DNA of 64,000 nt from Phycisphaeraceae bacterium. GTDB lineage: Bacteria > Planctomycetota > Phycisphaerae > Phycisphaerales > SM1A02. The position numbers were made by a program, and so were the translations under genes. The notes beneath the pieces are model-generated. The model was not told the origin of the DNA and did not search any database. It saw only the letters and a program-made list of their open reading frames with translations. The stretch spans positions 1,553,205 to 1,617,204 of the forward strand of contig CP054178.1 of NCBI GenBank assembly GCA_015709595.1, read 5' to 3'. Positions 1 through 64,000 of this stretch are shown here, one piece after another (positions within the stretch are counted from its first letter, which is position 1; each line of letters starts with the position of its first letter).

Positions 1-1825
1 CGCGGCGCTCGTAGGAGCCGTCGATGAAGTTGTTCGCGTCGCCGTCGGCCGCGCTGCCGAGAATGTTGAGATCTCTGGCCGTGGTGCCGCTCACCGATTC
101 GACCTTGATCGCCAGCGCGCCGGAGGCGCTGGTGCTTTCGATCAGCAGGCCGTCGCCGGTGTCGTTGACGCGGGCGGTGATCGCCAGCCCGCGCGAGTTG
201 ATCTCGTCGATGACGTCCTGCAGGGTGACGGAGTCGGCGTCGATATCGACCGTGGCGGTGGCGCCTTCGGCGTCCTGGATGCGGAACGATCCCTTGGCGA
301 TGCCCCGACCGTAGTTCAGTTCGCTCAGCCGCGTCGAACCCGCCACGTACTGATGCTGCAGGTTCGTGCCCCGCACTGCGGTGCTGGCTACGCCTGACCC
401 GCCCGTGGACAGACCCAGGGCGGCGGCGGCGTCGCCCGTGATGATGAGATTGCCCGACCCGCCCGAAGTGTCTTTGGCCAGCAGGCCGCTGCCCGCGTCG
501 TTGTACGTCAGTTCGATGTCCACTCCCGCGCCGGACGCCGCGGCGTTGATCGCGCTTACCAGGTCCGCGAACGACTCATAGGCGTCCAGTCCGTTCACGG
601 TGACGTTGGCGCCCGAGCGGTCCTGCAGCGTGATCGACGCGGCCGACCCCAGCCCGGCGCCGCCGTTGAGGCGCGAGGTCAGCACGCTGTTGATGCCGGC
701 CAGGATGCGTCGGCCCGCGATGGTGTCCGACGCCACGCCCGCGTTCAGCAGTCCCAGGTCGCGGGCCGTGCGCTCCCCGTTCGTGCCCGCGCCGGACACG
801 ATGAACTGGCCCGCCTGCCCGGTGTTGTCGGCGAGCTGCAGCGACACGCCGTCGGCGGCGATCGACGCAGTCACCGCGCCGCCGGTGATCTCGTTGATGC
901 GGTCGATCACGCCCTGAATGGTGGTGACGGCGTTCTCGGTGCCGCTCCCGGTCGTCCGCTTGCCCAGCACGATATTGTGGACCGTTCCGGCGCGGTCAGT
1001 GATGCGGAAGTCCGTGGTGTTCAGGCCGCCGTTGATGAGTACGCCCGCGCCGTCATTGAGCGACGCCAGGGACGCGCCGCCGGCCAGTCGATTGATGATC
1101 GACCCGGTGATGGACGTTCCCCCGCCGTCATCGCCGGCGATGCCAAGGTCGGTGGCGGTGAAGTAGCCGGAGGCGTCGGCGATGGTGAGCGTCCCCCCGC
1201 CGCCGGAGAGGTCGGCGATGGTCAGCCGGTCGCCCGAGACCGATGCTCGCACGCGCACGCCGGCGGCGCCGTTGATGGCGTCGAGCACGTCGCCGACGTC
1301 GCCCGCCCTGGACAGGTCGATGGTGGCGGACGCACCGCTCTTGTCGGTGATGACGATCTTGCCGCGGCGCACGCCCTCGCCCCCGTTGAGCGAGGCAAGC
1401 TGGGTGGTTGCGGCCAGTTGCCCGCGCCCGAACTCGAAGGTGAGATCGGTCAGCCCCAGAGCCGTGGAGTCGCGGTCCGCGAACCCGCGTGAAAGCTGCT
1501 GGCTGGTGGAGACGAGCCGATCGACGAGGAAGGTATACGTTCCGGGCTGCGCCCCGGCGCGGGCGGCTCCGCTGAGCACGGACTCGCTCGACGATGCGGC
1601 GCGGGCGGACTGAAAGATGGAGTCTGTTCGCAGGCGCGTGGCGGCGCGGCTCATGTTCAGCAGCCGCGCGTTGATATCCAGCATGGCGGTCTGCTGCTGC
1701 TGCAGCGAGGCGATGCGTTGCTGAATGGACGCCTTGCCCCGTCCTTCGATGGCCAGCAGGCGCTCGATCAGCGTGGCGGTGTCGATGCCGCTGATAAGTC
1801 CCACGCCGGATGAGATCGAGCCCAT
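1..1825 (-). CDS. fliD: Flagellar filament cap protein FliD (hook-associated protein 2), partial; 3-prime end lies outside the window
   Basis: Absent from the ORF track because it runs off the edge. My reverse-complement translation from 1825 gives MGSISSGVGLISGIDTATLIERLLAIEGRGKASIQQRIASLQQQQTAMLDINARLL..., a typical FliD N-terminus. Further in it reads ...ITARVNDTGDGLLIES.... AAGGA lies about 6 nt upstream of the ATG. Confidence 0.75.
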   Translation of the reverse strand, partial: MGSISSGVGLISGIDTATLIERLLAIEGRGKASIQQRIASLQQQQTAMLDINARLLNMSRAATRLRTDSIFQSARAASSSESVLSGAARAGAQPGTYTFLVDRLVSTSQQLSRGFADRDSTALGLTDLTFEFGRGQLAATTQLASLNGGEGVRRGKIVITDKSGASATIDLSRAGDVGDVLDAINGAAGVRVRASVSGDRLTIADLSGGGGTLTIADASGYFTATDLGIAGDDGGGTSITGSIINRLAGGASLASLNDGAGVLINGGLNTTDFRITDRAGTVHNIVLGKRTTGSGTENAVTTIQGVIDRINEITGGAVTASIAADGVSLQLADNTGQAGQFIVSGAGTNGERTARDLGLLNAGVASDTIAGRRILAGINSVLTSRLNGGAGLGSAASITLQDRSGANVTVNGLDAYESFADLVSAINAAASGAGVDIELTYNDAGSGLLAKDTSGGSGNLIITGDAAAALGLSTGGSGVASTAVRGTNLQHQYVAGSTRLSELNYGRGIAKGSFRIQDAEGATATVDIDADSVTLQDVIDEINSRGLAITARVNDTGDGLLIESTSASGALAIKVESVSGTTARDLNILGSAADGDANNFIDGSYERR

Positions 1826-1843
1826 GTCTGATCCTTGCGGTGG

Positions 1844-2107
1844 TTACGACGATCCGCGCCCGCGCGGCGCACGACCGGCGCGTGCGGCGCTCCAGCGGGG
1901 CGAGAGGGCGCCCGTTCGACGGAGCATCAGCACATCCGATGCCCATCCCGTCAGGACGCGCTGATACATCCGCCGCGCCTCGCGCAGCACGGGATCGTTC
2001 ACGTCGTACATCGGCAGGAACGCGCCGATTCCTTGTGCATCAGCGTCCTCACGGTGCGGCGGAGAAGACGAGGCGGAGACGGCTGGCGGCGTGGGGGACG
2101 GCGTCAT
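1844..2107 (-). CDS. Hypothetical protein (87 aa) immediately upstream of fliD
   Basis: ORF ends 18 nt before the fliD start on the same strand. Third-codon positions look GC-rich. No recognisable motif, and the Arg-rich tail looks poor. Confidence 0.3.
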   Translation of the reverse strand: MTPSPTPPAVSASSSPPHREDADAQGIGAFLPMYDVNDPVLREARRMYQRVLTGWASDVLMLRRTGALSPRWSAARAGRAPRGRGSS

Positions 2108-2221
2108 GTCCGACTTATCGGCGCGTGCAGGGCATGACTTTGCGCCAAGGTCGGCAAAAAACGAACAGTCCCGCCCGGAACGGGACGGGACTGCTCATGT
2201 TCGACTCGGATGACAAGCCGG

Positions 2222-2719
2222 TCAGCGGGCGGTGTACACGCCCCGCTTCACGCGACGGAAGAGGTCGCTGTTCTTCTTGGAGATGAGCTGCTGATTGGCC
2301 ATGACGCGCAGATTGGGGCTGTCCGAGGCGTACCCGGCGGCCTTGATGGCCTCCACGGCCTCGGTGACCGACATGCTCTTGCCCTGGAGAATCTTGTGAA
2401 GCGTCATGGCGAGACTGCCTTCGCGCCGTCGTCCCCCGCGACCCCCGCCGCCCTTGCGGCGCCCGCCGCGCCGCCTGGGTGCTGCCGCGGCCGGCGCCGC
2501 CGCGAACGAGTCGCCCGTCAGCACCGACAGTTCCGCCTCCACCGACGCCAGCTGCGCCGCCAGCGCGTCGCGATGCTTCTGCAGCATCGACACCGATGAA
2601 GCGCGCCGCTTCAGTTCGGCCTGCAGAGCGAAGGTGGGGATTGCGGACAGCTTGCTGCGTCGGCCTCGCCGCTTGGGCACGCCGCCGGGCACGTTTGAAC
2701 GTTTCTTCGCCATGAACAC
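2222..2719 (-). CDS. Basic hypothetical protein with HARE-HTH-like C-terminal domain
   Basis: 165 aa with a Lys/Arg-rich N-terminus and Gly/Arg linker. The C-terminus MTLHKILQGKSMSVTEAVEAIKAAGY...FRRVKRGVYTAR resembles HARE-HTH winged-helix ends. Co-directional and downstream of parB. Confidence 0.5.
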   Translation of the reverse strand: MFMAKKRSNVPGGVPKRRGRRSKLSAIPTFALQAELKRRASSVSMLQKHRDALAAQLASVEAELSVLTGDSFAAAPAAAAPRRRGGRRKGGGGRGGRRREGSLAMTLHKILQGKSMSVTEAVEAIKAAGYASDSPNLRVMANQQLISKKNSDLFRRVKRGVYTAR

Positions 2720-3091
2720 GGTCCTTCAAAATGGGTGTACGCAGGTCGTTGCTCGGGACGCCGCCCGATCGGCCCGCCGGGGAACTCGTAAGATGATAGT
2801 GGTGCGCAGGGGTTGCGCCAAATCAGTTGATTCACGCACGTCGAGACATGCTCCGCCAAGGGCCTCATTCGACCGGCGTCGTCCGCGCCGGCGTCGTTGC
2901 AAGGAAGGCGTGACGCATGACTTCCAGGACGCGCGGGGGCGATAACGCGATGCGGCGCTGATCGGGGCGTTGTTGTGCTGAGACGAGGCCCGTCGTCCGC
3001 AACCGCAGCACGGCGAGGTTTCCTCATCGCTTCGTCACCCGACGCCGCTCGCATCGCCCCAACGGACAGGAACAGAACCAGGCCGTCGGTC

Positions 3092-4210
3092 TCATTCTCC
3101 ACCGTCAAATCCGAGGCGCTGCATCAGCCCGTCGAACTCGTCCAGAGAGTAGAAGTCGATGATGAGCTTGCCGCGCCCCTTGCGCCGACTGGGCTGAATG
3201 CGGACGCGCGTACCCAGGTGACGGCTGAGCCGCGCTTCCAGGTCCGCCAGGTGACGATTGGTCGTCGCGGCGGGCTTGACCGGGTCGTGCGTCGCCGGCG
3301 GCGTCGACACCGCGAGGTGCTGAACGACTTGCCGCTCCGTCTCGCGTACCGACCACCCATGCCGAACCGCCAGCCGGGCCACGCGGGCGCGGACGTCGGG
3401 TTGCTCGATGCCCAGCAGCGCCTTGGCATGACCCATCATCAGGGTTCCCGCGCGCAGCGCGTCGCGGCAAAAATCGTCTAACTCATTGAGACGAAGAAAG
3501 TTAGAAACACTTGACCGATCCAACCCCACGCGCTCGGCGATCTCCGCGTGCGTGAGCCCGAAGGTGTCGGCCAGGGCTCGAAACGCCTCCGCCTTCTCCA
3601 GCGGGTTCAGATCCTCGCGCTGCAGGTTCTCGATGAGCGCCCACTCCGCCGCGACTTGGTCATCCACGTCGCGCACCACCGCCGGAATGGTCGCCAGACC
3701 AGCGCGACCGGCGGCGCGCCAGCGACGTTCACCCGCGATCAGCGTGTACCGTCCACCTCGTTCGGGTCGCACCACGATGGGCTGCATCACGCCCGCCGAT
3801 CGAATCGACGATGCGAGGGCCTCCAGCGCCGACTCATCAAAGTGCTGCCTCGGCTGACTCGGATTGGGAACGATGCACCCCAGCGGCAGATACGCAATGC
3901 GGGCCTCATCGGTCGCCGGCTGGAGCCCGCCTTCACGGGGCGTGAATGAAGGTGCATCGCCCAACGCCGATCTGGCTGGATCCGTCTGAACGGCGTTGCC
4001 GGATGACTCGGAACCGATGTCTCCGGTCTGCGGATCAGGCATCGCGACGGGATCGAGCCGCCTGGACGGTTCGCCTTCCCCGACGGGGCGTTTCACCTCG
4101 ATCGTTCGGCCGTCATCGCCGGTGCGATCAATCGGGACGGGTGTTGACATCAGTGATCCGAGTCCCCTGCCGAGGCGTCGTCGCTTGGCCAGTTGCACCG
4201 GGTCGGTCAT
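3092..4210 (-). CDS. parB: Chromosome partitioning protein ParB
   Basis: ParB/Spo0J boxes are present: IVPNPSQPRQHFDESALEALASSIRSAGVMQPIVVRP, YTLIAGERRWRAA, and HTH LTHAEIAERVGLDRSSVSNFLRL. Start placed at MTDPVQL (4210, AAGGA upstream); the track ORF extends to 4288. Confidence 0.9.
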   Translation of the reverse strand: MTDPVQLAKRRRLGRGLGSLMSTPVPIDRTGDDGRTIEVKRPVGEGEPSRRLDPVAMPDPQTGDIGSESSGNAVQTDPARSALGDAPSFTPREGGLQPATDEARIAYLPLGCIVPNPSQPRQHFDESALEALASSIRSAGVMQPIVVRPERGGRYTLIAGERRWRAAGRAGLATIPAVVRDVDDQVAAEWALIENLQREDLNPLEKAEAFRALADTFGLTHAEIAERVGLDRSSVSNFLRLNELDDFCRDALRAGTLMMGHAKALLGIEQPDVRARVARLAVRHGWSVRETERQVVQHLAVSTPPATHDPVKPAATTNRHLADLEARLSRHLGTRVRIQPSRRKGRGKLIIDFYSLDEFDGLMQRLGFDGGE

Positions 4211-4266
4211 GGTCGATCCTTTCGATCGTGCGGCGGAATGGGCCGGATGATATCGGTCCATCAGGA

Positions 4267-4282
4267 GGTTCCACGTGGAACT
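4267..4282. promoter_or_regulatory. parS-like site GGTTCCACGTGGAACT (14-bp perfect palindrome core)
   Basis: Matches the canonical parS consensus TGTTNCACGTGAAACA at most positions. Lies 57 nt upstream of the proposed parB start. Confidence 0.75.
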
Positions 4283-4472
4283 TTCCACATGTCCAATCGT
4301 CTGGCGTTCCTGAAGCGGCTGCGGAACGGATCAATCGCCGCCCGACCATCGGCCCGGACCAACGGGCAGCACTTCGTGTTCGGTAGGTTCGACCATCCGC
4401 GCGCTGCCCGCGTTCGGCGATGCCCTGGGCGCATCCATGAGCAACGAAGGGGCTCGTGATGATGGTTCACGG

Positions 4473-4488
4473 TGTTCCACGTGGAACA
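4473..4488. promoter_or_regulatory. parS site TGTTCCACGTGGAACA (16-bp perfect palindrome)
   Basis: Perfect palindrome that differs from the Bacillus-type parS TGTTCCACGTGAAACA only at the position needed to make it fully symmetric. Intergenic, between parB and a histidine kinase gene. Confidence 0.8.
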
Positions 4489-4597
4489 CGCGTGAGTGAC
4501 CTCAGGACCTTTCCCGGCGGGAAATGGGGTCGTTCGATGATTCTCCCGCGCCAGTAACGTCCTATAACCATTCAACGTCCGATCTGGCGCTCGCGGG

Positions 4598-5518
4598 ATG
4601 AACTCATCATCCGTTGAATCCCGACCGATACACGTGTCACCGATTCGCCGAATCCAGTCCGTGCGGTGCGCCACTGCCATGTGCGACGAGACATCCATCA
4701 TCACGCCCGAAGCGATCGTGGATCGCATCGAGACGTTGCAGCGCGAGGTGGATCGTCTCAATCGCGAGCTGGACGAATCGTCGCGTCTGGCGACGCTGGG
4801 GCTGCTCGCCGCCACCATCGCTCACGAGTTGCGCAATCTGCTGACGCCGGTGCTGGGATACGCCCAGCTGGCGCGCTCGCGCCCGGATGATGCGAATCTC
4901 TGTCTGCGCGCGTTGGAGAAGACCATTCACGGGGTGGAGAGCGCCTCGCGGGTGCTGGAATCGACGCTGGAGTTCGGCGCGTCTCGTGAGCCGGATGGTC
5001 CGGTGGAATGCGACGTGCGCGTCACGGCCGAGGCCGCTCTGTCCCTGCTGGCGAGCGACATCAGCAAGAGCGGGGTGACGGTGACGCTCGATCTGCCCGC
5101 CGGTCTGACCGTGGCGATGGGGGGGGTGCAACTGCAGCAGGTGCTGCTCAACCTGCTGCTCAACGCGCTGCGCGCCCACCGCGACGGCGCGGCGGCGAAC
5201 GCCAGGCGTGGATCTCGCTGGATCCGCATCGCCGGAAACCCCGCCGCCGACAACCGGGTCGAAGTGCGCGTCATCGACAACGGCCCCGGCATTTCCGACG
5301 GGATGATCGAACGCCTGTTCCAGCCGTTCGCACGCGGCGCGTCGGACCATGATGGAAGGGTGACCGAAGGCGGCGCTGGCCTTGGGTTGCACATCTGCCG
5401 GCGCCTGGTGGAGGAGCGGGGGGGCTCGATCCGCGCCGCGCCCACGCATGGCGGGGGGGCGACGTTCGCCATGACGCTCCCGGCGGGGGCGCGGGGGCGC
5501 CTGCGGCGGGCCGGATGA
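4598..5518 (+). CDS. Sensor histidine kinase (HisKA + HATPase_c)
   Basis: H-box ATIAHELRNLLTPVLGYAQLA, N-box LLLNALRAH, G-boxes VIDNGPGI and GGAGLGLHICRRLVEERGG. The start is uncertain. Confidence 0.8.
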   Translation: MNSSSVESRPIHVSPIRRIQSVRCATAMCDETSIITPEAIVDRIETLQREVDRLNRELDESSRLATLGLLAATIAHELRNLLTPVLGYAQLARSRPDDANLCLRALEKTIHGVESASRVLESTLEFGASREPDGPVECDVRVTAEAALSLLASDISKSGVTVTLDLPAGLTVAMGGVQLQQVLLNLLLNALRAHRDGAAANARRGSRWIRIAGNPAADNRVEVRVIDNGPGISDGMIERLFQPFARGASDHDGRVTEGGAGLGLHICRRLVEERGGSIRAAPTHGGGATFAMTLPAGARGRLRRAG

Positions 5519-5672
5519 ATCAACAGTCAACCCCGATCGTCGATGGACGGCGCGCCCGGAATTCCGCATAATGAATGAACGGTCGGTGCGTGCTGCGGGG
5601 CGCGTGCCTCTTCCGGACTCGACGGCCGGACTGTGATCGCGTCAGCCCGCGGACGCGCCGGAGGCACGGCCG

Positions 5673-7073
5673 ATGACGAATCAGCGACCATCTCTCGGTC
5701 CACCGCCTGCCGCGTCGTGGTGGCCGCCGCGAGCGCGTTACGCGGCGCTGCTGGTCGCCCTCGGCTACTTCGCGGTGGCGGTGATCTGGATCCTGGTGTC
5801 GGACCAGATCGTCGGCATGATGACGAACGATCCGGCGCGGGTGACGATCATTCAGATGTACAAGGGCTGGGCGTTCGTCAGCGCCACGGCGCTGCTGCTC
5901 GGGTTCATTCTGTGGCGCTGGGCGGGACGGATGGAGCGTGAGTTCGAGGCGCGCCTCGAGGCGGAGCGCGTGCATCGTTCCCTGGTTGAACACGCGCCGG
6001 TGGGCATCTTCGTCTCCGTGGACGAGCGCATCGTCTACATCAACGAGGCGCTGGCGCAGACGCTCGGCGCCCCGAACCGCGCCGCGCTGCTGGGGCGGCC
6101 GTTCTGGAGCATCGTGCATCCGGACCGGCATGAGATCATCCGCGAACGCATGCGATCCATTCTTGACAGCGGGCGACCGACGAAGCCGCTCGAGCAAGAC
6201 ATCCTTCGGCTGGACGGATCGCTGGTGACGGTGGAGACGTCGGCCGTGCTGTGCGAGTTCGAGGGACGGACGGGGCTGCAGGTCATCGTGCGCGACATTT
6301 CCGAGCGCAAGCGCGCCGAGGATGAGATCCGTCGTCTCAACGCCTCGCTGGAGAAGCGGGTCGAGGAGCGGACCGCGGAGCTGCGGGCGGCCAACGAGGA
6401 GCTCGAGTCCTTTACGTACTCGGTGTCGCACGACCTGCGGGCGCCCCTGCGCGCCATGAGCGGGCTGTCGCGCGTGCTGCTGGACGATTACGCCGCGTCG
6501 CTCCCCGACGAGGCCCGTCGATACCTGTCGATGGTGTGCGACAACGCCTCGCAGATGGGCGCCCTGATCGACGACCTGCTGTCGCTGTCGCGGCTGGGGC
6601 GTCAGTCGATGACGATCGGCCCCGTCTCGATGACGGCGCTGGCCCGCGACGCCGCCGAAACGGTCTCGCGCGCCGAGCCCGTCCGCGACGTGGCCTTGAC
6701 CATCGCCGACATGCCCGGCGCGCGCGGCGACGGGGCGCTGCTGAAACAGGTGTATCTCAACCTGTTCTCCAATGCGTACAAGTACAGCCGTCCGCGCCGT
6801 CCGGCGCGAATCGAGGCGGGCTCGATGGATCGCGGCGGCGAGACGGTGTATTTTGTGCGCGACAACGGCGTGGGCTTCGACATGCGATATGTTGACAAGG
6901 TGTTCGGCGTCTTTCAGCGACTGCATCGCGCCGACGAGTTCGAGGGCACCGGCGTGGGGCTGGCGATCGTGCGCCGCATCGTCGAGCGGCACGGCGGCCG
7001 CGTGTGGATCGAGTCGGCGATCGATCAGGGAACCACGGTCTTCTTCACCATTCACGGAGAGCATCAGCCATGA
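5673..7073 (+). CDS. PAS-domain sensor histidine kinase with two N-terminal TM helices
   Basis: Coiled coil ERKRAEDEIRRLNASLEKRVEERTAELRAANEELESF is followed by H-box SVSHDLRAPLR, then GTGVGLAIVRRIVERHGGRVWIES. A PAS-like segment precedes these. Confidence 0.85.
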   Translation: MTNQRPSLGPPPAASWWPPRARYAALLVALGYFAVAVIWILVSDQIVGMMTNDPARVTIIQMYKGWAFVSATALLLGFILWRWAGRMEREFEARLEAERVHRSLVEHAPVGIFVSVDERIVYINEALAQTLGAPNRAALLGRPFWSIVHPDRHEIIRERMRSILDSGRPTKPLEQDILRLDGSLVTVETSAVLCEFEGRTGLQVIVRDISERKRAEDEIRRLNASLEKRVEERTAELRAANEELESFTYSVSHDLRAPLRAMSGLSRVLLDDYAASLPDEARRYLSMVCDNASQMGALIDDLLSLSRLGRQSMTIGPVSMTALARDAAETVSRAEPVRDVALTIADMPGARGDGALLKQVYLNLFSNAYKYSRPRRPARIEAGSMDRGGETVYFVRDNGVGFDMRYVDKVFGVFQRLHRADEFEGTGVGLAIVRRIVERHGGRVWIESAIDQGTTVFFTIHGEHQP

Positions 7074-7513
7074 ACCAGTCGGACGAGGTGGAAATCGTGC
7101 TGGTGGAGGACAATCCGTCCGACCTGGAGCTGACGCTTCACGCGCTGCGCAAGGGCCGGGTGACCAACCGCATCCAGGTGGCCCGCGACGGCGAGGAGGC
7201 GGTGACGATGCTGCTGAACGGGTCGAGCGGCCCGCCGCCTCACCTGCGGCTGGTGCTGCTCGACCTGAAACTGCCCAAGCTGAGCGGGCTGGAGGTGCTG
7301 GCCCGGATCAAGAGCGACGAGATCTCACGCCGGATTCCGGTGGTGGTGCTGACATCCTCGCGCGAGGACCGGGACATCGCCGAGGCCTATCGTCTCGGAG
7401 CCAACAGTTACATCGTCAAGCCGGTGGACTTCGAGCAGTTCACGCACGCGGTGTCGCAGGTGGGAATGTACTGGATGCTGATCAACCAGGCGCCGGTGCT
7501 GGCGCATCGGTGA
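7070..7513 (+). CDS. Single-domain response regulator (receiver)
   Basis: MNQSDEVEIVLVEDNPSDLEL...LVLLDLKLPKLSGLEVL...VVVLTSS...ANSYIVKP. The ATG overlaps the upstream kinase stop (ATGA at 7070-7073). Confidence 0.85.
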   Translation: MNQSDEVEIVLVEDNPSDLELTLHALRKGRVTNRIQVARDGEEAVTMLLNGSSGPPPHLRLVLLDLKLPKLSGLEVLARIKSDEISRRIPVVVLTSSREDRDIAEAYRLGANSYIVKPVDFEQFTHAVSQVGMYWMLINQAPVLAHR

Positions 7514-7537
7514 CCGATTCGCGGGGAGCGCGGGATC

Positions 7538-8587
7538 ATGACGAGTCAGCCGCTGCGCATCCTGATCGTGGAGGATCGCCCGGAGGACGAGGAGCTGGTG
7601 CTTCATGAACTGAAGCGCGAGGGTCTGCGCTTCGAACACCGGCGCGTGGATGACGAGAAGGGGTTCGGCGCGGCGCTGGATTGGGCTCCGCAGATCATCC
7701 TGGCCGACTACAACCTGCCGCAGTTCACGGCGCGGCGCGCCCTGGAGCTGCTGCGCCAACGGGGGGACGACATTCCCTTCATCGTCATCACCGGCAGCAT
7801 CAGCGAGGAAGTGGCGGTGGACATGATGAAGCGGGGGGCGGCGGACTATCTCATCAAGGACCGCCTGACCCGCCTGGGCGTCGCGGTGAAGCAGGCCCTG
7901 GAGCAGAAGCGCCTGCGCGACGCCCAGCGCGCCAACGTGGACGCCCTGCGCCGCATGGCTGAAATCGAACGGCTGCTGCGGCTGGAGCTCGATCACCGCG
8001 TGCGCAACAACCTGGCGTCGCTGCTTTCCCTGGTGGACATGACGCGCCGCACCACGCGCGACGTGGGCGCCTTCGCCGAGTCGATCGGGGGGCGCATCCG
8101 CGTCATGGCCGACGTGCACGGGCTGCTCTCCGCGGGTCGGTACAGCGCGCTGCCGGTCTCACGCGTCGTGGAGCTGGTGCGTCCTCCCGGGGCGGAGCGA
8201 TGCGTGAGCGTGACCGGCGATGACCCGCTCGTTCCCACCTCGCAGGTGGCGTCGCTGGCGATCGTGCTCCACGAGTGCTTCACCAACGCGCAGAAGCATG
8301 GCGCGTTGAGCACCCAGGACGGGGGCATCGACATCGCCTGCCGCCTTGCGGAGGACGACAAGGGACATGCCATGCTGCGCCTGCGCTGGACGGAGCGGGG
8401 GGGGCCGGCGCCCTCCACGCCCCACGAGCCGGGCAACGGCACGCAGCTGATCGCGGGGGTGGTGCGCTCCGACCTGCGGGGCGAGATCCGGTTCCGCTGG
8501 CCGCCGCAGGGGGCGGATCATGAACTGTCGTTTCCGCTGGCGGCGGAGTCCGCCGCGGCGCCGACCGCCTCCGCCGCGGGCGAGTGA
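7538..8587 (+). CDS. Receiver domain fused to HisKA_2/HWE-type histidine kinase
   Basis: N-terminal REC (LRILIVEDRPEDEELV...ILADYNLPQF...FIVITGS...DYLIKD). This is followed by ELDHRVRNNLASLLSLV (HisKA_2 H-box) and an ATPase-like C-terminus. Confidence 0.8.
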   Translation: MTSQPLRILIVEDRPEDEELVLHELKREGLRFEHRRVDDEKGFGAALDWAPQIILADYNLPQFTARRALELLRQRGDDIPFIVITGSISEEVAVDMMKRGAADYLIKDRLTRLGVAVKQALEQKRLRDAQRANVDALRRMAEIERLLRLELDHRVRNNLASLLSLVDMTRRTTRDVGAFAESIGGRIRVMADVHGLLSAGRYSALPVSRVVELVRPPGAERCVSVTGDDPLVPTSQVASLAIVLHECFTNAQKHGALSTQDGGIDIACRLAEDDKGHAMLRLRWTERGGPAPSTPHEPGNGTQLIAGVVRSDLRGEIRFRWPPQGADHELSFPLAAESAAAPTASAAGE

Positions 8588-8669
8588 GGCGAAGCCCCGG
8601 TGCGCCGCGGACCTCACGGAGCGGGCGGCTTGCTCCGCGAGTCGCTCGGCTCGCGGCCTGATTGGTCGG

Positions 8670-9674
8670 TCACGCCGCCCGGGGAACGAGGTTGTCGAGG
8701 AACATCGCAGCACATCGGTCCCACGAACACTCCAGCGCCTGGGCGCGGCAGTCGCGTGGATCGAGCAGGAGGGCCTGCATGGCGGCGATGGCGATGTCCT
8801 CGTGCAGCACGCCGGTCACCCCGGGACGCACCACGTCGATGGGGCCGGTCACGGGGTACGCCGCCACCGGCAGGCCGCACGCCATGGCTTCGAGCATGAC
8901 CACGCCGAAGGTGTCGGTGCGCGACGGGAAGACGAAGACATCACCCGCGGCCATGTGACGGGCCAGATCGTCGCCGGTCTGGAAGCCGGTGAAGACGACA
9001 TGAGGATGGCGCGGCCGGAGTGAGGCCATGGCCGGACCGTCGCCGATGACGACCTTCGTGCCGGGCAGATCGGCGTGCAGGAAGGCCTCGATGTTCTTCT
9101 CCCGCGCCACGCGACCGCAGAAGAGAAAGATGGGGCGCGGGCGGTGGTAGAGGTTCTTCTCCGCGGCAGGTCGGAAGCGCTCGGTGTCCACGCCTCGCGT
9201 CCAGACCACCGCGTTGGTGAAGCCGCGGCTCCGCAACTCGCGCTGCACGCTGGGCGTGGGCACCAGCATGCGGGTCGCGGCGTTGTGGAACCGCCGCAGC
9301 ACCGCGTACGACCAGCGCGTCGGGATGCGGAAATACTGCCGCCCGTACTGGGCGTACTGCGTGTGGTAGGACGTGGTGAAGCGCCAGCGCCGCCTCAGAC
9401 AGAACCGACGGGCGGCGAAGCCCAGCGTGCCTTCCGTGGCGATGTGGATGGCGTCGGGAGCGAAATCGGTCAGTTGCTGCTTGAGACGTCGCGCCGGTGC
9501 AATCGCCAGGCGGATCTCGGGATACCTGGGCAGCGGAAAGGTCCGAAACTGACCCGGATGAACAATGAGCAGTTCGTGACCCTGTTGCCGGAGAAGGGTC
9601 GTCACCTGCTCCAGCGTGGTGACGACGCCGTTGATCTGGGGTTTCCACGCATCGGTGATGAGGGCGATTCGCAT
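8670..9674 (-). CDS. Glycosyltransferase, GT4/GT1 family
   Basis: MRIALITDAWKPQINGVVTTL... N-terminus and a C-terminal GDVFVFPSRTDTFGVVMLEAMACGLPVAA (E-x7-E type motif). Confidence 0.8.
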   Translation of the reverse strand: MRIALITDAWKPQINGVVTTLEQVTTLLRQQGHELLIVHPGQFRTFPLPRYPEIRLAIAPARRLKQQLTDFAPDAIHIATEGTLGFAARRFCLRRRWRFTTSYHTQYAQYGRQYFRIPTRWSYAVLRRFHNAATRMLVPTPSVQRELRSRGFTNAVVWTRGVDTERFRPAAEKNLYHRPRPIFLFCGRVAREKNIEAFLHADLPGTKVVIGDGPAMASLRPRHPHVVFTGFQTGDDLARHMAAGDVFVFPSRTDTFGVVMLEAMACGLPVAAYPVTGPIDVVRPGVTGVLHEDIAIAAMQALLLDPRDCRAQALECSWDRCAAMFLDNLVPRAA

Positions 9675-9793
9675 GGGGGCTCCGGGTGGTCAGGCGGGTT
9701 TCTCCGCCATGGATCATGATCGGGGGCTGTGACGGGTCGGTTCGGGCTTCATGGGCGCGGCGTTGGGACTGTGAAAAAAGTTGATGTCGGGGC

Positions 9794-9821
9794 TTGACAG
9801 GTCCGGCGAGTATGTTAGGAT
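9794..9821 (+). promoter_or_regulatory. Candidate sigma70-type promoter TTGACA-N16-TAGGAT
   Basis: Perfect -35 hexamer at 9794-9799 and a 4/6 -10 match at 9816-9821, in an AT-richer divergent intergenic region. GGAG lies 9 nt before the ATG at 9847. Confidence 0.3.
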
Positions 9822-9846
9822 ACACTAACTCATACGGAGAACCACC

Positions 9847-10542
9847 ATGCGACTTTCAACCGAGCACGGCCAGATGATGCGGATGTCAGCGATCGACCTG
9901 GGCGCCCCGATCGGCGGCGGCGTCGGGGGGCAGGCCCTTCGGGCGGACCAGTCGGGGCTGGAGGCGTCCTTCGCCTTGCTGGAGGAGGTGACGGCGGGCC
10001 GGGCCGGCAATCCGGAGGCCGGGAATCCGGGGGCGGATGGCGGGCTGGATATCCGCGGGGCGGGTCACGGCATGCTCAACGCGGGTCGCGTGGTGTCGCG
10101 CTCGCGCATCGCCTGGCGACACGTCGTCGTCAAGGCGCTGTCGAAGCTGCCGGGCACACGATTCAAGAGCGCACTGACCCGGCGGCTCCTGGGGGTGCGC
10201 ATGGGGCGCGATGTGGGTTTGGCCTACGGCGTGTTCCTTGACCCGTACGACCCGTCGATGATCTCGTTCGGCGACAACGTGCTGGTGGGGTTCGACAGCG
10301 CCATCTTCGTCCACATGTTCACCCTCACCCGTCAGCGCCTCCGCCCGGTGACCATCGGCAGCAACGTGATGATCGGGGCGAAGTGCCTCATCGCCCCCGG
10401 CGTGACCATCGGCGACGGGGCCTCCATCGCCCCCGGCACGGTGGTGTCGCGCGATGTGCCCGCCGGCGCCATGGGGATGGGCAACCCGATGGTCATCCGC
10501 CGCCGAGGAGAGCGAGGTCAGTCCACCGATGAGCACGGATGA
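9847..10542 (+). CDS. Left-handed beta-helix (hexapeptide repeat) acyltransferase
   Basis: C-terminal half IGSNVMIGAKCLIAPGVTIGDGASIAPGTVVSRDVPAGAMGMGNP is hexapeptide-repeat like. The true start may be internal. Confidence 0.65.
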   Translation: MRLSTEHGQMMRMSAIDLGAPIGGGVGGQALRADQSGLEASFALLEEVTAGRAGNPEAGNPGADGGLDIRGAGHGMLNAGRVVSRSRIAWRHVVVKALSKLPGTRFKSALTRRLLGVRMGRDVGLAYGVFLDPYDPSMISFGDNVLVGFDSAIFVHMFTLTRQRLRPVTIGSNVMIGAKCLIAPGVTIGDGASIAPGTVVSRDVPAGAMGMGNPMVIRRRGERGQSTDEHG

Positions 10543-10727
10543 CGGGGGGAAGGAGACAGGAGAGAGGGGACGGAATCCGGTGGATCGGCTTGCCGGACGA
10601 GTTCATGGCTCGAAGCCCGCCGCGACGATTCTCAGCGCCCAGACACGACAGCGGTGGAGTTCGAAGCATCGGTCCACCAGGTCGGGATTCCCGGACCCAG
10701 CACCCGGTACCCGGTACCCGCGACACC

Positions 10728-10937
10728 ATGAGACGTATTTCTTTCTGGCTCATCGCCATGCTCCACGTGACCATCATCGCCTTCTGCGCGGTCGGGTTTC
10801 TCGCCACGTTCGAGCCCGGCGATTCGGGCAACATGTGGGCGTGGCGGATCGGTTACGGCGTTGTCGGGTCGGGTTCGCTGGCGGCGATCATCGCGTTGCT
10901 CCTGCCCCGGCTCCGTGTTCGGCCGAAGCGGCGGTGA
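10728..10937 (+). CDS. Small two-TM membrane protein (69 aa), hypothetical
   Basis: MRRISFWLIAMLHVTIIAFCAVGFLATF...GVVGSGSLAAIIALLLPRL shows two clear hydrophobic helices. The upstream part of the track ORF looks non-coding. Confidence 0.35.
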   Translation: MRRISFWLIAMLHVTIIAFCAVGFLATFEPGDSGNMWAWRIGYGVVGSGSLAAIIALLLPRLRVRPKRR

Positions 10938-11155
10938 GTCGTTCCGCGAACCGTCGGCGACGGATGTGATACGATGGGAGGCGTCAGCCATGCGATGCCG
11001 CCCCTGGAGAACGGGCGGGACGACGCCGGTTCTCAAGCGTGACTTCGCAGTGGAGGCCCTGACGACACGGGCCGCCCAGACGTGCCGGGCGGCTCTGGCG
11101 CCGTACGGACGTTGCGAGACGGGCGAGTGCGGGTTGCATCGCACGCGAGGGACGC

Positions 11156-13987
11156 ATGAACAGTGACAGGTCCGACCACAGCCAACCCACCGCCGATCTG
11201 CCGTCATCGCCCGCTGGCGACGTAACGGCGGACATGCCGCCTCCCGCCGCGGCGCCGGTGCGCGAGGGGCCGGGCAGCCGCATCGGACCGTACCGGATTC
11301 TCAGTCAGATCGGCGAGGGGGGGTTCGGCGTGGTGTTCCTGGCGGAGCAGGAGCGCCCGGTGGCGCGTCGGGTGGCGCTCAAGATCATCAAGCTGGGGAT
11401 GGACACCCGGCAGGTGGTGGCCCGCTTCGAGCAGGAGCGCCAGGCCCTGGCGCTGATGGACCACCCCAACATCGCCAAGGTGTTCGACGCCGGCGCCACG
11501 GAGTCGGGCCGACCCTACTTCGTGATGGAGTTCTGCCCCGGCGAACCGATCGACGCGTACTGCGACCGCAACCGGCTCACCATCGAGCAGCGTCTGGACC
11601 TGTTCATCCAGGTGTGCGAGGCGGTGCAGCACGCCCACACCAAGGCCATCATCCACCGCGACATCAAGCCATCGAACATCCTCGTGGCCTCGCGCGACGG
11701 GCGTCTGACGGCCAAGGTGATCGACTTCGGCGTGGCCAAGGCCACGGTCAGCAAGCTCACCGAGAAGACGCTCTTCACCGAGCACCGGCAGTTCATCGGC
11801 ACGCCCGAGTACATGAGCCCGGAGCAGGCCGAGGGAAGCCAGGACATCGACACGCGCACCGATGTGTACTCCCTGGGTGTGCTGCTCTACGAGCTGCTCA
11901 CGGGCACCACGCCCTTCAGCGGGCGCGAGCTGCGTTCGGCCGGCTTCGCCGAGATTCTGCGCATCATCCGCGAGGTGGAGCCGCCCCGTCCCAGCACGCG
12001 GCTCAGTTCGAACACCGCGACGCTGGCCACGGTCGCCTCGCAGCGGCAGGCGGAGCCGACCCGCATCGGCTCGATCGTGCGGGGCGAGCTGGACTGGATC
12101 GTGATGACCGCGATGGAGAAGGATCGGGCCCGCCGCTACGACACCGCCAGCGCGCTGGCGCAGGACGTGCGCCGATACCTGGCGGGCGACGCGGTGCAGG
12201 CGGTGCCGCCCAGCCGGTCGTATCAGTTCCGCAAGTTCGTCCGCCGAAACCGGGTGATGGCGGGGGCCGTGAGCGCGGTGGCGGTCGCGCTGCTGCTGGG
12301 GGCGGGCGCGTTCGCCTGGCAGGCGCAGGTGGCACGCGAACAGCGTGACAAGGCCGTCGAAGCGCAGGCCTCGGCAGATCGCCAGCGCGATCGGGCCGTG
12401 CTCGCCGAGGCCGAGGCCAAGCAGCGCGCCGATGAACTGCAGCTCGTGGCCGACTTCCAGGCCGACATGCTGGCGCAGGTGGACCCCACCGAGGCCGGTC
12501 GGATGCTCTCCGCCGATGTGGCGGCGCGGCTTGCGGAGTCGCTGCGGAAGGCCGGTGCGGACGATGGCGCACGGGACGCCGCGATGCAGGCGTTCACGTC
12601 GCAGTGGGCCAACATCAACGCCACCGACGCCGCGCGCACGCTGATCGACGGCGTCATACTCAAGCCCGCGGCGGCGGCGATCACGGCCCGGTTCGCGGAT
12701 CAGCCCGCGGTCGCCGCCCGTCTTCAGCAGGCGCTGGCGGAGCGGTATCACGGGTTCGGCATGTACGTCGAGGCCACGGCCCTGCTTCAGGCCGCGCTCG
12801 ACACGCGCCGTCGCGTGCTGGGCGAGGATCATCCCGACACGCTGGAATCGCTCAACACGCTGGGGACGCTTCACCACGTCAGCGGGCGGTTGGCGGAAGC
12901 CGAGGCGGTCTACCGGGATTCGCTGGAGCGGTATCGGCGCGTGCAGGGCCCGGATCACCCGGACACCATCACCGCGGTCGGAAAGCTGGGCGCGCTCCTG
13001 TGGGAGATGGGCAAGCCCGAGGCGGCCGAGCAGTATCTGCGCGATGCGCTGGCCGGACATCGCCGCGTGCTGGGTGAGGAGCATCCCGAAACACTGCTCT
13101 CCATCAACAACATGGGCTTCGTGCTGCAGCAGCAGGGCAAGTTCGATGAGGCGGAGGCGCATTACCGCGAGGCGCTGGAGAAGTACCGCCGCGTGCTCGG
13201 GCCGGAACATCCGAACACGCTGGTGGCGCTGAACAACGTGGGCTATCTCCTTCAGGCGCAGAACAAGCTGGCCGAGGCGGAGCCGTTCTGGCGCGAGACG
13301 CTGGAGATCCGACGCCGCACGCTGGGCGAGGCCCACCCCGACACGCTCAACTCCATCAACAACATGGGGTACCTGCTGCAGATGCAGGGGAAGAACGATG
13401 AGGCGGAGCCCTACTGGCGCGAGGCGCTGGACGTGCGCCGACGCACGCTCGGGCCTGAGCATCCCGACACGCTGTGGTCGATGAACAACCTGGGCGGGCT
13501 GCTGGTGGTGATGGGGCGCCTGGATGAAGCCGATCCGCTGCTGGTCGAAGCGCTGAGCAAGCGTCGTGCGACGCTGGGTGAGGGGCACCCCAACACGTTG
13601 ATGTCCGCCATCAACCTGGGCGGGCTGCGGGTGACGCAGCGGCGCTTCGCCGAGGCCCTGGCGGTCCTGGAGCCGATCGAGCCGCGGGCGCGCGACGTCT
13701 TCACAGGAGGCAATGCGCGGCGGCTGGTGTCGGTGCTGCTGTATCTCGGCAAGGCCCGCGCCGGGCTTGCCTCGGACAGCGCCGGCTATCAGGCCGCCGA
13801 AACCCGGCTGCTCGAGGCCCAGCAGTTGCTCGAATCGGCCCCCGGGGCGTCATTGCGGGACCGGCAGGAGTGCGCGAAGGCGCTGAGCGATCTCTACGAG
13901 TCGTGGCACGCGGCTGATCCCGGACAGGGGCATGACGCCAAGGCGGCGTCATGGCGCGACCGCTCCGGCGTCGAACAGGCACGGTGA
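11156..13987 (+). CDS. Ser/Thr protein kinase with TM segment and C-terminal TPR (TPR_12-like) repeats
   Basis: Hanks motifs GEGGFGVVF, VALKII, HRDIKPSNIL, DFGVAK and GTPEYMSPEQ. Repeated ...HPDTL.S.NNLG.LL...G...EAE..YR.AL units follow. Confidence 0.9.
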   Translation: MNSDRSDHSQPTADLPSSPAGDVTADMPPPAAAPVREGPGSRIGPYRILSQIGEGGFGVVFLAEQERPVARRVALKIIKLGMDTRQVVARFEQERQALALMDHPNIAKVFDAGATESGRPYFVMEFCPGEPIDAYCDRNRLTIEQRLDLFIQVCEAVQHAHTKAIIHRDIKPSNILVASRDGRLTAKVIDFGVAKATVSKLTEKTLFTEHRQFIGTPEYMSPEQAEGSQDIDTRTDVYSLGVLLYELLTGTTPFSGRELRSAGFAEILRIIREVEPPRPSTRLSSNTATLATVASQRQAEPTRIGSIVRGELDWIVMTAMEKDRARRYDTASALAQDVRRYLAGDAVQAVPPSRSYQFRKFVRRNRVMAGAVSAVAVALLLGAGAFAWQAQVAREQRDKAVEAQASADRQRDRAVLAEAEAKQRADELQLVADFQADMLAQVDPTEAGRMLSADVAARLAESLRKAGADDGARDAAMQAFTSQWANINATDAARTLIDGVILKPAAAAITARFADQPAVAARLQQALAERYHGFGMYVEATALLQAALDTRRRVLGEDHPDTLESLNTLGTLHHVSGRLAEAEAVYRDSLERYRRVQGPDHPDTITAVGKLGALLWEMGKPEAAEQYLRDALAGHRRVLGEEHPETLLSINNMGFVLQQQGKFDEAEAHYREALEKYRRVLGPEHPNTLVALNNVGYLLQAQNKLAEAEPFWRETLEIRRRTLGEAHPDTLNSINNMGYLLQMQGKNDEAEPYWREALDVRRRTLGPEHPDTLWSMNNLGGLLVVMGRLDEADPLLVEALSKRRATLGEGHPNTLMSAINLGGLRVTQRRFAEALAVLEPIEPRARDVFTGGNARRLVSVLLYLGKARAGLASDSAGYQAAETRLLEAQQLLESAPGASLRDRQECAKALSDLYESWHAADPGQGHDAKAASWRDRSGVEQAR

Positions 13988-14044
13988 ATCACCGTCAGTC
14001 AGCCGATCGACGATCTCACATACCCGGCAGCCGATAGACGTTTC

Positions 14045-15187
14045 TCACTTCCCTCCGCTCCAACGGTAGCGGGAGAGCGTGGTTCCCGCCATGGAACTGT
14101 TGGCCGCGATGATCTGGCGCAGCGTCTGCTCGTTGAGTTCCGCCGGGTGGCCCTGCCAGCGGACGACCCAGTCGGCGCTGAGGACGAGGGCGTGCGGCCA
14201 GGCGTTGCCGTTCACGGCCTTCATGGTGCGGGTGGCGGGGTCGCTGGCGACGCTGAACTTGATCGACGCCGGGGCGATGTTGTACTTCGTCAGCCCGTCG
14301 CGGAAGGCCTGCGGCGTCTCGTTGGTGATGGCGATGATCTCCAGTGAGCCGCGGAATTTCTCCTGCAACTGGCTCATGTGCGGGAAGGACGCGCGGCAGG
14401 GGGGGCACCACGTGGCCGAGAAGTCGATGATCACCACCTTGCCCGTGAGGTCTGGTTGCGCGCTCACCCACGTCTCGGCGAACAGGGCTGGTCCCTTCTT
14501 GCCCTGGACGTTGGCGGCGCTCAGTCGCCCAGTGTTGTGAGGGGGCCACTCGATGTCGGACGTGTCCTTCAACTCCGGCGCCGGGCGCGGCTCGCCCTTC
14601 TTCTCCGGGTCGAATGCTTCATCAATCAACCCCTTCACCGCCTCGCGCAGGCCGTTGGGGTTCAGCCCGGCGTAACGGATGATGCCATGCCTGTCGATCA
14701 CCACGTTGGCGGGCTTCCGGAAGAAACCGAACTCGTCGCAGAACTTGCCCTCGCGGTCGAGGATGATCGGCATGGTCATTTCGCGCTGCTTGAGGAACTT
14801 CTCCGCGGCATCCGCGCCGTCAGGCGTATGCAGCCCGATGACCACCACCTGCTCGCCGAAGGGTTTGAGCACGTTCTCCGCCCGCTCGATGGCGGCTCGG
14901 CCGGGGCTGTCCTTCGTCGTCCACGACTGCACCACGACCACCTTGCCTCGAAGGCCTTCCCACGACAGGGGCTTGTCGGTTTCCTTCCACTCCAGCCCGG
15001 TGGGCATCTCAGGCGCGGCGTAGCCGATGTTTTCATCGAGCAGACTCCGATCCAGATTGTCCATTTTCTCCAGCCACCGCGGATTCACTTCGGACTTCTT
15101 GTCGTCCTGCGCGAACGGCGCCGCGGCCAGACAAGACGCGACCAGTGCGGCGGGCAGCAGCGACAGAACCGGGATTCGTGAGGTCAT
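14045..15187 (-). CDS. Secreted TlpA/redoxin-like thiol:disulfide oxidoreductase (tandem thioredoxin folds)
   Basis: Signal peptide MTSRIPVLSLLPAALVASCLAAAP. The second domain has DFSATWCPPCRASFPHM (CxxC); the first domain lacks the cysteines. Confidence 0.8.
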   Translation of the reverse strand: MTSRIPVLSLLPAALVASCLAAAPFAQDDKKSEVNPRWLEKMDNLDRSLLDENIGYAAPEMPTGLEWKETDKPLSWEGLRGKVVVVQSWTTKDSPGRAAIERAENVLKPFGEQVVVIGLHTPDGADAAEKFLKQREMTMPIILDREGKFCDEFGFFRKPANVVIDRHGIIRYAGLNPNGLREAVKGLIDEAFDPEKKGEPRPAPELKDTSDIEWPPHNTGRLSAANVQGKKGPALFAETWVSAQPDLTGKVVIIDFSATWCPPCRASFPHMSQLQEKFRGSLEIIAITNETPQAFRDGLTKYNIAPASIKFSVASDPATRTMKAVNGNAWPHALVLSADWVVRWQGHPAELNEQTLRQIIAANSSMAGTTLSRYRWSGGK

Positions 15188-15449
15188 GGAGTGAGTTCCC
15201 GTGGTGAGCAGCGGGGAATGAAAGGAACGAAGTGGTGGGGGAGTGGAGGACGCGAGGGCGTGGGCGCGAACACGCGGAACCGGGAGACGCGGATCGAATC
15301 GAGCAGCCGGACGGAGCGAACAAGACGATCAAAGTCCCAAACGGATGAGAACAGAGGCCGGGTGACTCGGTGATCCGCGTCTCCTGATCCCGCGCGGTTG
15401 CCGCCATGAATGCGAACAGGCGGGGCGTGCGGCAGGCAAACCATTGTGA

Positions 15450-17261
<1,812 letters not shown>

Positions 17262-17285
17262 GAAAACGCCGCATCGCAACGACTG

Positions 17286-17323
17286 CAAGGCCCGCGTCCA
17301 CGGACGCGGGCCTTGTGTTTCTT
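17286..17323 (+). terminator. Rho-independent terminator after atpD
   Basis: 13-bp perfect stem CAAGGCCCGCGTC / GACGCGGGCCTTG with a 4-nt loop, followed by TGTTTCTT. Confidence 0.7.
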
Positions 17324-17435
17324 CGGAACGGTTGACGGGGCCATGCTCCGACTCGTGCTTGATCGTGATGATTGAACTTCGAAGTATCCCCGTCACCGCG
17401 CGCCGATGCTGCATGAGTTTCATGACGGGCGCCCA

Positions 17436-18392
17436 TCACCGAACCAGGTTCGCGTAGTAATCCACCTGGGCGGGACGGGTCCAGTAGTCGCTGTGATGGT
17501 GCGCGTGCAGGTCGGGGTTCAGAATGGTCGTGGAGCGCGGGCTGAAGTCGTGCAGCTGGAACGAGAAGCTGTTGCCGGGCGCGGGCAGGATCTCGGCCAC
17601 GCGGCGGGTCATCGACTTGAGCGGGTCCATCGACTCCGGGCCGGAGAAGCCCAGCGCCCGGTCCATCTCGCTGATGAGGAACGCCGAGCCCAGCACCTCA
17701 TCGCCGCGCGACGCCACCATGTGCAGCGACCCCATGCCGAACGGCGCATCGGGAAAGTGGTATTCGTCCTGACGATCCGGTCGCTCGAACACGTCGTTCT
17801 CCACCGCCGGAGCCAGCAGCACGACGTTGTCGAATCGCGTGACGGTGCGGCGGCTGTAGCGCCGTTCGCCCAGAATGGCCGCCGCCCGAAGCCCCACGTG
17901 CGCCCCGAGCGAATGGGTGAACAGCGTCACGCGCGTCGCTCCGTGCGTTTCGACCGCGTCGCGCACCAGCCGGTACAGGGCCACGCCCGCTTCCTGCGCG
18001 AATCTCTGCCCGTCGCTGAACCACAGCGGGCCCACGTCGCCCGGCCAGGTGAAGGTGAGGTAGGCGTAGTCGTCCAGGTTGTGCCCGTCCGCCTGGAGCG
18101 ACGCCTGCAGCTTGCCGAAGAAGTCCGCCCCCGAGCCGAGCGACTCCCGCTCCGTCACGTTGTATCCGTGGACGAAGAGAACCACGTGTTTGCCGGCGGC
18201 ATGGCCGAGGTGGCGTGATCCCGCGAAGCGAGGCACGGCATGAATGGCGAAATCCGGCTGCGACAGCGAGCGCGAGCCCTGCGGACCCCGCGCCCCGGCG
18301 ATGATCATGGGTCTGGGCAGCCCGCTCGAGGCGGCGTCGGCCTTCTGGTCGGATGGCATGACGGTGGGATTGCGGCGTTTGGCGGCGCCCAT
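17436..18392 (-). CDS. Alpha/beta hydrolase, DUF900-like
   Basis: VVLFVHGYNV...TLFTHSLGAHV (GxSxG-like nucleophile elbow). Start placed at MGAAKRR with AAGGAG 6 nt upstream. Confidence 0.55.
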   Translation of the reverse strand: MGAAKRRNPTVMPSDQKADAASSGLPRPMIIAGARGPQGSRSLSQPDFAIHAVPRFAGSRHLGHAAGKHVVLFVHGYNVTERESLGSGADFFGKLQASLQADGHNLDDYAYLTFTWPGDVGPLWFSDGQRFAQEAGVALYRLVRDAVETHGATRVTLFTHSLGAHVGLRAAAILGERRYSRRTVTRFDNVVLLAPAVENDVFERPDRQDEYHFPDAPFGMGSLHMVASRGDEVLGSAFLISEMDRALGFSGPESMDPLKSMTRRVAEILPAPGNSFSFQLHDFSPRSTTILNPDLHAHHHSDYWTRPAQVDYYANLVR

Positions 18393-18589
18393 GAGATGCT
18401 CCTTGTCGGTTCGGGTGCGGACGGGTGGGGGGACGGGACGACGGTCTCCCCTCCATAGAGGCGTACGCCGACCCGTCGATGTGACAGGAACATGCGAATT
18501 TTTTGAGACATGTCGCCGAGCCGCGGAGATCATCGCCCGGCGGAACGCCCGCCGCGAGGGGGCCTTCGGGGTACACTCACCCTCGCACC

Positions 18590-19324
18590 ATGGCTCTCCT
18601 CACCGCCAGACAGCTTGTGAAGTCCTATTCCGGCCGCCGGGTGGTGGACCGGGTGTCGCTTGAGGTCGATGCGGGCGAAATCGTGGGATTGCTGGGGCGC
18701 AACGGCGCGGGCAAGACCACCACCTTCCGCATGACCATCGGCATGATCACGCCCGAGGCCGGGCAGGTCATGTTCCAGGGCCAGGATGTCACCGTCTGGC
18801 CCATGTACAGGCACGCCCTGGCGGGGATGGGCTACCTTTCGCAGGAGCCCAGCGTCTTCCAGCGGCTGACCGTGGAGCAGAACCTGCTGGCCATCCTGGA
18901 GATTCAGGGCGTACCCCGAGCCGAGCGTCGGCGACGGGCCGCCTCGCTCATGGAGCAGTTCACCCTCACGCACAAGGCGGGCGACCTGGCCCGCACCTGC
19001 TCGGGAGGCGAGCGGCGACGACTGGAGATCGCCCGCGCCCTGATCGCCAAGCCGCGCCTCATCCTGCTCGATGAGCCGTTCGCCGCGGTCGATCCCCACA
19101 CCGTCGAGGAACTTCAGGAAGAGGTGGTGAAGCTGCGCGACGACGGCATCGCCATCCTCGTCACCGACCACAACGTGCAGCAGACGCTCAAGATCTGCGA
19201 CAGGGCCTACATCATCCACGAGGGCACGAACCTGGTGGACGGCACGCCCCGCGAGATCATCAACAACCAGGAGGTGCGCGAAGCGTACCTGGCCAGCACG
19301 TTCCGCGGCGACGAGTTTGATTGA
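18590..19324 (+). CDS. lptB: LPS export ABC transporter ATP-binding protein LptB
   Basis: MALLTARQLVKSYSGRRVV..., Walker A GRNGAGKTT, YLSQEPSVFQRLTV, signature CSGGERRRLEIARAL, Walker B ILLDEPF. Confidence 0.85.
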   Translation: MALLTARQLVKSYSGRRVVDRVSLEVDAGEIVGLLGRNGAGKTTTFRMTIGMITPEAGQVMFQGQDVTVWPMYRHALAGMGYLSQEPSVFQRLTVEQNLLAILEIQGVPRAERRRRAASLMEQFTLTHKAGDLARTCSGGERRRLEIARALIAKPRLILLDEPFAAVDPHTVEELQEEVVKLRDDGIAILVTDHNVQQTLKICDRAYIIHEGTNLVDGTPREIINNQEVREAYLASTFRGDEFD

Positions 19325-19411
19325 CAGGGAAGGGTGGCGCGGGCGGGGACGCCTACCCCACCGATCAGGGGACGCCCGCACCATTGACATCGCTTCACGG
19401 GTTCTCTCAGG

Positions 19412-20143
19412 ATGCGGCGTGGCGTCGCAGACGCGCCCCAATGCTCCGGGTACGCTGATGGCGTGCCTGGAGTGTCCGAATCATCCCGCCCCGTGATCCT
19501 CTGCCCCGTGGAGTTCGAGCGACAGCGCCTGCTCGCCGCCGGGCTGGGCGACCGGGCGGAGATCATCTGCACCGGCCCCGGCGCGGGGCGCGTCGTCCAC
19601 TGGTCGGAGACGAAAGGCCCCTTCGCCACGCGCGTCATCCTGGCGGGGCTGGCCGGGGCGCTGCGCGACATCAGCCGCCCGGGCGAGGCCTACCTTGTCG
19701 GCACGGTGATCAGCCATGACGGGCGCCAGTTCAACGCCGAGCCGGAGCTGCGATCAGAGGGACTGGACGGGCGGCATCACCGCCGGGCCGTGGTCGCCTC
19801 AGTCCCCCGCGTGGTGACCAGCGCCCACGAGAAGCGCATTCTCGCCGACAAGACCGGCGCGGACCTGGTGGACCTCGAGTCCGGCGTGTTCGCGCAGGCG
19901 GGCGCGATTCTCGGCTGGCGCTGGTCGATCGTACGCGGCGTGAGCGACGGCTGCGATGTCAGCATGCCGCGCGACATCGAGCAGTGGGTCGGACCGGACG
20001 GCCGCACGCGAGCGATGCGGGCCTCGTGGTCGATGGTGACGCATCCGTGGCGGATTCCGGGAGTTTTCGACCTTCGCCGCAACGCGCGGCGGGCGATGGA
20101 CCAGGTGGCGGAAATCATCCGCGAGATGCTGGAGGCGGGATGA
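19412..20143 (+). CDS. Nucleoside phosphorylase/nucleosidase superfamily (PNP_UDP_1-like) protein
   Basis: ILAGLAGAL and ADLVDLESGVFAQAG resemble the G-x-A-G-x-L and (M)E-x-AA motifs of MTA/futalosine/HpnG-type nucleosidases. The assignment is weak. Confidence 0.45.
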   Translation: MRRGVADAPQCSGYADGVPGVSESSRPVILCPVEFERQRLLAAGLGDRAEIICTGPGAGRVVHWSETKGPFATRVILAGLAGALRDISRPGEAYLVGTVISHDGRQFNAEPELRSEGLDGRHHRRAVVASVPRVVTSAHEKRILADKTGADLVDLESGVFAQAGAILGWRWSIVRGVSDGCDVSMPRDIEQWVGPDGRTRAMRASWSMVTHPWRIPGVFDLRRNARRAMDQVAEIIREMLEAG

Positions 20144-20775
20144 GCGACGCCTCGCCCATCCTGGTCTTCGGCGGCACGTTCGACCCCCCCCACAGGGCGC
20201 ACGTGGAGCTGCCGCGGCTGGTCGCGCGGCAGTTGGGTTGCCGCCGCATCATCTACGTTCCGGCGGCGATCAATCCGCTCAAGCAGGGTGGTCCGTCGCC
20301 CACGTCCGCGGCGCACCGGCTGGCGATGCTGCGGCTGGCGCTGCGCGACGTGCCGGAGGCGGAGATATCGACCGTTGAAATCGACCGTCCCCCGCCCTCG
20401 TACACCGTGGACACGCTGCGGGAACTGCGGCGTCAGGTCGGTCCCGACGCGAAACTGCTCCTGCTCATCGGGGCGGACGCGGCGGCGTCGTTCCACCGCT
20501 GGCGCGACCCGGCGGGCATCGAGTCGCTCGCCGAGCCGGTGGTGATGCTCCGTCCGCCGTGGACGCGGGAATCGTTCATCGAGCACATTCGGCGCGAGCA
20601 GGGCGAGGCGGCGGCGATGAAGTGGGCGACTCGGATCATTGAGACGCCGCAACTGGACGTGAGCGCAACGAATCTGCGCGCCGGCGCGGCGCATGGGACG
20701 ATTGCGGCGGATGAGGTGGACCCGCGCGTCCTGACGTACATCCGGGAGCATGGGTTGTATTGCAGCAAGCCATGA
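20140..20775 (+). CDS. nadD: Nicotinate-nucleotide adenylyltransferase
   Basis: ILVFGGTFDPPHRAHVEL (HxGH-type motif), PSYTVDTLREL, and SATNLR near the C-terminus. The ATG overlaps the upstream stop (ATGA at 20140-20143). Confidence 0.85.
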   Translation: MSDASPILVFGGTFDPPHRAHVELPRLVARQLGCRRIIYVPAAINPLKQGGPSPTSAAHRLAMLRLALRDVPEAEISTVEIDRPPPSYTVDTLRELRRQVGPDAKLLLLIGADAAASFHRWRDPAGIESLAEPVVMLRPPWTRESFIEHIRREQGEAAAMKWATRIIETPQLDVSATNLRAGAAHGTIAADEVDPRVLTYIREHGLYCSKP

Positions 20776-20843
20776 CGCTGGTGCACCTCTCTCGGTCATC
20801 GTCGGCTCGTTTCCCCAGCCCGCCCGTCTACCATTGTCGTTCA

Positions 20844-22739
20844 ATGCCCGCTTCCGCCGCGACAACCCGCGATTCCTCGACGAAACGGCCTGACGACGCC
20901 GGGGGCGTGTCGCGCGTGGCCTTCGTCTCGCTGGGGTGCCCCAAGAACCTCGTCGATAGCGAGAAGATGCTGGGCACGCTCGCCGAGGCGGGCCTGACGC
21001 TGGTGAGCGAGCAGGACAGCCCCGACGCCATCGTCATCAACACGTGCGGCTTCCTCGAAGCGTCCAAGGAGGAGTCGCTGGGCGTCATCCGCGACGCCAT
21101 CGCACGCAAGGAGCGGGGCGAACTCAAGCGCGTCGTTGTGGCCGGCTGCCTCGTGCAGCGCCACCGCGCCAGGATGCTCGACTGGGCGCCGGGCATCGAC
21201 GCCATGATCGGCGTCTTCGACAGGGATCACGTGGTGGAGGCGGTGGCGGGAGCGGCTGTCGGCCGTCAGCCGTCAGCCGTCAGCCAGGTGGTGGGCCTCG
21301 AAGACTCGGCCCATCCTACCGCCTCAGCGGTCAGCACCGACAACCGACAGCCGACAACCGACAACCACTCAGCACTCAGCACTCAGCACCCAGCACTCCC
21401 ACCCTACTGGATCGCCGCCAACGCGCTGGTCGCGGCGAAGGAGCGCGGCATCAACACGGTCGGGCTGACCGTCAACGGCGCGGACGGCAAGGGCGTGGGG
21501 TACTTCGAGGATGACTCACGACGATTCCGGCTCACGCCGCGCCACTGGGCGTACCTGCGCGTGAGCGAAGGATGCAACCAGCGCTGCGCCTTCTGCACGA
21601 TTCCATCGATCCGCGGCAAGATGCGCAGCAAGCCGATGGACCGCATCATCGCCGAGGCCCGCGCGCTCATGCAGGACGGCGCGTTCGAGATCAACCTGAT
21701 CGGGCAGGACACGACGAGCTACGGGTACGACATCTACGGGAAGGACGCGGGGCCGCCGGCCGTCAGTCCGCAGTCCTCTCCTCTCGCCCACTCCGGCGAC
21801 CTCATCGGCCTGCTGACCGCGCTCAACGACGTGGCGAGCGACTTCGGCGGAGCTTCCGGGGGGTGGATGCGGCTGATGTACGTCTACCCCACGTACTTCA
21901 CCGACGCCATGATCGACGCCATCGCCCGGCTGCCCAACATCGTCAAGTACATCGACATCCCGCTGCAGCACATGTCCGACCCGATGCTGCGCGCCATGCG
22001 CCGCAACATCACCGCGCGGCAGCAGATCGACCTGCTAAACAAACTGCGCGAGCGCATTCCGGGGCTGGCCATCCGCACCACGTTCATCACCGGCTTCCCC
22101 GGCGAGACGGAGGAGGACCATCGCCAGCTCGTCGATTTCATCGGCGAGTTCCAGTTCGACATGCTCGGCGTCTTCAGGTACTCGCGCGAGGACGGCACGC
22201 CCGCCGGCACGATGGACCTCGACCCCGCCCTGCACGTGCCCGACGAGGTGAAGGCCGAGCGAGAGCGCGAAATCATGCTCACGCAGCAGACCATCGCCTT
22301 CGAGAACATGGCGTATCTGGCGGAAGAGCGATGCCAGTTCGACGTGCTGATTGACGGACCGGCGCTGGGCGAGGCGTCGTCCGAGCCGATCGAACCGCGT
22401 CGCTCTCACACCGAGCCGCGATCCCGCCACAGTGAGCCGCGACCGTCAGGAAGCGGTGACTCCTTCGCACCATCGAACCAACCGCTCCCTCACGGTCGCG
22501 GCTCGCTGGAAGGTGCCGAGCACTCGACACGCGAGTCGGGCCAGCTGCACCACCACGTCGGCCGGGCGTACTTCCAGGCGCCGCAGATCGATTCGGTGAC
22601 GCACGTTCAGAGCATTCGTCCGCTTTCACCCGGCGAACTCGTCCGATGCACCATCGTCGATTCGCGGGGCTACGACCTCGTCGCCCGCCCGACGGAAGAC
22701 CTGGAGCGGCGCACCTCGCTGCCCCTGCTGAGGCGTTGA
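20844..22739 (+). CDS. rimO: Ribosomal protein S12 methylthiotransferase RimO, carrying two repeat-derived insertions
   Basis: VAFVSLGCPKNLVDSEKM...INTCGF (MTTase N-domain), radical-SAM CNQRCAFCTIP, and a TRAM-like end GRAYFQAPQIDSV...GELVRCTIV...YDL. Confidence 0.9.
   Translation: MPASAATTRDSSTKRPDDAGGVSRVAFVSLGCPKNLVDSEKMLGTLAEAGLTLVSEQDSPDAIVINTCGFLEASKEESLGVIRDAIARKERGELKRVVVAGCLVQRHRARMLDWAPGIDAMIGVFDRDHVVEAVAGAAVGRQPSAVSQVVGLEDSAHPTASAVSTDNRQPTTDNHSALSTQHPALPPYWIAANALVAAKERGINTVGLTVNGADGKGVGYFEDDSRRFRLTPRHWAYLRVSEGCNQRCAFCTIPSIRGKMRSKPMDRIIAEARALMQDGAFEINLIGQDTTSYGYDIYGKDAGPPAVSPQSSPLAHSGDLIGLLTALNDVASDFGGASGGWMRLMYVYPTYFTDAMIDAIARLPNIVKYIDIPLQHMSDPMLRAMRRNITARQQIDLLNKLRERIPGLAIRTTFITGFPGETEEDHRQLVDFIGEFQFDMLGVFRYSREDGTPAGTMDLDPALHVPDEVKAEREREIMLTQQTIAFENMAYLAEERCQFDVLIDGPALGEASSEPIEPRRSHTEPRSRHSEPRPSGSGDSFAPSNQPLPHGRGSLEGAEHSTRESGQLHHHVGRAYFQAPQIDSVTHVQSIRPLSPGELVRCTIVDSRGYDLVARPTEDLERRTSLPLLRR
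21263..21393. repeat. Three heptanucleotide tandem arrays inside rimO: (CCGTCAG)x3, (CCGACAR)x4, (CACYCAG)x4
   Basis: Read directly: 21263-21283, 21337-21364 and 21366-21393. They translate as SAVSRQPSAVSQ ... TDNRQPTTDNH ... SALSTQHPAL. Confidence 0.85.
22434..22504. repeat. Inverted pair of REP-A elements inside rimO (24-nt arms, 22/24 complementary, 23-nt spacer)
   Basis: GAGCCGCGACCGTCAGGAAGCGGT (22434-22457) faces ACCGCTCCCTCACGGTCGCGGCTC (22481-22504). The same 23-mer recurs elsewhere in the window. Confidence 0.85.
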
Positions 22740-22847
22740 TGCGGGAACGGACTTGCCGAGGAGGTGGCGAATGAGGACAATTAGTTGTCGGCGCCCGGTG
22801 ATCGGCCCGTGAAACCCGGCACATCGAACTTTCTCCGGAGCATCCCC

Positions 22848-23513
22848 ATGCGTTCCACCACCATCATGCTGACCGCGTGTCTGCTTTCCCCCGTCGCGCT
22901 GGTTCCGGCGGGATGCGAGAGCCAGCCGCAGGCGCAGCCCGCCGCCCTGGGCGGACCTCTCTACTTCGATCCAACGGAGAAGTACGAACTGGGCGAGTGG
23001 TGGAGCAACGGCGAGCTGCTGCTGCGCATGCGGCGCAACGCCGCGTACGAACTCTACGCCGAGAACAACCGGTACCGCACGCCCGTCGAGCGCGGGCGGT
23101 GGACGCAGCGCAACTACGCCGCCCTGGAGTTCGAGCCGTATGAGCGGGCGGGTTCCCCCGTCGAGCGCGTGATCATCGACAAGGTCGGTCCCGGCGAATA
23201 CGTGCTGCTGCTGCGCAACCTCAAGCCCTTCGCGAGCATCGCCAGCCCGCCCAATGTGCTGGAGGATCAACTGCTCGGCCAGTGGGTGAGCGACGAGCAC
23301 GCCATCATGCTGCGCACGGACGGCAGCTACCGATACGACCGTCGCGGCAGCATTCCCGCGGGCCAGGCGGCGCTGGCCGGTCACGAGGGTGCGTGGGAAG
23401 TGCGCGGCGACACGCTGACGCTGCAACCCGCCGCCGCGGGACTGACGCCGCTGACCTTCAAGGTGGTGACGCAGGACAACGTGCTCACGCCGCAGGGAAT
23501 GAGACGGCCGTGA
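22848..23513 (+). CDS. Lipoprotein, hypothetical
   Basis: MRSTTIMLTACLLSPVALVPAGC is a lipobox-type signal peptide. The rest has no recognisable family. Confidence 0.55.
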   Translation: MRSTTIMLTACLLSPVALVPAGCESQPQAQPAALGGPLYFDPTEKYELGEWWSNGELLLRMRRNAAYELYAENNRYRTPVERGRWTQRNYAALEFEPYERAGSPVERVIIDKVGPGEYVLLLRNLKPFASIASPPNVLEDQLLGQWVSDEHAIMLRTDGSYRYDRRGSIPAGQAALAGHEGAWEVRGDTLTLQPAAAGLTPLTFKVVTQDNVLTPQGMRRP

Positions 23514-23550
23514 GGACGGCGCGGGTGGCGCGGGCGCCACGCCTGCGATC

Positions 23551-24087
23551 GTGGCGAGGCGCCTCCCGGGGTTGACCAGGCGCGTCCCCGCCGAACAGGA
23601 GACGCCTGTGCCCCGCTGGATGTGGTTCAATCACGTGCCCGAAGGCATCGACCTGTCGCCCGACCAGGTGGCGCGGGTGAAGCGGCTGGTGCGCGACATG
23701 GGGCCGGGGCGGAAGCGGTACTCCAACATGTCCCGCCGCATGGTGGTGCGTCTCGTGCCGGGGATGCTGGCCATCACCGGGCTGTTTCTGTGGTGGATGC
23801 TGTGGTTCGTGGGGTCGATTCCGCCTGGCGGCACGGCGGCGGCGCTGCTGGTGGCGGGCATCCTGGGCTACAACCTGCTGCTGTGGGTGGTGATCGCATG
23901 GTCGATCAACCGGGCGGTGGCCCCGCTGGTGTGGCGGGCGCTCAACCGCATCGGCATCCGCGTGTGCGAGGGGTGCGGGTACATCCTGCAGAACCTGCCC
24001 GAGGCGACCCCGCGCTGCCCGGAATGCGGTGAAGGGTGGGAGCCGCCCCCTGGGCCGGATGCGCCGCTCACGATGCAGAGTCCTTGA
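23551..24087 (+). CDS. Membrane protein with C-terminal zinc-ribbon (CxxC...CxxC)
   Basis: Two or three hydrophobic helices, then CEGCGYILQNLPEATPRCPECG. Confidence 0.5.
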   Translation: MARRLPGLTRRVPAEQETPVPRWMWFNHVPEGIDLSPDQVARVKRLVRDMGPGRKRYSNMSRRMVVRLVPGMLAITGLFLWWMLWFVGSIPPGGTAAALLVAGILGYNLLLWVVIAWSINRAVAPLVWRALNRIGIRVCEGCGYILQNLPEATPRCPECGEGWEPPPGPDAPLTMQSP

Positions 24088-24204
24088 CGTCAGGACACGC
24101 GCCGGGGTGTTGTTCATGCGGCGGACCGGTCGCCCGGGAGCCGGCCGCGGACAGCCGACCCGATCGCGGGACTTGGGCAGGCCCCCCGCTAGAATGGCGG
24201 TCCC

Positions 24205-26013
24205 GTGCCTATCCGCAACTTTTCCATCATCGCCCACATCGACCACGGCAAGAGCACGCTCGCCGATCGCCTGCTGCAGGCCACCCACGCCGTCTCCGAG
24301 CGCGAGGCCAAGGAGCAGCTGCTCGACGACATGGACCTGGAGCGTGAGCGAGGCATCACCATCAAGGCCTCGGCGGTCACCGTCCATCATCAATACAAGG
24401 GTGAGGACTACGAACTCAACTTCATCGACACGCCCGGCCACGTGGACTTCACGTACGAGGTATCGCGGGCGCTGACCGCGTGCGAGGGCGCGCTGCTGGT
24501 GGTCGATTCCACCCAGGGCGTCGAGGCCCAGACCGTCGCCAACGCCTACCTGGCCATCAACAACAACCTCGAGCTCATCCCGGTCGTCAACAAGATCGAC
24601 CTGCCTCACGCCCGGCCCGAGGAGGTGGCGCTGGAGATCGAGCACGTGCTGGGGCTTTCGGCGGAGTCCTGCATCTTCTGCTCCGCCAAGACGGGCGAGG
24701 GCATCGAGGAGCTGCTCAACGCCATCTGCGAGCGTCTTCCCCCGCCGCGCCCGCCCGAGATGGACCGCACCCGCGCGCTCATCTTCGACAGTCACTACGA
24801 CGATTACCGCGGCGTCATCGTCTACTTCCGTCTGTTCGACGGCTCGCTGAAGGTGGGCGATCGCATCCGCATGATGGGGACGGGCCGGTGCTTCACCATC
24901 AGCGAACTGGGGCGCTACACGCCGCACCCGATCAAGGTGAAGGAGCTGGGGCCGGCGCAGGTCGGCTACATGGTCGCCGCCATCCGCACGCTCGAGGACG
25001 TGCGTGTGGGCGACACCATCACGCTCGACGCCAACCCCGCGCCGGCTCCGCTGCCCGGCTACGAAGAGCCCAAGCAGATGGTGTTCTGCGATTTCTACCC
25101 GGCCACGAGCGGCGTGGAGACCGGCAAGAAGGGCGACTACGAGACGCTGCGCGAGGCCATCAACAAGCTGCACCTCAACGACGCCTCTTTCACCTTCGAG
25201 CCCACGCATTCCGACGCGCTGGGCTTCGGCTTCCGCTGCGGGTTCCTCGGCCTGCTCCACATGGACATCATCCAGGAGCGCCTGGAGCGCGAGGGCGGCG
25301 TGGAGATCGTGCAGACCGCGCCCACCGTGTCGTACCAGGTGGCGCTCAACGGCGGCGAGGTCATCGAGATTCACAATCCCGCCGATCTGCCCGACCCTTC
25401 CAAGGTCATGGAGATCCGCGAGCCGATCGTCAAGGTCGAGATCATCTGCCCCAGCGAGAACATCGGCGACCTGATGAAGCTCTGCGACTCGCGCCGCGGG
25501 GTCTTCAAGGGCCAGAAGTTCGTCTCCGAGACGCGCGTCATCCTCGACTACGAACTGCCGCTCGCCGAGATCATCTACGACTTCTACGACAAGCTCAAGT
25601 CCATCACCCGCGGCTACGGCACGATGGATTACGAAGTGGTGCGATACCAGCCGGACCGGCTGGCCAAGGTGGACATCCTGGTCAACGGCACGCCGGTGGA
25701 GGCCCTGTCCCTCATCTGCCACCGCGATAACGCCGAGTTCCGCAGCCGCCACATCCTCACCAAGCTCAAGCAGCAGATCGACCGACACCAGTTCGAGATT
25801 CCGCTCCAGGCGGCCATCGGCGGCAAGGTCATCGCCCGCGAGACCATCAAGGCCGTGCGCAAGAACGTCACCGCCAAGTGCTACGGCGGCGACGTGAGCC
25901 GCAAGCGCAAACTGCTCGAAAAGCAGAAGGAAGGCAAGAAGCGCATGAAGTCGGTGGGGTCGGTCAATATCCCGCAGGAGGCCTTCCTGGCGGTGCTGGA
26001 CCAGGGGGAGTAG
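24205..26013 (+). CDS. lepA: Elongation factor 4 (LepA)
   Basis: [35 protein letters not shown] and the conserved LepA C-terminus ...[25 protein letters not shown]. Confidence 0.97.
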
Positions 26014-26028
26014 GCGCTGCCGCCTGTT

Positions 26029-26059
26029 TCTCCCTCTGGGAGAGGGCTGGGGTGAGGGT
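26029..26059. repeat. REP-B element (TCTCCCTCTGGGAGAGGGCTGGGGTGAGGGT)
   Basis: Short hairpin CCCTCT/AGAGGG followed by a GGGGTGAGGG box, 16 nt after the lepA stop. Related copies lie at 28810 and 43381. Confidence 0.7.
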
Positions 26060-26180
26060 CTCTGCAGTGTTCAGTCGTGGAACGCAGGGCTCCCCGATGG
26101 TGTCCTTCCGGTACATAGAATCGTCTCACACCCGCCGCGGGCACGCCACGTCGGTACGCCCCGGCGACAAGGAAACCGCC

Positions 26181-26909
26181 ATGCGCTCCCGTGAACGCCT
26201 CGTCCTGCTCACCCTGCTCGGTCTGACGGTGGGCGTCAACCTGTTCACCCTGCTCGGTCGCACCGGCAGCCCCGCGGTCGCCTCCAACGGGGGCTTCCGG
26301 CTGGATGACCTGGGGCCCGCTGATCGCCTTCTCCTGCGGGGCGAGCGGGAACTCGCCGTGCGCAACGCCGACGGCCGCATGGCGTGGTCGGACAACGAGC
26401 ACGGCCGGGCGTACTCGATGGCCTTCGTCGATGTCAACGACGTGCTGGTGAAGCTCATGGAGACCGACGGGTACAAGAACGACCGCGAGAAACTCACCGA
26501 GACGGTGCAGGCCGAGGAAAAGGAGTGGCTGGCCAAGCGCGATGCGCTGCAGGGCAAGTACGGAAACATCACGCCCGATGACCCGCGCATGGAGCAGGCC
26601 CGCGCCGAGTTCGGCGCCTGGCAGGCGGGCGTGCAGCAGTGGCAGCAGGACGCCCAGAACCGCGTCAACACCATGGCCATCGAGCAGCTCAAGAAGGCCT
26701 ACGCCGAAATCGTCACCGCCGTGGACGTGGTCGCCGACAAGCGCGGCATCGATATCGTCTTCCGCTTCACGCCGGGCGATGAGCCGCTGACCGAAGGCAT
26801 CAGTGGGCAGACGATGCTCGACATCCGGCTCCGCCCGGTGGTCCGCGCTCCCAAGGGGCTGGACATCACGGTCGATGTGCTGGAGGAAATGTCACTGCCG
26901 GTGGAGTGA
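26181..26909 (+). CDS. Periplasmic OmpH/Skp-like protein, hypothetical
   Basis: Signal/anchor MRSRERLVLLTLLGLTVGVNLF. The long helical middle (EKLTETVQAEEKEWLAKRDALQGKY...QQWQQDAQNRVNTMAIEQLKKAY) and the end ADKRGIDIVF resemble Skp-family proteins. Confidence 0.45.
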   Translation: MRSRERLVLLTLLGLTVGVNLFTLLGRTGSPAVASNGGFRLDDLGPADRLLLRGERELAVRNADGRMAWSDNEHGRAYSMAFVDVNDVLVKLMETDGYKNDREKLTETVQAEEKEWLAKRDALQGKYGNITPDDPRMEQARAEFGAWQAGVQQWQQDAQNRVNTMAIEQLKKAYAEIVTAVDVVADKRGIDIVFRFTPGDEPLTEGISGQTMLDIRLRPVVRAPKGLDITVDVLEEMSLPVE

Positions 26910-26959
26910 TGGGTTCAATCCTTTCAGTCCACCGACGAACTTGGATGAAGCGGGATCAT

Positions 26960-27023
26960 CCGGGTGGCGCAGGCGCGAGCGCCACAGGCGTCCGTGGCCA
27001 AGGCGTCCCACCTGTGATCCTTC
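26960..27023. repeat. REP-C element, long variant, upstream of glbO
   Basis: CCGGGTGGCGCAGGCG...GGCGTCCCACCTGTGATCCTTC shares both ends with the copy at 27585-27617. Confidence 0.65.
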
Positions 27024-27087
27024 CTGTACGCTCAGCTTCACTCCGCGCCGTCGTCGCCACGTGTCTCGAACCTCATTCACTTCATCG

Positions 27088-27543
27088 GTGCTCATCCGTG
27101 GACCACTCCTGAATCAAGCCGTGGACCTGACGCAACCCCAGCCCCAGTCGAGTCACCCCTTCAGCGCGACGAACACGCCGTTCGACTCGCTTGGCGGCAT
27201 CGACCGCGTGCGCAACCTGGTGGACACGTTCTACGACCACATGGACCGCGACCCCGCCTTCGCGGGCATTCGCGCCCTGCACAAGCCCGACCTGAGCGAA
27301 GCCCGCGACAAACTCTTCATGTTTCTGTGCGGCTGGATGGGCGGGCCGCAACTCTACGTGGAGCGCTTCGGCCACCCGCGCCTGCGGGCGCGCCACGCGC
27401 CGTTCCCCATCGGCGAATCGGAACGCGACCAGTGGCTGGCGTGCATGGCGAAGGCCATGAATGACTGCCGCGTCGAGGGCCCGCTGCGCGCGTTCCTGGA
27501 TGCCCGCTTCGGCCACGTGGCGGAGTTCATGCGGAATCGGTGA
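27088..27543 (+). CDS. glbO: Group II truncated hemoglobin (GlbO-like)
   Basis: FDSLGGIDRVRNLVDTFYDHM...FMFLCGWMGGPQLY...GHPRLRARHAPFPIGESERDQWLACM is classic trHbO sequence. There is no in-frame ATG near the N-terminus, so GTG at 27088 or 27121 is assumed. Confidence 0.75.
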   Translation: MLIRGPLLNQAVDLTQPQPQSSHPFSATNTPFDSLGGIDRVRNLVDTFYDHMDRDPAFAGIRALHKPDLSEARDKLFMFLCGWMGGPQLYVERFGHPRLRARHAPFPIGESERDQWLACMAKAMNDCRVEGPLRAFLDARFGHVAEFMRNR

Positions 27544-27584
27544 ATGGTTGCTGCTTCGGTGGCACACGCGAACATTCCGCCACT

Positions 27585-27617
27585 CCGGTGGCGCAGGCGT
27601 CCCGCCTGCGATCCTTC
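27585..27617. repeat. REP-C element (CCGGTGGCGCAGGCGTCCCGCCTGCGATCCTTC) downstream of glbO
   Basis: Contains the hairpin GCAGGCG-TCC-CGCCTGC. Same orientation as the 26960 copy. Confidence 0.7.
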
Positions 27618-27993
27618 TCGTTCACTTGGCCGCGTCACCAGCACCGGCTACCCTCACCGCGTCGCCATTCCCTCAACCAGGAGGTGCGTGTATGTCCGCC
27701 ATCACCCTTGTCACCGTCGGCCCCCGTCGCCGCGACGCTCGGGCTTGATGCGCACGCACGCCTTGGCTTGGCTCTGACCCCCCGGAACTTCGGAGACTCC
27801 GAAGCCGGGAACTTCAGGGCAGCGCAGAAGAACTCCGTGACGCACCACCCGCGCCGCACGCACCCGATTCGGGCGCGTGCCGCATGTCGTGCGACGCGTG
27901 GGCCGAACGCTCACACCGTTCACCCCCCCACGTCCGCCCACGCAATGCTGCCGCGCGCTCTCGCGGCGCCCGGCACGCACGGAGCCACACGCC

Positions 27994-29124
27994 ATGCACG
28001 GCGATTCCACGTTTCACGAAGCCCTCTCCGACCTGTTCGACGGGGGCTGGATCGATGAGGTGCTGTACGAAGTCAGGAGCGGCAAGGAGGCGACGGTCTT
28101 CTGCTGCCGCGCCGGCGCTCGATCACTGGAGCGCCTTTCGGAGTTCTCGACGCCCCATTCCACCGCCCCTCGGCTCTCAGCCGACATCCTCCTCGCCGCC
28201 AAGGTCTACCGCGACCTTGAATCCCGCCGCTTCAAGAACGACGCCATCTACCAGACCGGCCGCGTCCACCTCGCCCGCGAGGGCCGCGTCAAACGCGCGG
28301 CGGACAACAAGTCGCACTTCGGCCGCCAGGTGCAGTACGGCATGTGGATCGAGCACGAGTGGGAAACGCTGAGGGTGCTGCACGAGGCCGGGCTGCCCGT
28401 GCCCGCCCCCATCGCGCGGGGCGAGCGGGCCATCCTGATGACCTACTTGGGCGACGCCGACGGCCCCGCGCCGGCCCTGGCCGAGATCGACCTGCCCCGC
28501 GACCAGGCGTGGGACACCTTTGACCACCTGCTCGACGCCGTGTTCGCCATGCTCTCGCTCGACCGCGTGCACGGCGACCTGTCGGCGTACAACATCCTGT
28601 GGTGGCCCACCGGAGGAGCGGAGAGTGCGAAGGGCGCGGGGGGTGCCGGGGAGCGCGGACGTGCCGTCCGCGCGGGTGAGGTGGACCCAAGGAGCGAGCG
28701 CGGACGTTCCGTTCGCGCGGGTGAGGTGGACCCAAGGAGCGAGCGCGGACGTTCCGTCCGCGCGGGTGAGGTAGGCGCCGGGAAAACCAAGGCGGGAATC
28801 TCTGAACAACTCCCTCTCCCACCGGGAGAGGGTCGGGGTGAGGGCGTTCCTCGGCCGGAAACGACGCTCATGAGGCATTCTATCGATGCACGGCAGGATT
28901 GTTCGGAGGTCCCATTGGCGCACCGGGCGACGATCATCGACTTCCCGCAGGCGATCGACCCGCGGCTCAACCCCGCCGCCCGCACGCTGCTGGCCCGGGA
29001 TGTCGCCAACCTCTGCCGCTGGGCGGCGAAGCAGGGCGTACCCGCCGCCGCCTGCGACGGCGCCGCGGCGGAGCGGATCACACGGACGATGTGGGGGCGG
29101 TTTCGGGTGGGGGAGGTGGGGTAG
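27994..29124 (+). CDS. RIO1-type atypical protein kinase with a repeat-derived insertion in the catalytic core
   Basis: EVRSGKEATVFCC, LAAKVYR, catalytic HGDLSAYNILWW and metal-binding IIDFPQAID. About 95 aa of repeat-encoded sequence lies between the last two motifs. Confidence 0.8.
   Translation: MHGDSTFHEALSDLFDGGWIDEVLYEVRSGKEATVFCCRAGARSLERLSEFSTPHSTAPRLSADILLAAKVYRDLESRRFKNDAIYQTGRVHLAREGRVKRAADNKSHFGRQVQYGMWIEHEWETLRVLHEAGLPVPAPIARGERAILMTYLGDADGPAPALAEIDLPRDQAWDTFDHLLDAVFAMLSLDRVHGDLSAYNILWWPTGGAESAKGAGGAGERGRAVRAGEVDPRSERGRSVRAGEVDPRSERGRSVRAGEVGAGKTKAGISEQLPLPPGEGRGEGVPRPETTLMRHSIDARQDCSEVPLAHRATIIDFPQAIDPRLNPAARTLLARDVANLCRWAAKQGVPAAACDGAAAERITRTMWGRFRVGEVG
28651..28772. repeat. 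45-bp tandem repeat x2.7, each unit holding a 9-bp-stem hairpin (GCGCGGACG-TTC-CGTCCGCGC)
   Basis: Units at 28651-28695, 28696-28740 and 28741-28772. In frame they give ERGRAVRAGEVDPRS x3 inside the RIO kinase ORF. Confidence 0.9.
28810..28846. repeat. REP-B element (CTCCCTCTCCCACCGGGAGAGGGTCGGGGTGAGGGCG) inside the RIO kinase ORF
   Basis: 9-bp perfect stem CCCTCTCCC / GGGAGAGGG with loop ACC. Translates as LPLPPGEGRGEGV. Confidence 0.8.
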
Positions 29125-29701
29125 GGTGACGCGAACTCGTGACACAGACGGGTTATGCTACGAGCGGGTCAGCCCGCGACCTCGTCGCGGCGCTCGGCGG
29201 GCGACATGGCTTCGGGATCGTCGTGATCGAGGCGCAACGACATCGCGGACTCCTTTCCGGAGCGTGGATAGGCGACCGTCCGTGGTCGGTCGATCGTGCT
29301 CGGGTTCGTTGCGGCTGTTAACCGCAGCCGCCTACTGGATACCTACGCGATGGCGAGGCGGAGTTGCGGAGCAGCAGATCAGTGCCAGCGCAGAAACTGA
29401 TCGGCAGGGGGCGGAACTGTGGTGACATTCAGATGCGAATCTAGCAGTGGGAGCAGCACCGATGGTGCTGATGCGAACTGCCAACCGTTCGGGATTGGTG
29501 CCAGAGTGAAGGATGGTCACTACTCCGCGATCCTCCCGACGGCCACGGGCCTCAAGACAACCACCTCACATGTCAGGCGAGATCCCGATCACTGGTGCGA
29601 CTGTAGCCGCACACCAGAGGCGACGAAGCGACAGCGCGCTCGCGAGCCGCATGCGGCATCGCAAACAGCGATCGCGGATCAGTAGCGAACGAGGGCCACG
29701 A

Positions 29702-29902
29702 TCAGTCTTGGCGTGTGAGCACCTTAGCTGCGATCTTGGTGCCTTCGACCGCTCCCTTGGCGGTCTCCTTCGCCACATCACCGGTTACCTTCCCCACCTG
29801 GTAACCGACCTTCGCGCCTTCGATGGTCCCTTTGAGCACGAACTTCCCCACCATGCCAGCCACCGAACCAGATGCATCCAGTAAATCACCAATGAGTCCC
29901 AT
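29702..29902 (-). CDS. Small Gly/Lys/Val-rich protein (66 aa), hypothetical
   Basis: MGLIGDLLDASGSVAGMVGKFVLKGTIEGAKVGYQVGKVTGDVAKETAKGAVEGTK... AGGAGG sits 8 nt upstream of the ATG. Non-Arg composition in a lower-GC patch. GKVTGD is faintly CsbD-like. Confidence 0.5.
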   Translation of the reverse strand: MGLIGDLLDASGSVAGMVGKFVLKGTIEGAKVGYQVGKVTGDVAKETAKGAVEGTKIAAKVLTRQD

Positions 29903-30480
29903 CGCCGAGGCCTCCTAAAGTGAGAATGCGGAGTGACAACTGCAGGAGGGTAGGATCAGACTGACCGAAGTTCCATGTACGCACCGGGGTGCCCAAGGGC
30001 CTTCTGCCCCCCAACTACGGGCTGCGATTTCCTCGATCTGAAAGGCCACCGAGAGCAACCCTGCTGTTAAATTCGCGGGGGTTGTCAACCAGAGAGCGCG
30101 AGAGTTCGAGAGGGTTGCGCTCGGTAGCCCGAGAGGAACCGTGGGGGTTGCGCTCGGACCCCGAGATTCGGTTTCGGAATCGAGAGCGCGGCCGTTCCCG
30201 GCCGATCGTCGGAAACCCTCGCGGTGACGGCACTTTGGCGCGATCTCGGCCGAGGCGTCCTCTCAGCTCAATCCGTCAACCAGCGGGTCGCCGTACTTCC
30301 GCGATTATGGGCAAACTCCCCAAGACAGTCTCGAACCCGCCACCCACAGGTGAACAGCCATGATCCGTGTTGGTGGCCCCTGCCCCAGATCATGCGGCCA
30401 TTCTGGTGGTGGTTCGCTTCATGTCAACTTGTCCTCTCACAGAATGTGGACAACCAGTGAACAACTCGCCCTCAGGCCTC

Positions 30481-32352
30481 TCACGAACCCCCCGCCACCG
30501 CCTTCCCCTCGCTCTCCGCCAGATCCTCCGTCTCGCCGCTGGCGTCGCCGCCGGGGGCGGTGGGGATGACCGGGGCCACCTTGGCGGCCTCGCGGTGGAG
30601 GGATTCCACGGACGGCGCGACCTCGATGCCCGTCGCGCTCGCTCCCGTTCGCTCTCCACCACGACTGGCACCCACCCCCGCTCCCTCACGGTCGCGGCTC
30701 GCTTTCAGGCCTGGGCTCGCTTCCCGCTCGTGGCTCGCTTCGCCATCGAGTATCGACGCAGGCACACTCCCACCCGCCGGCCCAACCGCTCCCTCACGGT
30801 CGCGGCTCACTTCTTGGTCGCGGCTCGCTTCCGGACCTGGGCTCGCGTGCGCTTGCACGAACTCCGCTCCCTCACGGTCGCGGCTCGCTTTCAGGCCTGG
30901 GCTCGCTTCCCGCTCGGGGCTCGCTTCGCCAGCTCCCTTCCGCTCCACCAGATTGATCCGCCGCCACGGTCCGCGCTCGAAGCGCCAGGCCATGGTCAGC
31001 CCGAACAGAATGATGTACACGCTCGCGCCGATCCACGGGCCCACGCTGGTCCACTGGGGCACGTACTCCACCAGCAGCCAGCCGCCCAGCACGATGAAGA
31101 CCCACGAGTAGATCATGGTCATCACGCCGGGCCACACGGTGTCGCCCGCGCCGCGCAGGGCGCCGGAGTACACCACGCCCAGGGCGTCGGCGGTCTGGAA
31201 GATCGCGGCGCAGATCATCAGCCGCGCGCCGATGGCGATGATCTCCTGGCGCATCTCGGGCGTCACGTTCTGACCACTGGCGAACACCGCCACCAGCGGT
31301 TCGCGGAAGAAGTACATCGCCACCGCGCAGATCGTCATGTAGATCATCGACACCGACAGCCCAAGCCGGGCCCGATGGGCGGCGGTGTCCGGCTGGCCCG
31401 CCCCGATGTAGCGGCCGACCAGCGAACTCACGGCCACGGAGAACCCCACTGCGGGCATGAACGACAGGTGCATGTAGCCCAGCACCGCCCAGCCGGCGGT
31501 CATGTGGTTTTCGCCGAAGCGGCCCACGAGCACGCTCATGAAGATGAGCCAGCAGATGATCTCGTTGCCGAACTGCACCGCCGCGGGCCAGCCGATGCGC
31601 AGCAGGTCGCGCATGGGCGCCCAGCGGGGCCTCCAGGCGGTGCGGCTCCTGAGGGTCTTGTTCAGCCCCGGGCCGAGGAAGATGGCGCAGGGAATCAGCA
31701 GTTCGCAGGTGGTGCCGATGATGGTGCCGATCGCGGCGCCGTACACGCCCATCGCGGGAATGCCCAAGGGCTCCACGCCGAAGATGAACACGAAGTTCGC
31801 ACCCACGTTGACCAGGTTGCCGACGATGGCGGCGACGGTGATCACCTTGGGCCGATGCAGCCCGAAGAAGAAGTGGTGCATGGCGCGGCCCACCAGCAGC
31901 AGCACGCCGCCAACCAGCAGAATCTGCGCGTAGCCGGTCTCCAGGCGCACCAACTCATCGGAGTGACCCATCCAACTGAACACCAGCGGCGAGAGAGCCG
32001 CCATCGGCAGCAGGATCAGCGCCCACATGGCGATGCTCAGCCACACGCCCGCCCAGGCGTACTGGGGGCCTTTCTCCGGCTGCCCCGCGCCCAGGTTCTG
32101 CGACACGTAGGTGTTGATGACCGTGAGCACGCCCAGCCCGAAGGCCATGGGGGTGAAGGTCCAGATGCCGCCGTTGCCCTGCGCGGCGACCTCCAGCGCG
32201 CCCACCTGGGCCACCATGAGCTTGTCGATGAACTGCATGACCGTGTAGCTGGTCATGGTCAGCACCGTGGGCCACGCGATCGCCCACACCTCGCCCAGGG
32301 GCGAACGTGGCGGCGTGAAACCATCCTGCGATGTCGGTGCTGGCGCAGTCAT
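30481..32352 (-). CDS. MATE family efflux transporter with repeat-derived C-terminal extension
   Basis: WPTVLTMTSYTVMQFIDKLMVAQVG..., 12 hydrophobic segments and YSGALRGAGDT. Start set at MTAPAP (32352), because the track N-terminal extension overlaps der. The last 150 aa or so are encoded by REP-A copies. Confidence 0.85.
   Translation of the reverse strand: MTAPAPTSQDGFTPPRSPLGEVWAIAWPTVLTMTSYTVMQFIDKLMVAQVGALEVAAQGNGGIWTFTPMAFGLGVLTVINTYVSQNLGAGQPEKGPQYAWAGVWLSIAMWALILLPMAALSPLVFSWMGHSDELVRLETGYAQILLVGGVLLLVGRAMHHFFFGLHRPKVITVAAIVGNLVNVGANFVFIFGVEPLGIPAMGVYGAAIGTIIGTTCELLIPCAIFLGPGLNKTLRSRTAWRPRWAPMRDLLRIGWPAAVQFGNEIICWLIFMSVLVGRFGENHMTAGWAVLGYMHLSFMPAVGFSVAVSSLVGRYIGAGQPDTAAHRARLGLSVSMIYMTICAVAMYFFREPLVAVFASGQNVTPEMRQEIIAIGARLMICAAIFQTADALGVVYSGALRGAGDTVWPGVMTMIYSWVFIVLGGWLLVEYVPQWTSVGPWIGASVYIILFGLTMAWRFERGPWRRINLVERKGAGEASPEREASPGLKASRDREGAEFVQAHASPGPEASRDQEVSRDREGAVGPAGGSVPASILDGEASHEREASPGLKASRDREGAGVGASRGGERTGASATGIEVAPSVESLHREAAKVAPVIPTAPGGDASGETEDLAESEGKAVAGGS
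30678..30931. repeat. Cluster of three REP-A copies (30678, 30786, 30864); first and third are extended 68-nt near-identical units 186 bp apart
   Basis: CCGCTCCCTCACGGTCGCGGCTC was read three times. Copies 1 and 3 continue identically through GCTTTCAGGCCTGGGCTCGCTTCCCGCTCG. Confidence 0.9.
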
Positions 32353-32641
32353 GCAAGAACCGGGGTTGTGGGGTGATGAAGGGGTGAGTGTAGCCCCCCG
32401 GACGGGTTGGTCGAGGGGCGGTCTATCGGGGGACGCTCCGGCAGTTGAGGATGAAGCCGCGGCGGCGCGGGGGCCCCGCCATCCCATCCGGCAATGGCCC
32501 GGCAGTGGCCGGGAAACCACGAGTCGCCGCGCGGCAGGCGGCCAGGACGTGTCGCCAAAGAGCGGAAATGGCGACACGTTGTTCGCATGTGTCGCTGTGG
32601 ACGACCGGTGGCTTGTCGCCCCCCGCCTATCATCCCCGTTC

Positions 32642-34123
32642 ATGCCCCTGCCCCAGGTTGCCATCGTCGGCCGGCCGAATGTCGGCAAGTCCAGTCTGCT
32701 CAATGCCTTGAGCGGGCGGCGCGTGTCGATCGTCGATCCCACGCCGGGCGTCACGCGCGACCGGGTCTCCTCCATCATCGAACTCAGCGCCCCCGCCGAG
32801 ACGCCGCGAGGCACCCCGGGCCGGTGGGTCGAGCTCATCGACACGGGCGGGTACGGGGTCTACACCGCCGAGGGCAAGCGGTTTGATGATGTGGGTGTGG
32901 ACCTGTCGGCCCTGACGCCCGGGATTGAACAGCAGATTCGTTTCGCGGTGGAGAAGGCGTCGCTGGTGCTCTTCATCATCGACGCCCAGACCGGGTTGAC
33001 GCCGCTGGATGAGACGGTCGCCGGTCTGCTCCGCAAGGGGGGGCATGCCGACAAGGTGCAACTGGTCGCCAACAAGGTGGATGATGAATCGTGGGAGTCG
33101 CACGCGGCGGAGGCCGCCTCGCTGGGGCTGGGCGAGCCGCTGGGCGTCTCCGCCACCACGCGATACGGTCTGCGGCGGCTTTCCGAGCGGGTGTACGAAC
33201 GACTGGGGGGCGTCAAGGCGGCTCGCAAGGACGCGGAGCCGGACAAATCCGAACTCACGTTCGCCATCGTGGGCAAGCGCAACGCGGGCAAGAGCACGCT
33301 CATCAACGCCTTGGCGGGCGAGGAGCGGGTGATCGTGTCCGAGATCGCCGGCACCACGCGCGACTCGATCGACGTGCGCTTCGAGATCGAGGGGCATACC
33401 CTGGTCGCCATCGACACCGCCGGGCTGCGCAAGCGCAAGAGCATTCACGAGGACGTGGAGTACTACTCGCTGCGCCGGGCCCTGGCGGCCATCCGGCGGG
33501 CGGACGTGTGTGTGCTGCTGATCGACGCCACCGAGCCGGTGTCGCAGGTGGACAAGAAGCTCTCGCAGGAGCTGCAGGAGCAGTTCAAGCCCACGGTCAT
33601 CGTGGTGAACAAGTGGGATCTGGCGGCGAAGAAGGGGCTGAAGCCGGAGGACTACGCCGAGTACCTGACCGCCGAGCTGCGCGGGCTGGACTACGCGCCG
33701 GTGGCCTTCATCAGCGCCAGGTCGGGCGAGGGCGTACGCGATCTGGTGGCCATGACCATCAACCTGCACCAGCAGGCGTGCCACCGCGAGAGTACGTCGA
33801 ACCTGAACGAGGCGATCCGCGGCATCATGGCGGAGCGCGGACCTTCGTCACGGTTGGGTACGCAGGCGCGGGTGTATTACATCAGCCAGGTGGCCACGAA
33901 CCCGCCGACGATCGTGCTGATGGTCAACGATCCGAAACTCTTCGAGGGGCAGTACGAGCGATATCTGCTCAACCGCCTGCGCGAGGAGCTGCCCTTCAGC
34001 GAAGTGCCGATCCGGCTCTTTTTCCGCCCCCGCAAGCGCATGGAACTGGGCGCGATGAAGCACCGCGGGCGTCGCCGCGAACAGACCACGGAGTTCGGCG
34101 AAGAGGTCGGCGACGAGTCGTGA
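32642..34123 (+). CDS. der: Ribosome-associated GTPase Der (EngA)
   Basis: Two GTPase domains, VAIVGRPNVGKSSLLN and FAIVGKRNAGKSTLIN, plus a KH-like C-terminus. Start at MPLPQVAIVG. Confidence 0.95.
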   Translation: MPLPQVAIVGRPNVGKSSLLNALSGRRVSIVDPTPGVTRDRVSSIIELSAPAETPRGTPGRWVELIDTGGYGVYTAEGKRFDDVGVDLSALTPGIEQQIRFAVEKASLVLFIIDAQTGLTPLDETVAGLLRKGGHADKVQLVANKVDDESWESHAAEAASLGLGEPLGVSATTRYGLRRLSERVYERLGGVKAARKDAEPDKSELTFAIVGKRNAGKSTLINALAGEERVIVSEIAGTTRDSIDVRFEIEGHTLVAIDTAGLRKRKSIHEDVEYYSLRRALAAIRRADVCVLLIDATEPVSQVDKKLSQELQEQFKPTVIVVNKWDLAAKKGLKPEDYAEYLTAELRGLDYAPVAFISARSGEGVRDLVAMTINLHQQACHRESTSNLNEAIRGIMAERGPSSRLGTQARVYYISQVATNPPTIVLMVNDPKLFEGQYERYLLNRLREELPFSEVPIRLFFRPRKRMELGAMKHRGRRREQTTEFGEEVGDES

Positions 34124-34219
34124 CGCATTCCGGTTGTCAGTCGTCAGAATCCGGAACTCCATACACCCCAGTCCTCTGCTCTCGTTCCCCGTTCCCCCGT
34201 CCCCTTTCTCCCATGAGTC

Positions 34220-35581
34220 ATGTCCGTTCCCACCGACCTCGACTACGCGCTGGATGATCACGGGACGGAGCGCCCCATCGCCGAGATCGCGCGGTCGTTC
34301 ACGCTCGATCCGCGTATTCCTGCGCTCGTGCCGGGGTTCGATGCGCCGTTCTTCCAGGCGGGGCTGGCGGGATATTCCGACGGGGCGATGCGCCTGATCG
34401 CCCGGCGGCATGGCTGCCCCTTCTGCGTCACCGAGGCGCTGCTCGATCAGACGCTCATCAACGGCGGCAAGGGGCGCACGCGCGAGGATCCCGACCTGCT
34501 GGCCGAGGAGTGCGGCACCGGCGATCCGGACGAGAACATTCCCGGCTCGGCGCGCGGGCTGGTGGATCATCCCATCGCCGGGCAGATCATGGGCACGTTT
34601 CCCGATCAGATGGCCCGCGGGTCGCTGCTGCTGGTGGGCATGGGGCACGACGTGATTGATGTGAACCTGGCCTGCCCGGTGAAGAAGATTCGCCGCCGGT
34701 CACGAGGTGGGCACTTCCTCATGGACCCGGTCGGCGCGATAGAAGTTCTGCGAGCCGTGCGCCAGGCGGTTCCGTCGCATGTGCCCTGCACCGTGAAACT
34801 CCGCCGCGCGTGGGACGACACGCCGGAGATGGCGCGCCACTTCGAGCGCATCTTCGAGGCGGCGTACGAGCTGGGCTATGCGTGGGCGACCGTGCATTGC
34901 CGCACTGTGGTGCAGAAGTATCATGGGCCGGGTCGCTGGTCATTTCTGCGCGACCTGACGCGACGCTACCCCGATCGGCTGATCTTCGGCTCGGGCGACG
35001 TGTGGCGCGTGGAGGACATCTTCGCCATGCTGGACCTGACGGGTGTGCATGCCGTGAGCGTGGCCCGCGGGTGCATCGGCAATCCGTGGATCTTCCGCCA
35101 GGCGCGGGAGTTGATGTCCGGAATGAGGATGGCAGGCGGGACGCCCGCCCCACTGACGCCCACCCCGCCGATGTCCGCCACACCGACGCGCGAAGTGAGC
35201 CGCGACCGTCAGGGGGCGTATGACCCACACGAAGTGAGCCGCGACCGTCAGGGAGCGGATGACCCACACGAAATGAACCGTGACCATGAGGGGGCGTATG
35301 ACCCACACGAAGTGAGCCGCGACCGTCAGGGAGCGGATGACCCGTTCACTCCGACGCCGCCCACCATAGACGAGCAGCGCCAGGCCCTGCTGGAGCACTT
35401 TGACCTCGCCGTCGCCTTGCACGGCGAGCGATCCGCCTCGCAGCAGATGCGGAAGTTCGGCATCAAGTTCAGCCGCCATCACCCGCGGGGCGAACAGGTG
35501 AAGGCGGAGTTCATCCGCTGCAAGACCGTCGCCGACTGGCGCGCCGTGGTGGAGCGGTGGTACGCAAATCTTTCGGAGTGA
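34220..35581 (+). CDS. tRNA-dihydrouridine synthase (Dus family) with a 39-bp tandem repeat insertion
   Basis: LAGYSDGAMRLIARRHG, AGQIMG, IDVNLACPVKKI and TVKLR are Dus TIM-barrel motifs. The insertion lies between the barrel and the helical domain. Confidence 0.85.
   Translation: MSVPTDLDYALDDHGTERPIAEIARSFTLDPRIPALVPGFDAPFFQAGLAGYSDGAMRLIARRHGCPFCVTEALLDQTLINGGKGRTREDPDLLAEECGTGDPDENIPGSARGLVDHPIAGQIMGTFPDQMARGSLLLVGMGHDVIDVNLACPVKKIRRRSRGGHFLMDPVGAIEVLRAVRQAVPSHVPCTVKLRRAWDDTPEMARHFERIFEAAYELGYAWATVHCRTVVQKYHGPGRWSFLRDLTRRYPDRLIFGSGDVWRVEDIFAMLDLTGVHAVSVARGCIGNPWIFRQARELMSGMRMAGGTPAPLTPTPPMSATPTREVSRDRQGAYDPHEVSRDRQGADDPHEMNRDHEGAYDPHEVSRDRQGADDPFTPTPPTIDEQRQALLEHFDLAVALHGERSASQQMRKFGIKFSRHHPRGEQVKAEFIRCKTVADWRAVVERWYANLSE
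35192..35345. repeat. 39-bp tandem repeat x4 built on REP-A in reverse orientation (GAAGTGAGCCGCGACCGTCAGGGRGCGKATGACCCACAC)
   Basis: Units start at 35192, 35231, 35270 and 35309. They translate as EVSRDRQGAYDPH / EVSRDRQGADDPH / EMNRDHEGAYDPH / EVSRDRQGADDP. Confidence 0.9.
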
Positions 35582-35829
35582 GGCGTGCGGCAGCCCTCTT
35601 TCCGTGAGGCGTCTGGTCCACGATGGACACGGATGAATGGGATCGGCGGGGCCGATGGCGAAAGCCGGGACCGCGGCGTCAGCACTGGTCCGCTGGACCA
35701 GTCCGTGCGGGGGATCACTTTTTCCCACGAGTTTGTCACACTCTGGGGTCGGCGAACGCCCATATCTGGAGAGGGGCGCGATGGGCTGAAGCCGCCGGGG
35801 CGCTCACCCGCGGCACGTTTCTCAACCCC

Positions 35830-36672
35830 ATGATCGATCCGACGGGACCGAACGGCATGGTGGACCTGGGAGTCAAGATCGACCTCAATGACCTCGTTGC
35901 CGCGGCGTCAGAGCCCGGTGGAGAACTCCTTCCGTTTCTGTCGCCCGAAGCGCCGCCTCCGATACCTGACGCGGTCGTTGAAGCACGTCAGCGCATCATC
36001 GTCGCTCTTGTGCGGTACAACGAGCAGTTGGAGCACGTGCTGCCTGGCATCGTTTACCGCAGTCTGGATGCCAAGCAGTCGCTGCGCTCCGCGTCATTTC
36101 GTGGGGATTCCGCCGCGGCCGCACGCCACCATTCGGAACGGGTGCGGCTGCGGCGGGTGCTTTTTGACCTGAATGAAACGGCGGCACAGGAGATCGCCAT
36201 CGCCGTTCGGGAGATCGACAACGACAGCGCCGTCAGGTGGCTGCGCCGAGTCGATCAGGCCCACTTCCCGGAGACCATGCGCACCACCACCGTTGACATG
36301 ATGCAAACGTGGCTGACGGGGCGCGATCTTGATGAGACGACAAGGGTGAGGGTTCAAGCGGCGTACCGGTCGTTTGTACCGGTCCGCGACGCCATCTGGC
36401 GAACGGCCAAGCCACTGGTTCTGCGGATGCACGACGAAGTGTCGATGTACGTCGCCGGATCGGAGAATAATGATGTCTTTGAGAGGCTTGATGAGGTCGA
36501 TGCGGCCATGGCACAAGCGTGCGCCACAGCTCATGCTTCCGTCATCACGCTGCTGCCGCCGGAGGAGCAGACGGCGTATCGAAGTGCCTTATCGCGGCTT
36601 GAAGGTCAGCCGGGACCGGCCTTCGACATCCGAGAAGCACTGAGGCGCCGCCGCGATTCCTCTCTCCAGTGA
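35830..36672 (+). CDS. Hypothetical alpha-helical protein
   Basis: 280-aa ORF from MIDPTGPNG. No family recognised. Segments such as DLDETTRVRVQAAYRSF and LLPPEEQTAYRSAL echo the helical domain of the 37077-38741 protein. Confidence 0.45.
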   Translation: MIDPTGPNGMVDLGVKIDLNDLVAAASEPGGELLPFLSPEAPPPIPDAVVEARQRIIVALVRYNEQLEHVLPGIVYRSLDAKQSLRSASFRGDSAAAARHHSERVRLRRVLFDLNETAAQEIAIAVREIDNDSAVRWLRRVDQAHFPETMRTTTVDMMQTWLTGRDLDETTRVRVQAAYRSFVPVRDAIWRTAKPLVLRMHDEVSMYVAGSENNDVFERLDEVDAAMAQACATAHASVITLLPPEEQTAYRSALSRLEGQPGPAFDIREALRRRRDSSLQ

Positions 36673-36902
36673 GGGCGCGCTCACGATCATAACGAGGTCG
36701 GTGCGTTGCGTTGGGATTCCCCTCTCAACCCCAGCACGGGCGAGTAGCGTGGACACGCCGCTTTGGGCTTGGTCCCGCGCCCGTTTCGCTCGTGCGGGGC
36801 AACCACCGGCAACGCAGGGCCGTGGCCCATGCCACCCGAGGCGCTTCGACTGGACGGATACCTTTCGATGAGCGCGGCAGCGAACCCCCTTCTGCCAAAG
36901 AC

Positions 36903-36924
36903 AACGCCCGCATTCGCGGGCGTT
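36903..36924 (-). terminator. Hairpin AACGCCCGC-ATTC-GCGGGCGTT, likely the original terminator of the epimerase gene
   Basis: 9-bp perfect stem. On the minus strand it is followed by GTCTTTGG, and it lies 45 nt downstream of the displaced stop codon copy at 36969-36971. Confidence 0.4.
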
Positions 36925-36968
36925 GACGTGAATCAAGTGTCATGTGCCGGCACGACAGAGGCGCGAAT

Positions 36969-37018
36969 TCACCACCCCTTCCGCCCCCGCCCCTTCGCCG
37001 CGCTCGTCGCCCGCGCGG
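36969..37018. repeat. Direct repeat, left copy (displaced duplicate of the last 16 codons plus stop of the epimerase gene)
   Basis: 47/50 identical to 40410-40459. On the minus strand it reads TARATSAAKGRGRKGW-stop, versus AARATSGAKGRGRKGR-stop at the real gene end. Confidence 0.85.
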
Positions 37019-37076
37019 TGGACAGTTTCCTCACGCGCATGCATTTCCGCAGCGCTCGCCTTGACTGTTGCACCGA

Positions 37077-38741
37077 TCACTTCAACGGTGCCGGCAACGG
37101 GTACTGCTCCTGTTGGCTCTGAGTCAGACTCCGAAATGCGAGCTCGCACGTCGCATTGATTTCACGTCGTCGCTGCACCATCAGATCATCCATCCTCCGC
37201 TGGGAGGCATCCATTCGGTTCATCTTCGCCGCCGGGTCGCGAACCGACAGCATGGCTTCCACGCGGTCGTCGCTGGCGTTGGTGATCGCCAGGTGAAGTT
37301 GCTTCACGGTGTGGACATGATTCTGCCTCAACGTCTCAAGGGCCGCACGCTGGTCATCGTTGATGGACACCTCGTTCAACAGCAGGTCAAGGTACCTGAG
37401 CGCGTGATCGGCCTGGTGCTGAAGCCACAGCGTGCGGCGGCCATCATATCGCTCGCGCAGCGCCTGGGCATCATCGGCCGATAGCATCTCCGTGATCATG
37501 AGGAGGTAGTTTCGATTGAGCACGCGAATTCGCTGGTGGTGTTCATATTGTTCTTTGATTCGACGGTCCCACTCTCCGGCGCCGCCGTGCAGCCCCTGCA
37601 CCCAGACACTGCTGCCATCCGTCCGCGAGTGCTCGGCGATGCGTTTCCATTGATGGCGCATCTCTCCGACCATCCATGCTCGACGGGCCAGGAGCGCCTC
37701 GTTGAGCAGCCGTTCGTACTCGTTGACCAGGATCACGAACTGGTCAGGATCACGACTCTGTTGTGGAGTGATCTTCAGTACTTCGAGAAGATCAAGCACA
37801 TCGATCCGTTCCTCACTCAGGATCCCAGCCGGGACAAGGTTGCGTCGAGTGTTCCACTGCCGCCACCGCCTCCAACCATCCTGCTGATCGTCACGCATGA
37901 CCGCCATGAGGGCCTCGATCGCCGCCCCGTTGCGCGCCTCCTGTTGCTCGGCGCACTCCGAGATGAATCGCTGCCATTCGAGGTTGCCGACATGGTACTC
38001 GAGAGAACCGTGCCGTTCATTCTCAAATCGGTTCTTGATGGCCTGCTCGTTCGTTCGCTGTGACTGGACCCACTCGCGGAAACCCGACTCGAAGTCGCGA
38101 TAGATTGCGTCGACCAAGGATTGCTGCTCCGGATCAAGGTCCGCGATGATGATGAGGCGGTCCAAGGCAGCCCGGGAAACCTCCATGCTCCAGGGGCGCT
38201 CGTCCGGCATCGCCCATTGACCCCGAGCGGATGAAGCGACCAGAACCGGTGCGATCAGGATCGTCAGATGACAGCTGAGTTTTGCGGATGATCCGAGAGG
38301 GATGGTCGCGTGTGTCGTCGATCGGGCGCACCAGAGAAGGGCGCCAATGAGAAGAAGATTCCGGAGCACGCCCGCTCCGGGACTGCCGGTCGCCCACCAT
38401 TGGTCGAGTGCACCGAAACACCCACATTCAGCGGACGGGTTCGTGATCCAGATCGCGACAAGATACACGGTGAATCCAGCAATCAAGACGGCGCTGGCGT
38501 ACAGTGCGTTCACGACTTGACGTCCGACAAGCAGACGGACACCGAGCCCGATCTCGATGCCGGATATCGCGAGGATTGTGAATCCAGCAAGGGATCGGCT
38601 GACGCCAACTCCGACGAGCGCCAGAATGCCATCGCCAGGATCGATGGCCTTCAGTAACCCAGCGATACCGATCAGCGCCCCTGCCAGCATGGCGACGAGA
38701 CGCTTGCCCAACGGAAGCGGCATACTGGGGGTTCTCATCAT
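37077..38741 (-). CDS. MauE/DoxX-like membrane domain fused to a long helical domain with LTXXQ-like repeats
   Basis: Four N-terminal TM helices and the motif SAECGCFG typical of MauE-family proteins. About 390 aa of helical sequence follow, with LDPEQQ, ITPQQS, LSADDAQAL and INDDQRAAL, which are CpxP/Spy-like LTXXQ motifs. Confidence 0.6.
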   Translation of the reverse strand: MMRTPSMPLPLGKRLVAMLAGALIGIAGLLKAIDPGDGILALVGVGVSRSLAGFTILAISGIEIGLGVRLLVGRQVVNALYASAVLIAGFTVYLVAIWITNPSAECGCFGALDQWWATGSPGAGVLRNLLLIGALLWCARSTTHATIPLGSSAKLSCHLTILIAPVLVASSARGQWAMPDERPWSMEVSRAALDRLIIIADLDPEQQSLVDAIYRDFESGFREWVQSQRTNEQAIKNRFENERHGSLEYHVGNLEWQRFISECAEQQEARNGAAIEALMAVMRDDQQDGWRRWRQWNTRRNLVPAGILSEERIDVLDLLEVLKITPQQSRDPDQFVILVNEYERLLNEALLARRAWMVGEMRHQWKRIAEHSRTDGSSVWVQGLHGGAGEWDRRIKEQYEHHQRIRVLNRNYLLMITEMLSADDAQALRERYDGRRTLWLQHQADHALRYLDLLLNEVSINDDQRAALETLRQNHVHTVKQLHLAITNASDDRVEAMLSVRDPAAKMNRMDASQRRMDDLMVQRRREINATCELAFRSLTQSQQEQYPLPAPLK

Positions 38742-38763
38742 GCATTGACCCCTGTACGGGCAA

Positions 38764-39090
38764 TCACTGGCACGTGGTGCCGGTCAGATAGGCGCCCTCG
38801 CAGTACTCGTAGGCGATCCAATCGCTCTCCGCAGCGTACGTGCCGGATGAACAGCCGAACCACTTCACGAAGACCCAAACACGGGTTCCGGTGCCGTAGC
38901 ACTGCGTCTTGCCCTGACCAACGGCGGGGACGCACTTCAGCATGTTGACCCGTCCGCGCACGCACATGGGTCCGCTCGTGCTATCGGGGCATGTGATGGG
39001 GTCACAGTCGGCTGTGCCGCACACGTAGTCGAAGACGGCCTGATAGCAGCCGAGCGGCCCGCCGCCTCCGGGATCCTGAGCGGCCAGCAT
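38764..39090 (-). CDS. Small cysteine-rich protein (108 aa, 10 Cys)
   Basis: C at positions spread through ...GCYQAVFDYVCGTADCDPITCPDSTSGPMCVRG...KCVP...QCYG...FGCSS...EYCEG...TTCQ. The in-frame sequence upstream of the ATG encodes a signal-peptide-like ARIILVAFTIAAAGMLAA but has no start codon. Confidence 0.5.
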   Translation of the reverse strand: MLAAQDPGGGGPLGCYQAVFDYVCGTADCDPITCPDSTSGPMCVRGRVNMLKCVPAVGQGKTQCYGTGTRVWVFVKWFGCSSGTYAAESDWIAYEYCEGAYLTGTTCQ

Positions 39091-40205
39091 GCCTGCGGCG
39101 GCAATCGTGAAAGCGACGAGGATGATTCTTGCGTGAGTACTCGTCGTCCAGTCTCCTGCTTTTGGGGTCGATTCGGAGCTCCTGTGCCCAGAAAAGTGAA
39201 CCAGGCGATCAATGCCGTCAGTCCAAGACGTACCAGCAGGGCTGTTGAATCGAAGGCATTGCGATCGATGGCTGGCGCGTCATCTTCCCGTTGAAAGCGT
39301 ACTGTTTCCGTAGAACTCGACCAATCGCCCTGTCCGGTCAGGTCGTAGTAGGTCAGTGGCTGATCGGGTCGGAAGGCAACGAAGATCCGCGGAACGTCCT
39401 GTGGCGTTGCCGGAAGGCGAAAGTCATCCGAAGCAATGCCGCGAAACCGGATCCGAATCAACCATGTATTGCCGATCCTCAGGTTCTTGCGGATGAGCAT
39501 CCACTCGCCTTCTGATCCGTCCGGCTGGGCGTGTACTTGCCACAATGAAATGTCGGCGTTGTTCTGCGCGTCCCGAGCGGCCGCGATCGCCCTGATGTGC
39601 CGGTATCCGGCCGGCGCCTCTGGGAGTGGCTCGATGGGGACCAAGTCTCCGTAGGTCTTCGCGAATGCCTTCACTGGATCGCAGGTGAAATCGAACACAG
39701 TTTCCGCTGTTCGGAGACCGCCAACATTCGGAGCGCTGTATGGCGATCGTTCAATCTCCATGCGATCCCATCCGTTGCCGAACCATGCCAGTTCGCGGCA
39801 ACGTCCGATGAATTGCGTGCCGATCGGAAAGTCATGGCGGTCCGACCTGGGTCGATGAAACCACTCCCACTTCGACAGCGAAGGATGCGATCGGAAGTTG
39901 ACGTATTGGAACGAAACGCCGGCTTCGCCACCCCAGATCAGTCCGTCGAACAGAAACCCGCCGTGTTGTGGCTCAGTGGTGGACTGCAAGTCCGGAGAAG
40001 GTCGCATCGTCGAAAACAGGATATCATCTGCAACGGAGTCGATACGCCGCGCGAATCCGTAGACCTCGAATGCCCGTTCAGACTTGAGATTTGTCGGTGG
40101 TGACTCGACCGGTGGTGTTGTCGGCTGCTGCCAAGACAACGAAACCAGCAGAGCCATCAGTGCGGTGAAAGACCAAGTCGACGTCATGCGCCACCCCGAG
40201 AGCAT
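38937..40205 (-). CDS. Secreted hypothetical protein with C-terminal TM helix; the 3-prime 150 nt are probably not genuine coding in this frame
   Basis: Signal peptide MTSTWSFTALMALLVSLSW, a Trp/Phe-rich beta-looking body, and TM LGLTALIAWFTFLGTG. The tail QESSSSLSRLPPQACWPLRIPEAAGRS... overlaps the Cys-rich ORF and looks out of frame. Confidence 0.55.
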   Translation of the reverse strand: MLSGWRMTSTWSFTALMALLVSLSWQQPTTPPVESPPTNLKSERAFEVYGFARRIDSVADDILFSTMRPSPDLQSTTEPQHGGFLFDGLIWGGEAGVSFQYVNFRSHPSLSKWEWFHRPRSDRHDFPIGTQFIGRCRELAWFGNGWDRMEIERSPYSAPNVGGLRTAETVFDFTCDPVKAFAKTYGDLVPIEPLPEAPAGYRHIRAIAAARDAQNNADISLWQVHAQPDGSEGEWMLIRKNLRIGNTWLIRIRFRGIASDDFRLPATPQDVPRIFVAFRPDQPLTYYDLTGQGDWSSSTETVRFQREDDAPAIDRNAFDSTALLVRLGLTALIAWFTFLGTGAPNRPQKQETGRRVLTQESSSSLSRLPPQACWPLRIPEAAGRSAAIRPSSTTCAAQPTVTPSHAPIARADPCACADGSTC

Positions 40206-40409
40206 GCATTTCGGAGGGTTTCCGAAGACAATGCCACGATAACGCTGCAGAACGTCGTGTCAAGCGGGAATTGGGTGACCCCCCCCGAGGCGAGCATGGA
40301 AGTCACTTTCCAACAACGGGTTGTGGCTGATCGAACTTTCTGCGTCTTTTTGCGATTGCTCAACTTCCGGAGATCATCAGCAGCTCGGCGCGTCCTCCTC
40401 AACGGCCCC

Positions 40410-40459
40410 TCACCGCCCCTTCCGCCCGCGCCCCTTCGCCCCGCTCGTCGCCCGCGCGG
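40410..40459. repeat. Direct repeat, right copy (actual 3-prime end of the epimerase gene)
   Basis: See 36969-37018; 47/50 identity. Confidence 0.85.
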
Positions 40460-41636
40460 CCGCCTTCTTCTTCCCGCCGCCTTTGGCTGACGCCGGCTTG
40501 GCCGCCGTCGGCCGCGGGCCGTACCCGGCGGGGATGCCCTGCTTCCACGTGTCGAGTTTGCGGCTCTCGGCGATGTAGCCGTCGCCGGGGATCGGCTTGG
40601 ACCCGTGGGTGAACGCGCTCACCTGGCTCTTGTGGGCCGTGCGGGCGGTGTACTTGGCGGTGAACTCGTCATGAATCCAGCGATAGGTTTTCTCCATGCC
40701 CACGCGCAAGGATGTGTCCGGCTCCCAGTTCAGATACGACTTGATCTTGGTGTTGTCGGAGTTGCGGCCCGCCACGCCGCGCGGCGCATCGAGCTTGTAG
40801 TGGCGCTCAAGCGTGATGCCCGCGATCTCCTCCGCGATATCCACCAGCTGGTTGATGGTCACCAGTTCCGACGAGCCGAGGTTGATGGGTTCGAGGATGT
40901 CCGAGTTGGTGATGAGGTTGATGCCCTTCACGCAGTCGTCGATGTACATGAACGAGCGGGTCTGCGTGCCGTCGCCCCAGATCTCGATGTCGTGCTTGCC
41001 GGAGATCTTGGCGGCGATGACCTTGCGGCAGATGGCGGCGGGGGCCTTCTCGCGCCCGCCCTCCCACGTGCCGTTGGGGCCGTAGACGTTGTGGAAGCGG
41101 GCGACGCGCGTGGCGATGCCGAAATCCTCGCGGAAGTGGCGGCACATGCGCTCGGAGAAGAGCTTCTCCCAGCCGTAGCCGTCCTCCGGCAGGGCGGGGT
41201 AGGCGTCGGCTTCCTTGAGCGCGGTGACGTGAGGGTCCTTCTGCTTGTCGGCGTTGTACACGCAGGCGGAGGAGGAGTAGAAGAAGCGCTTCACGCCCGC
41301 CTCCTGCGCCGCCAGCAGCATGTGGGTGTTCACCAGCACGCTGAGCATGCACAGGGCCTTGTTGTTCTCGATGAAGCCCATGCCGCCCATGTCGGCGGCG
41401 AGCTGGTAAACCGTGGTGGCGCCGCGGCAGAGCTTGCGGCAGACCTTGAAGTCGCGGCAGTCGCCCCGCAGGGGGCCGGCGTAGTTCTCCACGTCGGGGA
41501 AGACCTGATACCACTCGTCCAAGGGCTTGATGTCCGCGGCGCGGATGGTCTTCACGCCCTGCTGGCGGAAGTAGTTGACCAGATGCCCGCCGATGAACCC
41601 GCCGGCTCCGGCGATGACGACGACTTGATTCCTCAT
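40410..41636 (-). CDS. GDP-mannose 3,5-epimerase-like NAD-dependent epimerase with Lys/Arg/Gly-rich C-terminal tail
   Basis: VIAGAGGFIGGHL, QLAADMGGMGFI, FFYSSSACVY, YGWEKL and RFHNVYGPNGTWEGGREKAPAAICRK closely follow the plant/bacterial GME pattern. The tail is ...KGGGKKKAAARATSGAKGRGRKGR. Confidence 0.85.
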   Translation of the reverse strand: MRNQVVVIAGAGGFIGGHLVNYFRQQGVKTIRAADIKPLDEWYQVFPDVENYAGPLRGDCRDFKVCRKLCRGATTVYQLAADMGGMGFIENNKALCMLSVLVNTHMLLAAQEAGVKRFFYSSSACVYNADKQKDPHVTALKEADAYPALPEDGYGWEKLFSERMCRHFREDFGIATRVARFHNVYGPNGTWEGGREKAPAAICRKVIAAKISGKHDIEIWGDGTQTRSFMYIDDCVKGINLITNSDILEPINLGSSELVTINQLVDIAEEIAGITLERHYKLDAPRGVAGRNSDNTKIKSYLNWEPDTSLRVGMEKTYRWIHDEFTAKYTARTAHKSQVSAFTHGSKPIPGDGYIAESRKLDTWKQGIPAGYGPRPTAAKPASAKGGGKKKAAARATSGAKGRGRKGR

Positions 41637-42000
41637 GACCTCTCCTGAATGCGGCCGCGGAATAGGGACTTCGGACGCCCTGAATCGGGCGCGGGCCGCC
41701 CGACCCGGCTGATCGCCCGTGCGGGGGCGATGGATGGCTCAAGGGCGGAGCGGACCCGCTGTGCTTCTACGAAATCGGTCCGGCACGGGTTCTGATTCAA
41801 TGCCGATGCGCCGGTTCCGCCCACCATCGTGCGATCGGGCCTCACTTCTCGGAACCGGCGACACAACCGCGAGGCCGAATCGAGCGACCCGTCGGCGGTC
41901 GAGTGCGGCGGAGGCGCGTCCTGCCGATCATGGTGATCCGCTGGCCCTTGTCGGGGCCGCCTTGTACCATCGGACAGACCTCAGGGGCACCCACCTCACC

Positions 42001-43344
42001 ATGCGCATCACCATCATCGGCACCGGGTACGTCGGCCTCGTCTCGGGGGCCTGCTTCGCCAGCACAGGCAACGAGGTTCTCTGTCTGGACCTGGATGAGG
42101 GCAAGATCGCCCGGCTCAACCGGGGCGAATCGCCCATCTACGAGCCGGGGCTGAGCGACCTGATCCAGCGCAACGCCAGGGCGGGGCGTCTGAAGTTCAC
42201 CACCGACAAGGACGCCGCCTACCGCCACGGCGAGGCGGTGTTCATCTGCGTGGGCACGCCGTCCGGACCGGACGGCTCGGCGGACCTGCGCTATGTGCTG
42301 CAGGCGGCGGAGGACATCGCCGCCGCGCTCGAGCAATACGGCCGCGAGGGCAAGCCCCGGCTGGTGGTGGTCAAGTCCACGGTTCCGGTGGGCACCACGC
42401 ACCGCGTGCGCGACGCCATCGCCAGGCGAACCACCGCGCCGTTCCTCATCGCCAACAACCCGGAGTTCCTCAAGGAAGGCGCCGCCATTCAGGATTTCAT
42501 GAAGCCCGACCGCGTGATCGTGGGCGCGGACGACCCCGCCGCGGGTGAACTCATGCGATCCCTGCACGAGCCCTTCGTGCGTCAGGGCAACCCGATCCTG
42601 GTGATGGACATTCGGTCGTCCGAGATGGTGAAGTACGCCAGCAATGCGATCCTGGCGGCCCGCATCAGTTTCATCAACGAGATCGCCACGCTCTGCGAGC
42701 ACTACGGAGCGGACGTGAAGTCGGTGCGCGAGGGCATGTGCGCCGATCAGCGCATCGGCAAGCACTTCCTCTACCCCGGGCTGGGCTACGGCGGCTCGTG
42801 CTTCCCCAAGGACACCCTGGCCGTCGTGGGCATGGGCCGGGCGGTGGGCTTCGAGTGCCGCCTCAACCAGGCGGTGCATGAGGTCAACCAGGGACAGCGC
42901 GAGCACTTCTGGTCGAAGGTGGTGGCGCATTTCGGCGGGAATCTTCGTGGCAGGACGCTGGCCTTCTGGGGCATCGCCTTCAAGCCGGAGACGGATGACA
43001 TCCGCGAGGCGCCGTCGCTCACGCTCATCGAGCGGGCGCTGGATGCCGGCGCCCAGGTACGGGCGTTCGACCCCGTGGCGGTGGAATCGCTGAAGCGCGA
43101 GTTCCCGCGCAGCGCGGACGTGACGACCACCGACACCATGTACGCCGCGCTGGAAGGGGCGGACGCGCTCATCATCTGCACCGAGTGGTCGGACTTCCGC
43201 CAGCCGGACTTCGAGCGCATCGCCCGCACGCTGAAGGAGAAGACGGTGTTCGACGGGCGCAACATCTGGCAGCGCCAGAAGATGGCCGAACTGGGCTTCA
43301 GTTACTACGCGGTGGGCCGCCCGGCGGTGAACGGGCGGGCGTAA
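42001..43344 (+). CDS. ugd: UDP-glucose 6-dehydrogenase
   Basis: MRITIIGTGYVGLVSGACFA, NPEFLKEGAAIQDF and GLGYGGSCFPKD (catalytic Cys). The track ORF start at 41719 is an extension. Confidence 0.9.
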   Translation: MRITIIGTGYVGLVSGACFASTGNEVLCLDLDEGKIARLNRGESPIYEPGLSDLIQRNARAGRLKFTTDKDAAYRHGEAVFICVGTPSGPDGSADLRYVLQAAEDIAAALEQYGREGKPRLVVVKSTVPVGTTHRVRDAIARRTTAPFLIANNPEFLKEGAAIQDFMKPDRVIVGADDPAAGELMRSLHEPFVRQGNPILVMDIRSSEMVKYASNAILAARISFINEIATLCEHYGADVKSVREGMCADQRIGKHFLYPGLGYGGSCFPKDTLAVVGMGRAVGFECRLNQAVHEVNQGQREHFWSKVVAHFGGNLRGRTLAFWGIAFKPETDDIREAPSLTLIERALDAGAQVRAFDPVAVESLKREFPRSADVTTTDTMYAALEGADALIICTEWSDFRQPDFERIARTLKEKTVFDGRNIWQRQKMAELGFSYYAVGRPAVNGRA

Positions 43345-43380
43345 GGCGGACCGAACGTGCCGAGCGCTCCTTCTCCGACA

Positions 43381-43415
43381 CCCTCTCCCTCTGGAAGAGG
43401 GTTGGGGTGAAGGTG
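43381..43415. repeat. REP-B element, degenerate copy (CCCTCTCCCTCTGGAAGAGGGTTGGGGTGAAGGTG)
   Basis: Sits between convergent ugd and dedA-like genes. Same box order as the copies at 26029 and 28810. Confidence 0.6.
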
Positions 43416-43417
43416 TC

Positions 43418-44245
43418 CTACGCGCTGACCTGCGGCTTGGCCCGGCCGCGCGGCTTGCGGAAGCGCTTGAGCCACCGCGCCTTCGAGCGGGGCACGCGCC
43501 GCGGCGTGCCCCGGCTGCTCACCCACCAGTTGAGCAGGAACGCCCCGATCAGCAGCACCGCGATCAGCCCGATGAGGGCCATGATCAGCGTCAGCCCCTT
43601 GGCGCTGCCCACGATGTGGTGCGACACCATCCATCCGAACCCCAGTTGCAGCCCCACCGTCACGAACAGCAGCGTGCCGTTGGCCAGCAGGAACTTCCAC
43701 GGCGACAGGTGCATCAGCCCCGCGACGATCATCGTGCTGGTGCGGCTGCCGGGCACGAAGCGCGCGGTCACGATCAGCCACGCCCCGCGCTCCTCGATCT
43801 GGTGCTTCGCCTGCAGCAGACGCCGCGGATGGGCCAGCCGCTTGAACCAGCGCTTGTGCAGCAGCGGCGTGCCGTAGCGATAGCAGATCACGTACCACAT
43901 GCCGTCGGAGATGAGCGCCCCCAGCCAGGCGCAGAAGTACGTGCTCAGCCACGGCAGGTGCCCCTGCCCGATCAGAAACCCCGCGGGGATGATGATCACA
44001 TCCTCCCCCATCAGCGGCATCACCAGCAGAAAGAGCACGGCGAAGGGGCCGTAGGTCTCCACCGCCTGCAGGATGCGCGGGTCGATGATGAAGCCGTCAC
44101 CGTTGGCCGCCGCTTCCGCCCCGTTGCCACCGGCCAGGCCCGCTCCGGTCAGCCCGCCCAGAAGGGCGAAGAGCAGGCCGAACAGCGCGATGAACGCTGC
44201 GGCGGTCAGCGTGGTGCGGAGCAAAGCCAGAGGGTTCCCGGTCAC
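43418..44245 (-). CDS. DedA/VTT (SNARE-associated) family membrane protein
   Basis: GEDVIIIPAGFLIG...YRYG...ERGAWLIVTARFVPGSRTSTMIVAGL matches the DedA core. Confidence 0.8.
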   Translation of the reverse strand: MTGNPLALLRTTLTAAAFIALFGLLFALLGGLTGAGLAGGNGAEAAANGDGFIIDPRILQAVETYGPFAVLFLLVMPLMGEDVIIIPAGFLIGQGHLPWLSTYFCAWLGALISDGMWYVICYRYGTPLLHKRWFKRLAHPRRLLQAKHQIEERGAWLIVTARFVPGSRTSTMIVAGLMHLSPWKFLLANGTLLFVTVGLQLGFGWMVSHHIVGSAKGLTLIMALIGLIAVLLIGAFLLNWWVSSRGTPRRVPRSKARWLKRFRKPRGRAKPQVSA

Positions 44246-44290
44246 TTCGGATAGTGTATCGGTCGGCGACGAATCGGGAACCCCCAGTCC

Positions 44291-45490
44291 GTGTCAAGAT
44301 CGCGCATCATCCTGGCGCCGGACACCTTCAAGGGCACGCTTTCAGCCCCGGAAGTCGCCGCGGCGATGGAGCGGGGCGTTCGCCGCGCCCTGATGGAGGG
44401 CGCCGGTCGGTTCGTCGATCGCACCGTGGACCCCGCGGCGGATTCCCAGGTCGTGCCCCTGCCCATCGGCGACGGGGGCGAGGGCACGCTGGACATCCTG
44501 CTGCGCGGCGCCGCGGCGCGCGGGGATGGCTCGGCGGCAACCCACCATCGGCGCGTCACCGGCCCGCTCGGGCAGCTGGTCGAGGCGACGTGGGCCGTGC
44601 TGCCCGACGGCCGGGCGTACATCGAGTTGGCTCAGACCGCGGGGTTGACCCTTACCCCCCAGTCCGCCCGCGACCCGATGCGGGCAACCACCTACGGCGT
44701 GGGTGAACTGATCCTCGCCGCGATTGGCGCGGGTTGCCGCCGCCTCATCGTCGGCGTGGGAGGCAGCGCGACCGTGGATGGCGGAACCGGCCTCGCCCAA
44801 GCCCTCGGATTCCGCTTCATCGACCGTGCCGGACGCTTGATCGACCAGCCGATGTGCGGCGGGCGTCTGCTGGACATCACCCGCATCGAACCGCCGCGCT
44901 CACCACTGCCCGATATCACCATCGAGGTCGCCTGCGACGTAACCAACCCGCTCCTTGGCCCGCATGGGGCGGCGCGGGTCTATGGGCCGCAGAAGGGCGC
45001 GACCGCCGAGCAGGTGGAGCAACTGGAACGGGGGCTGGCCCACCTGGCGTCGATCGCGGGCGGCGACCCGGCGGCGAAACACGCCGGGGCGGCGGGAGGC
45101 ACGGCGTACGGGCTGGCGACCTTCCTGAACGCGACGCTGCGGTCCGGCATCGACCTGGTCCTCGACCTGCTGCGATTCGATGAGCACGCCGCGTCGGCCC
45201 GGCTGGTTCTTACCGGCGAAGGGCGGCTGGACGGCCAGTCCCGCTTCGGCAAGGCGGCGCTGGGCGTGGCCGCCAGAGCGGGCCGGCACGGTGTTCCGAC
45301 CATCGCAATCGTCGGCTCGCTCGGGCCGGGGTGGGAGGAGTGCGTGGATGCTGATCCGCATCGCGGGCGACTGGTCGATGTCATCTCACTCGCGGAACGA
45401 TTCAGCGAGCGCGAGGCGCTGACCAATACAGCCGCGCTGATCGAACGCGCCGCGGCGGAGGCGATGTGCGGGTACGTCGATCGAAGTTGA
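44291..45490 (+). CDS. glxK: Glycerate kinase
   Basis: IILAPDTFKGTLSAPEVAAAM, PIGDGGEGTLD, VGVGGSATVDGGTGLAQALG and LVLTGEGRLDGQS. GTG start. Confidence 0.85.
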   Translation: MSRSRIILAPDTFKGTLSAPEVAAAMERGVRRALMEGAGRFVDRTVDPAADSQVVPLPIGDGGEGTLDILLRGAAARGDGSAATHHRRVTGPLGQLVEATWAVLPDGRAYIELAQTAGLTLTPQSARDPMRATTYGVGELILAAIGAGCRRLIVGVGGSATVDGGTGLAQALGFRFIDRAGRLIDQPMCGGRLLDITRIEPPRSPLPDITIEVACDVTNPLLGPHGAARVYGPQKGATAEQVEQLERGLAHLASIAGGDPAAKHAGAAGGTAYGLATFLNATLRSGIDLVLDLLRFDEHAASARLVLTGEGRLDGQSRFGKAALGVAARAGRHGVPTIAIVGSLGPGWEECVDADPHRGRLVDVISLAERFSEREALTNTAALIERAAAEAMCGYVDRS

Positions 45491-45516
45491 CGCCCAAGGG
45501 TGCGGGAGCGCACGCA

Positions 45517-45596
45517 GTGTGCCACGGCCGTCCGAAGGGTGTGCCACGGTCGTCCGAAGGGTGTGCCACGGTCGTCCGAAGGGTGTGCCACGGCCG
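45517..45596. repeat. 22-bp tandem repeat x3.6 (GTGTGCCACGGYCGTCCGAAGG)
   Basis: Units at 45517, 45539, 45561 and 45583 (partial), in the convergent intergenic region after glxK. Confidence 0.9.
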
Positions 45597-45808
45597 TGTC
45601 GGCCGTGCGGGCACGCGGCCAATGTGCGCCGAAGGAAGCGTGGAGTCCCAGAGGTGATGCGCCGCGACGGGGTTCCCGCAGTGTCGTACGCCTCCGGCCG
45701 CTCGCACGGCTGAGACAGCCGTGGCACATGGTGGCGATCGCACCGCGGAACCTCTCCGGATTCTCTCGACGCCCTCCATGACGGGACCGACGCCGGTCTC
45801 CGCGACCC

Positions 45809-47284
45809 CTACAAAACCACTTCCTCCCCCGCGCGCACGGCCCGGGGCAGGTCGGCGGCGGGCAGTTCCTCGGCCGACAGAGCCGTCAGCGGGCTGATCT
45901 CGATGGTGGCATTGACCCGACCCGCGGCGTCGCGCGGGATGGCCACGCCCCGCTTCTCCAGCCAGCGGGCGTTGCGCTCCGACTGAATCGCGCGGCTGGA
46001 GCGGGCGGAATCCACCCCCTCGGCGTTCTTGATCGGCGCGAACTCCTCGATGCGGTCGGTCTCGTACACGATCGACGATTCGGCCAGCGGAATGGCGTCG
46101 AAGACGAAGGCCTCCAGCTTCACCGCGTTGGGCTTCTCGGGGTTCACGGCCTGGCCCGTGACGGGGTCCACGTGCGGCACCTTCTTGTCCGCCCGGTGCC
46201 AGGGGAGAGCGAACCGGCCCTTCTTCGTGAGGCGATCGACGAACGCCACCGACATGAGGTGAATGGCGATCGACCCGGCCAGGAAGCGCAGCTGCCCGGC
46301 GGCGTCGGTCTGCCGCGCCAGGTCGGCGGGCAGATCGGAGTACTCGATGACCATCGTCTTGCCCCCGGACGTGCAGAACACGCCGACCTTTTCATCCGGG
46401 CTCACCTTGGGCAGCATTTTGCTGGACATCTCGGCGGAGGAATCCGGCGCGGCGGCGTGCAGCCCGAGAAAGAGCGGATCGACGATGCGCACCAGCGGGT
46501 TATCCACCTGGAAGTAGGAGATGTGCTCGATGCCTCGCGCGGCCATGTCCTCGATGGCGCCGCTGTCGCGCAAGGCGCGCAGCGACCCGCCGTGCCCATC
46601 CGGGTTGACGGCCAGCTCGTGCCTCGATGCCAGCAGCATCCGCCCGGTGGCGGCGTCGAAGGAAGGCATCACCCCCTGCGGGAACATGAAGATGTCGCGG
46701 CGCTGAAGCCCGAAGTTGTTGTTGTCGGCGAAGAACGCGCGGGTGGCGGCGTCGTTGATCGGGCTGGTCATGATGTACCAGGGGATCGTGACGCCGTACT
46801 TCCGCTGGTTGGCGAGAATCTGCTCGGCGAAGATCCGGAAGAGCGGCTTGCCGGTGACGGCCGACGCGGGAAAGGTGCCCTTGGGGCCGTTCCACCCCAG
46901 CCGCGTGCCCTGCCCGCCCGCGACGGTGAATGCCGCGACCTTGCCCTGGCGGACGATCCCCTCGCCGACGGCGGCGTACTGCGCCGCGTCATACGAGCGT
47001 GCGGGAGAGGACGGATTGTTGGGGTAGTACGACGCGGGCGAGAGGTCCGGCGGGATGGGCGTCTCGGGACGCCTGAGCACGTAGTCGGCGATGAGACGGT
47101 CGATCTCATCGAGATCGAGCGCCTCGATCTGGTCGAGCAACTGCTCACGCTCGTGCGGAGCAATGCGGTCGGCGAAGGCCAGCAGGTGCTCCTGCCCGTG
47201 GGCGGCGAGCGACTGGCGAACCATCGAGAGTCGATCCGAGAGTCGATCAGTCATGGCGAGAAGCGTACCTGTCCCGTTCTTCAA
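45809..47284 (-). CDS. UDP-sugar / UDP-N-acetylglucosamine pyrophosphorylase (UDPGP, UAP1-like)
   Basis: FTVAGGQGTRLGWNGPKG, WYIMTS, PDGHGG and YFQVDNPL are UDPGP family motifs. The start abuts the phoU stop. Confidence 0.8.
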   Translation of the reverse strand: MKNGTGTLLAMTDRLSDRLSMVRQSLAAHGQEHLLAFADRIAPHEREQLLDQIEALDLDEIDRLIADYVLRRPETPIPPDLSPASYYPNNPSSPARSYDAAQYAAVGEGIVRQGKVAAFTVAGGQGTRLGWNGPKGTFPASAVTGKPLFRIFAEQILANQRKYGVTIPWYIMTSPINDAATRAFFADNNNFGLQRRDIFMFPQGVMPSFDAATGRMLLASRHELAVNPDGHGGSLRALRDSGAIEDMAARGIEHISYFQVDNPLVRIVDPLFLGLHAAAPDSSAEMSSKMLPKVSPDEKVGVFCTSGGKTMVIEYSDLPADLARQTDAAGQLRFLAGSIAIHLMSVAFVDRLTKKGRFALPWHRADKKVPHVDPVTGQAVNPEKPNAVKLEAFVFDAIPLAESSIVYETDRIEEFAPIKNAEGVDSARSSRAIQSERNARWLEKRGVAIPRDAAGRVNATIEISPLTALSAEELPAADLPRAVRAGEEVVL

Positions 47285-47968
47285 TCACAGCAGTTCCGGA
47301 TTCTCCGGATCGGTCCAGCCGCTGGCGAGGTGGCGGACGATGCGTCCCGTCTCCAGGTAGATCACCTGCTCGCAGATGTTGGTGCAGTGATCCGCGGCCC
47401 GTTCGATCGACTTGGTGACGGCGTGGAGCCGGAAGGCGAAGTCAACGGGAAACGTGCCCGCCGCCACGCGCTTCTGGGCGTCGAGAAGAATCTCCCGCTT
47501 GAAGCGGTCCACGGTGTCGTCGAACTCGAGCACCGACTCGGCGGTGCGCACGTCGCGCGAGGCCAGGGCTCGGTTGGTGTCGCGGATCATGCCCACGACG
47601 CTGTTGGCCATCACGCGGAAGGTGGGGGGGATGGGCACGTTGCTGCCGTCGCCTTGCTTGACCGCCTCGGCGACGTTCACGGCGCAGTCGGCGATGCGCT
47701 CCAGCTCGTTGTTCACCTTCACGATGGTGAGGACCGAGCGGATGTTGTACTCGTCCGTCTCGCCCATGCCCAGCAGGGGGATGCAGGCCCGCTCGATCTC
47801 CACGTCCGCACGGTCGATGACGCGGTCGCCCTCGATGACCTGCTCGGCCTTGGCGACATCGTTGTCGAAGAAGCACTCCACGCCCCGCAGGAAAAGCTCC
47901 TGCACGCGCTGGGCCTGCACGACGATGTCGTTCTTCAGCCGGGCCAGATTGCGTTGAAAATCGCTCAC
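47285..47968 (-). CDS. phoU: Phosphate signalling regulator PhoU
   Basis: Two PhoU repeats: VNNELERIADCAVNVAE and VTKSIERAADHCTNICE. Start set at GTG (VSDFQRNL); the longer track ORF adds an implausible N-terminus. Confidence 0.85.
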   Translation of the reverse strand: MSDFQRNLARLKNDIVVQAQRVQELFLRGVECFFDNDVAKAEQVIEGDRVIDRADVEIERACIPLLGMGETDEYNIRSVLTIVKVNNELERIADCAVNVAEAVKQGDGSNVPIPPTFRVMANSVVGMIRDTNRALASRDVRTAESVLEFDDTVDRFKREILLDAQKRVAAGTFPVDFAFRLHAVTKSIERAADHCTNICEQVIYLETGRIVRHLASGWTDPENPELL

Positions 47969-48171
47969 GAACGGTTCATCCTTGCGCCGGCCGCGCGCCA
48001 CGATTGCGGTCGATGGGTGAGGATAGCCGGGAGAGGCCGGTTCGGAAGGGGCGTTCGGCTCCCGGCTCTCAGCGAAATGCAACGGGAGGCACGGAGACAC
48101 GGAGGTGAGAGGTCAGAGGTCAGAATGCTCCGCTGAATCGTGTCGGAGCGGATGATTGCAACGTCGAACCA

Positions 48172-48253
48172 ACCACTCCCTGACGGTCGTGGCTCGAAGA
48201 CTCGGCTTCTTGCTGATGGCCTCTTGCTGACGGCTGATAGCTGACGGCTGATG
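48172..48253. repeat. REP-A copy (48172-48194) followed by heptamer array (GCTGAYR)x4 at 48226-48253
   Basis: CCACTCCCTGACGGTCGTGGCTC, then GCTGACG GCTGATA GCTGACG GCTGATG. The heptamer is the reverse complement of the CGTCAGC array inside rimO. Confidence 0.8.
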
Positions 48254-48299
48254 GCGGCTCTCCCCGCCATCTTGTGAAGCCGCCGCGCGCCTCCTACTG

Positions 48300-49127
48300 T
48301 TGCGCGGTTCCCGGGAGTTTTCAGCCGTGATCGACACCGCCAGCGAGCCGCTCATCGAACTCGGCGTCAACATTGACCACGTCGCCACCGTGCGACAGGC
48401 GCGTCGGACGTACGAGCCCGACCCCGTGTGGGCGGCGGTGGAAGCCCATCTGGGCGGGGCGGACGGCATCACCGTCCACCTGCGCGAGGATCGGCGTCAC
48501 ATCCACGATGACGACGTGCGGCGGCTGGCGGAACTCGTCCACATCAAGCTCAACCTGGAGATGGCCGCGACGCAGGAGATGGTGGACTTCGCCTGCGCCA
48601 TCAAGCCGCAGCTCGCCATGCTGGTGCCAGAGAGCCGGCAGGAAGTGACCACCGAAGGCGGGCTGGACGTGGCGGGCCAGCAGCCGCGGATGAAGGACGT
48701 GGTCGCCCGGCTCGAGCAGCACGGCATCATCGTGAGCGCGTTCATCGACGCCGACGCCCGGCAGGTGGAGGCGGCGCGGGCGTGCGGCTTCCGCGTGTGC
48801 GAGATCCACACCGGCCCCTACGCCAACACCTTCTGGCGACAGGGACGCGACCCCGAAAGCCCCGCCGTCCAGGCCGAGCTGCGCAAGGTGCGCGAGGCGG
48901 GGGAACTCATCCGACAGGCGGGTCTGCGATTCAACGCCGGGCACGGGCTGAACTACTACAACGTCCAGCCGATCGCGGCGCTTCCGGGAGTGCGCGAACT
49001 GCATATCGGCCACTCCATCGTCAGCCGCGCGGTCATCGTGGGCATGCGGCAGGCGGTGGCGGAGATGAAACGGCTGATGCGAGAGGCGGCGACGGCGTCG
49101 CTGCGGGCGCGGCTTCTGACCGGATGA
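48300..49127 (+). CDS. pdxJ: Pyridoxine 5-phosphate synthase
   Basis: [39 protein letters not shown]-like CEIHTGPYA and NAGHGLNY. The start is TTG 48300 or GTG 48327. Confidence 0.9.
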
Positions 49128-49280
49128 CGGAGGACAGGTCCACGGATGAACACGGATGAACAGGGATGGTCAAAGACGAAGAGAATCGGCGGCTTCGACG
49201 GCGTACTTTCGTCCGTTGGTTCAAATGACGGAACGCATGTGCCGCCAGATCGACCTGCGATTGCGAGTCGCATGGGATCG

Positions 49281-49346
49281 ACCGCTCCCTCACGGTCGCG
49301 GCTCATTTCGGCTGGACATCCAAACGCTCCCTGACGGTCGCGGCAC
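49281..49346. repeat. Two REP-A copies in direct orientation (49281-49304, 49324-49346)
   Basis: ACCGCTCCCTCACGGTCGCGGCTC and ACGCTCCCTGACGGTCGCGGCAC, in the pdxJ-dapA intergenic region. Confidence 0.85.
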
Positions 49347-49487
49347 GTCGGATCCGAATCAGCCCGTCGGCGCATCATCTTCCACTGAACCATCCTCTCC
49401 ATCCGTGTGCATCAGTGGACTCTCTTCTCCTCTGCCTCTGTGCTCCCTACGGCTCCGTGGTGAATCATTCTCGACCAGGACACTCCC

Positions 49488-50399
49488 ATGATTGACTTCC
49501 GCGGCGCGTTCACGGCCATCGTCACTCCCTTCTCCGCCGACGGGCGATTCATCGACTTCGACCGGCTGGAAGCCAACATTCGTCACCAGGCCGAGGGCGG
49601 CGTGCGTGGCGTCGTCCCGTGCGGCACCACGGGCGAGTCGCCCACGCTCTCGGATGACGAACAGCGGGCCGTCATCGAGAAGGCCGTCGAGGTCGGCAGG
49701 CCGCTGGGGCTGATGATCGTGGCTGGCGCGGGATCGAACAACACCGCCCACGCCATCGAGATGCACCGCTTCGCCAAGCAGGCCGGGGCGGACGCCTCGC
49801 TCCAGGTCAACCCGTACTACAACAAGCCCTCGCAGGAGGGTCTGTACCGGCACTTCATGGCCATCGCCGATTCCGCCGCGCTGCCGATCATGCTCTACAA
49901 CATCCCGGGCCGCACCGGCGTGGCGCTCAACCCGGACACGGTGGCGCGGCTGTCGAAGCATCCCAACATCCGCGCGGTGAAGGAAGCCACCGGCTCGATG
50001 GACTCAGCCAGCGAGATCATCGAGAAGTCCACCAACATGCAGCTGCTCTCGGGCGACGACTCGATGACCCTGCCCTTCGCCAGCGTGGGAGGCGTGGGCG
50101 TGGTGTCGGTGGTGTCGAACATCCTGCCGGACAAGGTGAGCGCGCTCTGCGCCGCGTTCAACGCCCCCGGCGGAGGCGACTGGAAGAAGGCCCGCTCGCT
50201 GCACTACGAACTGTTCGCCGTCAGCCGCGGGCTGCTCTCGCTGGACACGAACCCGATTCCGATCAAGACCGCCATGAAGATTCTGGGCCGCGACACCGGC
50301 GCGCTGCGCCTGCCCATGTGCCCGCCGGGCGAGGCGGTGGCGGCGAGGATCCGGGCCCTGCTGGAATCCGCGGGGATTCGTGAGCAGCAGGCGGCCTGA
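49488..50399 (+). CDS. dapA: 4-hydroxy-tetrahydrodipicolinate synthase
   Basis: GAFTAIVTPF, VPCGTTGESPTLS, NPYYNKPSQEGLY, YNIPGRTG and VKEATG (Schiff-base Lys). Confidence 0.93.
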   Translation: MIDFRGAFTAIVTPFSADGRFIDFDRLEANIRHQAEGGVRGVVPCGTTGESPTLSDDEQRAVIEKAVEVGRPLGLMIVAGAGSNNTAHAIEMHRFAKQAGADASLQVNPYYNKPSQEGLYRHFMAIADSAALPIMLYNIPGRTGVALNPDTVARLSKHPNIRAVKEATGSMDSASEIIEKSTNMQLLSGDDSMTLPFASVGGVGVVSVVSNILPDKVSALCAAFNAPGGGDWKKARSLHYELFAVSRGLLSLDTNPIPIKTAMKILGRDTGALRLPMCPPGEAVAARIRALLESAGIREQQAA

Positions 50400-50436
50400 G
50401 CGGCGACGCGAGCGTGTTCCCGCAGGGATCAGGCGA

Positions 50437-53157
50437 TTACTCCGCCGTCAACTCCACCCAGTCGAAGTACGACTCGAAGGTGAACGCAAACACCGGTACG
50501 ACCACGATGTGCCGCACCTGCAGTTCGATCGCGCCGTCGCTTCGCACGTACTTCGTCGCGTCGAGCCCCGTGACGGTGTGAATGGCCTCGGTGCTGCCGA
50601 TGGCGTACTGGCTGATCGTCTCCAACTGCGTGGTGTTCCAGTTGCGCAGTCGCAGCCGCGCCGTGCCGGTGGTCTGGTTGATGCGAGACTCGACCGCAAG
50701 GTCGAGCGTCGTGGGGCTGGGCCGATCGGTCGTCGCCAGCACCGTCATCTCCAGCGAGTGGAGGTCGGTGAAGGTGGCGCCATAACCGGAGCGCGTGCGC
50801 AGCACGATGTCGTCCGACTCGCGCAGCGAACCAACATCGCCCGCCAGAACCTGCCCGCGCGTCACGGCGATGCCCGTCAGGTCCGCCGGCAGCAGCACGT
50901 CCGCCAGGTAGATGCCCCGCCCGTGCGTCACGGCCATCAGCGTGGCGTTGTCCTTCCAGATCAGTTCCTCCACCGGCACGGTGCCTGGGCCGTCGGTCAC
51001 CACGTTCCACGTCGCGCCGTCATTGCGTGAGGTGAAGACGCCGATGTCCGTGCCCACGTAGATCCAGCCGGGCCTGGTGCGGTGGATGTTCAGCGCGCTC
51101 GCGGGGGCCGACGGCAGCGCGGTCAGGCCCGAGCCGGTGATGCGCGTCCACGTCTGGCCCGCGTTGTCGGTGCGCCACACGTTGTCCGGCTCCCAGCCCA
51201 TCACCGCCACATACACGCGGCTGTGGTTGGTGCGGTCGATGACGATGCGCGACACCCAGCGGTCGGGCAGCCCCGGGCTGTTGCCATCCACGCGCGTCCA
51301 CGCGGGGCTGGTGGCCGTGCCGTTGGTGGTGAACCACACCTCGCCGTTGTTGTGTCCGACCCAGATGATGTCGGAGTTACCCTCGGCGACCGCGATCGTC
51401 GAGATGTTGCGCGGATCGTTGCCCGCAAAGTGGGCCTGGTCCGGCGCCTTCGGCGCATCGGGATCCTCGGGACCGATGGAATCCTTGATCGAGGCCCACG
51501 AAGGCGTGGCCGCCTTCACGTTGTTGCTGCGCCAGAGACGCCGCCCGGCGACCAGCATGCGGTTGGGGTTGTTGGGGTCGAGCATGAAGTAGGGGATGAA
51601 GTTGACCGCCGTGGTGCCCGCGTCGGTGATGCCCTGGTAGATGTAGCTGGCGCTGCCGCCCGCGTTGGTGCTGCGGAAGATGCGGGCGTACTGCACCTCG
51701 CCATAGAAGTAGTTGGGGTCGGTGGGGTCGGCGGCGGAGTACCCGCCGTCGCCGCCGAACAGCGAGTTCCACGCCTGCGGATCGCCGGTGAAGCGCAGCG
51801 TGCCGTTGTCCTGCGTGCCGCCGACCACGCGCCCGGTCGTGGGGTTGATGCCCGCGCCGTAGAACTGCGTGATGCCCAGGTTGTTGTTGAGCGCGGTGAC
51901 GGCGGTGCCGTACACGTCGGTGGTGCGGTAGAGGCCGCCGTCCGTGGCGAAGTAGACCGTCCGATTGGTTGTTCCATTGAAGCCCGGATGATGAACGATG
52001 TTGTGCATGTCGGCGTGGGCGCTGTTGAAGCGCTGGGCGAACGTCACACCACCATCGGATGAGCGGTAGAGCCAGACGCCGCCGAGGATGAGGAAGTCCG
52101 GATTGGTGGGGTCAACCCAGATGGTGTTGTTGTACGAGGCGTAGGTGGAGATGCCGCTACCGCTGGTTCGCAGGGCGTAGGTCTGCCCGCCGTCGATGGA
52201 GCGCCAGACGCGGATGCGGTCGCCGTCCTCGCTCACCGCGGCGTAGACGACGCTCGGATTGCCCGGGGCGTAGCAGAGTTCCTGCCGGTGTCCGCCCGCG
52301 CCGGTGGCCTGCTGCCAGGATTGTCCGCCGTCGGTGGAGAACCACGGGCCGTCCTCGGCGTGGTGGCCTCCCGCCACGGCTCTGTTGCCGTCGGTGGGGT
52401 GGTAGCGCACATCCAGCGCGTTGAACGTACTCGTCTGCGTCCACGTCTCGCCGCCGTCGGTGGATCGCCACACGCCGCTGCCGCACGCGGCGAGCATGAT
52501 GTCCGGGTCCGCCGGGCTGAAGGCGAGCCGGTTGACCCAGTAGAAGTCCTCGTTGGCGGTGGAAGGAATCTGCTGCCACGTGGCGCCGCCGTCGATGGAC
52601 CTGAAGATGCCCGCTCCGCGCACGGCGGCGGTATTGCTGGAGCCGCCCACCGTTTCGAAGAATCCTTCGCCGGTGCCGACGAAGAGCACATCCGGGTTCG
52701 TCGGGTGGATCACCATGCACCCGACGGCCAGCGAGGCCATGAAGTCATCCATGGGCTGCCAGAGTCCGCCGCCGTTGGTGGTCTTCCACACGCCTCCGCT
52801 GGCGGCGCCGACCCACATGATGTTGGGATCGTTGGGGTGGAAGATGACGGGCCGAATTCGCCCGCCGATGTTGCCGGGTCCGATCCAGGTCCATCGCTCG
52901 GGGTCGATGCCGCCGCCCAGCCCGCGGTTGAGCACCATCGAATCGCGGTGAAGTTTGGCGTTCCACAGGGCGTTGGGCGGGATCGTGCCGTCCTCGCTCA
53001 GGCGCGCCTGCCAGCGCTGGATCGCCGCGGCGATGGGTGAGTCGGGCCTCTCATCGCCCTCCCGGGCGACGTGCGGCGCGGCGCAGCCGGTGACCGCCAA
53101 GGCGCTGCTGACCAGGCCCAGCCAGGTCCGTCGGTGGGTGTGATGGCGAGTGTTCAT
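50437..53157 (-). CDS. Secreted BNR/Asp-box repeat beta-propeller protein (sortilin/GH74-like), lipoprotein signal
   Basis: At least seven SxDxGxTW-type boxes are present, including SIDGGATWQQ, STDGGETWTQ, STDGGQSWQQ, SIDGGQTY, SSDGGVTF, TDNAGQTWTR and RNDGATWN. Start at MNTRHH... (LAVTGC lipobox), with GGAGGA upstream. Confidence 0.8.
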   Translation of the reverse strand: MNTRHHTHRRTWLGLVSSALAVTGCAAPHVAREGDERPDSPIAAAIQRWQARLSEDGTIPPNALWNAKLHRDSMVLNRGLGGGIDPERWTWIGPGNIGGRIRPVIFHPNDPNIMWVGAASGGVWKTTNGGGLWQPMDDFMASLAVGCMVIHPTNPDVLFVGTGEGFFETVGGSSNTAAVRGAGIFRSIDGGATWQQIPSTANEDFYWVNRLAFSPADPDIMLAACGSGVWRSTDGGETWTQTSTFNALDVRYHPTDGNRAVAGGHHAEDGPWFSTDGGQSWQQATGAGGHRQELCYAPGNPSVVYAAVSEDGDRIRVWRSIDGGQTYALRTSGSGISTYASYNNTIWVDPTNPDFLILGGVWLYRSSDGGVTFAQRFNSAHADMHNIVHHPGFNGTTNRTVYFATDGGLYRTTDVYGTAVTALNNNLGITQFYGAGINPTTGRVVGGTQDNGTLRFTGDPQAWNSLFGGDGGYSAADPTDPNYFYGEVQYARIFRSTNAGGSASYIYQGITDAGTTAVNFIPYFMLDPNNPNRMLVAGRRLWRSNNVKAATPSWASIKDSIGPEDPDAPKAPDQAHFAGNDPRNISTIAVAEGNSDIIWVGHNNGEVWFTTNGTATSPAWTRVDGNSPGLPDRWVSRIVIDRTNHSRVYVAVMGWEPDNVWRTDNAGQTWTRITGSGLTALPSAPASALNIHRTRPGWIYVGTDIGVFTSRNDGATWNVVTDGPGTVPVEELIWKDNATLMAVTHGRGIYLADVLLPADLTGIAVTRGQVLAGDVGSLRESDDIVLRTRSGYGATFTDLHSLEMTVLATTDRPSPTTLDLAVESRINQTTGTARLRLRNWNTTQLETISQYAIGSTEAIHTVTGLDATKYVRSDGAIELQVRHIVVVPVFAFTFESYFDWVELTAE

Positions 53158-53297
53158 CCCCGTTTCCTCCGCGCGTGCGAGCCGCCCGCCGGTTCGGGTC
53201 GGCGCGGCGCATGGTACCGCGCGGGGGGTTCCTTCCAATGGTCATTTCATGCGAATCGCGCCGCCTTGAGACTCACGCCCGCGCCGTAGAATCGCCC

Positions 53298-54347
53298 ATG
53301 CCCAGCATGAATGCCGTCGTCGTGTCGAGGCAGGGGAAGCCCGTGGCGCCCAACGTGGCGTACGTGACCGACTTTCCCGCGCCCGAGCCGGGGCCGGGCG
53401 AAGCCCTGATCCGCACCGAGGCCAGCGCGCTCAACCACCTGGACCTGTGGGTGGGCCACGGGTTGCCGGGGCTTGATCTCACGTACCCGCGCATCGGCGG
53501 GTCGGATGGCGCGGGCATCGTGGAGCGCGTGGGGCCGGGGGTGGACCAGGCGTGGGTCGGGAAGCGCGTGCTGCTCAACGCCGCCAAGCCGCAGGTCGAG
53601 AAGCCGCTTCCGGGGCGAACCCCCGCGCCGCCCGACATCGTGATGATCGGCGAGCACGAGAACGGGGCGCATGCGCAGTTCTTCGTCGCCCCCGTCGCCA
53701 ATCTGCTCGACGTGGGCGACGCCGACCCGGCGCAGGCGGCGGCGATCGGGCTGACCCACCTGACCGCCTGGCGCATGCTGCGCACCCGCGCGGGGCTGAA
53801 GCCCGGCATGACCGTGCTCATCACCGGCATCGGGGGCGGGGTGGCGCTGGCGGCGCTCAACATCTGCCGCCATTTCGGCTGCACCACCATCGTCACCAGC
53901 CGCCACCCGTGGAAACTCGACAAGGCGAAGGCGCTGGGCGCGACGCACGGCGTCCTGGACGCTGGCGCCCCCGGCGGCGACTGGTCGCGCGAGGTGCGCA
54001 CGCTCACCGGCAAGCGGGGCGTCGATATCTGCGTCGATTCCATCGGCAAGGCGGTGCACCTGGCGGGCGTGAAGTCGCTGGCGCGCGGCGGCGTCTACGT
54101 CACGTGCGGCTGCACCACCGGGGCGGATGCCATCACCGACCTGGCGCGGGTGTTCTGGAATCAACTCTCGATCGTCGGCTCCACGATGGGCGACATGCAG
54201 GAATTCCGCGAGGTCGTCGCGATGTTCCGCGCCGGGTCGATCACGCCCGTCATCGAGCACGTCTTCGCGCCCACCGAGGCGCGCCGGGCGTACGAAACCC
54301 TCGAAAAGGGCGAGCAGTTCGGCAAGATCGTCTTCCGCTGGTCGTAG
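53298..54347 (+). CDS. Zinc-type alcohol dehydrogenase / quinone oxidoreductase (MDR family)
   Basis: EALIRTEASALNHLDLW, GSDGAGIV, and the Rossmann motif VLITGIGGGVALAAL. Confidence 0.8.
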   Translation: MPSMNAVVVSRQGKPVAPNVAYVTDFPAPEPGPGEALIRTEASALNHLDLWVGHGLPGLDLTYPRIGGSDGAGIVERVGPGVDQAWVGKRVLLNAAKPQVEKPLPGRTPAPPDIVMIGEHENGAHAQFFVAPVANLLDVGDADPAQAAAIGLTHLTAWRMLRTRAGLKPGMTVLITGIGGGVALAALNICRHFGCTTIVTSRHPWKLDKAKALGATHGVLDAGAPGGDWSREVRTLTGKRGVDICVDSIGKAVHLAGVKSLARGGVYVTCGCTTGADAITDLARVFWNQLSIVGSTMGDMQEFREVVAMFRAGSITPVIEHVFAPTEARRAYETLEKGEQFGKIVFRWS

Positions 54348-54356
54348 GCGCGGCCA

Positions 54357-55304
54357 TCACCCCGCGGGATACTGCGGGCGCTGACCTTCAAGCACCGCCA
54401 GTACGTCCTTCACCACCCATGACATGTTGGTCATGGCGGTCTCGGTGCGGCCGGCCAGATGCGGGTAGAGGTTGGCGTTCTTCAGCCCCAGCAGCGGGTA
54501 GCCCGGTTCGATCGGCTCCGGCTCATGCACGTCGATCATGGCCTGTGCGTGCGGATTGCGCTTGAGAAACGTCGCCAAGGCGGACGCATCCACCACCATG
54601 CCCCGGCTGGTGTTGATGAACAGCGCATCCCGCTTCATGCGGTTGATGAGGTCGGCGTTGACGAAGCCCTTGTTGGACGGGCGGCTGTCGATGTGGATCG
54701 AAACGATGTCGCTCTTCTCAAACAGCTGCGGCGCCACCACCATCTGAGCCCCGTGACGCTGGTTGAGCGGAATGTTGGCGATGTCGTGGTAGAGCACCTG
54801 GCAGCCGATAGCGCCCGCCACCTGCGCCACGCGCTTGCCGATGCGCCCCAGCCCGAGGATGCCGAGCGTCAGGTCGCTGATCTGGCGTCGTCCGAAGGTC
54901 TCCTGACGCAGCTTCTCCCACGCCTTCCTGTCGAGCGGTTCGGAGACGGTGACGCGCGGACGCAGGGCGTCGCAGATGAGCGCCAGCACGTACTCCACCA
55001 CGGCCTGGGTGTTGGAGTCCGGCGCATAGACCACCTTGACGCCCTTGGCGCGGCAGGCGGGCAGGTCGATGTTCTCCAGGCCGATGCCGGCCCGCCCGAT
55101 GACGCGAAGGCGCGGGGCCTTGTCGAGCAGCGGCCTGTTCACCTGCGTGTAGGTGCGCACGATCAGACCGTCGGCGGTGGCGAGCGCCGCGTCGAACTTC
55201 GGGTCGTCATGCGGCACCACGACGAGATTGGCGCGTGAAGCCAGCCACCTGGCGGGCTCGGACGACAGGTGCTCGCTCTGGATGATCTTGAAGCGCTCGC
55301 TCAC
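54357..55304 (-). CDS. D-isomer specific 2-hydroxyacid dehydrogenase (phosphoglycerate dehydrogenase-like)
   Basis: LTLGILGLGRIGKRVA (NAD fold), SIHIDSRPSNKG, and INTSRG...D catalytic region. GTG start chosen at VSERFKI. Confidence 0.8.
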   Translation of the reverse strand: MSERFKIIQSEHLSSEPARWLASRANLVVVPHDDPKFDAALATADGLIVRTYTQVNRPLLDKAPRLRVIGRAGIGLENIDLPACRAKGVKVVYAPDSNTQAVVEYVLALICDALRPRVTVSEPLDRKAWEKLRQETFGRRQISDLTLGILGLGRIGKRVAQVAGAIGCQVLYHDIANIPLNQRHGAQMVVAPQLFEKSDIVSIHIDSRPSNKGFVNADLINRMKRDALFINTSRGMVVDASALATFLKRNPHAQAMIDVHEPEPIEPGYPLLGLKNANLYPHLAGRTETAMTNMSWVVKDVLAVLEGQRPQYPAG

Positions 55305-55564
55305 GATGATGCTGCCTGGTTCCGGTGTCGCACGCGGCGCCTCGCACGGGGGACGGCGTGAATCAGTTGGATAGCCGTTCGGCGCGCTCCGGTCAAGCGC
55401 GGATGATGATTCACGCTCATCCACAAGGCATCGACACGTTGCATCGCGGCGCGTTGACACGACGCCGTGCGCCGATACATTGGCCGTGTGACCTGAGTGC
55501 CGCGGACGACGCGGGGGGCGTCCGATCAACGATCATCCGAACCACCAGCCATGAGGAGTGTCGC

Positions 55565-55834
55565 ATGAACAAGGGCGAGTTGATTGAGGCCGTCGCCGCC
55601 GAACTGGGCGAATCCAAGGCGCAGGCGTCGCGGGCCGTGGAGGCGATCATCAAGGCCATCTCCACCGGCGTGAAGAAGGACGACGCGGTGACCATTGTCG
55701 GCTTCGGCACGTTTCAGAAGAAGACGCGGGCCGCGCGCACGGGGCGCAACCCGGCCACCGGCGAGCCGATGAAGATCAAGGCCACCAAGACGGTGGGGTT
55801 CAAGCCCAGCCCGTCGCTCAAGAGCTCGCTCTGA
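55565..55834 (+). CDS. hup: Nucleoid protein HU
   Basis: MNKGELIEAVAAELGESKAQASRAVEAIIKAI...IVGFGTFQKKTRAARTGRNPATGEPMKI. Confidence 0.9.
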   Translation: MNKGELIEAVAAELGESKAQASRAVEAIIKAISTGVKKDDAVTIVGFGTFQKKTRAARTGRNPATGEPMKIKATKTVGFKPSPSLKSSL

Positions 55835-55921
55835 CGCGCCCGCCGCGTCGTTCATTGCATCCAGCCATGTCACGGGGGTCGATCCGACGGATCGGCCCCC
55901 GGTTCTGTTTCGGAGGATGCC

Positions 55922-56263
55922 ATGCACACGCTTGTTCATCTGGTGCTTCCCGAGGAGCCGGGACCGGAGCACATCCGTGACGGCTGCTATCACCCACCCG
56001 GCGCCGGAGCGGACGCCCTGACCCTCTGCGCCGCCAGCGTCGATCAGGTGTTCGAGATCGCCGCCCATCGCTTCACGCACCACCCCTCGCTGGTGGTCTG
56101 GTCGATCGACGCGGATCGGCTGAGCCGGCCCGTGGTGATGCGTCCGCTGGCTGACCGTCCGGCGGAGGTGCGGCCGCATCTGCAGGGCGCGATCGAACTG
56201 AGCGCGGTGGTGGACCGGCGTCACATCGTCCGACGCGCCGGACGGTGGCGCTGGGAGACCTGA
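55922..56263 (+). CDS. DUF952-like protein
   Basis: 113 aa. ...LVVWSIDADRL...RPHLQGAIELSAVV resembles the DUF952 ...FPHLYGPL...AV end. Confidence 0.5.
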   Translation: MHTLVHLVLPEEPGPEHIRDGCYHPPGAGADALTLCAASVDQVFEIAAHRFTHHPSLVVWSIDADRLSRPVVMRPLADRPAEVRPHLQGAIELSAVVDRRHIVRRAGRWRWET

Positions 56264-56287
56264 CCGGCTCAGTCGTGGTAGCGCGCG

Positions 56288-56839
56288 TCAACCGATGGGA
56301 AACGTCCGCACCTCCACGTGCTCCGCGCCGTCGGGCCTGAGCACGCTGCGCATGAGGCGCACCTGGTCCACGTGGAACGGCTCGATGGCGCGGCCCGGGC
56401 CGACGTCGCTCAACCGCGATGGCGAACGGAAGCGGCAGAGCGTGAAGTGGGGCAGGAATCGTTCCACGTCACGGTCGCGCACGTTGCGGGCCAGCCGGTG
56501 GGCCAGCCGGCGGTGAATCTCCATCAGGTCGGGCGGCGCGTCCGTCTCGCAGGCGATCAGCCGAGCCGGACCCTGCTGGGGCAGGGCGATCAGCCGCCGC
56601 GGCGCGAGCGTGAAGGGCTTGAGCCCCGCCACGCTGCGTTCGATGGATTCCAGCACGCTGTCCATCTCCGCCGCGGGCGTGTCGCCGAGAAACAGCGCCG
56701 TCAGGTGAATCTGCTCCATCGGCGTCTCGCGGTGAGCCGGCAGCGTGAGCTTGCGCAGGGCGTTGCGCATCGAGCGGGCCGCGTCGGGAGGCGGGTAGAC
56801 CGCCACGAACAGACGCTGGTTGGCGATGGGACGCGACAT
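56288..56839 (-). CDS. thpR: RNA 2',3'-cyclic phosphodiesterase (2H family, ThpR/LigT)
   Basis: Two HxT motifs, IHLTALFLG and PHFTLCRF, at the expected spacing. Start at MSRPIANQRLFVAV. Confidence 0.75.
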   Translation of the reverse strand: MSRPIANQRLFVAVYPPPDAARSMRNALRKLTLPAHRETPMEQIHLTALFLGDTPAAEMDSVLESIERSVAGLKPFTLAPRRLIALPQQGPARLIACETDAPPDLMEIHRRLAHRLARNVRDRDVERFLPHFTLCRFRSPSRLSDVGPGRAIEPFHVDQVRLMRSVLRPDGAEHVEVRTFPIG

Positions 56840-56847
56840 GGTGGACG

Positions 56848-58819
<1,972 letters not shown>

Positions 58820-58914
58820 GCGACATGTGCGATGGGTGCTATCGCGAGACGCTATGATCGGTGGCTCTCAGCGGTTGAACAATCGGCGGACTTCTAGAAG
58901 CGGCTGGAATCACG

Positions 58915-60075
58915 ATGGACAACGGGTCGTCGAAACCATCGCGGATCGGGCGCCTGGTGCTCGAGAACTGGCGAAATTTCCGCCAGGTTGACGCTCAGTT
59001 GCAGCGGCGCACGTTTCTCGTTGGTCCGAACGCGTCGGGGAAGTCGAATCTGCTCGACGCGTTGCGGTTTCTACGACACCTCGTTCGCGTCGGCGGCGGG
59101 TTTCAGGATGCACTGGCGAGTCGCGGTGGCGTATCGAGACTTCGTTGCCTGGCGGCTCGCCGGCACCCGGATATCCGTATTCACGTGGGCATTCTCGGCG
59201 ACGACGGCACCGAAGCGTGGACCTACGAGTTGGCCTTCGGACAGGACAATTTGCGACGGGGCAAGATCCAGCGGGAGCGCATTACACGGCATGGGACGGT
59301 GATTCTCGATCGCCCCGACAGCGATGATCAGGCCGATCCGGAGCGCCTGACGCAAACCCGCATCGAACAGGTGCAGGCCAATCAGGAGTTTCGTGAGATC
59401 GCCGCGTTCTTCGGTTCCATTCAATACCGGCATCTTGTGCCTCAACTGGTGCGCGAGCCGGACCGCTCCGTCGGACGGCGGGATGATCCGTTCGGCGGTG
59501 ATTTCCTCGAGCAGATCGCAGCAACAAGTTCGAAAACGCGAGATTCCCGACTTCGCCGTATCGGACAGGCGCTACGCATCGCGGTTCCTCAACTCAAGGA
59601 ACTCGAACTGACGCGCGACTCACGGGGTGTGCCACACCTCCGCGGCAAGTACGAACACTGGAGGCCGAAGGGCTCCTGGCAGTTCGAGGAGGATTTCTCA
59701 GATGGGACGCTCCGCCTGCTCGGGCTTCTGTGGTCGATTCTCGACAGAAGCGGCCCGCTGCTCTTGGAGGAACCTGAACTGTCCCTACACTCCGGCATCG
59801 TTCGACTGTTGCCACAGTTGTTCGCACGAGTGCAGAAACGCTCCGGTCGCCAAATCGTCATCAGCACACATTCACCTGAGCTGTTTCAGGACAGTGGCGT
59901 CGGACTCGATGAAGTGCTGCTGCTCACACCGAGCTCAGAAGGCACACAGGTTCGAAACGCGACGGAAGTTCGTGACATTGGTGAACTGCTAGCCGGTGGT
60001 GTTTCCCTGGCCGATGCCATCATGCCCCATACGAGGCCGCGTGGGGTCGAGCAACTGACTCTCTGGGATGGCTGA
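58915..60075 (+). CDS. ABC/SMC-like AAA ATPase (AAA_15/AAA_21 type, OLD/AriA/AbiLi-like)
   Basis: Walker A GPNASGKS (aa 37-44), signature-like FSDGTLRLL (aa 261-269), Walker B LLLEEPE (aa 282-288), H-loop STHS (aa 317-320). Confidence 0.8.
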   Translation: MDNGSSKPSRIGRLVLENWRNFRQVDAQLQRRTFLVGPNASGKSNLLDALRFLRHLVRVGGGFQDALASRGGVSRLRCLAARRHPDIRIHVGILGDDGTEAWTYELAFGQDNLRRGKIQRERITRHGTVILDRPDSDDQADPERLTQTRIEQVQANQEFREIAAFFGSIQYRHLVPQLVREPDRSVGRRDDPFGGDFLEQIAATSSKTRDSRLRRIGQALRIAVPQLKELELTRDSRGVPHLRGKYEHWRPKGSWQFEEDFSDGTLRLLGLLWSILDRSGPLLLEEPELSLHSGIVRLLPQLFARVQKRSGRQIVISTHSPELFQDSGVGLDEVLLLTPSSEGTQVRNATEVRDIGELLAGGVSLADAIMPHTRPRGVEQLTLWDG

Positions 60076-60703
60076 CCGATCCAGCCCCATCCCGACCATC
60101 TCCATCGTCGTCGAAGGCGACGCCGACGAGGCCGTGGCGCGTCGGCTTGTGGAGCACGTCGGGGGCATGTCGGGCACCGTGTACGGTCGATCCGGCAAGG
60201 CGAAGGTCCTCTCATCCGTGCATGGGTACACCAATGCTGCCCAACGCAGTCCCTGGTTTGTGCTGATCGACCTTGATCGCGATGCGGAGTGTGCACCAAC
60301 CCTTCGAGCCGCCTGTCTGCCGCGGGTCTCGAAGTGGCTGTGTTTCCGGATTGCCGTTCGAGAGATCGAAAGTTGGCTTCTGGCGGATCGCCAGTCGCTG
60401 GCACGATTCCTTGGGGTTCGAGAGCGTGCCATACCGCGCGATCCAGACAACGACCCTGATCCAAAGGCGACCGTCGTGAACCTGGCCCGTCAATCGTCGC
60501 ATCGGGGGATACGGGAAGACCTCGTGCCAACCGAGCGATCGGGTCGCCGCGTCGGCATCGCCTACACCTCCCGCATGATTGAGTTTGCCCGACAGCATTG
60601 GGACATCGAAAGGGCGACGGCAAGCTCACCGAGTCTCGAGTCGGCCGTCGCCTGTCTCGCAGACCTGGTCAAGCGGTATGCTGCCGAAGGGCACCTGTCC
60701 TGA
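60068..60703 (+). CDS. Toprim-like, DUF4276-type protein, translationally coupled to the upstream ATPase
   Basis: VVEGDADE (aa 14-21), LIDLDRD (aa 66-72) and REIESWLLAD (aa 98-107). The ATG at 60068 overlaps the ATPase stop (60073-60075). Confidence 0.65.
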   Translation: MADRSSPIPTISIVVEGDADEAVARRLVEHVGGMSGTVYGRSGKAKVLSSVHGYTNAAQRSPWFVLIDLDRDAECAPTLRAACLPRVSKWLCFRIAVREIESWLLADRQSLARFLGVRERAIPRDPDNDPDPKATVVNLARQSSHRGIREDLVPTERSGRRVGIAYTSRMIEFARQHWDIERATASSPSLESAVACLADLVKRYAAEGHLS

Positions 60704-60869
60704 GTCATCCGGAGCGCACTTCCTGCGCCCCGCTCATCCCGCACAACGATACCACACCGCCCCCCCAACCCTTCAGTCCCCCCCCGTTTGCGCCGATGAA
60801 CCAGACGATGGCCGGGCCCCGTCCGCCCGCGCCCTCGGATGGATCAGAACGGACCGGAGGCGGGTTGCG

Positions 60870-61655
60870 ATGGATAAATCCAGTCTCATCGGCGTCATCG
60901 TCGGCCTCGCCTGCATGCTGGGCGTGGGTTGGCTCGCCTCGCATGGCAACTGGCTCATGTTCTGGTCGGAGAAGGGCGTCATCGCCGTGTTCGGCGGCAC
61001 CATCAGCGTCATCTTCATCGCCATGCCCATGGCGAAGATCAAGTGCGTGCCCGGCTACATCAAGCGCTTCATGTTCCAGAAGGGCCGCGAGCCGATCGAG
61101 GTGGTCCAGACCATGTCCTCGCTGGGCGAAAAGGCCCGGCGTGACGGCATCCTGGCCCTCGAAGCCGAGATCGAGAAACTGCAGGAGACCGATCCCTTCC
61201 TCGCCTCCGGCCTGCGCATGGCGGTGGACGGCGTCGATCCCGACGGCATCGAGGCCACCCTGCGCATGGAGATCATGGCCATGCAGGAGCGGCACAAGGC
61301 CGGCAAGAAGTTCTTCGACCTCGTCAAGCTCTACGCGCCCGGCTGGGGACTCGTGGCCACGCTCATCGGCCAGATCGGCATGTTCGGACACCTGGGAGGC
61401 GACATCGACGTGCTGGGCCACATGCTGGCGGTCGCCGTCGTCGCGACCATGTACGGCACCGTGCTGGCCAACGCCGTCGCGGGGCCGATCGGCGACAAAC
61501 TCGCGATCCGCTCGGCGGAGGAAATCCTCAATCGCGAGATGATGCTGCAGGGAATCCTCTCCATCCAGGCGGGCGACAACCCGCGCGTCACCCTCGACCG
61601 CATGACCGCGTTCATTCCGCGCAACGATCGGGCGAAACTCAAACTCGCGGCGTGA
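60870..61655 (+). CDS. motA: Flagellar stator protein MotA/PomA
   Basis: Four TM helices, a cytoplasmic loop with GILALE, and a C-terminal plug region YGTVLANAVAGPIGDKL. Start at MDKSSLIGVIVG. Confidence 0.85.
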   Translation: MDKSSLIGVIVGLACMLGVGWLASHGNWLMFWSEKGVIAVFGGTISVIFIAMPMAKIKCVPGYIKRFMFQKGREPIEVVQTMSSLGEKARRDGILALEAEIEKLQETDPFLASGLRMAVDGVDPDGIEATLRMEIMAMQERHKAGKKFFDLVKLYAPGWGLVATLIGQIGMFGHLGGDIDVLGHMLAVAVVATMYGTVLANAVAGPIGDKLAIRSAEEILNREMMLQGILSIQAGDNPRVTLDRMTAFIPRNDRAKLKLAA

Positions 61656-61713
61656 ACAGGGCGGGCATTCAGCACGCAATGATCCGGCGCCCGCCGCTCA
61701 CTTCTGACTTCCC

Positions 61714-62553
61714 ATGGCCGATGCACACGACCAATCCGGCGAGCATGGCAAGAAGCACGCCCACAAGCGGGGCGGGCACGGCCACGGTCACGGCGGAGGC
61801 GGGCACGAAGAAGGTCACGAAGGCGCGCCCGAGTGGCTCATCTCCTTCGCCGACATGGTAATGCTGATGATGGGCTTCTTCGTCATCCTCTTCGCGCTCA
61901 ACGTCAACCCCACCGGACGCACCCCCGGCGGGATGAGCGAGGAGACCGACGAGCGCGGCTCCGGGCAGAAGGACGAGCACATGCTCGACCTGGTGCTCTC
62001 CATCCGCGAGGCCTTCAACAATCCCGTCTCGCCATCCTCCACCGATCCGAAGGATCAGCGACTCATCAAGCGCATGCTCGAGAAGGCCGGCAAGGCCGAC
62101 GTGAATGATCCCGGCGTCAGCGGGCAGGATGACCGCGTGCAGTCGATCCGCCCCAGCGACTACTACTCGTTCAGCGGGTCCGTGCCGTTCGCCGACGCCT
62201 CGTCGGAGCTGTCCGGCGAAGGGGCCCGCGTCTCCGCGGAAATCGCGAAGAAGATCAAGGGGCTTTCCCTCATCGTCGAGGTGCGCGGACACGCCAGCGC
62301 CGCCGAATCACGACGCGGACCGGAGGAGGCGCTTCGCCTCGCCTCGGAGCGCGCTCTGGCCGTGGCGCGCGAACTGGCACGGCAGGGCGTTGACTGGTGG
62401 CAGATGCGACTGGTCATCGCCGGCGACAACGACCGGCTGGAATCCTTCCCCCGCGACGCCGATGGCGATCGACGCAACGCCCGTGTGGACGTGGTCGTGA
62501 CCAACGAGGTCATGCCCAACAAGACGCCTGGCGGCGAGACCTCGCGTCGCTGA
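61714..62553 (+). CDS. motB: Flagellar stator protein MotB (OmpA-like C-terminus), with His/Gly-rich N-terminus
   Basis: WLISFADMVMLMMGFFVILFAL (conserved Asp in the TM) and an OmpA-like end VRGHAS...ERALAVAREL...GDRRNARVDVVV. Confidence 0.85.
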   Translation: MADAHDQSGEHGKKHAHKRGGHGHGHGGGGHEEGHEGAPEWLISFADMVMLMMGFFVILFALNVNPTGRTPGGMSEETDERGSGQKDEHMLDLVLSIREAFNNPVSPSSTDPKDQRLIKRMLEKAGKADVNDPGVSGQDDRVQSIRPSDYYSFSGSVPFADASSELSGEGARVSAEIAKKIKGLSLIVEVRGHASAAESRRGPEEALRLASERALAVARELARQGVDWWQMRLVIAGDNDRLESFPRDADGDRRNARVDVVVTNEVMPNKTPGGETSRR

Positions 62554-62736
62554 AGCGATCTGACCAACTGCTCCATCTTCTCCATTTTCTCCAGCCCTGT
62601 CATTCAGGGTGATTTCCGTTGCATCCGCGCGGTACGGTGGTACAGTGCCAGCGGCTTGGAACGGGACGGCGGCGGTTCGCGCCTTGGCTCGTGGAAGGCG
62701 CCGTCTGTCTCCCCAGATCGAGGGAAGGAGAAGATC

Positions 62737-64000
62737 ATGACGGCCTCAGCCCGCCGCCGGTGGTTGGTGACACCCGCCATCGCCTTGTTCCTGGCGCTGC
62801 CGACCCTGGCGGACGATCAGCGCGGCAACGTGGGGTACCTCGACCTGATCGCGCGGCTCGGCTCCGGCAACGAACCGACCGGCGCGGGGGTTCGCGTGGG
62901 GCATGTCGAGGCCCCGCAGGCCGGCAGCTACGCCCCCAACACCGCCGACAATCACCTGCTGGGCAAGACCTTCAACTTCCGCAGCGGGGCGTCGGGTGCG
63001 TCCAGTCACGCCAACACGGTCGCCCGCCACATGTACGGCACCAGCTGGAGCGCCGCGCCGGGCGTGGATGTCATCGACCTCTACGAAGCCAATCACTGGA
63101 TTCAGAGCGGGTTCCTCAACTTCGGCGGCGGCCCGCCCCTGACCGCCGAGGCCTCCCTCTTCAACTGCAGCTGGATCGGAACCACCCAGAACAACGCGCT
63201 GGACAACGAGATTCTGCGTCGCGCCGACTTCGCCGTCCACACGCAGCACCTGATTATGTGCGTGGGCGTCAGCAACGGCGCCGGGGCGTTCATCAACGCC
63301 GATCAGCTCATGAGCCACGCCTACAACCACGTCACCGTGGGGCGCAGCGACGGCGAGCACCATGCCGGCGGGACTCGATCCACGCTCGACGGCCCCGGGC
63401 GCATGAAGCCGGACATCGTCGTGCCCGAGAACACCACCAGCTGGGCCACGGGCGTCGTCTCGGGCGTGGTGGCCTCGCTCATCGAAACCGCCCGCGAGTG
63501 GCCGGGCCTGGACAACAACTCCAACGCCCGGCGCAGCGAAACCATCAAGGCCGCGCTTCTCGCCGGGGCCAGGCATCGCGCCGCCTGGACCAACAACCCC
63601 GGCTCCGGCGCCAACCGGGGCGTCACCGCCACCCCTTACGATCCCGTCTTCGGCGTCGATGAGGCCAACATCGACCGCAGTCACATGATTCTCACCGGCC
63701 TGGAGCAGGACGGCGCCACCACGGTTCCCCTCAGCGGAAGCGCCGCGCCCGCCGGATGGGATCTCTTCACCATCAACGCCGGGCAGAGCCGCTACTACCG
63801 CTTCGAGTTCCTCGGCGACAAGCCGGAGTTCTCCGTGCTGCTCACGTGGCATCGCCGCGTGTCCGCCAACTTCGGGTCGTTCTCGATGCCCAACCTGGAT
63901 CTCGAACTGTTCGCCGTGACCAGCGGCGGGTCGCTCATCTCCCTGCGGGGCGATCCGGGCATTCCCGTGTTCGGGAGCGGCAACATCGCCTCGATCAGCG
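62737..64000 (+). CDS. Secreted subtilisin-fold (S8-like) peptidase, partial; 3-prime end lies outside the window
   Basis: Absent from the track because it runs off the edge. My translation gives MTASARRRWLVTPAIALFLALPTLADD..., a His box SSHANTVARHMYG and a Ser box TSWATGVVSGVVASL. AAGGAG lies 6 nt upstream. The Asp box is unclear (VRVGHVEAP). Confidence 0.6.
   Translation, partial: MTASARRRWLVTPAIALFLALPTLADDQRGNVGYLDLIARLGSGNEPTGAGVRVGHVEAPQAGSYAPNTADNHLLGKTFNFRSGASGASSHANTVARHMYGTSWSAAPGVDVIDLYEANHWIQSGFLNFGGGPPLTAEASLFNCSWIGTTQNNALDNEILRRADFAVHTQHLIMCVGVSNGAGAFINADQLMSHAYNHVTVGRSDGEHHAGGTRSTLDGPGRMKPDIVVPENTTSWATGVVSGVVASLIETAREWPGLDNNSNARRSETIKAALLAGARHRAAWTNNPGSGANRGVTATPYDPVFGVDEANIDRSHMILTGLEQDGATTVPLSGSAAPAGWDLFTINAGQSRYYRFEFLGDKPEFSVLLTWHRRVSANFGSFSMPNLDLELFAVTSGGSLISLRGDPGIPVFGSGNIASIS

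Follow-up and report, generated by a model that had tools for sequence, protein, structure and literature searches.

An inverted REP doublet lying in frame within rimO of a Phycisphaeraceae bacterium, and its probable origin from a class 3 HUH/Y1 transposase system

How does an inverted pair of repeated palindromes come to lie among the codons of a conserved enzyme gene, and why does it stay there? The question is raised by rimO of a Phycisphaeraceae bacterium, analyzed here in a window of 64,000 nucleotides (contig CP054178.1, positions 1,553,205 to 1,617,204). An initial annotation of this window had described the pair as REP elements inserted in frame in the TRAM domain of RimO, had regarded them as mobile and REP/MITE-like, and had considered the insertion to be tolerated inside an essential-type gene.

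As judged from its sequence, the open frame at 20760-22739 encodes RimO. It scores 404.8 bits with TIGR01125, above the curated equivalog cut-off of 356.95, and its Pfam domains (UPF0004, Radical_SAM and TRAM_2; PF00919, PF04055 and PF18693) give the MTTase N-domain/radical-SAM/TRAM architecture of the family. Identity to 13 orthologues is 58-73%, and in the alignment the catalytic Cys motifs are invariant. The 631-aa form is P0001 among the public protein variants. The whole repeat segment is in frame within this open frame, inside the TRAM domain as had been claimed, and the parts of the locus are as follows (window positions):

20844..22739, + strand: rimO (ribosomal protein S12 methylthiotransferase), with 631 aa counted from the ATG that public gene calls choose
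22383..22433, + strand: leader of truncated "head" units, read from the sequence, translated as SEPIEPRRSHTEPRSRH
22430..22457, + strand: left REP unit, C variant (GTCAGG), 5' foot CAGT, read as (S)EPRPSGSG
22458..22480, + strand: unique 23-nt spacer, loop of the long hairpin, read as DSFAPSNQ
22481..22508, - strand: right REP unit, G variant, inverted, read on the + strand as PLPHGRGSL

Thus, two inverted REP units of 24-28 nt surround a 23-nt spacer at 22430-22508. The arms, at 22434-22457 (+) and 22481-22504 (-), had been reported as complementary at 22 of 24 positions; we find the same 2 mismatches and the same spacer, and the inverted repeat reaches 28 nt (22430-22457 and 22481-22508) with a complementarity of 89%. 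The right unit has 0 mismatches to the genome consensus, while the left one carries a C at position 14, which gives TCA instead of a would-be TGA in frame. The half-copy suspected near 22411-22428 is real and corresponds to a 21-nt head unit, GAGCCGCGATCCCGCCACAGT (first letters GAGCCGCGA), at 22413-22433; a degenerate, weaker head (GAGCCG) is found at 22383. The peptide region of the insert includes SHTEPR/SRHSEPRPSGSGDSFAPSNQPLPHGR. The proposed hairpin was also recovered, since the RNA of 22405-22515 has a folding energy of -59.2 kcal/mol, whereas shuffled sequences average -35.8 (z -6.4) and 0 of 200 do as well. An intrinsic terminator scan at this hairpin returned none, and there is no T-run after it.

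At the protein level, the insert lengthens the stretch between TRAM strands 1 and 2 by approximately 43-45 residues relative to 13 orthologues, all 13 of which lack it. This is shorter than the estimate of about 60 aa made initially, and the VLID and GRxY motifs, then thought to be normally close together, are already about 25 residues apart in these orthologues. [quoted passage not shown] Within the lineage it is unchanged in every public rimO copy, being identical in five RimO protein variants found on at least 30 contigs of independent assemblies; because it is fixed in all of these copies, no filled-versus-empty polymorphism was seen among them. In two other assemblies identity is 100% over the 100-nt repeat segment, with 6 differing sites in the flanks (about 170 nt). 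In a structure model of RimO, the strands at 526-534 and 597-603 enclose residues 538-593, which have a pLDDT of about 32 and lack secondary structure; this is weak evidence of disorder because the model, built with 14 sequences, is poor overall (mean pLDDT 58.5). Taking the frame into consideration, the insert would be translated as part of RimO, for which it appears to be neutral. The claim of tolerance fits an intact, conserved RimO with an unstructured model loop, although E. coli can do without RimO. For this reason carB, nrdJ and valS, discussed below, are the stronger cases of tolerance in vital genes.

The repetition of the motif, noticed initially in the window, was confirmed there and extends beyond it. 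The window holds 10 copies at no more than 3 mismatches (0 expected) and one more at 4, including these:

30677..30886, - strand: three further REP copies, intergenic by a crude gene model, at or after the 3' end of a gene
35197..35337, + strand: tandem in-frame REP units in dihydrouridine synthase (dus), with SRDRQGA repeats and a Pfam Dus domain in the same ORF (L040)
48172..49346, - strand: three further REP copies (48172, 49281, 49323), intergenic by the gene model

In the 3.84-Mb genome the unit GAGCCGCGACCGT[G/C]AGGGAGCGG is present in 126 copies; with the preceding bases it reads AG[C/T]GAGCCGCGACCGT[G/C]AGGGAGCGGT, and the foot tetranucleotide before the stem is G[C/T]GA. An exact 22-mer of the motif was found across 7 phyla, and 120 motif matches include 55 in Planctomycetota, 52 in Acidobacteriota and 4 in Pseudomonadota. 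A search of the literature for the letters of the motif gave solely an unrelated primer-like match. Head units 20-21 nt before full copies are a trait of the family, with a spacing peak at 21 nt (42 cases), and 25 orphan heads stand directly upstream of full copies genome-wide. Tandem arrays have locus-specific periods of 39-84 nt, with 20-21-nt stutter units. Inverted doublets number 14, all in the (+,-) arrangement with spacers of 6-27 nt; because these spacers are all different and mutually unrelated, the doublets are not copies of one master element. A single unit folds weakly (-5.3 kcal/mol, z -0.9 to -1.5), its predicted stem being CCGC/GCGG plus CC/GG around a GT[G/C]A loop. Replication-strand bias was inconsistent, with 31 + and 34 - copies in one replichore and 19 + and 42 - in the other, a count inflated by tandem arrays. 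A division into two subfamilies was tried and rejected, as the preceding base (C or T) and the G/C variant of position 14 show no association (p 0.40).

The copy in rimO is one of many in coding sequence. About a quarter of the 126 copies (20-24%) are genic and in frame, in about 16 genes, and 25 copies in 15 genes remain under a strict test in which the sequence on either side of the copy must show coding signal. The hosts include carB, nrdJ, miaB, mnmA, dus, hom and asnB, and Pfam domains flank the inserts in MnmA, CstA, CarB, NrdJ, MiaB, Hom, AsnB, Dus, a P-type ATPase and others. Five of the approximately 16 host genes (rimO, miaB, mnmA, dus and valS) have functions directed at tRNA or the ribosome. 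None of the 25-30 genic copies contains a stop codon or shifts the frame, and 13 of the 16 same-sense ones use the SRDREGA frame. This shows how the reading frame shapes the element: the variant and orientation used are those free of stops. Decay of the genic copies was considered and discarded (0.87 mismatches in genic copies, 0.78 in the others; p 0.49).

The genome contains one match to the HUH/Y1 transposase family PF01797 (28.9 bits, curated cut-off 23). It is flanked by REP units at C1:3836742 and 3836775 (+) and at 3837312 and 3837407 (-), the same (+,-) order as in all 14 doublets, and it lies in frame within the only valS (valyl-tRNA synthetase) gene of the genome, where its boundaries have neither a start nor a stop codon belonging to it. 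This nesting is the unusual part of the system, and no paper describing a transposase nested in an aminoacyl-tRNA synthetase gene was found. The insertion site, in the same loop of valS, is common to 15 of the Phycisphaerae genomes examined (this one and 14 others); elsewhere the host of the transposase is AlaRS (four genomes) or a DUF1156 protein (three). Locus L201 is a DUF1156 protein. Host genes cluster on a tree of the transposase (8 changes, compared with 16.3 after shuffling), but this tree is so poorly resolved that one ancient entry into valS and repeated entries are indistinguishable. An intein or intron in rimO or valS was considered and rejected, since the boundaries (...SKASRDREGA.../...PLPHGRGSL...) do not have the Cys/Ser/Thr...HN-Cys/Ser/Thr pattern and Rfam gave no match at either locus.

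The domain of about 170 aa carries the motifs SNHVHVVV, VWT (VWTRHGS) and EYVLHEQ, and H93, H95, Y153 and Q158 are invariant in 27 homologues. A sequence search of the PDB gave nothing significant (best Y1 transposase, E 0.85). With a structure model (pLDDT 84) the best PDB match was 4ER8, a REP-associated tyrosine transposase (E 8e-6), followed by the TnpA of IS200, IS608 and ISDra2, and the top 30 Foldseek matches were all Y1 transposases. Against the canonical models it scores 33.9 bits for RAYT (cut-off 80) and 25.3 bits for IS200 (cut-off 55), so that it would not be classed as a canonical RAYT (class 2; NCBIfam REP_Tyr_transpos); its motifs, size and taxa match those of class 3 TnpA_Y1.

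Units and transposase also go together across genomes. Among 31 relatives, at least 11 REP copies occur only in the 6 genomes with a close transposase homologue, a perfect agreement, and among 401 Phycisphaerae genomes the odds ratio for co-occurrence is 10 (p 7e-15). When the REP-rich genomes were searched again with a profile, 4 of 10 had no transposase detected, and many transposase-positive genomes are without the exact REP motif; the association is strong, not absolute. A HUH motif with its Tyr and fold, inverted units flanking a single-copy gene, and co-occurrence are among the attributes of a REP/RAYT system (REPtron) and are found here. Together with the 126 copies, the REP-flanked cognate transposase and its co-occurrence with the units support the description of the element as mobile and REP/MITE-like.

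We therefore favor, with a probability of about 0.78, the explanation that the doublet comes from a class 3 HUH/Y1 system, was inserted into loop codons of rimO, is translated, and was moved by the transposase in trans. The units would belong to the short imperfect palindromes accompanying class 3 HUH/Y1 transposases (TnpA_Y1, RAYT-like), and the doublet would have entered the codons of the loop between TRAM strands 1 and 2 in an ancestor of this species-level lineage. It may have persisted because its length keeps the frame, because it is oriented with its stop-free strand as the coding strand (with the C variant, TCA for TGA, in the left arm), and because the peptide is hydrophilic, probably disordered, and sits in a loop already variable among orthologues. 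Movement would most likely have been in trans, as single-stranded DNA, by the sole class 3 transposase, which is probably active and the mover of the REP units. A bolder extension, which we regard as possible though doubtful, is that coding sequence would be a regular niche of class 3 REP/transposase elements in Phycisphaerae: the transposase would be produced solely as a domain within an indispensable enzyme, hiding much as an intein does, without splicing, and it would still move REPs, themselves surviving in numerous housekeeping proteins as loops free of stops. The element would persist since its imprecise loss would be lethal.

The units might instead have spread, and the doublet formed, without a transposase, by slippage, gene conversion or illegitimate recombination of GC-rich palindromes, the association being historical only. 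The tandem arrays with their stutters do resemble slippage products, every doublet has a spacer of its own, and four REP-rich genomes have no detectable transposase. Slippage, however, cannot place near-identical 24-mers at about 70 dispersed loci, and the 22-mer common to 7 phyla, the strong co-occurrence with the transposase and the conservation of its catalytic residues make a transposase-free origin unlikely. It is improbable, too, that the insert has been co-opted, with an Arg/Ser/Pro/Gly-rich TRAM loop serving RimO (e.g., in S12 or ribosome contact) and kept by protein selection. Such selection would fit a peptide that is identical in five RimO variants even though one of them has a replaced N-terminal linker, the lack of any substitution in the 100-nt repeat segment when the flank has 6, and the number of host genes acting on tRNA or the ribosome; but the 0/100 versus 6/170 contrast is not significant, conservation is seen at the DNA level including synonymous positions, as for a young or DNA-constrained insert, and the same REP DNA occurs in five of six reading frames and is mostly intergenic. 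Moreover, 13 orthologues work without the insert, and the model has no structure at it.

An insert that is absent from mature RimO, through removal from the mRNA or ribosome bypassing at the hairpin as in phage T4 gene 60, would agree with the very stable mRNA hairpin and, in the case of removal, with the IStrons, relatives in IS200/IS605 that are reported to leave genes by RNA splicing (bioRxiv 10.1101/2023.11.20.567912). We consider it very improbable, given that 25-30 genic copies are stop-free and frame-keeping, which would be needless if they were removed, and that bypassing calls for a stop codon after the take-off site, which is missing; a spliced element is rejected because the frame is kept and neither the window nor the valS locus has an Rfam match, to an intron or otherwise. 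Misassembly is typical at repeats, yet an assembly artefact is contradicted by the same sequence in independent assemblies from other runs, and a decaying rimO pseudogene by an intact ORF with a score exceeding the RimO equivalog cut-off and with every invariant residue retained, so that either is hardly credible.

Under the favored origin from a class 3 HUH/Y1 system, the rimO insert offers a clear and datable example of how a mobile palindrome gives a conserved enzyme an extra loop. Since a quarter of the REP copies would be translated, including those in carB, nrdJ and valS, the genome may serve as a natural experiment showing which protein loops tolerate 8-45 added residues. These REP repeats make proteins longer and break up domain matches, and in Planctomycetota and Acidobacteriota they can lead tools for annotation and orthology astray. 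Should the transposase embedded in valS be active, it would represent a new way for a transposase to secure inheritance and expression, and a tractable system for the question of whether REP/RAYT are long-term residents or parasites.

The insert is an intragenic REP, of a kind already known and comparable to Rickettsia palindromic elements (RPEs). These are palindromic mobile elements that lie in frame in housekeeping genes and are translated as an extra surface segment of tens of residues; their length, approximately 100-150 bp, exceeds that of the REP units here. To our knowledge RPEs have no transposase, whereas a cognate HUH/Y1 transposase is identified here, and we know of no sequence relationship between the two. 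The likeness to RPEs (Ogata et al. 2000, via PMC3733652) that we propose is one in way of life only. Closer in kind are the intragenic GTAG/CGTC REPs (Di Nocera, De Gregorio and Rocco 2013, BMC Genomics 14:522, PMC3733652), single units and inverted dimers that lie wholly within ORFs of known proteins and add short peptides, with tRNA synthetases, a tRNA pseudouridine synthase and repair genes among their hosts. The family described here is a different one, with neither a GTAG nor a CGTC tag, and its genic share is far higher (20-24%, about 16 genes in one 3.8-Mb genome).

The REPIN/RAYT systems of Pseudomonas and Enterobacteria and the BIMEs of E. coli (Bertels and Rainey 2011, PMC3116915) share with our system the inverted REP pair forming a long hairpin, a single-copy, REP-flanked transposase, and the fold (E. 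coli TnpA-REP, 4ER8, is the best match). The arms here differ slightly, as G and C variants, much like the Y and Z REPs of E. coli BIMEs. In contrast to Pseudomonas REPINs, a doublet with its spacer is not copied as a unit here, the 14 spacers being unrelated; the transposase falls below the cut-off of the canonical RAYT model; and units within genes are common, REPINs being almost by definition extragenic.

The nearest relatives are the class 3 TnpA_Y1 systems (Quentin, Siguier, Chandler and Fichant 2018, BMC Genomics 19:475, PMC6006769). That paper describes proteins of about 178 aa with the motifs NHVH, W[TA] and YV[VI][AENY]EQ (YV[VI]xEQ), known from Planctomycetes, Acidobacteria and Proteobacteria. 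In-frame genic units, present here, are not described in it, nor does it contain a transposase in frame in valS, because unusually long proteins were discarded as "gene fusions or annotation errors". The 5' foot is CnGA there and G[C/T]GA here, nGA being common to both, and EYVLHEQ has L and H at two variable positions of the class 3 consensus. The catalytic motifs are the same, the size (about 170-178 aa) and the phyla match, and the gene is flanked there and here by several repeat units ("atypical secondary structures"). Copy number is high in both cases, with about 600 units in Solibacter usitatus and 126 in the present genome.

The repeat segment lies entirely in frame within an intact open reading frame (20760-22739) that was identified as rimO, the gene of the ribosomal protein S12 methylthiotransferase, by a curated equivalog model (404.8 bits against a cut-off of 357), with which the domain architecture agrees; public gene calls place the start at 20844, giving a protein of 631 aa. 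The initial annotation had described an in-frame insertion in the RimO TRAM domain, made of two nearly complementary 24-nt arms with a 23-nt spacer and a neighbouring half-copy. These elements were recovered as follows, the half-copy being a head unit of the repeat family described below.

22430-22457 (+) and 22481-22508 (-): inverted arms of 28 nt each, with 89% complementarity and a spacer of 23 nt
22413-22433: head unit of 21 nt, its first nine bases as in the full REP unit, directly 5' of the rimO doublet
22383: weaker head unit, read from the sequence

The 24-nt cores of the two arms differ at two positions only. When folded, the RNA of 22405-22515 is predicted to form the expected hairpin, a single long one of -59.2 kcal/mol (shuffle mean -35.8, z -6.4, with 0/200 shuffles equally stable).

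RimO was aligned with 13 orthologues belonging to its own family and order, at 58-73% identity. The catalytic residues are invariant between the window RimO and these proteins; the TRAM insert is absent from all 13, and is therefore lineage-specific. The distance from VLID to GRxY is 68 residues in the window RimO versus ~25 in the orthologues, so that the insert measures ~43-45 residues, and not the ~60 aa initially estimated. At this site, one relative has 19 extra residues of unrelated sequence, indicating that the TRAM loop is permissive. The Pfam TRAM profile match begins only at profile position 17, past the insert. In the AlphaFold model (poor overall, mean pLDDT 58.5), residues 538-593 have no secondary structure and a pLDDT of ~32, between strands 526-534 and 597-603, which lends weak support to the insert being an unstructured loop.

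A search of 5.8 billion proteins with insert-derived words returned only two clusters, both RimO of this lineage. Five distinct RimO variants, from at least 30 contigs in NCBI, ENA and Logan assemblies, share the identical insert peptide. Assemblies of two other runs show 100% identity over the 100 nt of the repeat segment, with six differing sites in its flanks. This identity across variants and independent assemblies rules out both an assembly artefact and a rimO pseudogene. Elsewhere in the gene, the linker joining the N-domain to the radical-SAM domain (21263-21393) contains heptanucleotide arrays that are not in the orthologues, and in a sister lineage (protein variant P0002) the N-terminal linker holds another repeat-derived peptide, CPPSPLGRGTEGEGG...SPSPLTPLPGEEG. 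Turnover of this linker is fast, whereas the TRAM insert has not changed.

The REP unit has the consensus AG[C/T]-GAGCCGCGACCGT[G/C]AGGGAGCGG-T. At ≤4 mismatches, 126 copies were counted in the genome (a single 3.84-Mb contig, 67% GC), and the repetition first noticed in the window is thus genome-wide. Nearly all positions are >93% conserved; position 14 is the exception, with G in 89 copies and C in 36. Some copies stand alone and others form tandem arrays whose period depends on the locus; a further arrangement is the inverted doublet, of which there are 14, each in (+,-) order with a spacer of 6-27 nt. Since all 14 spacers differ, the doublet is not copied as one unit, in contrast to the REPINs of Pseudomonas, where it is. 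A lone unit can fold into a small, weak stem-loop (CCGC/GCGG plus CC/GG around GT[G/C]A, -5.3 kcal/mol). Head units, which are truncated to 20-21 nt (GAGCCGCGAC plus ~10 nt), are often stacked directly 5' of full copies throughout the genome, and the genome-wide head-to-head spacing has a sharp peak at 21 nt (42 cases). Three loci of the contig (C1:75183-75460, 751857-752220 and 2892741-2893400) carry long tandem arrays that repeat every ~84 nt; in each, a REP unit is combined with 21-nt head units and with a second GC-rich palindrome, and all their REP units share one orientation and have 0 mismatches.

The initial annotation had placed the motif both within and between genes, which holds for the whole genome. 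With a crude gene model based on codon usage, and coding signal demanded on both flanks, 25 of the 126 copies lie inside 15 genes; when the four valS copies and a third dus copy are added, this becomes about 30 copies in 16 genes, where they would be translated with their hosts. Random positions passed the same test in 46% of cases, and 52% of the copies are intergenic versus 19% of random positions; genes are therefore about twofold depleted in REP copies, but far from avoided. Genic copies are no more divergent than the others. Hosts with Pfam domains on both sides of the repeat are MnmA, a CHAT/TPR protein, a GH2 glycosidase, CstA, a NagB/PIG-L protein, a DNA-alkylation repair protein, a P-type ATPase, homoserine dehydrogenase, Dus, a MiaB paralogue, CarB, a PLP enzyme, asparagine synthase, a class II ribonucleotide reductase and ValRS. 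The MiaB-type RimO paralogue has an in-frame doublet (C1:1843126-1843200, locus L042), and its radical-SAM match is broken into two stretches.

Each variant of the unit contains TGA in exactly one of six frames. In all seven genic doublets one arm is the G variant and the other the C variant, leaving one TGA-free strand, which is the coding strand in six of them; this asymmetry is seen in 11/14 doublets overall (p 0.005), several counts in this analysis being small numbers. In rimO, because the left arm is the C variant, TCA is read in frame where TGA would fall. Among 16 same-sense genic copies, 13 use the SRDREGA frame, three EPRPSGSG (C variant only) and none AATVRER.

PF01797 (Y1_Tnp) has one match in the genome, above the curated cut-off, which is its only HUH/Y1 transposase and is located outside the window:

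C1:3836742-3837430 (1248-1936 of locus L001): REP-transposase-REP cassette, in frame in valS, the valyl-tRNA synthetase gene

Two (+) units stand just before the transposase and two (-) just after it, the classic layout of REPtrons, in which inverted units surround the transposase. Its motifs SNHVHVVV, VWT and EYVLHEQ fit the catalytic motifs of class 3 TnpA_Y1 (Quentin et al. 2018, PMC6006769), and against the canonical RAYT and IS200 models its scores stay under the cut-offs; it is therefore a superfamily member of class 3 and not of class 2 (canonical RAYT). That study describes class 3 as rare, known from Planctomycetes, Acidobacteria and Proteobacteria, with atypical flanking secondary structures in up to about 600 copies (Solibacter). 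His93, His95, Tyr153 and Gln158 are invariant across an alignment of 27 homologues, and the structural model (pLDDT 84) has 4ER8, the REP-associated transposase of E. coli, as its best match, with the transposases of IS200, IS608 and ISDra2 next.

With the cassette, the valS frame is open over 1345 codons, and ValRS domains (class I catalytic, anticodon-binding, C-terminal arm) lie on both sides of it; the transposase boundaries have no start or stop codon of their own, and the genome lacks a second valS. The cassette is located between DQWY and DWCISRQ, a stretch of 259-294 residues in carriers versus 55-66 in relatives without it (76-96 in a few). In another genome, G002, valS (L226) has a 96-residue low-complexity stretch (…SEPARSRAGTGTSTG…) at this site, empty in most relatives, possibly a scar left where a cassette was lost. 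Homologous transposases occupy the same valS loop in 15 genomes of the class, another valS site in one (L184), alaS, in frame, in four (L185, L186, L187 and L198; two copies each in two of them) and a large DUF1156 protein, in frame, in three (L188, L192 and L201). REP-derived peptides, e.g. SRDREG and LPHGRGS, flank all the alaS, DUF1156 and second-site valS transposases. In the rest of the phylum, as sampled, all homologues stand alone. Host genes cluster in the transposase tree, which fits either one ancient entry or repeated entries. We found no description in the literature of an aminoacyl-tRNA synthetase gene with a transposase nested inside it; Quentin et al. (PMC6006769) state that unusually long proteins were discarded as fusions or errors.

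In a set of 31 relatives, motif copies number 11-123 in the six genomes that have a close homologue (48-100% identity) and 0-7 in the other 25. Across 401 genomes of the class, the presence of a transposase match is associated with a count of at least 10 copies (cells of 40, 48, 24 and 289; odds ratio 10, p 7e-15). For ten REP-rich genomes without a match, a profile search detected a more distant homologue in six; it detected no class 3 transposase in G308, G213, G324 and G414 (36-185 copies), where either the assemblies lack the transposase or the repeats persist longer than it does. The link between repeat and transposase is strong, not absolute. At least 120 stretches contain the exact 22-mer, against a chance expectation well under one, and among the matches listed seven phyla are represented: Planctomycetota (55), Acidobacteriota (52), Pseudomonadota (4), Chloroflexota (4), Binatota (2), Armatimonadota (1) and Myxococcota (1). 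The motif is therefore held constant across phyla, presumably by the transposase and horizontal transfer. The matches listed include Legionella (L079, L086).

Taken together, these results identify the rimO segment as a REP doublet of class 3. We propose that it entered the permissive TRAM loop of RimO in the ancestor of the lineage, and that it survives there because the frame is kept, the coding strand is free of stops and the encoded loop is hydrophilic. The valS-embedded transposase would move REP units through single-stranded DNA, as we infer from its flanks, its catalytic residues, the co-occurrence and the known chemistry of the family. For the rimO insert, clear precedents are the Rickettsia palindromic elements and the REPs located within genes (Di Nocera et al. 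2013, PMC3733652), so that the rimO case is of an already known kind. The density of genic copies and the nested transposase go beyond what we found described in the literature.

Follow-up and report, generated by a model that had tools for sequence, protein, structure and literature searches.

A tandem repeat and a MITE-like palindromic element in frame in a planctomycete RIO1-type kinase gene, at a hairpin between the catalytic and metal-binding loops

The DNA analyzed here (the window, 64,000 nucleotides) comes from the single-contig, 3.84-Mb genome of a member of the Phycisphaerales (Planctomycetota) with a G+C content of 67%, and it contains a gene for a 376-aa protein with the features of a RIO1-type atypical kinase/ATPase (Table 1). 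The most likely start of this gene is the ATG at 27994, and the corresponding MHGDSTF start is common to the gene calls in relatives. At 67% G+C, an open frame in itself counts for little, and the opposite strand also holds one of 322 aa. An earlier note on this locus, made from the letters and their translations, had recognized a RIO1-type kinase, and this assignment is upheld by profile searches in which the Pfam RIO1 family (PF01163) matched at 4e-26 and 92.2 bits (cut-off 22), on both sides of an insert that splits the match in two. The RIO1 motifs named in the note (GKEATVF, AAKVYR, HGDLSAYNILWW and IIDFPQAID) were all found in the protein, and alignment to solved structures, which the note had proposed as a check, indicates that they were correctly assigned, with the catalytic loop HGDLSAYN pairing with HADLSEYN of Archaeoglobus fulgidus Rio1 and the metal-binding loop IIDFPQA pairing with FIDMGQA. 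Across an alignment of 65 sequences, K70, H193, D195, N200, D316 and Q319 are invariant.

The best NCBIfam match was NF041645, the PA4780-family RIO1-like protein kinase (1.6e-42, 145.7 bits, in three stretches), and the protein did not reach the equivalog cut-off of 350 bits for this model; judged by these scores, it is a relative of the PA4780 family and no member of it. The existence of this bacterial model also bears on the view, expressed in the earlier note, that a bacterial RIO gene is in itself unusual. That view did not survive a scan across GTDB species, each represented by one genome, in which 174 stretches encode a relative, and the best 80 of these include Chloroflexota, Planctomycetota (Phycisphaerales), δ-proteobacteria/Myxococcales, Actinomycetota and Patescibacteria. 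Because relatives occur in several bacterial phyla, a bacterial RIO gene is not unusual. A search of the genome with the PF01163 profile identified only one RIO gene, and a second RIO gene acting as a compensating paralogue was considered and rejected, as HADMKPSN or HCDLKPGN motifs mark the other matches as Hanks-type kinases.

Table 1. Features of the RIO1-type kinase gene and its insert, in positions of the window.
Feature	Position	Strand	Evidence or remark
RIO1-type atypical kinase/ATPase gene, 376 aa	27994..29124 (end of stop codon)	+	ORF list and translation; Pfam RIO1; Foldseek
Nucleotide-binding loop SGKEATVF, residues 29-36	28078..28101	+	G30, K31, E32 and A33 invariant in 65-sequence alignment
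AAKVYR strand with ATP-anchoring Lys70	28195..28212	+	A68 and K70 invariant in 65-sequence alignment
Catalytic loop HGDLSAYN, residues 193-200	28570..28593	+	H193, D195, L196, S197 and N200 invariant in 65 sequences
Lineage-specific in-frame insert, 104 aa, at hairpin tip between catalytic and metal-binding loops	28606..28917	+	Spacing in homologues; orthologues; AlphaFold2
Unique G/A/E-rich 5' segment of insert (PTGGAESAKGAGGAG)	28606..28650	+	No other copy in genome
45-bp (15-codon) tandem repeat, 2.7 copies, unit encoding ERGRxVRAGEVDPRS	28651..28772	+	TRF (96% matches, score 230); hairpins
120-bp MITE-like element, exactly 40 codons, encoding GISEQLPLPPGEGRGEGVPRPETTLMRHSIDARQDCSEV	28794..28913	+	Copies; fold; frames; alleles
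REP-B core, hairpin CCCTCTCCC-ACC-GGGAGAGGG, then TCGGGGTGAGGG	28810..28846	+	nhmmer copies; coverage profile
Metal-binding loop IIDFPQA, residues 314-320	28933..28953	+	I315, D316, P318 and Q319 invariant in 65 sequences

The size and position of the insert were defined by the spacing between the Asn of HxDLSxxN and the [ILVM]D of the metal-binding loop, which could be measured in the 120 of 126 collected proteins that contain both motifs. This spacing is 114 residues in the 376-aa protein and exactly 10 residues in 111 of the 120 matched homologues, so the insert amounts to 104 aa; among the remaining homologues, a near-identical allele has a spacing of 39 and a few others have 13, 14 or 25. 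A large lineage-specific insert between the two loops, as the earlier note had claimed, is therefore present, and the short normal spacing it had given was right, but the insert is larger than the proposed ~95 aa and runs past position 28860, where the note had ended it. The alignment to A. fulgidus Rio1 is split in the same place, with query residues 115-203 corresponding to chain residues 108-199 and query residues 313-351 to 204-241, and therefore ~105 residues stand where Rio1 has a four-residue turn. When orthologues were inspected for presence or absence of the insert, as the note had suggested, those of five further genomes in the family lacked it and read NIL(L/F/W)xxxR(P/A)xIIDF, and it was found in none of the best 80 of the 174 loci from the species-representative scan. 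Other lineages do have smaller, independent inserts at this turn, with 15 extra residues in protein P0088, 3-4 in P0038 and in P0057, and roughly 13 to 19 at loci L017 and L018, and these support the idea that the hairpin turn is a permissive site.

The insert is composite, consisting of a tandem-repeat part and a mobile-element part. The former (28606-28793) is G/R/E-rich and begins with a segment whose homologue in a sister allele (locus L109, below) has diverged strongly from it. Each unit of the 45-bp repeat that follows holds a hairpin with a 9-bp stem, and perfect 9+9 hairpins were located at 28653-28673, 28743-28763 and 28812-28832, the hairpin patterns being far above chance when compared to shuffled sequence (5 matches where 0.03 were expected, and 2 where 0.01 were expected). 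In this respect the repeats and hairpins described in the earlier note, including the REP-B hairpin, could all be recovered, but its description of the insert as REP-derived holds only for the part that consists of a dispersed palindromic repeat. The 45-bp unit had been considered as a REP and was rejected, because searches with nhmmer and regular expressions found no second copy in the genome and none was present among 100 genomes of the same family; there was also none in JGI metagenome contigs. As read from the sequence, the 45-bp array is a local 15-codon tandem duplication and no dispersed repeat. The predicted RNA fold of the tandem part is no stronger than that of shuffled sequence (z = -1.2). 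Other short arrays were observed, including one of 39 bp with 3.9 copies at 35191-35343 and one of 24 bp with 3 copies near 787.1 kb of the genome, the latter having only GGAGCGCGGAC in common with the 45-bp unit.

The mobile-element part also differs from its first description, since the REP-B hairpin is present but is no bare REP and sits inside a 120-bp element with terminal inverted repeats (GGGAATCTCTGAACAA and TTGTTCGGAGGTCCC) that form a terminal stem of ~15 bp. As RNA or single-stranded DNA, this element is predicted to pair end to end (minimum free energy -55.7 kcal/mol, z = -3.2). Longer copies that align with it from end to end exist elsewhere in the host genome, with four clear ones at about 210.9, 348.6, 2469.5 and 3074.7 kb and two weaker ones at about 1161.6 and 2763.3 kb. 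The element thus has what is expected of a MITE, namely terminal inverted repeats, small size, no transposase ORF, and several dispersed copies that share its ends. The half of the element outside the REP is, among 100 genomes of the family, essentially confined to the host genome, and the internal part of the element had no match in the metagenome contig scan. No consistent target-site duplication was found at the ends of the copies, and no autonomous partner with the same terminal repeats was detected when ends 40-4000 bp apart were sought, as these pair only in short copies. On the + strand, the frame in use is the only one without a stop, and three of the six frames are open overall.

The 36-bp REP-B core within this element belongs to a family with the form CCCTCTCCC-nnn-GGGAGAGGG followed by yyGGGGTGAGGG. 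About 40 copies were found in the genome at an nhmmer E-value of at most 1, and 58 at a value of at most 10; those in the stricter set keep the 9-bp stem and the GGGGTGAGGG tail. With tens of dispersed copies of a short, GC-rich palindrome, the sequence at 28810-28846 qualifies as a REP. The genome contains no RAYT (Y1 transposase) flanked by REP-B, and its sole Y1_Tnp match lies inside valS, where it is flanked by a repeat of a different type, REP-A.

REP-B also lies in frame in other genes of this organism. Nine of the ~40 copies lie in frame inside ORFs that have coding-type GC3 on both flanks, and at least eight genes besides the RIO gene carry REP-B in frame, including those for GpsA, TrpB and RarA. 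Six of these nine were scanned, and all six have Pfam matches on either side of the repeat; they encode GpsA, a TrpB-like PALP enzyme, RarA/MgsA, an aldehyde dehydrogenase, an MqnC/CofH-type radical SAM enzyme and NDH-2. The in-frame occurrence of REP-B in several genes thus makes the insert in the RIO gene one instance of a genome-wide habit.

Comparison of alleles in public data provides information on the history of the insert. A short allele of 301 aa (proteins P0003 and P0123, ~45 contigs, locus L109) differs from the 376-aa allele at 14 of 804 core nucleotides (1.7%) and has an insert of only 29 aa (PTGREVDADAAEVGERGHSVRAGAWGKDRAM). When the long and short alleles were aligned with an affine-gap global aligner and by eye, L109 was found to have one hairpin unit and to lack the 120-bp element, the flanks of which are contiguous in L109 at the junction ...GGGCG|ATG... 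(CG|AT). A third lineage (loci L120 and L121) has the element at the same junction as the 376-aa allele and differs from it at 9 of the 129 positions compared in the insert and at 12 of the 192 compared in the C-terminal part, in a comparison that covers the 3' part of the gene since the contigs of this lineage end within the repeat. Over the same C-terminal 192 nt, L109 shows only 4 differences from the 376-aa allele. As L109 is the closer relative by this measure, yet the element is shared only with L120, either loss of the element in L109 or recombination is required. A more distant sister species (P0005, locus L115, ~85% nucleotide identity) has the plain 10-residue hairpin, and its two REP-B units lie elsewhere, in a loop that precedes the AAKVYR strand.

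These comparisons also weigh on the possibility that the insert is an assembly artefact, produced by repeat collapse or by a chimera. Short-read contigs of the related lineage do break inside the REP, and one Logan protein (P0004) looks chimeric after HGDLSAYNIL; it was set aside as a probable chimeric contig and left out of the comparisons, since its N-terminal half is 99% identical and its C-terminal half is unrelated. Against this, the source is a single-contig genome, the exact 376-aa protein is encoded on six independent contigs from separate assemblies (one of them a metagenome contig of 96 kb from ENA), there is also a 370-aa variant that differs by one substitution, and the junction between element and gene is identical in L120 and L121. 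Given the identical protein on six independent contigs, an artefact is highly improbable.

The effect of the insert on the protein was assessed by structure prediction. The AlphaFold2 model, built from the 65-sequence alignment, has a pTM of 0.74 and a pLDDT of at least 90 for 208 residues, and the value falls below 50 for residues 216-307, which lie between strands 201-204 and 311-314. The best 38 Foldseek matches of this model are all RIO1, RIO2 or RIO3 structures, led by RIOK3, RIOK1 and A. fulgidus Rio1, and the matches to Rio1 and RIOK1 have a probability of 1.00 and TM-scores, normalized to the target, of 0.70-0.75. The predicted protein therefore has the compact, kinase-like RIO fold, which lacks an activation loop. 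As modelled, the two-strand hairpin would carry the insert on its turn as a disordered loop, so that the insert appears to loop out, which is what the earlier note had asked structure prediction to decide. Its statement that the insertion falls in the catalytic core remains true of the linear sequence, but not of the model, where the loop leaves the hairpin turn. In protein-kinase-like folds, the strands of this hairpin line the ATP pocket, so a loop of 104 aa could still disturb catalysis or the binding of partners, a prospect with which the AlphaFold2 model is compatible.

Substitution patterns indicate strong purifying selection on the core of the gene. By Nei-Gojobori counts, the 801 core positions compared between the 376-aa allele and L109 hold 12 synonymous changes and 2 non-synonymous ones (dN/dS 0.054, binomial p = 3e-6), and the 376-aa allele and L120 differ by 11 synonymous changes to 1 non-synonymous change (dN/dS 0.029, p = 5e-6), this test between carriers of the element spanning the 63 C-terminal codons because the L120 and L121 contigs end inside the repeat. 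Since both carry the element at the same site, the divergence between L120 and the 376-aa allele most likely postdates the insertion, and the kinase most likely remained under selection after it had received the insert. The earlier note had allowed for a gene decayed in other ways, a description that does not fit a gene with invariant catalytic residues and a core dN/dS of 0.03-0.05.

The same data make it improbable that the insert inactivated the kinase and left a young pseudogene whose frame is open by luck. Such a history could be proposed because the insert parts the halves of the active site in sequence, because long open frames are common at high G+C, and because the RIO gene has a patchy distribution in the family (8 of 41 related genomes), so that it is dispensable for many relatives. 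It is countered by the low core dN/dS, also seen between two element-carrying lineages, by the retention of all catalytic residues, by steps of 45, 45 and 120 bp that are all stop-free multiples of three, and by the fold kept in the AlphaFold2 model. From the sequence comparisons and the model, the gene most likely still functions as a predicted RIO1-type kinase/ATPase.

The explanation that we consider probable is that selfish or slippage-prone DNA has been tolerated at a permissive hairpin tip, where selection filtered it for frame and against stop codons, and that it is translated as a disordered loop. The order of events may be reconstructed as follows. The turn would have acquired a G/R/E-rich stretch with one GC-rich hairpin unit, after which the 45-bp, 15-codon unit would have been duplicated in frame until it reached 2.7 copies, with replication slippage at the hairpins as the most likely cause. 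The 120-bp, 40-codon MITE-like element with its REP-B hairpin would then have landed inside this earlier insert, entering in the sole open frame of its + strand. The sequence gained at each step would have been divisible by three in length and free of stop codons, and the 104 added residues are predicted to form a disordered loop off the surface of the C-lobe that leaves the active site intact. The insert would be no designed domain, and several housekeeping genes of this genome appear to show the same.

It is also conceivable, but unlikely, that the insert was co-opted as a fast-evolving, charged and disordered loop of variable length that serves as a regulatory or autophosphorylation segment or as a docking site, in which case changes in the copy number of the 45-bp unit would tune its function. 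In line with such a role, RIO kinases autophosphorylate on flexible loops. The insert has stayed in frame across several events, three alleles of differing length coexist in public data, and the part encoded by the element shows 5 synonymous and 3 non-synonymous differences from L120, placing replacements slightly below the neutral expectation; however, a 5:3 count is too small to carry weight. In addition, an insert region of 109 aa in one allele and 34 aa in another, with little conservation of residues between genes whose cores differ by 1.7% of nucleotides, looks unconstrained, and 111 of the 120 matched homologues work with a 10-residue hairpin. Because REP-B sits in many unrelated enzymes, no role specific to this gene is needed to account for its presence here.

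Tolerance of selfish DNA inside coding genes is already known, and the RIO gene is a new example of it. Rickettsia palindromic elements (RPEs) were reportedly found inserted in frame in protein-coding genes by Ogata and co-workers in 2000. These palindromic, MITE-like repeats, which lie in frame in coding genes (PMC10969869, section 4.2), are the closest parallel to the element described here: in both cases a palindromic, MITE-like repeat that is short, at about 100-150 bp, occurs in frame in unrelated housekeeping genes, many per genome, and contributes a peptide at sites compatible with the fold. The differences are that RPE hosts are AT-rich, obligate intracellular bacteria, whereas this host is a free-living member of the Phycisphaerales with 67% G+C; that the repeat families are unrelated in sequence; that most intragenic copies in this genome are the short 36-bp REP-B core and not the full element; and that the element in the RIO gene sits in an insert that is older and arose from a tandem repeat. 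Other in-frame insertions in genes include QMITE1 of Coxiella burnetii (PMC5896051), Anabaena MITEs, and ERIC or BOX elements (PMC10969869). Like QMITE1 and other in-frame MITEs, the element is non-autonomous, has terminal inverted repeats and forms translational fusions inside ORFs; it has no sequence relation to them, and no autonomous partner or target-site duplication was identified for it. In mechanism and outcome the RIO gene agrees with the known in-frame repeat cases, and a further difference from them is the site, which is the catalytic segment of a kinase.

A bolder reading of the parallel to Rickettsia, in which repeats colonized essential enzymes across the genome of a free-living, high-G+C bacterium and the loop in the RIO kinase is now a functional regulatory or docking segment that varies rapidly in length, seems to us doubtful. 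The enzymes affected under that reading would include the RIO kinase, GpsA, TrpB, RarA and NDH-2. The sole ValRS gene, with a whole Y1-transposase domain in frame, would belong to the same picture.

When compared to solved RIO kinases, namely A. fulgidus Rio1 (PDB 1ZP9 and 1ZTH) and human RIOK1 (4OTP), the bacterial protein has the same predicted fold and the same order of catalytic motifs, but it is only 14-19% identical to them, shows an extended loop at about residues 41-64, ahead of the Lys strand, and carries the 104-aa loop in place of the 4-residue turn of Rio1.

If selfish DNA has indeed been tolerated in this gene, the locus represents a natural experiment on a kinase-like fold, suggesting that the hairpin between the catalytic and metal-binding loops can carry more than 100 residues while the protein is under purifying selection. 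It also extends a phenomenon best known from Rickettsia to many housekeeping genes of a free-living planctomycete. On the practical side, the insert splits profile matches, with possible mis-annotation as a consequence, and it breaks short-read assemblies, while its variation in length could serve as a strain marker.

In the single-contig genome, eight genes besides the RIO gene hold in-frame units of the palindromic repeat family REP-B (listed in the table), and the peptides encoded by these units read PLPxGEG or PSPxGRG. Pfam matches flanking REP-B on both sides were confirmed for six of these host genes.

In the RIO gene of a sister species (protein P0005), two REP-B units (PLPPGEGRSEG...HERGQGEG) occupy the loop that precedes the AAKVYR strand, and the catalytic hairpin is a plain 10 residues. 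Because these units lie in another loop of the protein, the RIO gene has been struck by REP-B more than once. The RIO protein of the window also contains a second extension (residues ~41-64) in the loop that links the nucleotide-binding strand to the Lys strand; this loop, which is common to the close relatives P0003 and P0005-P0007, is ~18 aa above its length in other orthologues of the family, and pLDDT is reduced within it (a 10-residue block has a mean of 66). One further homologue, P0004, from a 1330-bp Logan contig, shows 99% identity to the short allele through HGDLSAYNIL and then continues into a different RIO C-terminus (YWEGTITLIDFPQVTDARSNP...); either recombination or a chimeric assembly gave rise to it.

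Elsewhere in the genome, the sole sequence resembling the 45-bp unit of the RIO insert is a 24-bp x3 tandem array, GGAGCGCGGACAACCTGTACCGGG, which has GGAGCGCGGAC in common with that unit. The window contains another tandem array, in which TRF finds a 39-bp (13-codon) unit repeated 3.9 times.

The genome has a single match to Y1 transposases, and it lies inside valS, whose sole copy, outside the window, is a single open frame of 1345 codons. Residues ~520-650 of its product form an in-frame Y1_Tnp / IS200-like (RAYT-like) transposase domain, on either side of which are peptides of the type encoded by REP-A, another repeat type (SRDREGA... and DRSLTVAAH).

The region downstream of the RIO gene is a variable spot, as gene order breaks there among three closely related lineages. 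In the window the RIO gene is followed by a 66-aa ORF and then a MATE gene; at the locus of the short allele (L109) synteny is lost ~450 bp beyond the RIO stop, with small ORFs and a DUF305 gene downstream, and in the third lineage (L120) an Abi_C gene is found.

Positions of the repeat-bearing genes, arrays and loci discussed (G000:C1, whole genome)
Feature	Sequence	Position	Strand
GpsA	G000:C1	558760-560118	
TrpB-like PALP enzyme	G000:C1	861442-862794	
RarA/MgsA	G000:C1	394058-395722	
Aldehyde dehydrogenase	G000:C1	569013-570944	
MqnC/CofH-type radical SAM enzyme	G000:C1	1531487-1533229	
NDH-2	G000:C1	1177637-1179142	
MFS-like membrane protein	G000:C1	2805131-2806729	
Glycosyltransferase-like protein	G000:C1	1232305-1233870	
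valS	G000:C1	3835381-3839415	+
24-bp x3 array	G000:C1	~787090-787165	-
39-bp array	window	35191-35343	
Second RIO extension	window	28114-28185	
REP-B units of P0005	L115	880-960	
Downstream of RIO gene	window	29125 onward	
Downstream of RIO gene	L109	1561 onward	
Downstream of RIO gene	L120	369 onward

Follow-up and report, generated by a model that had tools for sequence, protein, structure and literature searches.

How a segment of atypical composition came to lie between two copies of the same gene end, and whether it still behaves as a mobile element, is the question raised by this locus of a Phycisphaeraceae bacterium. The window, a 64 kb stretch of CP054178.1 to which all coordinates below refer, holds a 3.4-kb cassette flanked by a left repeat copy, R_L (36969–37018), and a right copy, R_R (40410–40459). 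An earlier note had described these as 50-bp direct repeats and had taken them for attL and attR of a site-specific integration. Alignment confirmed the direct orientation and the 47/50 identity, and outside the 50 nt the similarity of the two copies falls to chance level. At up to three mismatches, the 50-mer has only two sites in the 64 kb, with no match in 100 shuffles, and a search for a third copy found none in the window or in any strain variant.

Both copies read on the minus strand. As claimed before, R_R is the true end of a gene for a GME-like NAD-dependent sugar epimerase (40410–41636, minus strand; Pfam Epimerase, 4.7e-36), since its reading frame supplies the last 16 codons and the stop of this 408-aa SDR protein (...AARATSGAKGRGRKGR and stop), and this copy is functional. 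It is unchanged in strain types B and C; in lineage E its stop is lost to a 13-to-11-nt patch, which gives a tail ending in GRGRASQRGR. The left copy also still reads through to a stop (...STARATSAAKGRGRKGW), and is a non-coding relic separated from the stop codon of the MauE gene by a spacer of 58 nt (37019–37076, minus strand). Its reading stands 36 codons past the MauE stop and in the MauE frame, a one-in-three coincidence. R_L gathers substitutions freely across strains; type C shows three additional differing positions, close to the outer end. The R_L of lineage E is only 1 nt apart from the R_R of the window, and is nearer to it than to the R_R of lineage E itself. Given this near-match and the GGGGC that follows both sequences, the duplication was at first near-perfect and slightly longer than 50 nt, and it is older than the lineage split.

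The Lys/Arg-rich tail of the epimerase evolves fast. In relatives at 76–86% identity the tails are completely different, the Lys/Arg tail being native to the family, so R_L derives from the epimerase tail of its own lineage. Relatives that are 84–86% identical carry the JGI name GDP-mannose 3',5'-epimerase; in these closest protein clusters the UGDH–epimerase pair is kept and glycosyltransferase genes lie downstream, without synteny. Scanning of GTDB species representatives and JGI metagenomes with the epimerase gave best relatives of at most 81% identity, again without synteny. Because of this lack of synteny, distant relatives allow no empty-site test and are uninformative either way, and no ancestral empty state is documented among the closest available relatives (84–86% epimerase identity).

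The cassette is the lowest-GC 3.4-kb stretch of the window (0.597 versus a mean of 0.667, SD 0.02), and the GC3 of its genes is 0.64–0.78 versus 0.83–0.94 for core genes. The counts given in the earlier note, 26/60 G+C at 37501–37560 versus 44/60 at 41041–41100, are exact. The evidence supports an insertion, at the epimerase 3' end, of DNA whose composition is foreign. Three genes fully take up the interior, leaving non-coding flanks of only 204 nt and 58 nt and hence no space for a recombinase gene.

The first gene, orf354 (39141–40205, minus strand), is an ORF for a protein with a signal peptide and a C-terminal TM anchor, from a rare family with 14 representatives among 1.84 billion. Its AF2 model (pLDDT 76) gave no confident PDB match, and LolA/RseB/lipocalin-like matches from the structure search were weak (TM at most 0.2) and were set aside for function. 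It is followed by orf126 (38764–39144, minus strand), encoding a secreted protein with 10 Cys, and by a 548-aa MauE::helical fusion protein (37077–38723, minus strand). The N-terminus of the fusion is a MauE/DoxX-type membrane domain with a CGCF motif and belongs to the MauE family (PF07291; 57.8 bits at residues 16–139, cut-off 27), and the C-terminal part is helical and LTXXQ-like. All three ORFs had been described as being of unknown function, which holds for the uncharacterised orf354 family but not for the ORF with the MauE domain. In the window strain, a SNP at 39143 changes the ATGA stop/start overlap between the first two genes to ACGA. As a consequence, orf354 loses its stop and the ORF is fused to 422 aa (open to 38937), and the Cys-rich gene loses its start codon, which is ACG here and ATG in types B, C, and E.

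We found the genes of the cassette, in identical order and at 40–63% amino acid identity, in another planctomycete of 57.5% GC (module X). There, orf354 corresponds to X_332 (40% identical) and orf126 to X_128 (63%), and the two parts of the fusion protein are separate genes, X_MauE154 (43% identical to the N-terminus) and X_397 (40% to the C-terminus). Module X matches its host in composition, is unlinked to any epimerase or R copy, and has no R-like element after its last gene. As cargo, these genes form a conserved functional module. The closest analogue is the mau cluster, in which MauE matures the disulfide-rich small subunit of methylamine dehydrogenase. Both place a membrane protein that carries a MauE domain and a CGC motif beside a small, secreted protein, here with 10 Cys; unlike the mau cluster, the cassette has no mau structural genes, its MauE domain is fused to a 400-aa helical domain, and orf354 is a partner from a rare family. 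A search of the literature on MauE, DUF1573 and Planctomycetes gave nothing relevant.

Comparison between strains showed that the cassette is fixed. Five structural types reach the site (the window type, B, C, E, and L205; type D contigs stop short of the cassette), and every one of them carries the cassette and both repeats, including lineage E, which is ~5% diverged. So do well over 100 metagenomic contigs from many samples. The earlier note had proposed to look for an empty site in related genomes. There was none in the five structural types or in the metagenomic contigs, and a collection of 15 billion proteins held none of the predicted empty-site epimerase alleles. It had further stated that its reading would be refuted if close relatives all carried the same three genes with no empty site and if the repeat were a common low-complexity motif; the former is what we observed, whereas the repeat is no such motif. 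Divergence from type B is 0.28% in the cassette versus 0.16% in the core, and from lineage E about 2.8% versus 4.7%. The divergence of the cassette thus tracks that of the core, indicating vertical inheritance since before the split. Divergence is unevenly spread, and a hot patch covers the 3' half of the epimerase gene and the junction. An assembly artefact was rejected, as the arrangement is reproduced in other independent assemblies and in assembly L101, which is 99.99% identical across 24220–40286.

A hypervariable G:C tract (40284–40291) lies between R_R and a promoter-like site of the cassette. The window shares a G8 tract with types B and C, and lineage E reads G8TG6TG6TG6TG5. Short-read contigs of the window type end inside it with 18–53 G in 6 of the 10 listed cases and in L101, and the remaining 4 of the 10 listed end up to 12 nt short of it. 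Contig breaks just beyond the epimerase gene were therefore rejected as an insertion polymorphism, since all of them fall at the G-tract and not at the repeat. The promoter-like site (40236–40263, minus strand), upstream of orf354, is a consensus match only, to a sigma-70-like promoter (TTGACA-16-TATCGT), and one such match was found versus 1.2 expected.

On the other side of the cassette, we confirmed the hairpin with a 9-bp stem at 36903–36924, AACGCCCGC-ATTC-GCGGGCGTT, between convergent genes and 44 nt past the stop of the left copy. It is plausibly the ancestral terminator, as a diverged version follows R_L in the ~5%-diverged lineage E; in type C it is missing. Rfam had no match in 35000–42000 at E values up to 1.

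The left repeat had been taken as the boundary of the foreign DNA, and this did not hold. The low-GC3 region extends past R_L to about 35785, so that R_L stands between two accessory modules rather than at the foreign-DNA edge. This second slot, between a GerE-type regulator gene and R_L, holds a module that is swapped or deleted among strains: its contents are 125-384-DUF1573-465 in type B and 344-129-MauE-helical in type D, and types B and C part from each other exactly at the outer repeat edge. The window retains a module remnant together with the hairpin region (35785–36968, plus strand; GC 0.635, GC3 0.70), comprising the 3' two-thirds of the 465-aa gene, which reads as orf349 (35623–36672). 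Compared with type B, 3.3 kb are gone, including the genes for the GerE regulator, the Cys-rich 125-aa protein, the 384-aa protein, and the DUF1573 protein, and the 5' end of the 465-aa gene; the deletion junction (35772–35784) has a microhomology of 10–13 nt (GGCGCGATGG). L205 is the undeleted form and already has the SNP at 39143.

In agreement with the earlier note, we found no integrase, transposase or recombinase in the 64 kb, using Pfam scans of ~37 ORFs with coding-like GC3 and precomputed Pfam labels from overlapping contigs that cover most of the others, a few smaller ORFs excepted. There are no terminal inverted repeats at the cassette ends (alignment score of 6, below the shuffle mean of 7.3). 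Two degenerate R patterns had no match in IMG/VR, the MauE fusion had none on plasmids (tblastn), and the cassette DNA had none in phages (blastn). R itself is strongly strand-asymmetric, with 30 G in 48 nt, and its coding strand has five tracts of three or more G; its longest internal palindrome is 4 nt and its best dyad score 6/10, which is a weak test, as the crossover site is not located. A transposon or IS element was rejected, given the lack of a transposase and of terminal inverted repeats and a 50-nt duplication versus the usual 2–15 bp. An integron gene cassette was rejected as well (no IntI, R not palindromic, no Rfam match), as was tandem accretion, since the third R copy that it predicts, at the distal end of the outer slot, is missing in all types.

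Genomic islands, ICEs, and IMEs integrate into gene 3' ends (tRNA or tmRNA genes; fda for ICESt1 and ICESt3) and rebuild the end. The locus resembles them in having direct repeats of tens of bases at both ends, one of which rebuilds the 3' end of the target gene and leaves it intact, with cargo of atypical composition between the copies. It differs in that it has no integrase, excisionase or transfer genes in or near the element, its 3.4 kb being filled by one module, and in that it shows no presence/absence polymorphism, no empty site, and no dyad symmetry of a core site. What stands of the earlier reading is an insertion of foreign DNA at the end of a gene whose ORF was preserved by the duplication; its site-specific attL/attR nature is unsupported, given that the 64 kb lack a recombinase, R lacks dyad symmetry, and the ends lack inverted repeats.

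We read the locus as a fossil left by one old insertion, most likely Campbell-type, that is fixed and apparently immobile, and put the probability of this reading at about one half. As an insertion scar it is ordinary in kind. A horizontally acquired envelope module of three genes (orf354, the gene of the secreted 10-Cys protein, and that of the fusion between a MauE-type thiol-redox protein of the membrane and a helical domain) would have joined the chromosome right where the epimerase ORF ends, when circular incoming DNA crossed over once, through a matching stretch, with the gene end. This would have duplicated about 50–55 nt, made up of the 16 terminal codons, their stop, and several bases past it. 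R_R, the copy next to the gene, keeps the epimerase whole, and R_L, the distal one, is a drifting non-coding relic. The insertion predates the split of the sampled lineages and is fixed, with no sign of ongoing movement, and R_L now also borders the second slot, in which alternative modules of like function are exchanged or deleted. The repeat with its uniqueness, the foreign composition, the modular cargo, its fixation, and the missing cis recombinase are directly shown; the Campbell-type step is inferred from the footprint, and so are a circular intermediate, the catalyst, and which way events ran. Against it, no excised circle, empty site or cognate recombinase was seen. As for the catalyst, a recombinase acting in trans or since lost is possible rather than probable, and host homologous recombination is somewhat less likely still. 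The strand asymmetry of R and the lack of a dyad beyond 4 nt are atypical of the core sites of tyrosine or serine recombinases, and 50–55 nt are short for RecA-driven integration.

A linear-DNA route could leave an identical footprint. Homology-facilitated illegitimate recombination was reportedly described by de Vries & Wackernagel in 2002 in naturally transformable bacteria; like the locus, it places foreign DNA beside a homologous anchor, with partial duplications possible and no need of a recombinase. The donor would have carried the cassette directly after the epimerase stop. Homologous recombination, in the epimerase gene or upstream of it, would have taken in one end of the donor fragment. 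Its other end, which lay 58 nt beyond the stop of the MauE gene, would have joined illegitimately 47 nt before the recipient stop, turning the recipient gene end into R_L. In line with this, the outer edge of the repeat is within about 5 nt of the stop codon, where homology between donor and recipient would naturally end, and coincides with the breakpoint between types B and C; the locus also shows a microhomology-mediated deletion plus a second deletion fusion, and the hot patch of divergence suggests that recombination tracts end there. Yet this scenario needs two events, a clean insertion in the donor and then its transfer, the inner joint has a microhomology of only 2 nt (CC) compared with the 3–10 nt of usual joints, and the donor-type allele (cassette without R_L) was not found among all variants. 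We regard it as unlikely. Flexible or replacement genomic islands are exchanged between strains through homologous recombination in conserved flanks, and the slot from GerE to R_L resembles them in its alternative gene sets, sharp breakpoints at gene ends, and patchy flank divergence, but that model leaves the 50-nt duplication unexplained.

Still less probable is an element that remains mobilisable, with R_L and R_R serving as attL and attR for an integrase encoded elsewhere. CIMEs are elements that have lost integration and transfer genes and kept attL and attR (PMC5704250). The locus likewise has flanking repeats and no integration, transfer or other recombination gene, the repeats being at most putative recombinase substrates, and it adjoins a second, strain-variable segment beside R_L, as in arrays formed by accretion at att sites; the direct repeat that rebuilds the target 3' end around cargo of foreign composition is also the canonical footprint. 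Unlike in a CIME, there is no known cognate ICE or IME that shares its specificity, nor any evident mobilisation, and the third att copy that would bound the neighbouring segment was not found. Neither the contigs nor the ~5%-diverged lineages show presence/absence polymorphism, and the empty-site alleles are missing from the 15 billion proteins. Moreover, the copies have drifted apart (three mismatches here), R_R is partly destroyed by the patch in lineage E, and R has neither dyad symmetry nor a match in IMG/VR.

We give somewhat less credence to the idea that the ~50-nt gene end is, in Phycisphaeraceae, a reusable docking sequence for recombinase-free or trans-catalysed cassette exchange; paralogous envelope modules, pairing a Cys-rich secreted protein with a thiol-redox partner, would be inserted and swapped at R copies located at gene ends, and the G-tract just downstream of R_R would act as an expression switch. 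Similarly improbable is a recent duplication of the epimerase gene, with a second copy beyond the cassette of which deletion spared only R_L. Deletions are common at the locus and the inner boundary of R_L follows neither codons nor structure, but there is no further epimerase trace upstream of R_L, where similarity is at chance beyond the 50 nt. No relative has tandem near-identical epimerases (in L012 the neighbouring paralogue shares only 23% identity), and the scenario needs a duplication and then a deletion ending precisely 58 nt past the MauE stop. Finally, the five G-tracts, the position of both copies at 3' ends of co-directional transcription units, and the hint of conversion in the R_L of lineage E could point to a functional nucleic-acid signal (G-quadruplex, Rho-related or mRNA stability) kept by selection or gene conversion, but this is highly improbable in view of the free substitution of R_L between strains, the fact that lineage E tolerates an R_R of which one third has been replaced, the lack of Rfam matches or other copies in the 64 kb, and the lack of such an element after the last gene of module X.

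The old, fixed insertion that we favour opens no long-standing question. It is a worked example of how a repeat and low-GC cargo at a gene 3' end can long outlast mobility, and a direct-repeat and low-GC footprint with neither recombinase nor empty site is not to be read as an active element. For this uncultured Phycisphaeraceae lineage, the locus represents a small strain-variable island with two tail-to-tail slots for rare modules, which combine a disulfide-rich secreted protein with a helical protein and a redox partner of the MauE or DUF1573 type. As these modules vary across strains by swaps, deletions, and point inactivation, the locus is useful in tracking strains and offers a lead to an uncharacterised envelope system.

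The two copies of R, a ~50-nt repeat, lie on the minus strand at 36969–37018 (R_L, a relic copy) and 40410–40459 (R_R, the end of an epimerase gene). Alignment confirmed the claim of an earlier note that they are direct repeats identical at 47 of 50 positions. They are the only two sites in the 64-kb window that match R with three or fewer mismatches, and 100 dinucleotide-preserving shuffles yielded no occurrence. R_R covers the stop and the final 16 codons of the gene for an NAD-dependent sugar epimerase of 408 aa (identical protein on record, QOJ17279.1). The right copy is thus the true gene end, as proposed earlier, and R_L still preserves the reading frame (STARATSAAKGRGRKGW-stop). The coding strand of R is G-rich (30 G in 48 nt); we found no palindrome longer than 4 nt within R and no match to it in IMG/VR, and an Rfam search was likewise negative. 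All epimerase relatives of 76–86% identity have a Lys/Arg-rich C-terminal tail, wholly different in sequence in each, and none has a duplicated 3′ end, which argues that R_L is a copy of its own lineage's gene end, made after the split from these relatives.

The divergent UGDH–epimerase pair is conserved in the nearest relatives (L192:11306–15547 and L193:11340–14702; epimerase 84–86% identical), where GT4, hexapeptide-transferase and then GT2 glycosyltransferase genes follow the epimerase. This suggests that the epimerase may once have headed a polysaccharide operon, since lost or moved in this species. In addition, when the window type is compared with types B and C, two strain variants of the locus, the epimerase 3′ half and junction (40500–41000) show 10–20 times the divergence of the neighbouring core or cassette. 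An in-frame indel of 15 nt, at 40481, is part of this divergence, which suggests that a recombination tract came in from a strain further removed.

Between the repeats lies a 3.4-kb cassette of three co-directional genes, with non-coding DNA confined to 204 nt ahead of the first gene and 58 nt behind the last. The G+C counts reported earlier were exact on recount, and the cassette (GC 0.597) is the lowest 3.4-kb stretch of the window (mean 0.667, SD 0.02), with a GC3 of 0.64–0.78 versus 0.83–0.94 in core genes. The description of a low-GC insertion bounded by repeats holds for the DNA between the copies, but R_L is not its outer edge. Genes of the outer slot, a second accessory region between a GerE-type regulator gene and R_L, also have low GC3 (0.66–0.72), indicating that foreign-looking DNA continues past R_L, which sits between two tail-to-tail accessory modules. 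The 9-bp-stem hairpin at 36903–36924 had been taken for the ancestral terminator, an idea supported by the presence of a diverged version of this region beyond R_L in lineage E, a more distant variant; in types C and D the hairpin region is replaced. An assembly artefact was ruled out, since L101, assembled independently with megahit, matches the window at 99.99% identity over 24220–40286 and therefore reproduces the arrangement.

Exact-protein look-ups across many public assemblies gave six structural types of the locus. Type B (L182, a 257-kb contig, L091 and others) has the order Dus, GerE-type regulator, outer slot, R_L, cassette and R_R/epimerase, its outer slot encoding a Cys-rich 125-aa protein, a 384-aa protein, a DUF1573 protein (239 aa) and a 465-aa protein, followed by the hairpin. 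The window type, also found in L101, equals type B minus 3.3 kb deleted at a 10–13-nt microhomology, GGCGCGATGG (35772–35784). Lost were the GerE-type regulator, the Cys-rich 125-aa, 384-aa and DUF1573 genes and, from the 465-aa gene, its 5′ end; the rest of that gene is carried by a fusion remnant, orf349 (35623–36672). L205 combines a window-type cassette with an intact outer slot. In type D (L196 and L197, whose contigs end before R_L) the slot holds a paralogous module encoding a 344-aa paralogue of the first cassette protein (orf354), a 129-aa protein, a 153-aa MauE protein and a helical protein; this second module (L196:495–2867) adjoins the R_L slot, convergent with the cassette. Type C (L092 and L100) derives from type D by a deletion inside the module that joins codons 1–77 of the 344-aa gene to a helical C-terminus; the final 62 of these codons match the called type D protein from its first residue. 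The resulting 356-aa gene (L092:4535–5605) is a deletion fusion of the first and last genes of the type D module. The sequences of types B and C separate 12 nt beyond the stop codon of GerE and, at the opposite end, 2 nt beyond that of R_L. Lineage E (L198 and L203) shares 95.3% identity with the window over the core flank and 97.2% over the cassette.

The earlier note had proposed a search for an empty-site allele, for which the predicted junction is ...AAGAAGGCGGCC + R + ATTCGCGCCTCTGTCG (predicted circle junction, ...GAGGAAACTGTCCACC + R + GGGGCCGTTGAGGAGGACG). No empty site was found: the cassette was present on every contig reaching the site, with both repeats wherever the contig was long enough. 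The epimerase cluster contained alleles of 408, 413 and 417 aa and one fragment, with no others, and hypothetical empty-site alleles ending in ...GRKGW were absent among 15 billion proteins. Divergence of the cassette follows that of the flanking core, both between the window and type B (0.28% versus 0.16%) and between the window and lineage E (~2.8% versus 4.7%), which points to vertical inheritance of the cassette since before these lineages split. R_L of lineage E (GCGCGGGCGACGAGCGGGGCGAAGGGGCGGGGGCGGAAGGGGCGGTGA) is one mismatch from the window R_R, and GGGGC then follows both, so the duplication was at first near-perfect over ~55 nt, and the three mismatches in the window are drift since then. 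The R_R of lineage E itself has a 13-to-11-nt replacement, with loss of the stop codon and an altered tail.

The locus is a gene-3′-end insertion scar without a recombinase, old, fixed and apparently immobile, within a small island that varies between strains and holds rare envelope modules. In elements that rebuild their target gene, the duplicated block typically ends a few bases from the stop codon, as is the case for R and the epimerase stop. The footprint matches a single reciprocal crossover with circular DNA: the incoming circle would have carried a stretch identical to the chromosomal epimerase gene end, and a crossover there (Campbell-type integration) would have left the cassette flanked by copies of R. 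We favour such a fossil insertion, whatever its catalyst, at a probability of about 0.5. Host homologous recombination on ~55 nt would leave the same scar and is in keeping with two features of the locus, its illegitimate deletions and its patchy tracts of recombination. These features also agree with the entry of linear DNA by two-step homology-facilitated illegitimate recombination, a route to the same scar that we consider rather unlikely.

Site-specific integration, the reading first put forward, survives as far as the insertion scar and the rebuilt target are concerned, but R has no dyad symmetry, the tiny element is fully occupied and shows no sign of mobility, and no recombinase was found. 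Pfam scans of ORFs with coding-like GC3 across the 64 kb identified housekeeping and regulatory genes (ParB, histidine kinases, ATP synthase, enolase, MotAB and others) and bore out the reported absence of any integrase, transposase or excisionase. There were no inverted repeats at the cassette ends, no match of the MauE fusion protein (the third cassette product) to plasmid records, and none of the cassette DNA to phage records. It is possible that a recombinase acted in trans or has since been lost, which would be a CIME-like state in the sense of PMC5704250. A still-mobilisable element is very improbable, and we give little weight to R_L as the relic of a second epimerase copy or to R as a functional motif.

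The cassette encodes orf354, which has a signal peptide and is TM-anchored at its C-terminus; orf126, a secreted 126-aa protein with 10 cysteines; and a 548-aa MauE::helical fusion, with an N-terminal MauE-family membrane domain (57.8 bits, cut-off 27) bearing a CGCF motif and ~400 further residues that are helical and faintly LTXXQ-like. An exhaustive HMMER search of 1.84 billion clusters retrieved 14 orf354-family representatives; a structure model (pLDDT 76) gave no confident PDB match. The closest member of the orf354 family (P0123, 42% identical) comes from another planctomycete MAG, where the order is ECF sigma factor, 417-aa protein, orf354 homologue (40% identical to the window protein), Cys-rich 128-aa protein (63%), MauE (154 aa, 43%) and helical protein (397 aa, 40%). 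MauE and helical proteins are thus separate there and fused in the window. That module fits the composition of its host (57.5% GC) and has no epimerase or R-like sequence nearby. The cassette is thus a functional module conserved as a unit, and the intermediate GC3 of its genes fits a donor of lower GC. By analogy with the mau cluster, the module may make and oxidatively fold a disulfide-rich secreted protein.

Further changes were observed within the island. A SNP at 39143 turns the ATGA stop/start overlap of types B, C and E into ACGA in the window strain, so that orf354 extends to 422 aa and the Cys-rich gene is deprived of its ATG and with it of the signal peptide. L205 has this SNP without the 3.3-kb deletion, so the SNP preceded the deletion. 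In lineage E, two independent samples carry an in-frame TGA (L198:6586–6588 and the equivalent position in L203, corresponding to window ~39021) where every other version of the 10-Cys protein has its second conserved Cys codon (YVCG to YV*G). This is probably a nonsense mutation; selenocysteine in a Cys/Sec pair is possible, with SECIS judged by simple fold alone. A hypervariable G:C tract (40284–40291), between the epimerase stop and a promoter-like site of the cassette, reads G8 in the window, type B and type C; lineage E has G8TG6TG6TG6TG5. Six of the ten window-type short-read contigs listed, and L101, end inside this tract with 18–53 G, and the other four stop at most 12 nt short, suggesting either that it is truly much longer than the window sequence or that it provokes poly-G sequencing artefacts; it may be a phase-variation or G-quadruplex site.

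Other repeats occur in the window. A dispersed 23-nt repeat, CCGCTCCCTCACGGTCGCGGCTC, is present in seven copies (22471, 30667, 30775, 30853, 48162, 49271 and 49313), and its reverse complement (one mismatch) makes up the core of a tandem repeat (39-nt unit, in frame) in the Dus gene (35191–35343). The copy number of this tandem repeat is strain-dependent (453 versus 440 aa). Intergenic tandem arrays lie at 45517–45597 (22-nt unit GTGTGCCACGGYCGTCCGAAGG, ~3.7 copies) and 28651–28785 (45-nt unit, three copies).

Overall, the island looks dispensable, and its insertion scar is a new example of an already known kind, of modest interest.

Follow-up and report, generated by a model that had tools for sequence, protein, structure and literature searches.

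DsbB and VKOR are two bacterial classes of membrane enzyme that generate disulfides, and MauE has very recently been put forward as a third. All three normally pass disulfides to a thioredoxin-fold protein. MauE proteins replace DsbB in E. coli; the CXC motif, a Lys in TM1 and a Glu in TM2 are necessary or conserved, and the Lys and Glu form the proposed quinone site (Gonzalez et al., bioRxiv 2026, 10.64898/2026.03.05.709764). The same preprint counts thioredoxin fusions in 8.2% of entries and has a separate, unspecified category of non-thioredoxin fusions; neither LTXXQ nor CpxP is mentioned in it.

The DNA analysed here, a stretch of 64,000 nucleotides from a Phycisphaeraceae bacterium (the window), contains a 3.4-kb islet that holds only two genes, A and B, and a fusion gene, C-D, in which a MauE domain is joined to a helical domain, D (Table 1). 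We found the order A-B-MauE-D at no fewer than 10 divergent loci, some with MauE and D fused and others with the two split. A sequence-only reading of the window had reported three tightly packed minus-strand ORFs and had not recognised the fusion or the gene trio as a described system; we found no description of the module either. All three ORFs were present, with 554 aa (37077-38741), 108 aa including 10 Cys (38764-39090) and 422 aa (38937-40205), but the last two are more than tightly packed, as they overlap by 154 nt in different frames.

Table 1. Coordinates of the module and its surroundings in the window.
Feature	Coordinates	Strand	Description
Left 50-nt direct repeat	36969..37018	(+)	Displaced copy of the epimerase gene 3' end
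Gene C-D	37077..38741	(-)	554-aa fusion of MauE and helical domain; metagenome gene calls start at Met7 (38723), 548 aa
Domain D, residues 173-554	37080..38225	(-)	All-helical, predicted periplasmic, no conserved Cys, ~380 aa
D unit 2, residues 449-548	37098-37397	(-)	LTXXQ/ZraP-like
D unit 1, residues 191-291	37869-38171	(-)	LTXXQ/ZraP-like
Fifth hydrophobic segment, residues 155-172	38226..38279	(-)	Homologous to signal peptide of unfused D; then a retained A-x-G/A site followed by QW
MauE domain, residues 16-139	38325..38696	(-)	Four TM helices; Lys31 in TM1 (LLKAID), Glu63 in TM2 (GIEIG)
CGCFG, residues 106-110	38412..38426	(-)	CXC active-site motif then Phe-Gly, in TM3-TM4 loop
Gene B	38764..39144	(-)	126-aa precursor in relatives; in the window, standard-start ORF only 38764-39090, 108 aa, no signal peptide
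Gene A	39141..40205	(-)	354 aa plus stop in near-identical strains; read-through to 38937 in the window, 422 aa
Single-base difference	39143	(-)	ATGA in seven related contigs, ACGA in the window
Sigma-70-like promoter match, TTGACA-16-TATCGT	40236..40263	(-)	~30 nt upstream of the A ATG, inside the islet
Right 50-nt direct repeat	40410..40459	(+)	Actual epimerase 3' end including stop codon; epimerase gene 40410-41636 (-)

By its sequence, the N-terminus of the 554-aa protein is a bona fide MauE domain. The Pfam MauE profile (PF07291) matched residues 16-139 with 57.8 bits (gathering threshold 27 bits), and 8 of 17 aligned relatives matched the same profile. CXC was found in all 13 module MauE sequences aligned and was followed by Phe in 11 of them, with Phe-Gly in the window protein; the TM1 Lys and TM2 Glu were kept in every aligned sequence covering those helices. 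The MauE-type N-terminus with four TM helices and an ECGCFG motif, as read from the window, is thus borne out, and a fifth TM helix was found in addition. The DoxX similarity suggested alongside it was not: DoxX (PF07681 / PF13781) stayed below threshold in the 554-aa protein, where only DoxX_3 gave a match, of 17 bits against a threshold of 25. The NCBIfam model BT_3928 (NF045576) matched residues 18-183 of the protein (E 1e-8), with 34.7 bits against a cut-off of 250. A search of PDB sequences with the single fusion protein gave nothing meaningful, and the AlphaFold2 model of the 554-aa fusion from a single sequence (pLDDT 43) was too poor for fold comparison.

The rest of the fusion protein had been described as helical and reminiscent of LTXXQ, CpxP and Spy. 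Domain D does contain repeated motifs of the L-[TSDN]-x-x-Q type (LDPEQ, ITPQQ, INDDQ, LTQSQ), and a weak likeness to LTXXQ recurs at family level, but the window protein itself lies below the Pfam cut-off for LTXXQ (PF07813; 20 vs 24.3 bits, E 0.0011, residues 455-546). Five of 17 relatives gave an LTXXQ match in the C-terminal unit (best E 1.5e-5), one family member matched Pfam Metal_resist, and a 41-sequence profile of D matched ZraP (PDB 3LAY) through its N-terminal unit, with E 5e-4 and 22 bits. By hhalign, the unit at residues 191-291 is homologous to that at 449-548 (probability 96%, E 4e-9); a family-specific middle region of ~150 aa lies between them. From this comparison, D appears to carry an LTXXQ/ZraP-like unit twice, as an internal duplication. 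Unfused D proteins have their own signal peptide, which aligns with TM5 of the fusions; D is therefore predicted to lie on the periplasmic side in both cases, by way of the fifth TM helix in fusions and of the signal peptide in unfused proteins. A neighbouring 349-aa ORF (35623-36672) was considered as a D paralogue and rejected, as it has no significant similarity.

Genes A and B have a different structure in close relatives of the window copy. Seven metagenome contigs (L002-L008), near-identical to it at about 99% DNA identity, carry CGATGAGT where the window has CGACGAGT. In these contigs gene A ends at a TGA stop after 354 codons, which overlaps the ATG of a 126-aa B. The change from ATGA to ACGA in the window removes both the stop of A and the start of B with one substitution; the 422-aa A is therefore a run-on, and the 108-aa ORF lacks an export signal. 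The window variant is also on record elsewhere, as a 108-aa protein in 3 contigs (P0002) and a 406-aa protein in an NCBI Phycisphaerales MAG (P0004). With the start codon and signal peptide of B lost, the window may hold a defective copy; full function of the module in this strain is improbable.

In relatives, B begins with a signal peptide (MSTHARIILVAFTIAAAGMLAA, followed by QDPGGG). Mature B, of ~104 aa, starts with QDPGGGG and has 10 Cys, eight of them at family-conserved positions. The count of 10 Cys reported for the 108-aa protein therefore stands, while its length does not. Every B member has a signal peptide and an even number of Cys (8, 10 or 12). Across nine members seven Cys columns were invariant and the eighth was offset by alignment in one, so that the Cys skeleton is kept even between clades that share 20-30% identity. 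Metal motifs of the CXXC, CXC or His/Met-rich type are absent from B, and no Trp is invariant in its alignment. No match to B was found in Pfam or PDB; an apparent X8 domain match spans 19 residues (E 0.01) and was rejected as chance.

Protein A has a signal-like segment at its N-terminus. This is followed by a periplasmic domain of ~290 aa, rich in beta structure and bearing the motif FDGLxWG, and then by a hydrophobic TM helix near the C-terminus (residues 322-340, coordinates 39186-39242) with a basic tail behind it. It has no conserved Cys. It had been described as a secreted 422-aa protein with a signal peptide and one C-terminal TM helix; the two segments were found, but the protein is one of 354 aa and is membrane-anchored rather than secreted. 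A gave no match in Pfam, NCBIfam, PADLOC or PDB sequences, and its AlphaFold2 model from a two-sequence alignment (pLDDT 38) was too poor for fold comparison.

The D/fusion family was exposed only by exhaustive HMMER searching, which, in its best 150 matches, gave 8 clusters of fusion proteins and 40 in which D stands alone. Word-based searches found almost nothing: the fusion retrieved only itself, and A and B each retrieved themselves and one protein. The trio was found in the same order at the divergent loci counted above, with 20-40% protein identity and with flanking genes that change at every locus. A-B-MauE-D is present with MauE and D fused in the window and L002-L008, L011/L012, L013-L015, L023 and L024, and unfused in L001/L010, L018 and L020; the fusion of MauE to helical repeats is thus real but optional. 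L016 has B and the MauE-D fusion and no A, and the partial contigs L017 and L022 are consistent with the common order. In L019 the D homologue has no MauE directly upstream and lies beside a sequence that appears tRNA-like when the translation is read by eye. In seven of eight locus types the stop of A and the start of B overlap by 4 nt, which implies co-translation of A and B.

One complete Phycisphaeraceae genome encodes three paralogous MauE-D fusions (HRU76_06670, HRU76_07545, HRU76_07945), and relatives of each of the three types lie beside their own A and B. This favours dedicated client pairs over a housekeeping role. The pairwise similarity matrices of A, B and C-D were congruent by Pearson correlation (r = 0.92-0.93), with Spearman values of only 0.22-0.46; the agreement is driven by two clades and is also expected from plain operon co-inheritance. 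The module was found in Phycisphaerae bacteria and related metagenome contigs, and A, B and D appear to be three unannotated families confined to the Phycisphaerae branch of Planctomycetota. A scan of genome contigs for relatives returned only the Phycisphaerales MAG of L001, and a close-relative scan of JGI metagenomes returned nothing. A functional link of the module to polyferredoxin and sigma-factor genes nearby in L010 and L023 was rejected: the ferredoxins have no more than a generic domain in common, and the sigma factors bear no relation to each other.

The locus had also been called an islet, and the 50-nt repeats do bound it. They form a pair of direct repeats at the 3' end of a gene, as expected of an integrative islet; no integrase or transposase was found within it, no flanking repeats at the other module copies, and no match to the empty-site DNA pattern in JGI metagenomes. 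G+C was lower than in the flanks for every module copy in all genomes examined. Since this is common to all copies, we rejected low G+C as proof of recent transfer, and it does not on its own make the islet a recent acquisition. The promoter match is weak, with one site found against 0.5 expected by chance.

We propose, with moderate confidence, that A, B, MauE and D form a four-part periplasmic module dedicated to one disulfide-rich protein. The MauE domain would act as a DsbB-like, quinone-linked membrane enzyme whose CGC loop makes disulfides on the periplasmic face, and TM5 would put D on that face too, as a single chain holding two Spy/CpxP/ZraP-like LTXXQ units. D would serve as an ATP-independent holdase or adaptor that keeps exported B (8-12 Cys) unfolded near the CGC loop, where its four to six disulfides would form. 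Oxidised B would then associate with A, beta-rich and anchored in the inner membrane by its C-terminal helix. Three links in this scheme are inferred: B as the client of MauE, binding of B by D, and a complex of A with B. The sequence-only reading had put forward a self-contained envelope module of MauE and a Cys-rich client, and this idea holds as far as HMM matches, co-occurrence and Cys pattern are concerned; its further step, oxidative folding of B by MauE, is suggested by gene context and by analogy with the MauE proteins of the preprint.

No gene for a thioredoxin-fold partner lies in the operon. The disulfides could be relayed by a DsbA whose gene is elsewhere in the genome, and D would then have another role. 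More tentatively, and we consider this rather doubtful, MauE-D may need no such partner at all: a Spy/CpxP-like cradle would hold its cognate client under the CXC loop for direct disulfide transfer, each paralogue being specific for its own A-B. The cradle, D, would then be either tethered to the membrane enzyme or cleaved off at the retained AxA site before QW. The locus without A (L016) and the D homologue without a MauE directly upstream (L019) count against a dedicated module, as do the sub-threshold LTXXQ score of the window protein and the missing start codon of B in the window copy.

Other purposes can be proposed for the same genes. B may be a secreted disulfide-rich effector (bacteriocin, toxin or adhesin) that MauE-D matures, with A protecting the producer or docking B. 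The maturation chemistry would be as in the dedicated module, and the biological purpose alone differs. The fast evolution of B around a fixed Cys skeleton, the several paralogous modules per genome, the low G+C of every copy and the repeats at a gene 3' end around the window copy are all in keeping with an effector, and homologues of mauE are on record in candidate RiPP clusters (PMC7794033). We nevertheless regard it as unlikely, because no locus has a transporter, protease, outer-membrane secretion component or toxin domain, the module has no match in PADLOC, phage records or plasmid records, and the ordinary Sec signal peptide of B would leave it in the periplasm unless it is exported further. 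A role in envelope stress or metal handling, in which D would be a ZraP/CpxP/Spy-like chaperone or regulator, B a thiolate protein for metal binding or storage and MauE the factor that tunes the redox state of B, seems to us improbable too. It would fit with the zinc resistance-associated protein ZraP being the best-matching PDB sequence for the D profile, with the Metal_resist match, and with an ECF sigma factor and putative anti-sigma protein that, in L001/L010, lie directly upstream in the same orientation. However, this pair is absent from the other loci, B lacks any of the metal motifs sought, its even Cys count is the pattern of structural disulfides, and MauE acted as an oxidase in the only functional tests available.

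Two further explanations can be considered. If MauE-D were a general DsbB-like enzyme, A and B would be unrelated periplasmic proteins that share its operon by chance; the preprint (10.64898/2026.03.05.709764) does argue that MauE is a generalist in many phyla. Chance association is hard to reconcile with the three divergent MauE-D paralogues of a single genome, whose types each come with an A and B of their own, with a gene order kept at at least 10 loci despite low protein identity and fully changed flanks, or with start/stop overlaps that recur across loci, and we think such a housekeeping oxidase quite improbable. An analogue of quinoprotein dehydrogenases, already disfavoured, is the least credible of all. 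A would be the large subunit, B the small disulfide-rich one (MauB/MauA-like) and MauE the maturation factor. The layout is indeed mau-like, with a larger beta-rich protein followed by a small Cys-rich protein and MauE, and MauA, too, has several disulfides, six in number. Against this, the Pfam models for the heavy and light chains of MADH matched no A or B member even when E values up to 1 were allowed, B has no conserved Trp and hence no TTQ or CTQ precursor pair, MauG, MauD and a redox partner are absent at all loci, and A is membrane-anchored.

The module defines protein families A, B and D and is a compact natural test case, in which MauE comes with a chaperone-like domain and a candidate Cys-rich client in an operon that has no thioredoxin-fold gene. 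If D does present the client to the CXC loop, this would be a new coupling of chaperoning with oxidative folding, and the genes would offer a portable three- or four-gene cassette for the production of a disulfide-rich protein.

The module resembles the DsbB-like MauE proteins of the preprint and the MauE/MauD system of methylamine dehydrogenase maturation in its four-helix core, in CGC and Phe-Gly in the TM3-TM4 loop, in the Lys/Glu pair and in having a small, multiply disulfide-bonded neighbour. It differs in that the operon has no MauD/DsbA, MauG, MauB or other mau genes and B is unrelated to MauA; its MauE occurs instead with a 380-aa helical LTXXQ-like domain, as a fusion or as a neighbour. 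The BT_3928 family shares the MauE-like N-terminus, while its C-terminal domain does not match. D is like CpxP, Spy and ZraP (PF07813; 3LAY) in being helical and predicted periplasmic, with repeated motifs, weak but recurrent similarity and no conserved Cys. Whereas those proteins are homo-oligomers of ~140-aa subunits, D holds two units in one chain of ~380 aa and is either attached to a membrane redox enzyme or encoded together with it. As in DsbB-DsbA and the VKOR-thioredoxin fusions, a membrane quinone-linked disulfide generator appears to be joined to a periplasmic domain that handles substrate. Unlike the partners in those systems, D has neither CXXC nor a thioredoxin fold, so that, if it takes part in oxidation, it would do so through substrate presentation only and not by relaying disulfides.

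An ORF scan found three minus-strand ORFs where the sequence-only reading had placed them (table), in the order of membrane-anchored protein A, Cys-rich protein B and a fusion (C-D) of a MauE membrane redox domain with a helical domain, D. The 422-aa and 108-aa ORFs share 154 nt of the window but are read in different frames, an unusual arrangement for genuine genes. This overlap was explained by a comparison set of metagenome contigs (L002-L009), ~99% identical to the window's module region and free of indels relative to the window within the A, B and C-D genes. At window base 39143, CGATGAGT was found in 7/7 contigs covering the site and CGACGAGT in the window. Gene A in these contigs runs for 354 codons to a TGA that overlaps the ATG of a 126-aa B, whose N-terminus is a typical signal peptide (MSTHARIILVAFTIAAAGMLAA/QDPGGGG). 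Thus one T-to-C change in the window removes both the A stop and the B start, giving a 422-aa run-on and a 108-aa ORF without export signal. The size first assigned to the fusion stood, while the other two ORFs proved to be a run-on of a 354-aa A and a 126-aa B minus its signal peptide. The same variant is on record in P0002 (on 3 contigs) and P0004 (a 406-aa entry from an NCBI Phycisphaerales MAG), so it may be a real strain polymorphism; if it is, the module of the window strain is probably crippled.

Coordinates of the module, its bounding repeats and neighbouring features in the window (nt)
Feature	Position	Strand	Remark
Fusion ORF, 554 aa	37077-38741	-	ORF scan
Cys-rich ORF, 108 aa	38764-39090	-	ORF scan
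A run-on ORF, 422 aa	38937-40205	-	ORF scan
TM5 and A-x-A/QW site of the fusion	38208-38279		alignment columns ~170-215
Left direct repeat, 50 nt	36969-37018		bounds 3.4-kb islet
Right direct repeat, 50 nt	40410-40459		true 3' end of epimerase gene
Epimerase gene	40410-41636	-	C-terminal tail encoded in 40410-40500
Hypervariable region	35772-36968		left of islet
349-aa ORF	35623-36672		
Dus-like gene	34220-35581	+	
Four tandem 39-nt units	35191-35382		within Dus-like gene
Der/EngA GTPase ORF	32255-34123		622 aa from first ATG; 493 aa in matching metagenome call

The 354-aa protein A has a signal peptide, a ~290-aa domain predicted to be all-beta, a hydrophobic helix (322-340) and a basic tail; in relatives, the secreted protein with a C-terminal TM helix described earlier is a membrane-anchored protein of 354 rather than 422 aa. 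It has no conserved Cys and gave no matches in Pfam, NCBIfam, PADLOC or PDB sequences. Mature B (~104 aa, 10 Cys) gave no family matches in Pfam and PDB sequence searches. We compared nine B proteins from different clades, which are 20-30% identical. All carry a signal peptide, and the mature start is usually Q-G/D-P-P/G-G-G-G. The Cys pattern was kept in these homologues, as had been anticipated: seven columns are invariant and an eighth is alignment-shifted in one member. Cys totals are even throughout (8, 10 or 12), and the nine-member comparison contained neither a conserved Trp nor a CXXC. The A stop and B start overlap by 4 nt in 7/8 locus types.

Pfam MauE matched residues 16-139 of the 554-aa protein with 57.8 bits (cut-off 27). 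MauE proteins from two phyla stand in for DsbB in E. coli; the periplasmic loop between TM3 and TM4 carries the active-site CXC, as a rule CGC followed by Phe-Gly, and a conserved TM1 Lys and TM2 Glu lie near the predicted quinone site (bioRxiv 10.64898/2026.03.05.709764). All three features are present in the window protein (LLKAID, GIEIG, and CGCFG at 106-110). By every sequence-level test of membership the N-terminal domain is a MauE, as proposed.

A fifth hydrophobic segment (TM5, residues 155-172) follows the four MauE helices, and secondary structure prediction made the remaining 380 residues (D, 173-554) wholly helical. The resemblance of their repeats to CpxP/Spy, suggested at the outset, was seen in relatives and profiles but not in the Pfam score of the window sequence itself, where LTXXQ reached 20 bits at residues 455-546, under the 24.3 cut-off. 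LTXXQ was matched by 5/17 relatives (best E 1.5e-5), one of the 17 matched the related family Metal_resist, and the top PDB match of a 41-sequence D profile, in the N-terminal part of D, was the zinc resistance-associated protein ZraP, a CpxP/Spy relative (3LAY; E 5e-4). Since the Pfam score is below cut-off and the family-level matches are no more than suggestive, we describe D as LTXXQ-like rather than as a member. Residues ~191-291 and ~449-548 are mutually homologous (hhalign probability 96%, E 4e-9); together with the LTXXQ matches of the family, this indicates that D is built of two tandem LTXXQ-like units on either side of a middle stretch specific to the family. CpxP, Spy and ZraP act as oligomers of one such unit, which makes it reasonable to picture D as a single-chain pseudo-dimer. 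No Cys is conserved across the aligned D relatives. In L001, a locus from another Phycisphaerales lineage, the signal peptide of the unfused D aligns with TM5 of the fusions, and a signal-peptidase-like A-x-A/QW is kept after TM5 in the fusions (ARG/QW being the candidate cleavage point). Both observations give D, fused or separate, a predicted periplasmic location, and in fusions it may be cleaved from MauE after insertion.

Word-indexed homologue searches gave almost no matches, and HMMER run exhaustively against 1.84 billion cluster representatives gave 204. The best 150 of these 204, classified by local HMMs, comprised 8 clusters of MauE-D fusions, 40 clusters of D-only proteins (~320-500 aa, the majority bearing a signal peptide of their own) and ~100 clusters of MauE alone or with other C-terminal regions. 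Family alignments were built from 48 D clusters, 9 B sequences and 8 A sequences. Named sources were Phycisphaerales and Phycisphaeraceae MAGs only. Neighbourhood gene calls were confirmed by HMM, and the layouts proved remarkably alike. The order A-B-MauE-D was found with MauE and D fused in the window lineage, L011/L012, L013-L015, L023 and L024, and as four genes in L001/L010, L018 and L020 (in L020 MauE is an uncalled gene, legible in the gap between called genes). L016 has B and the fusion with A absent, the partial contigs L017 and L022 fit the same order, and L019, a 2-kb contig, has D alone and no MauE, D adjoining what seems, when the translation is inspected by eye, to be a tRNA-like sequence. 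Since the flanking housekeeping genes differ from locus to locus, conservation is confined to precisely this set of three or four genes, and the co-occurrence expected of the trio is borne out. A NapH/CcoG-like polyferredoxin membrane protein and a sigma factor adjoin the module in the unrelated loci L010 (5277-7568) and L023 (8076-11025); as the ferredoxins are only 24% identical over ~200 aa and the sigma factors unrelated, these shared neighbours are probably chance.

Between L001 and the window, A, MauE and D are ~40% identical and B 69%. One complete 3.84-Mb Phycisphaeraceae genome holds three paralogous MauE-D fusions: HRU76_06670 (window type, P0001), HRU76_07545 (P0025 type) and HRU76_07945 (P0010 type). 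Each paralogue type has relatives with their own A and B, and the closest relative of the window module is L001 rather than its genome-mates. Over eight modules, the A, B and C-D similarity matrices were congruent by Pearson correlation (r = 0.92-0.93), with Spearman values of only 0.22-0.46 and two clades dominating the correlation. One MAG (KJZ68_) also holds three divergent MauE-D fusion paralogues.

The most economical model, to which we give about an even chance, is a dedicated oxidative-folding line for B. The data show the domain identities and catalytic residues, a predicted compartment shared by the parts, a gene linkage kept in fused and split forms, and the Cys skeleton; the interactions that follow are inferred. 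By analogy with the MauE preprint, MauE would use the quinone pool as its source of oxidising power and form a disulfide in its CGC loop. B would be its client. D, beside the loop or released next to it, would capture reduced B fresh from export, in the way that Spy-type holdases take up clients that are unfolded. B would then gain four to six disulfides, and the oxidised protein would form a complex with membrane-anchored A, its co-translated partner.

The same chemistry could serve another purpose in a secreted effector with immunity, which we consider rather unlikely. A stress or metal module, slightly less likely still, would fit the ZraP match of the D profile and an ECF sigma that lies upstream in one locus only. 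That a housekeeping MauE merely has incidental neighbours is improbable in view of three paralogues whose types each come with an A-B pair of their own, and a MADH-like quinoprotein is hardly credible given no MauA/MauB similarity, no conserved Trp and neither MauG nor MauD.

The right-hand repeat of the islet is the epimerase 3' end, and the left repeat (36967) is precisely where L003 parts from the window, with a 356-aa gene and a GerE regulator instead; together with the repeats themselves, this supports an insertion event. Weighing against a simple mobile islet, we found no integrase in it, no empty site in JGI metagenomes searched by DNA pattern, no flanking repeats at the other modules examined and no matches of D in plasmid and phage records. 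Every examined module lies 2-10 G+C points below its flanks (5-10 in 6/7 loci; 0.595 vs 0.679 in L013, 0.577 vs 0.679 in L016; L010, L020, L023 and L024 were also compared), so low G+C is a family trait and alone is not evidence of recent transfer. Divergence between the window and L002 is 2.5-3% in the epimerase gene, 2.8% in the left region, 0.29% in the islet genes and 0.2-0.4% in the right flank, an uneven pattern suggestive of recombination or a mosaic structure around the islet.

The epimerase/dehydratase-family protein (408 aa) has a Lys/Arg/Gly/Ala-rich tail ending ...KGGGKKKAAARATSGAKGRGRKGR, unusual for the family, and the islet repeat duplicates exactly the tail-encoding DNA. To the left of the islet lies a stretch that is hypervariable between ~99%-identical strains: L002, L004 and L005 leave the window at 35772, where a 465-aa gene, a DUF1573 gene and two others follow, and the 349-aa ORF of the window looks like a truncated form of that 465-aa gene. 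The tandem units of the Dus-like gene encode 13-aa repeats, HEVSRDRQGA[Y/D]DP, near the C-terminal part of the protein, and the N-terminal 130 aa of the Der/EngA ORF looks non-coding.

In full-text literature searches on MauE, neither this fusion nor the gene set was found described, in agreement with the initial impression that neither resembled a described system. The MauE preprint covers thioredoxin fusions, and neither LTXXQ nor CpxP (bioRxiv 10.64898/2026.03.05.709764). The present module differs from such MauE-based disulfide systems in that the partner is a chaperone-like domain, not a thioredoxin fold. We read it as a putative MauE disulfide system with a chaperone-like partner, together with two unannotated families of candidate clients or partners.
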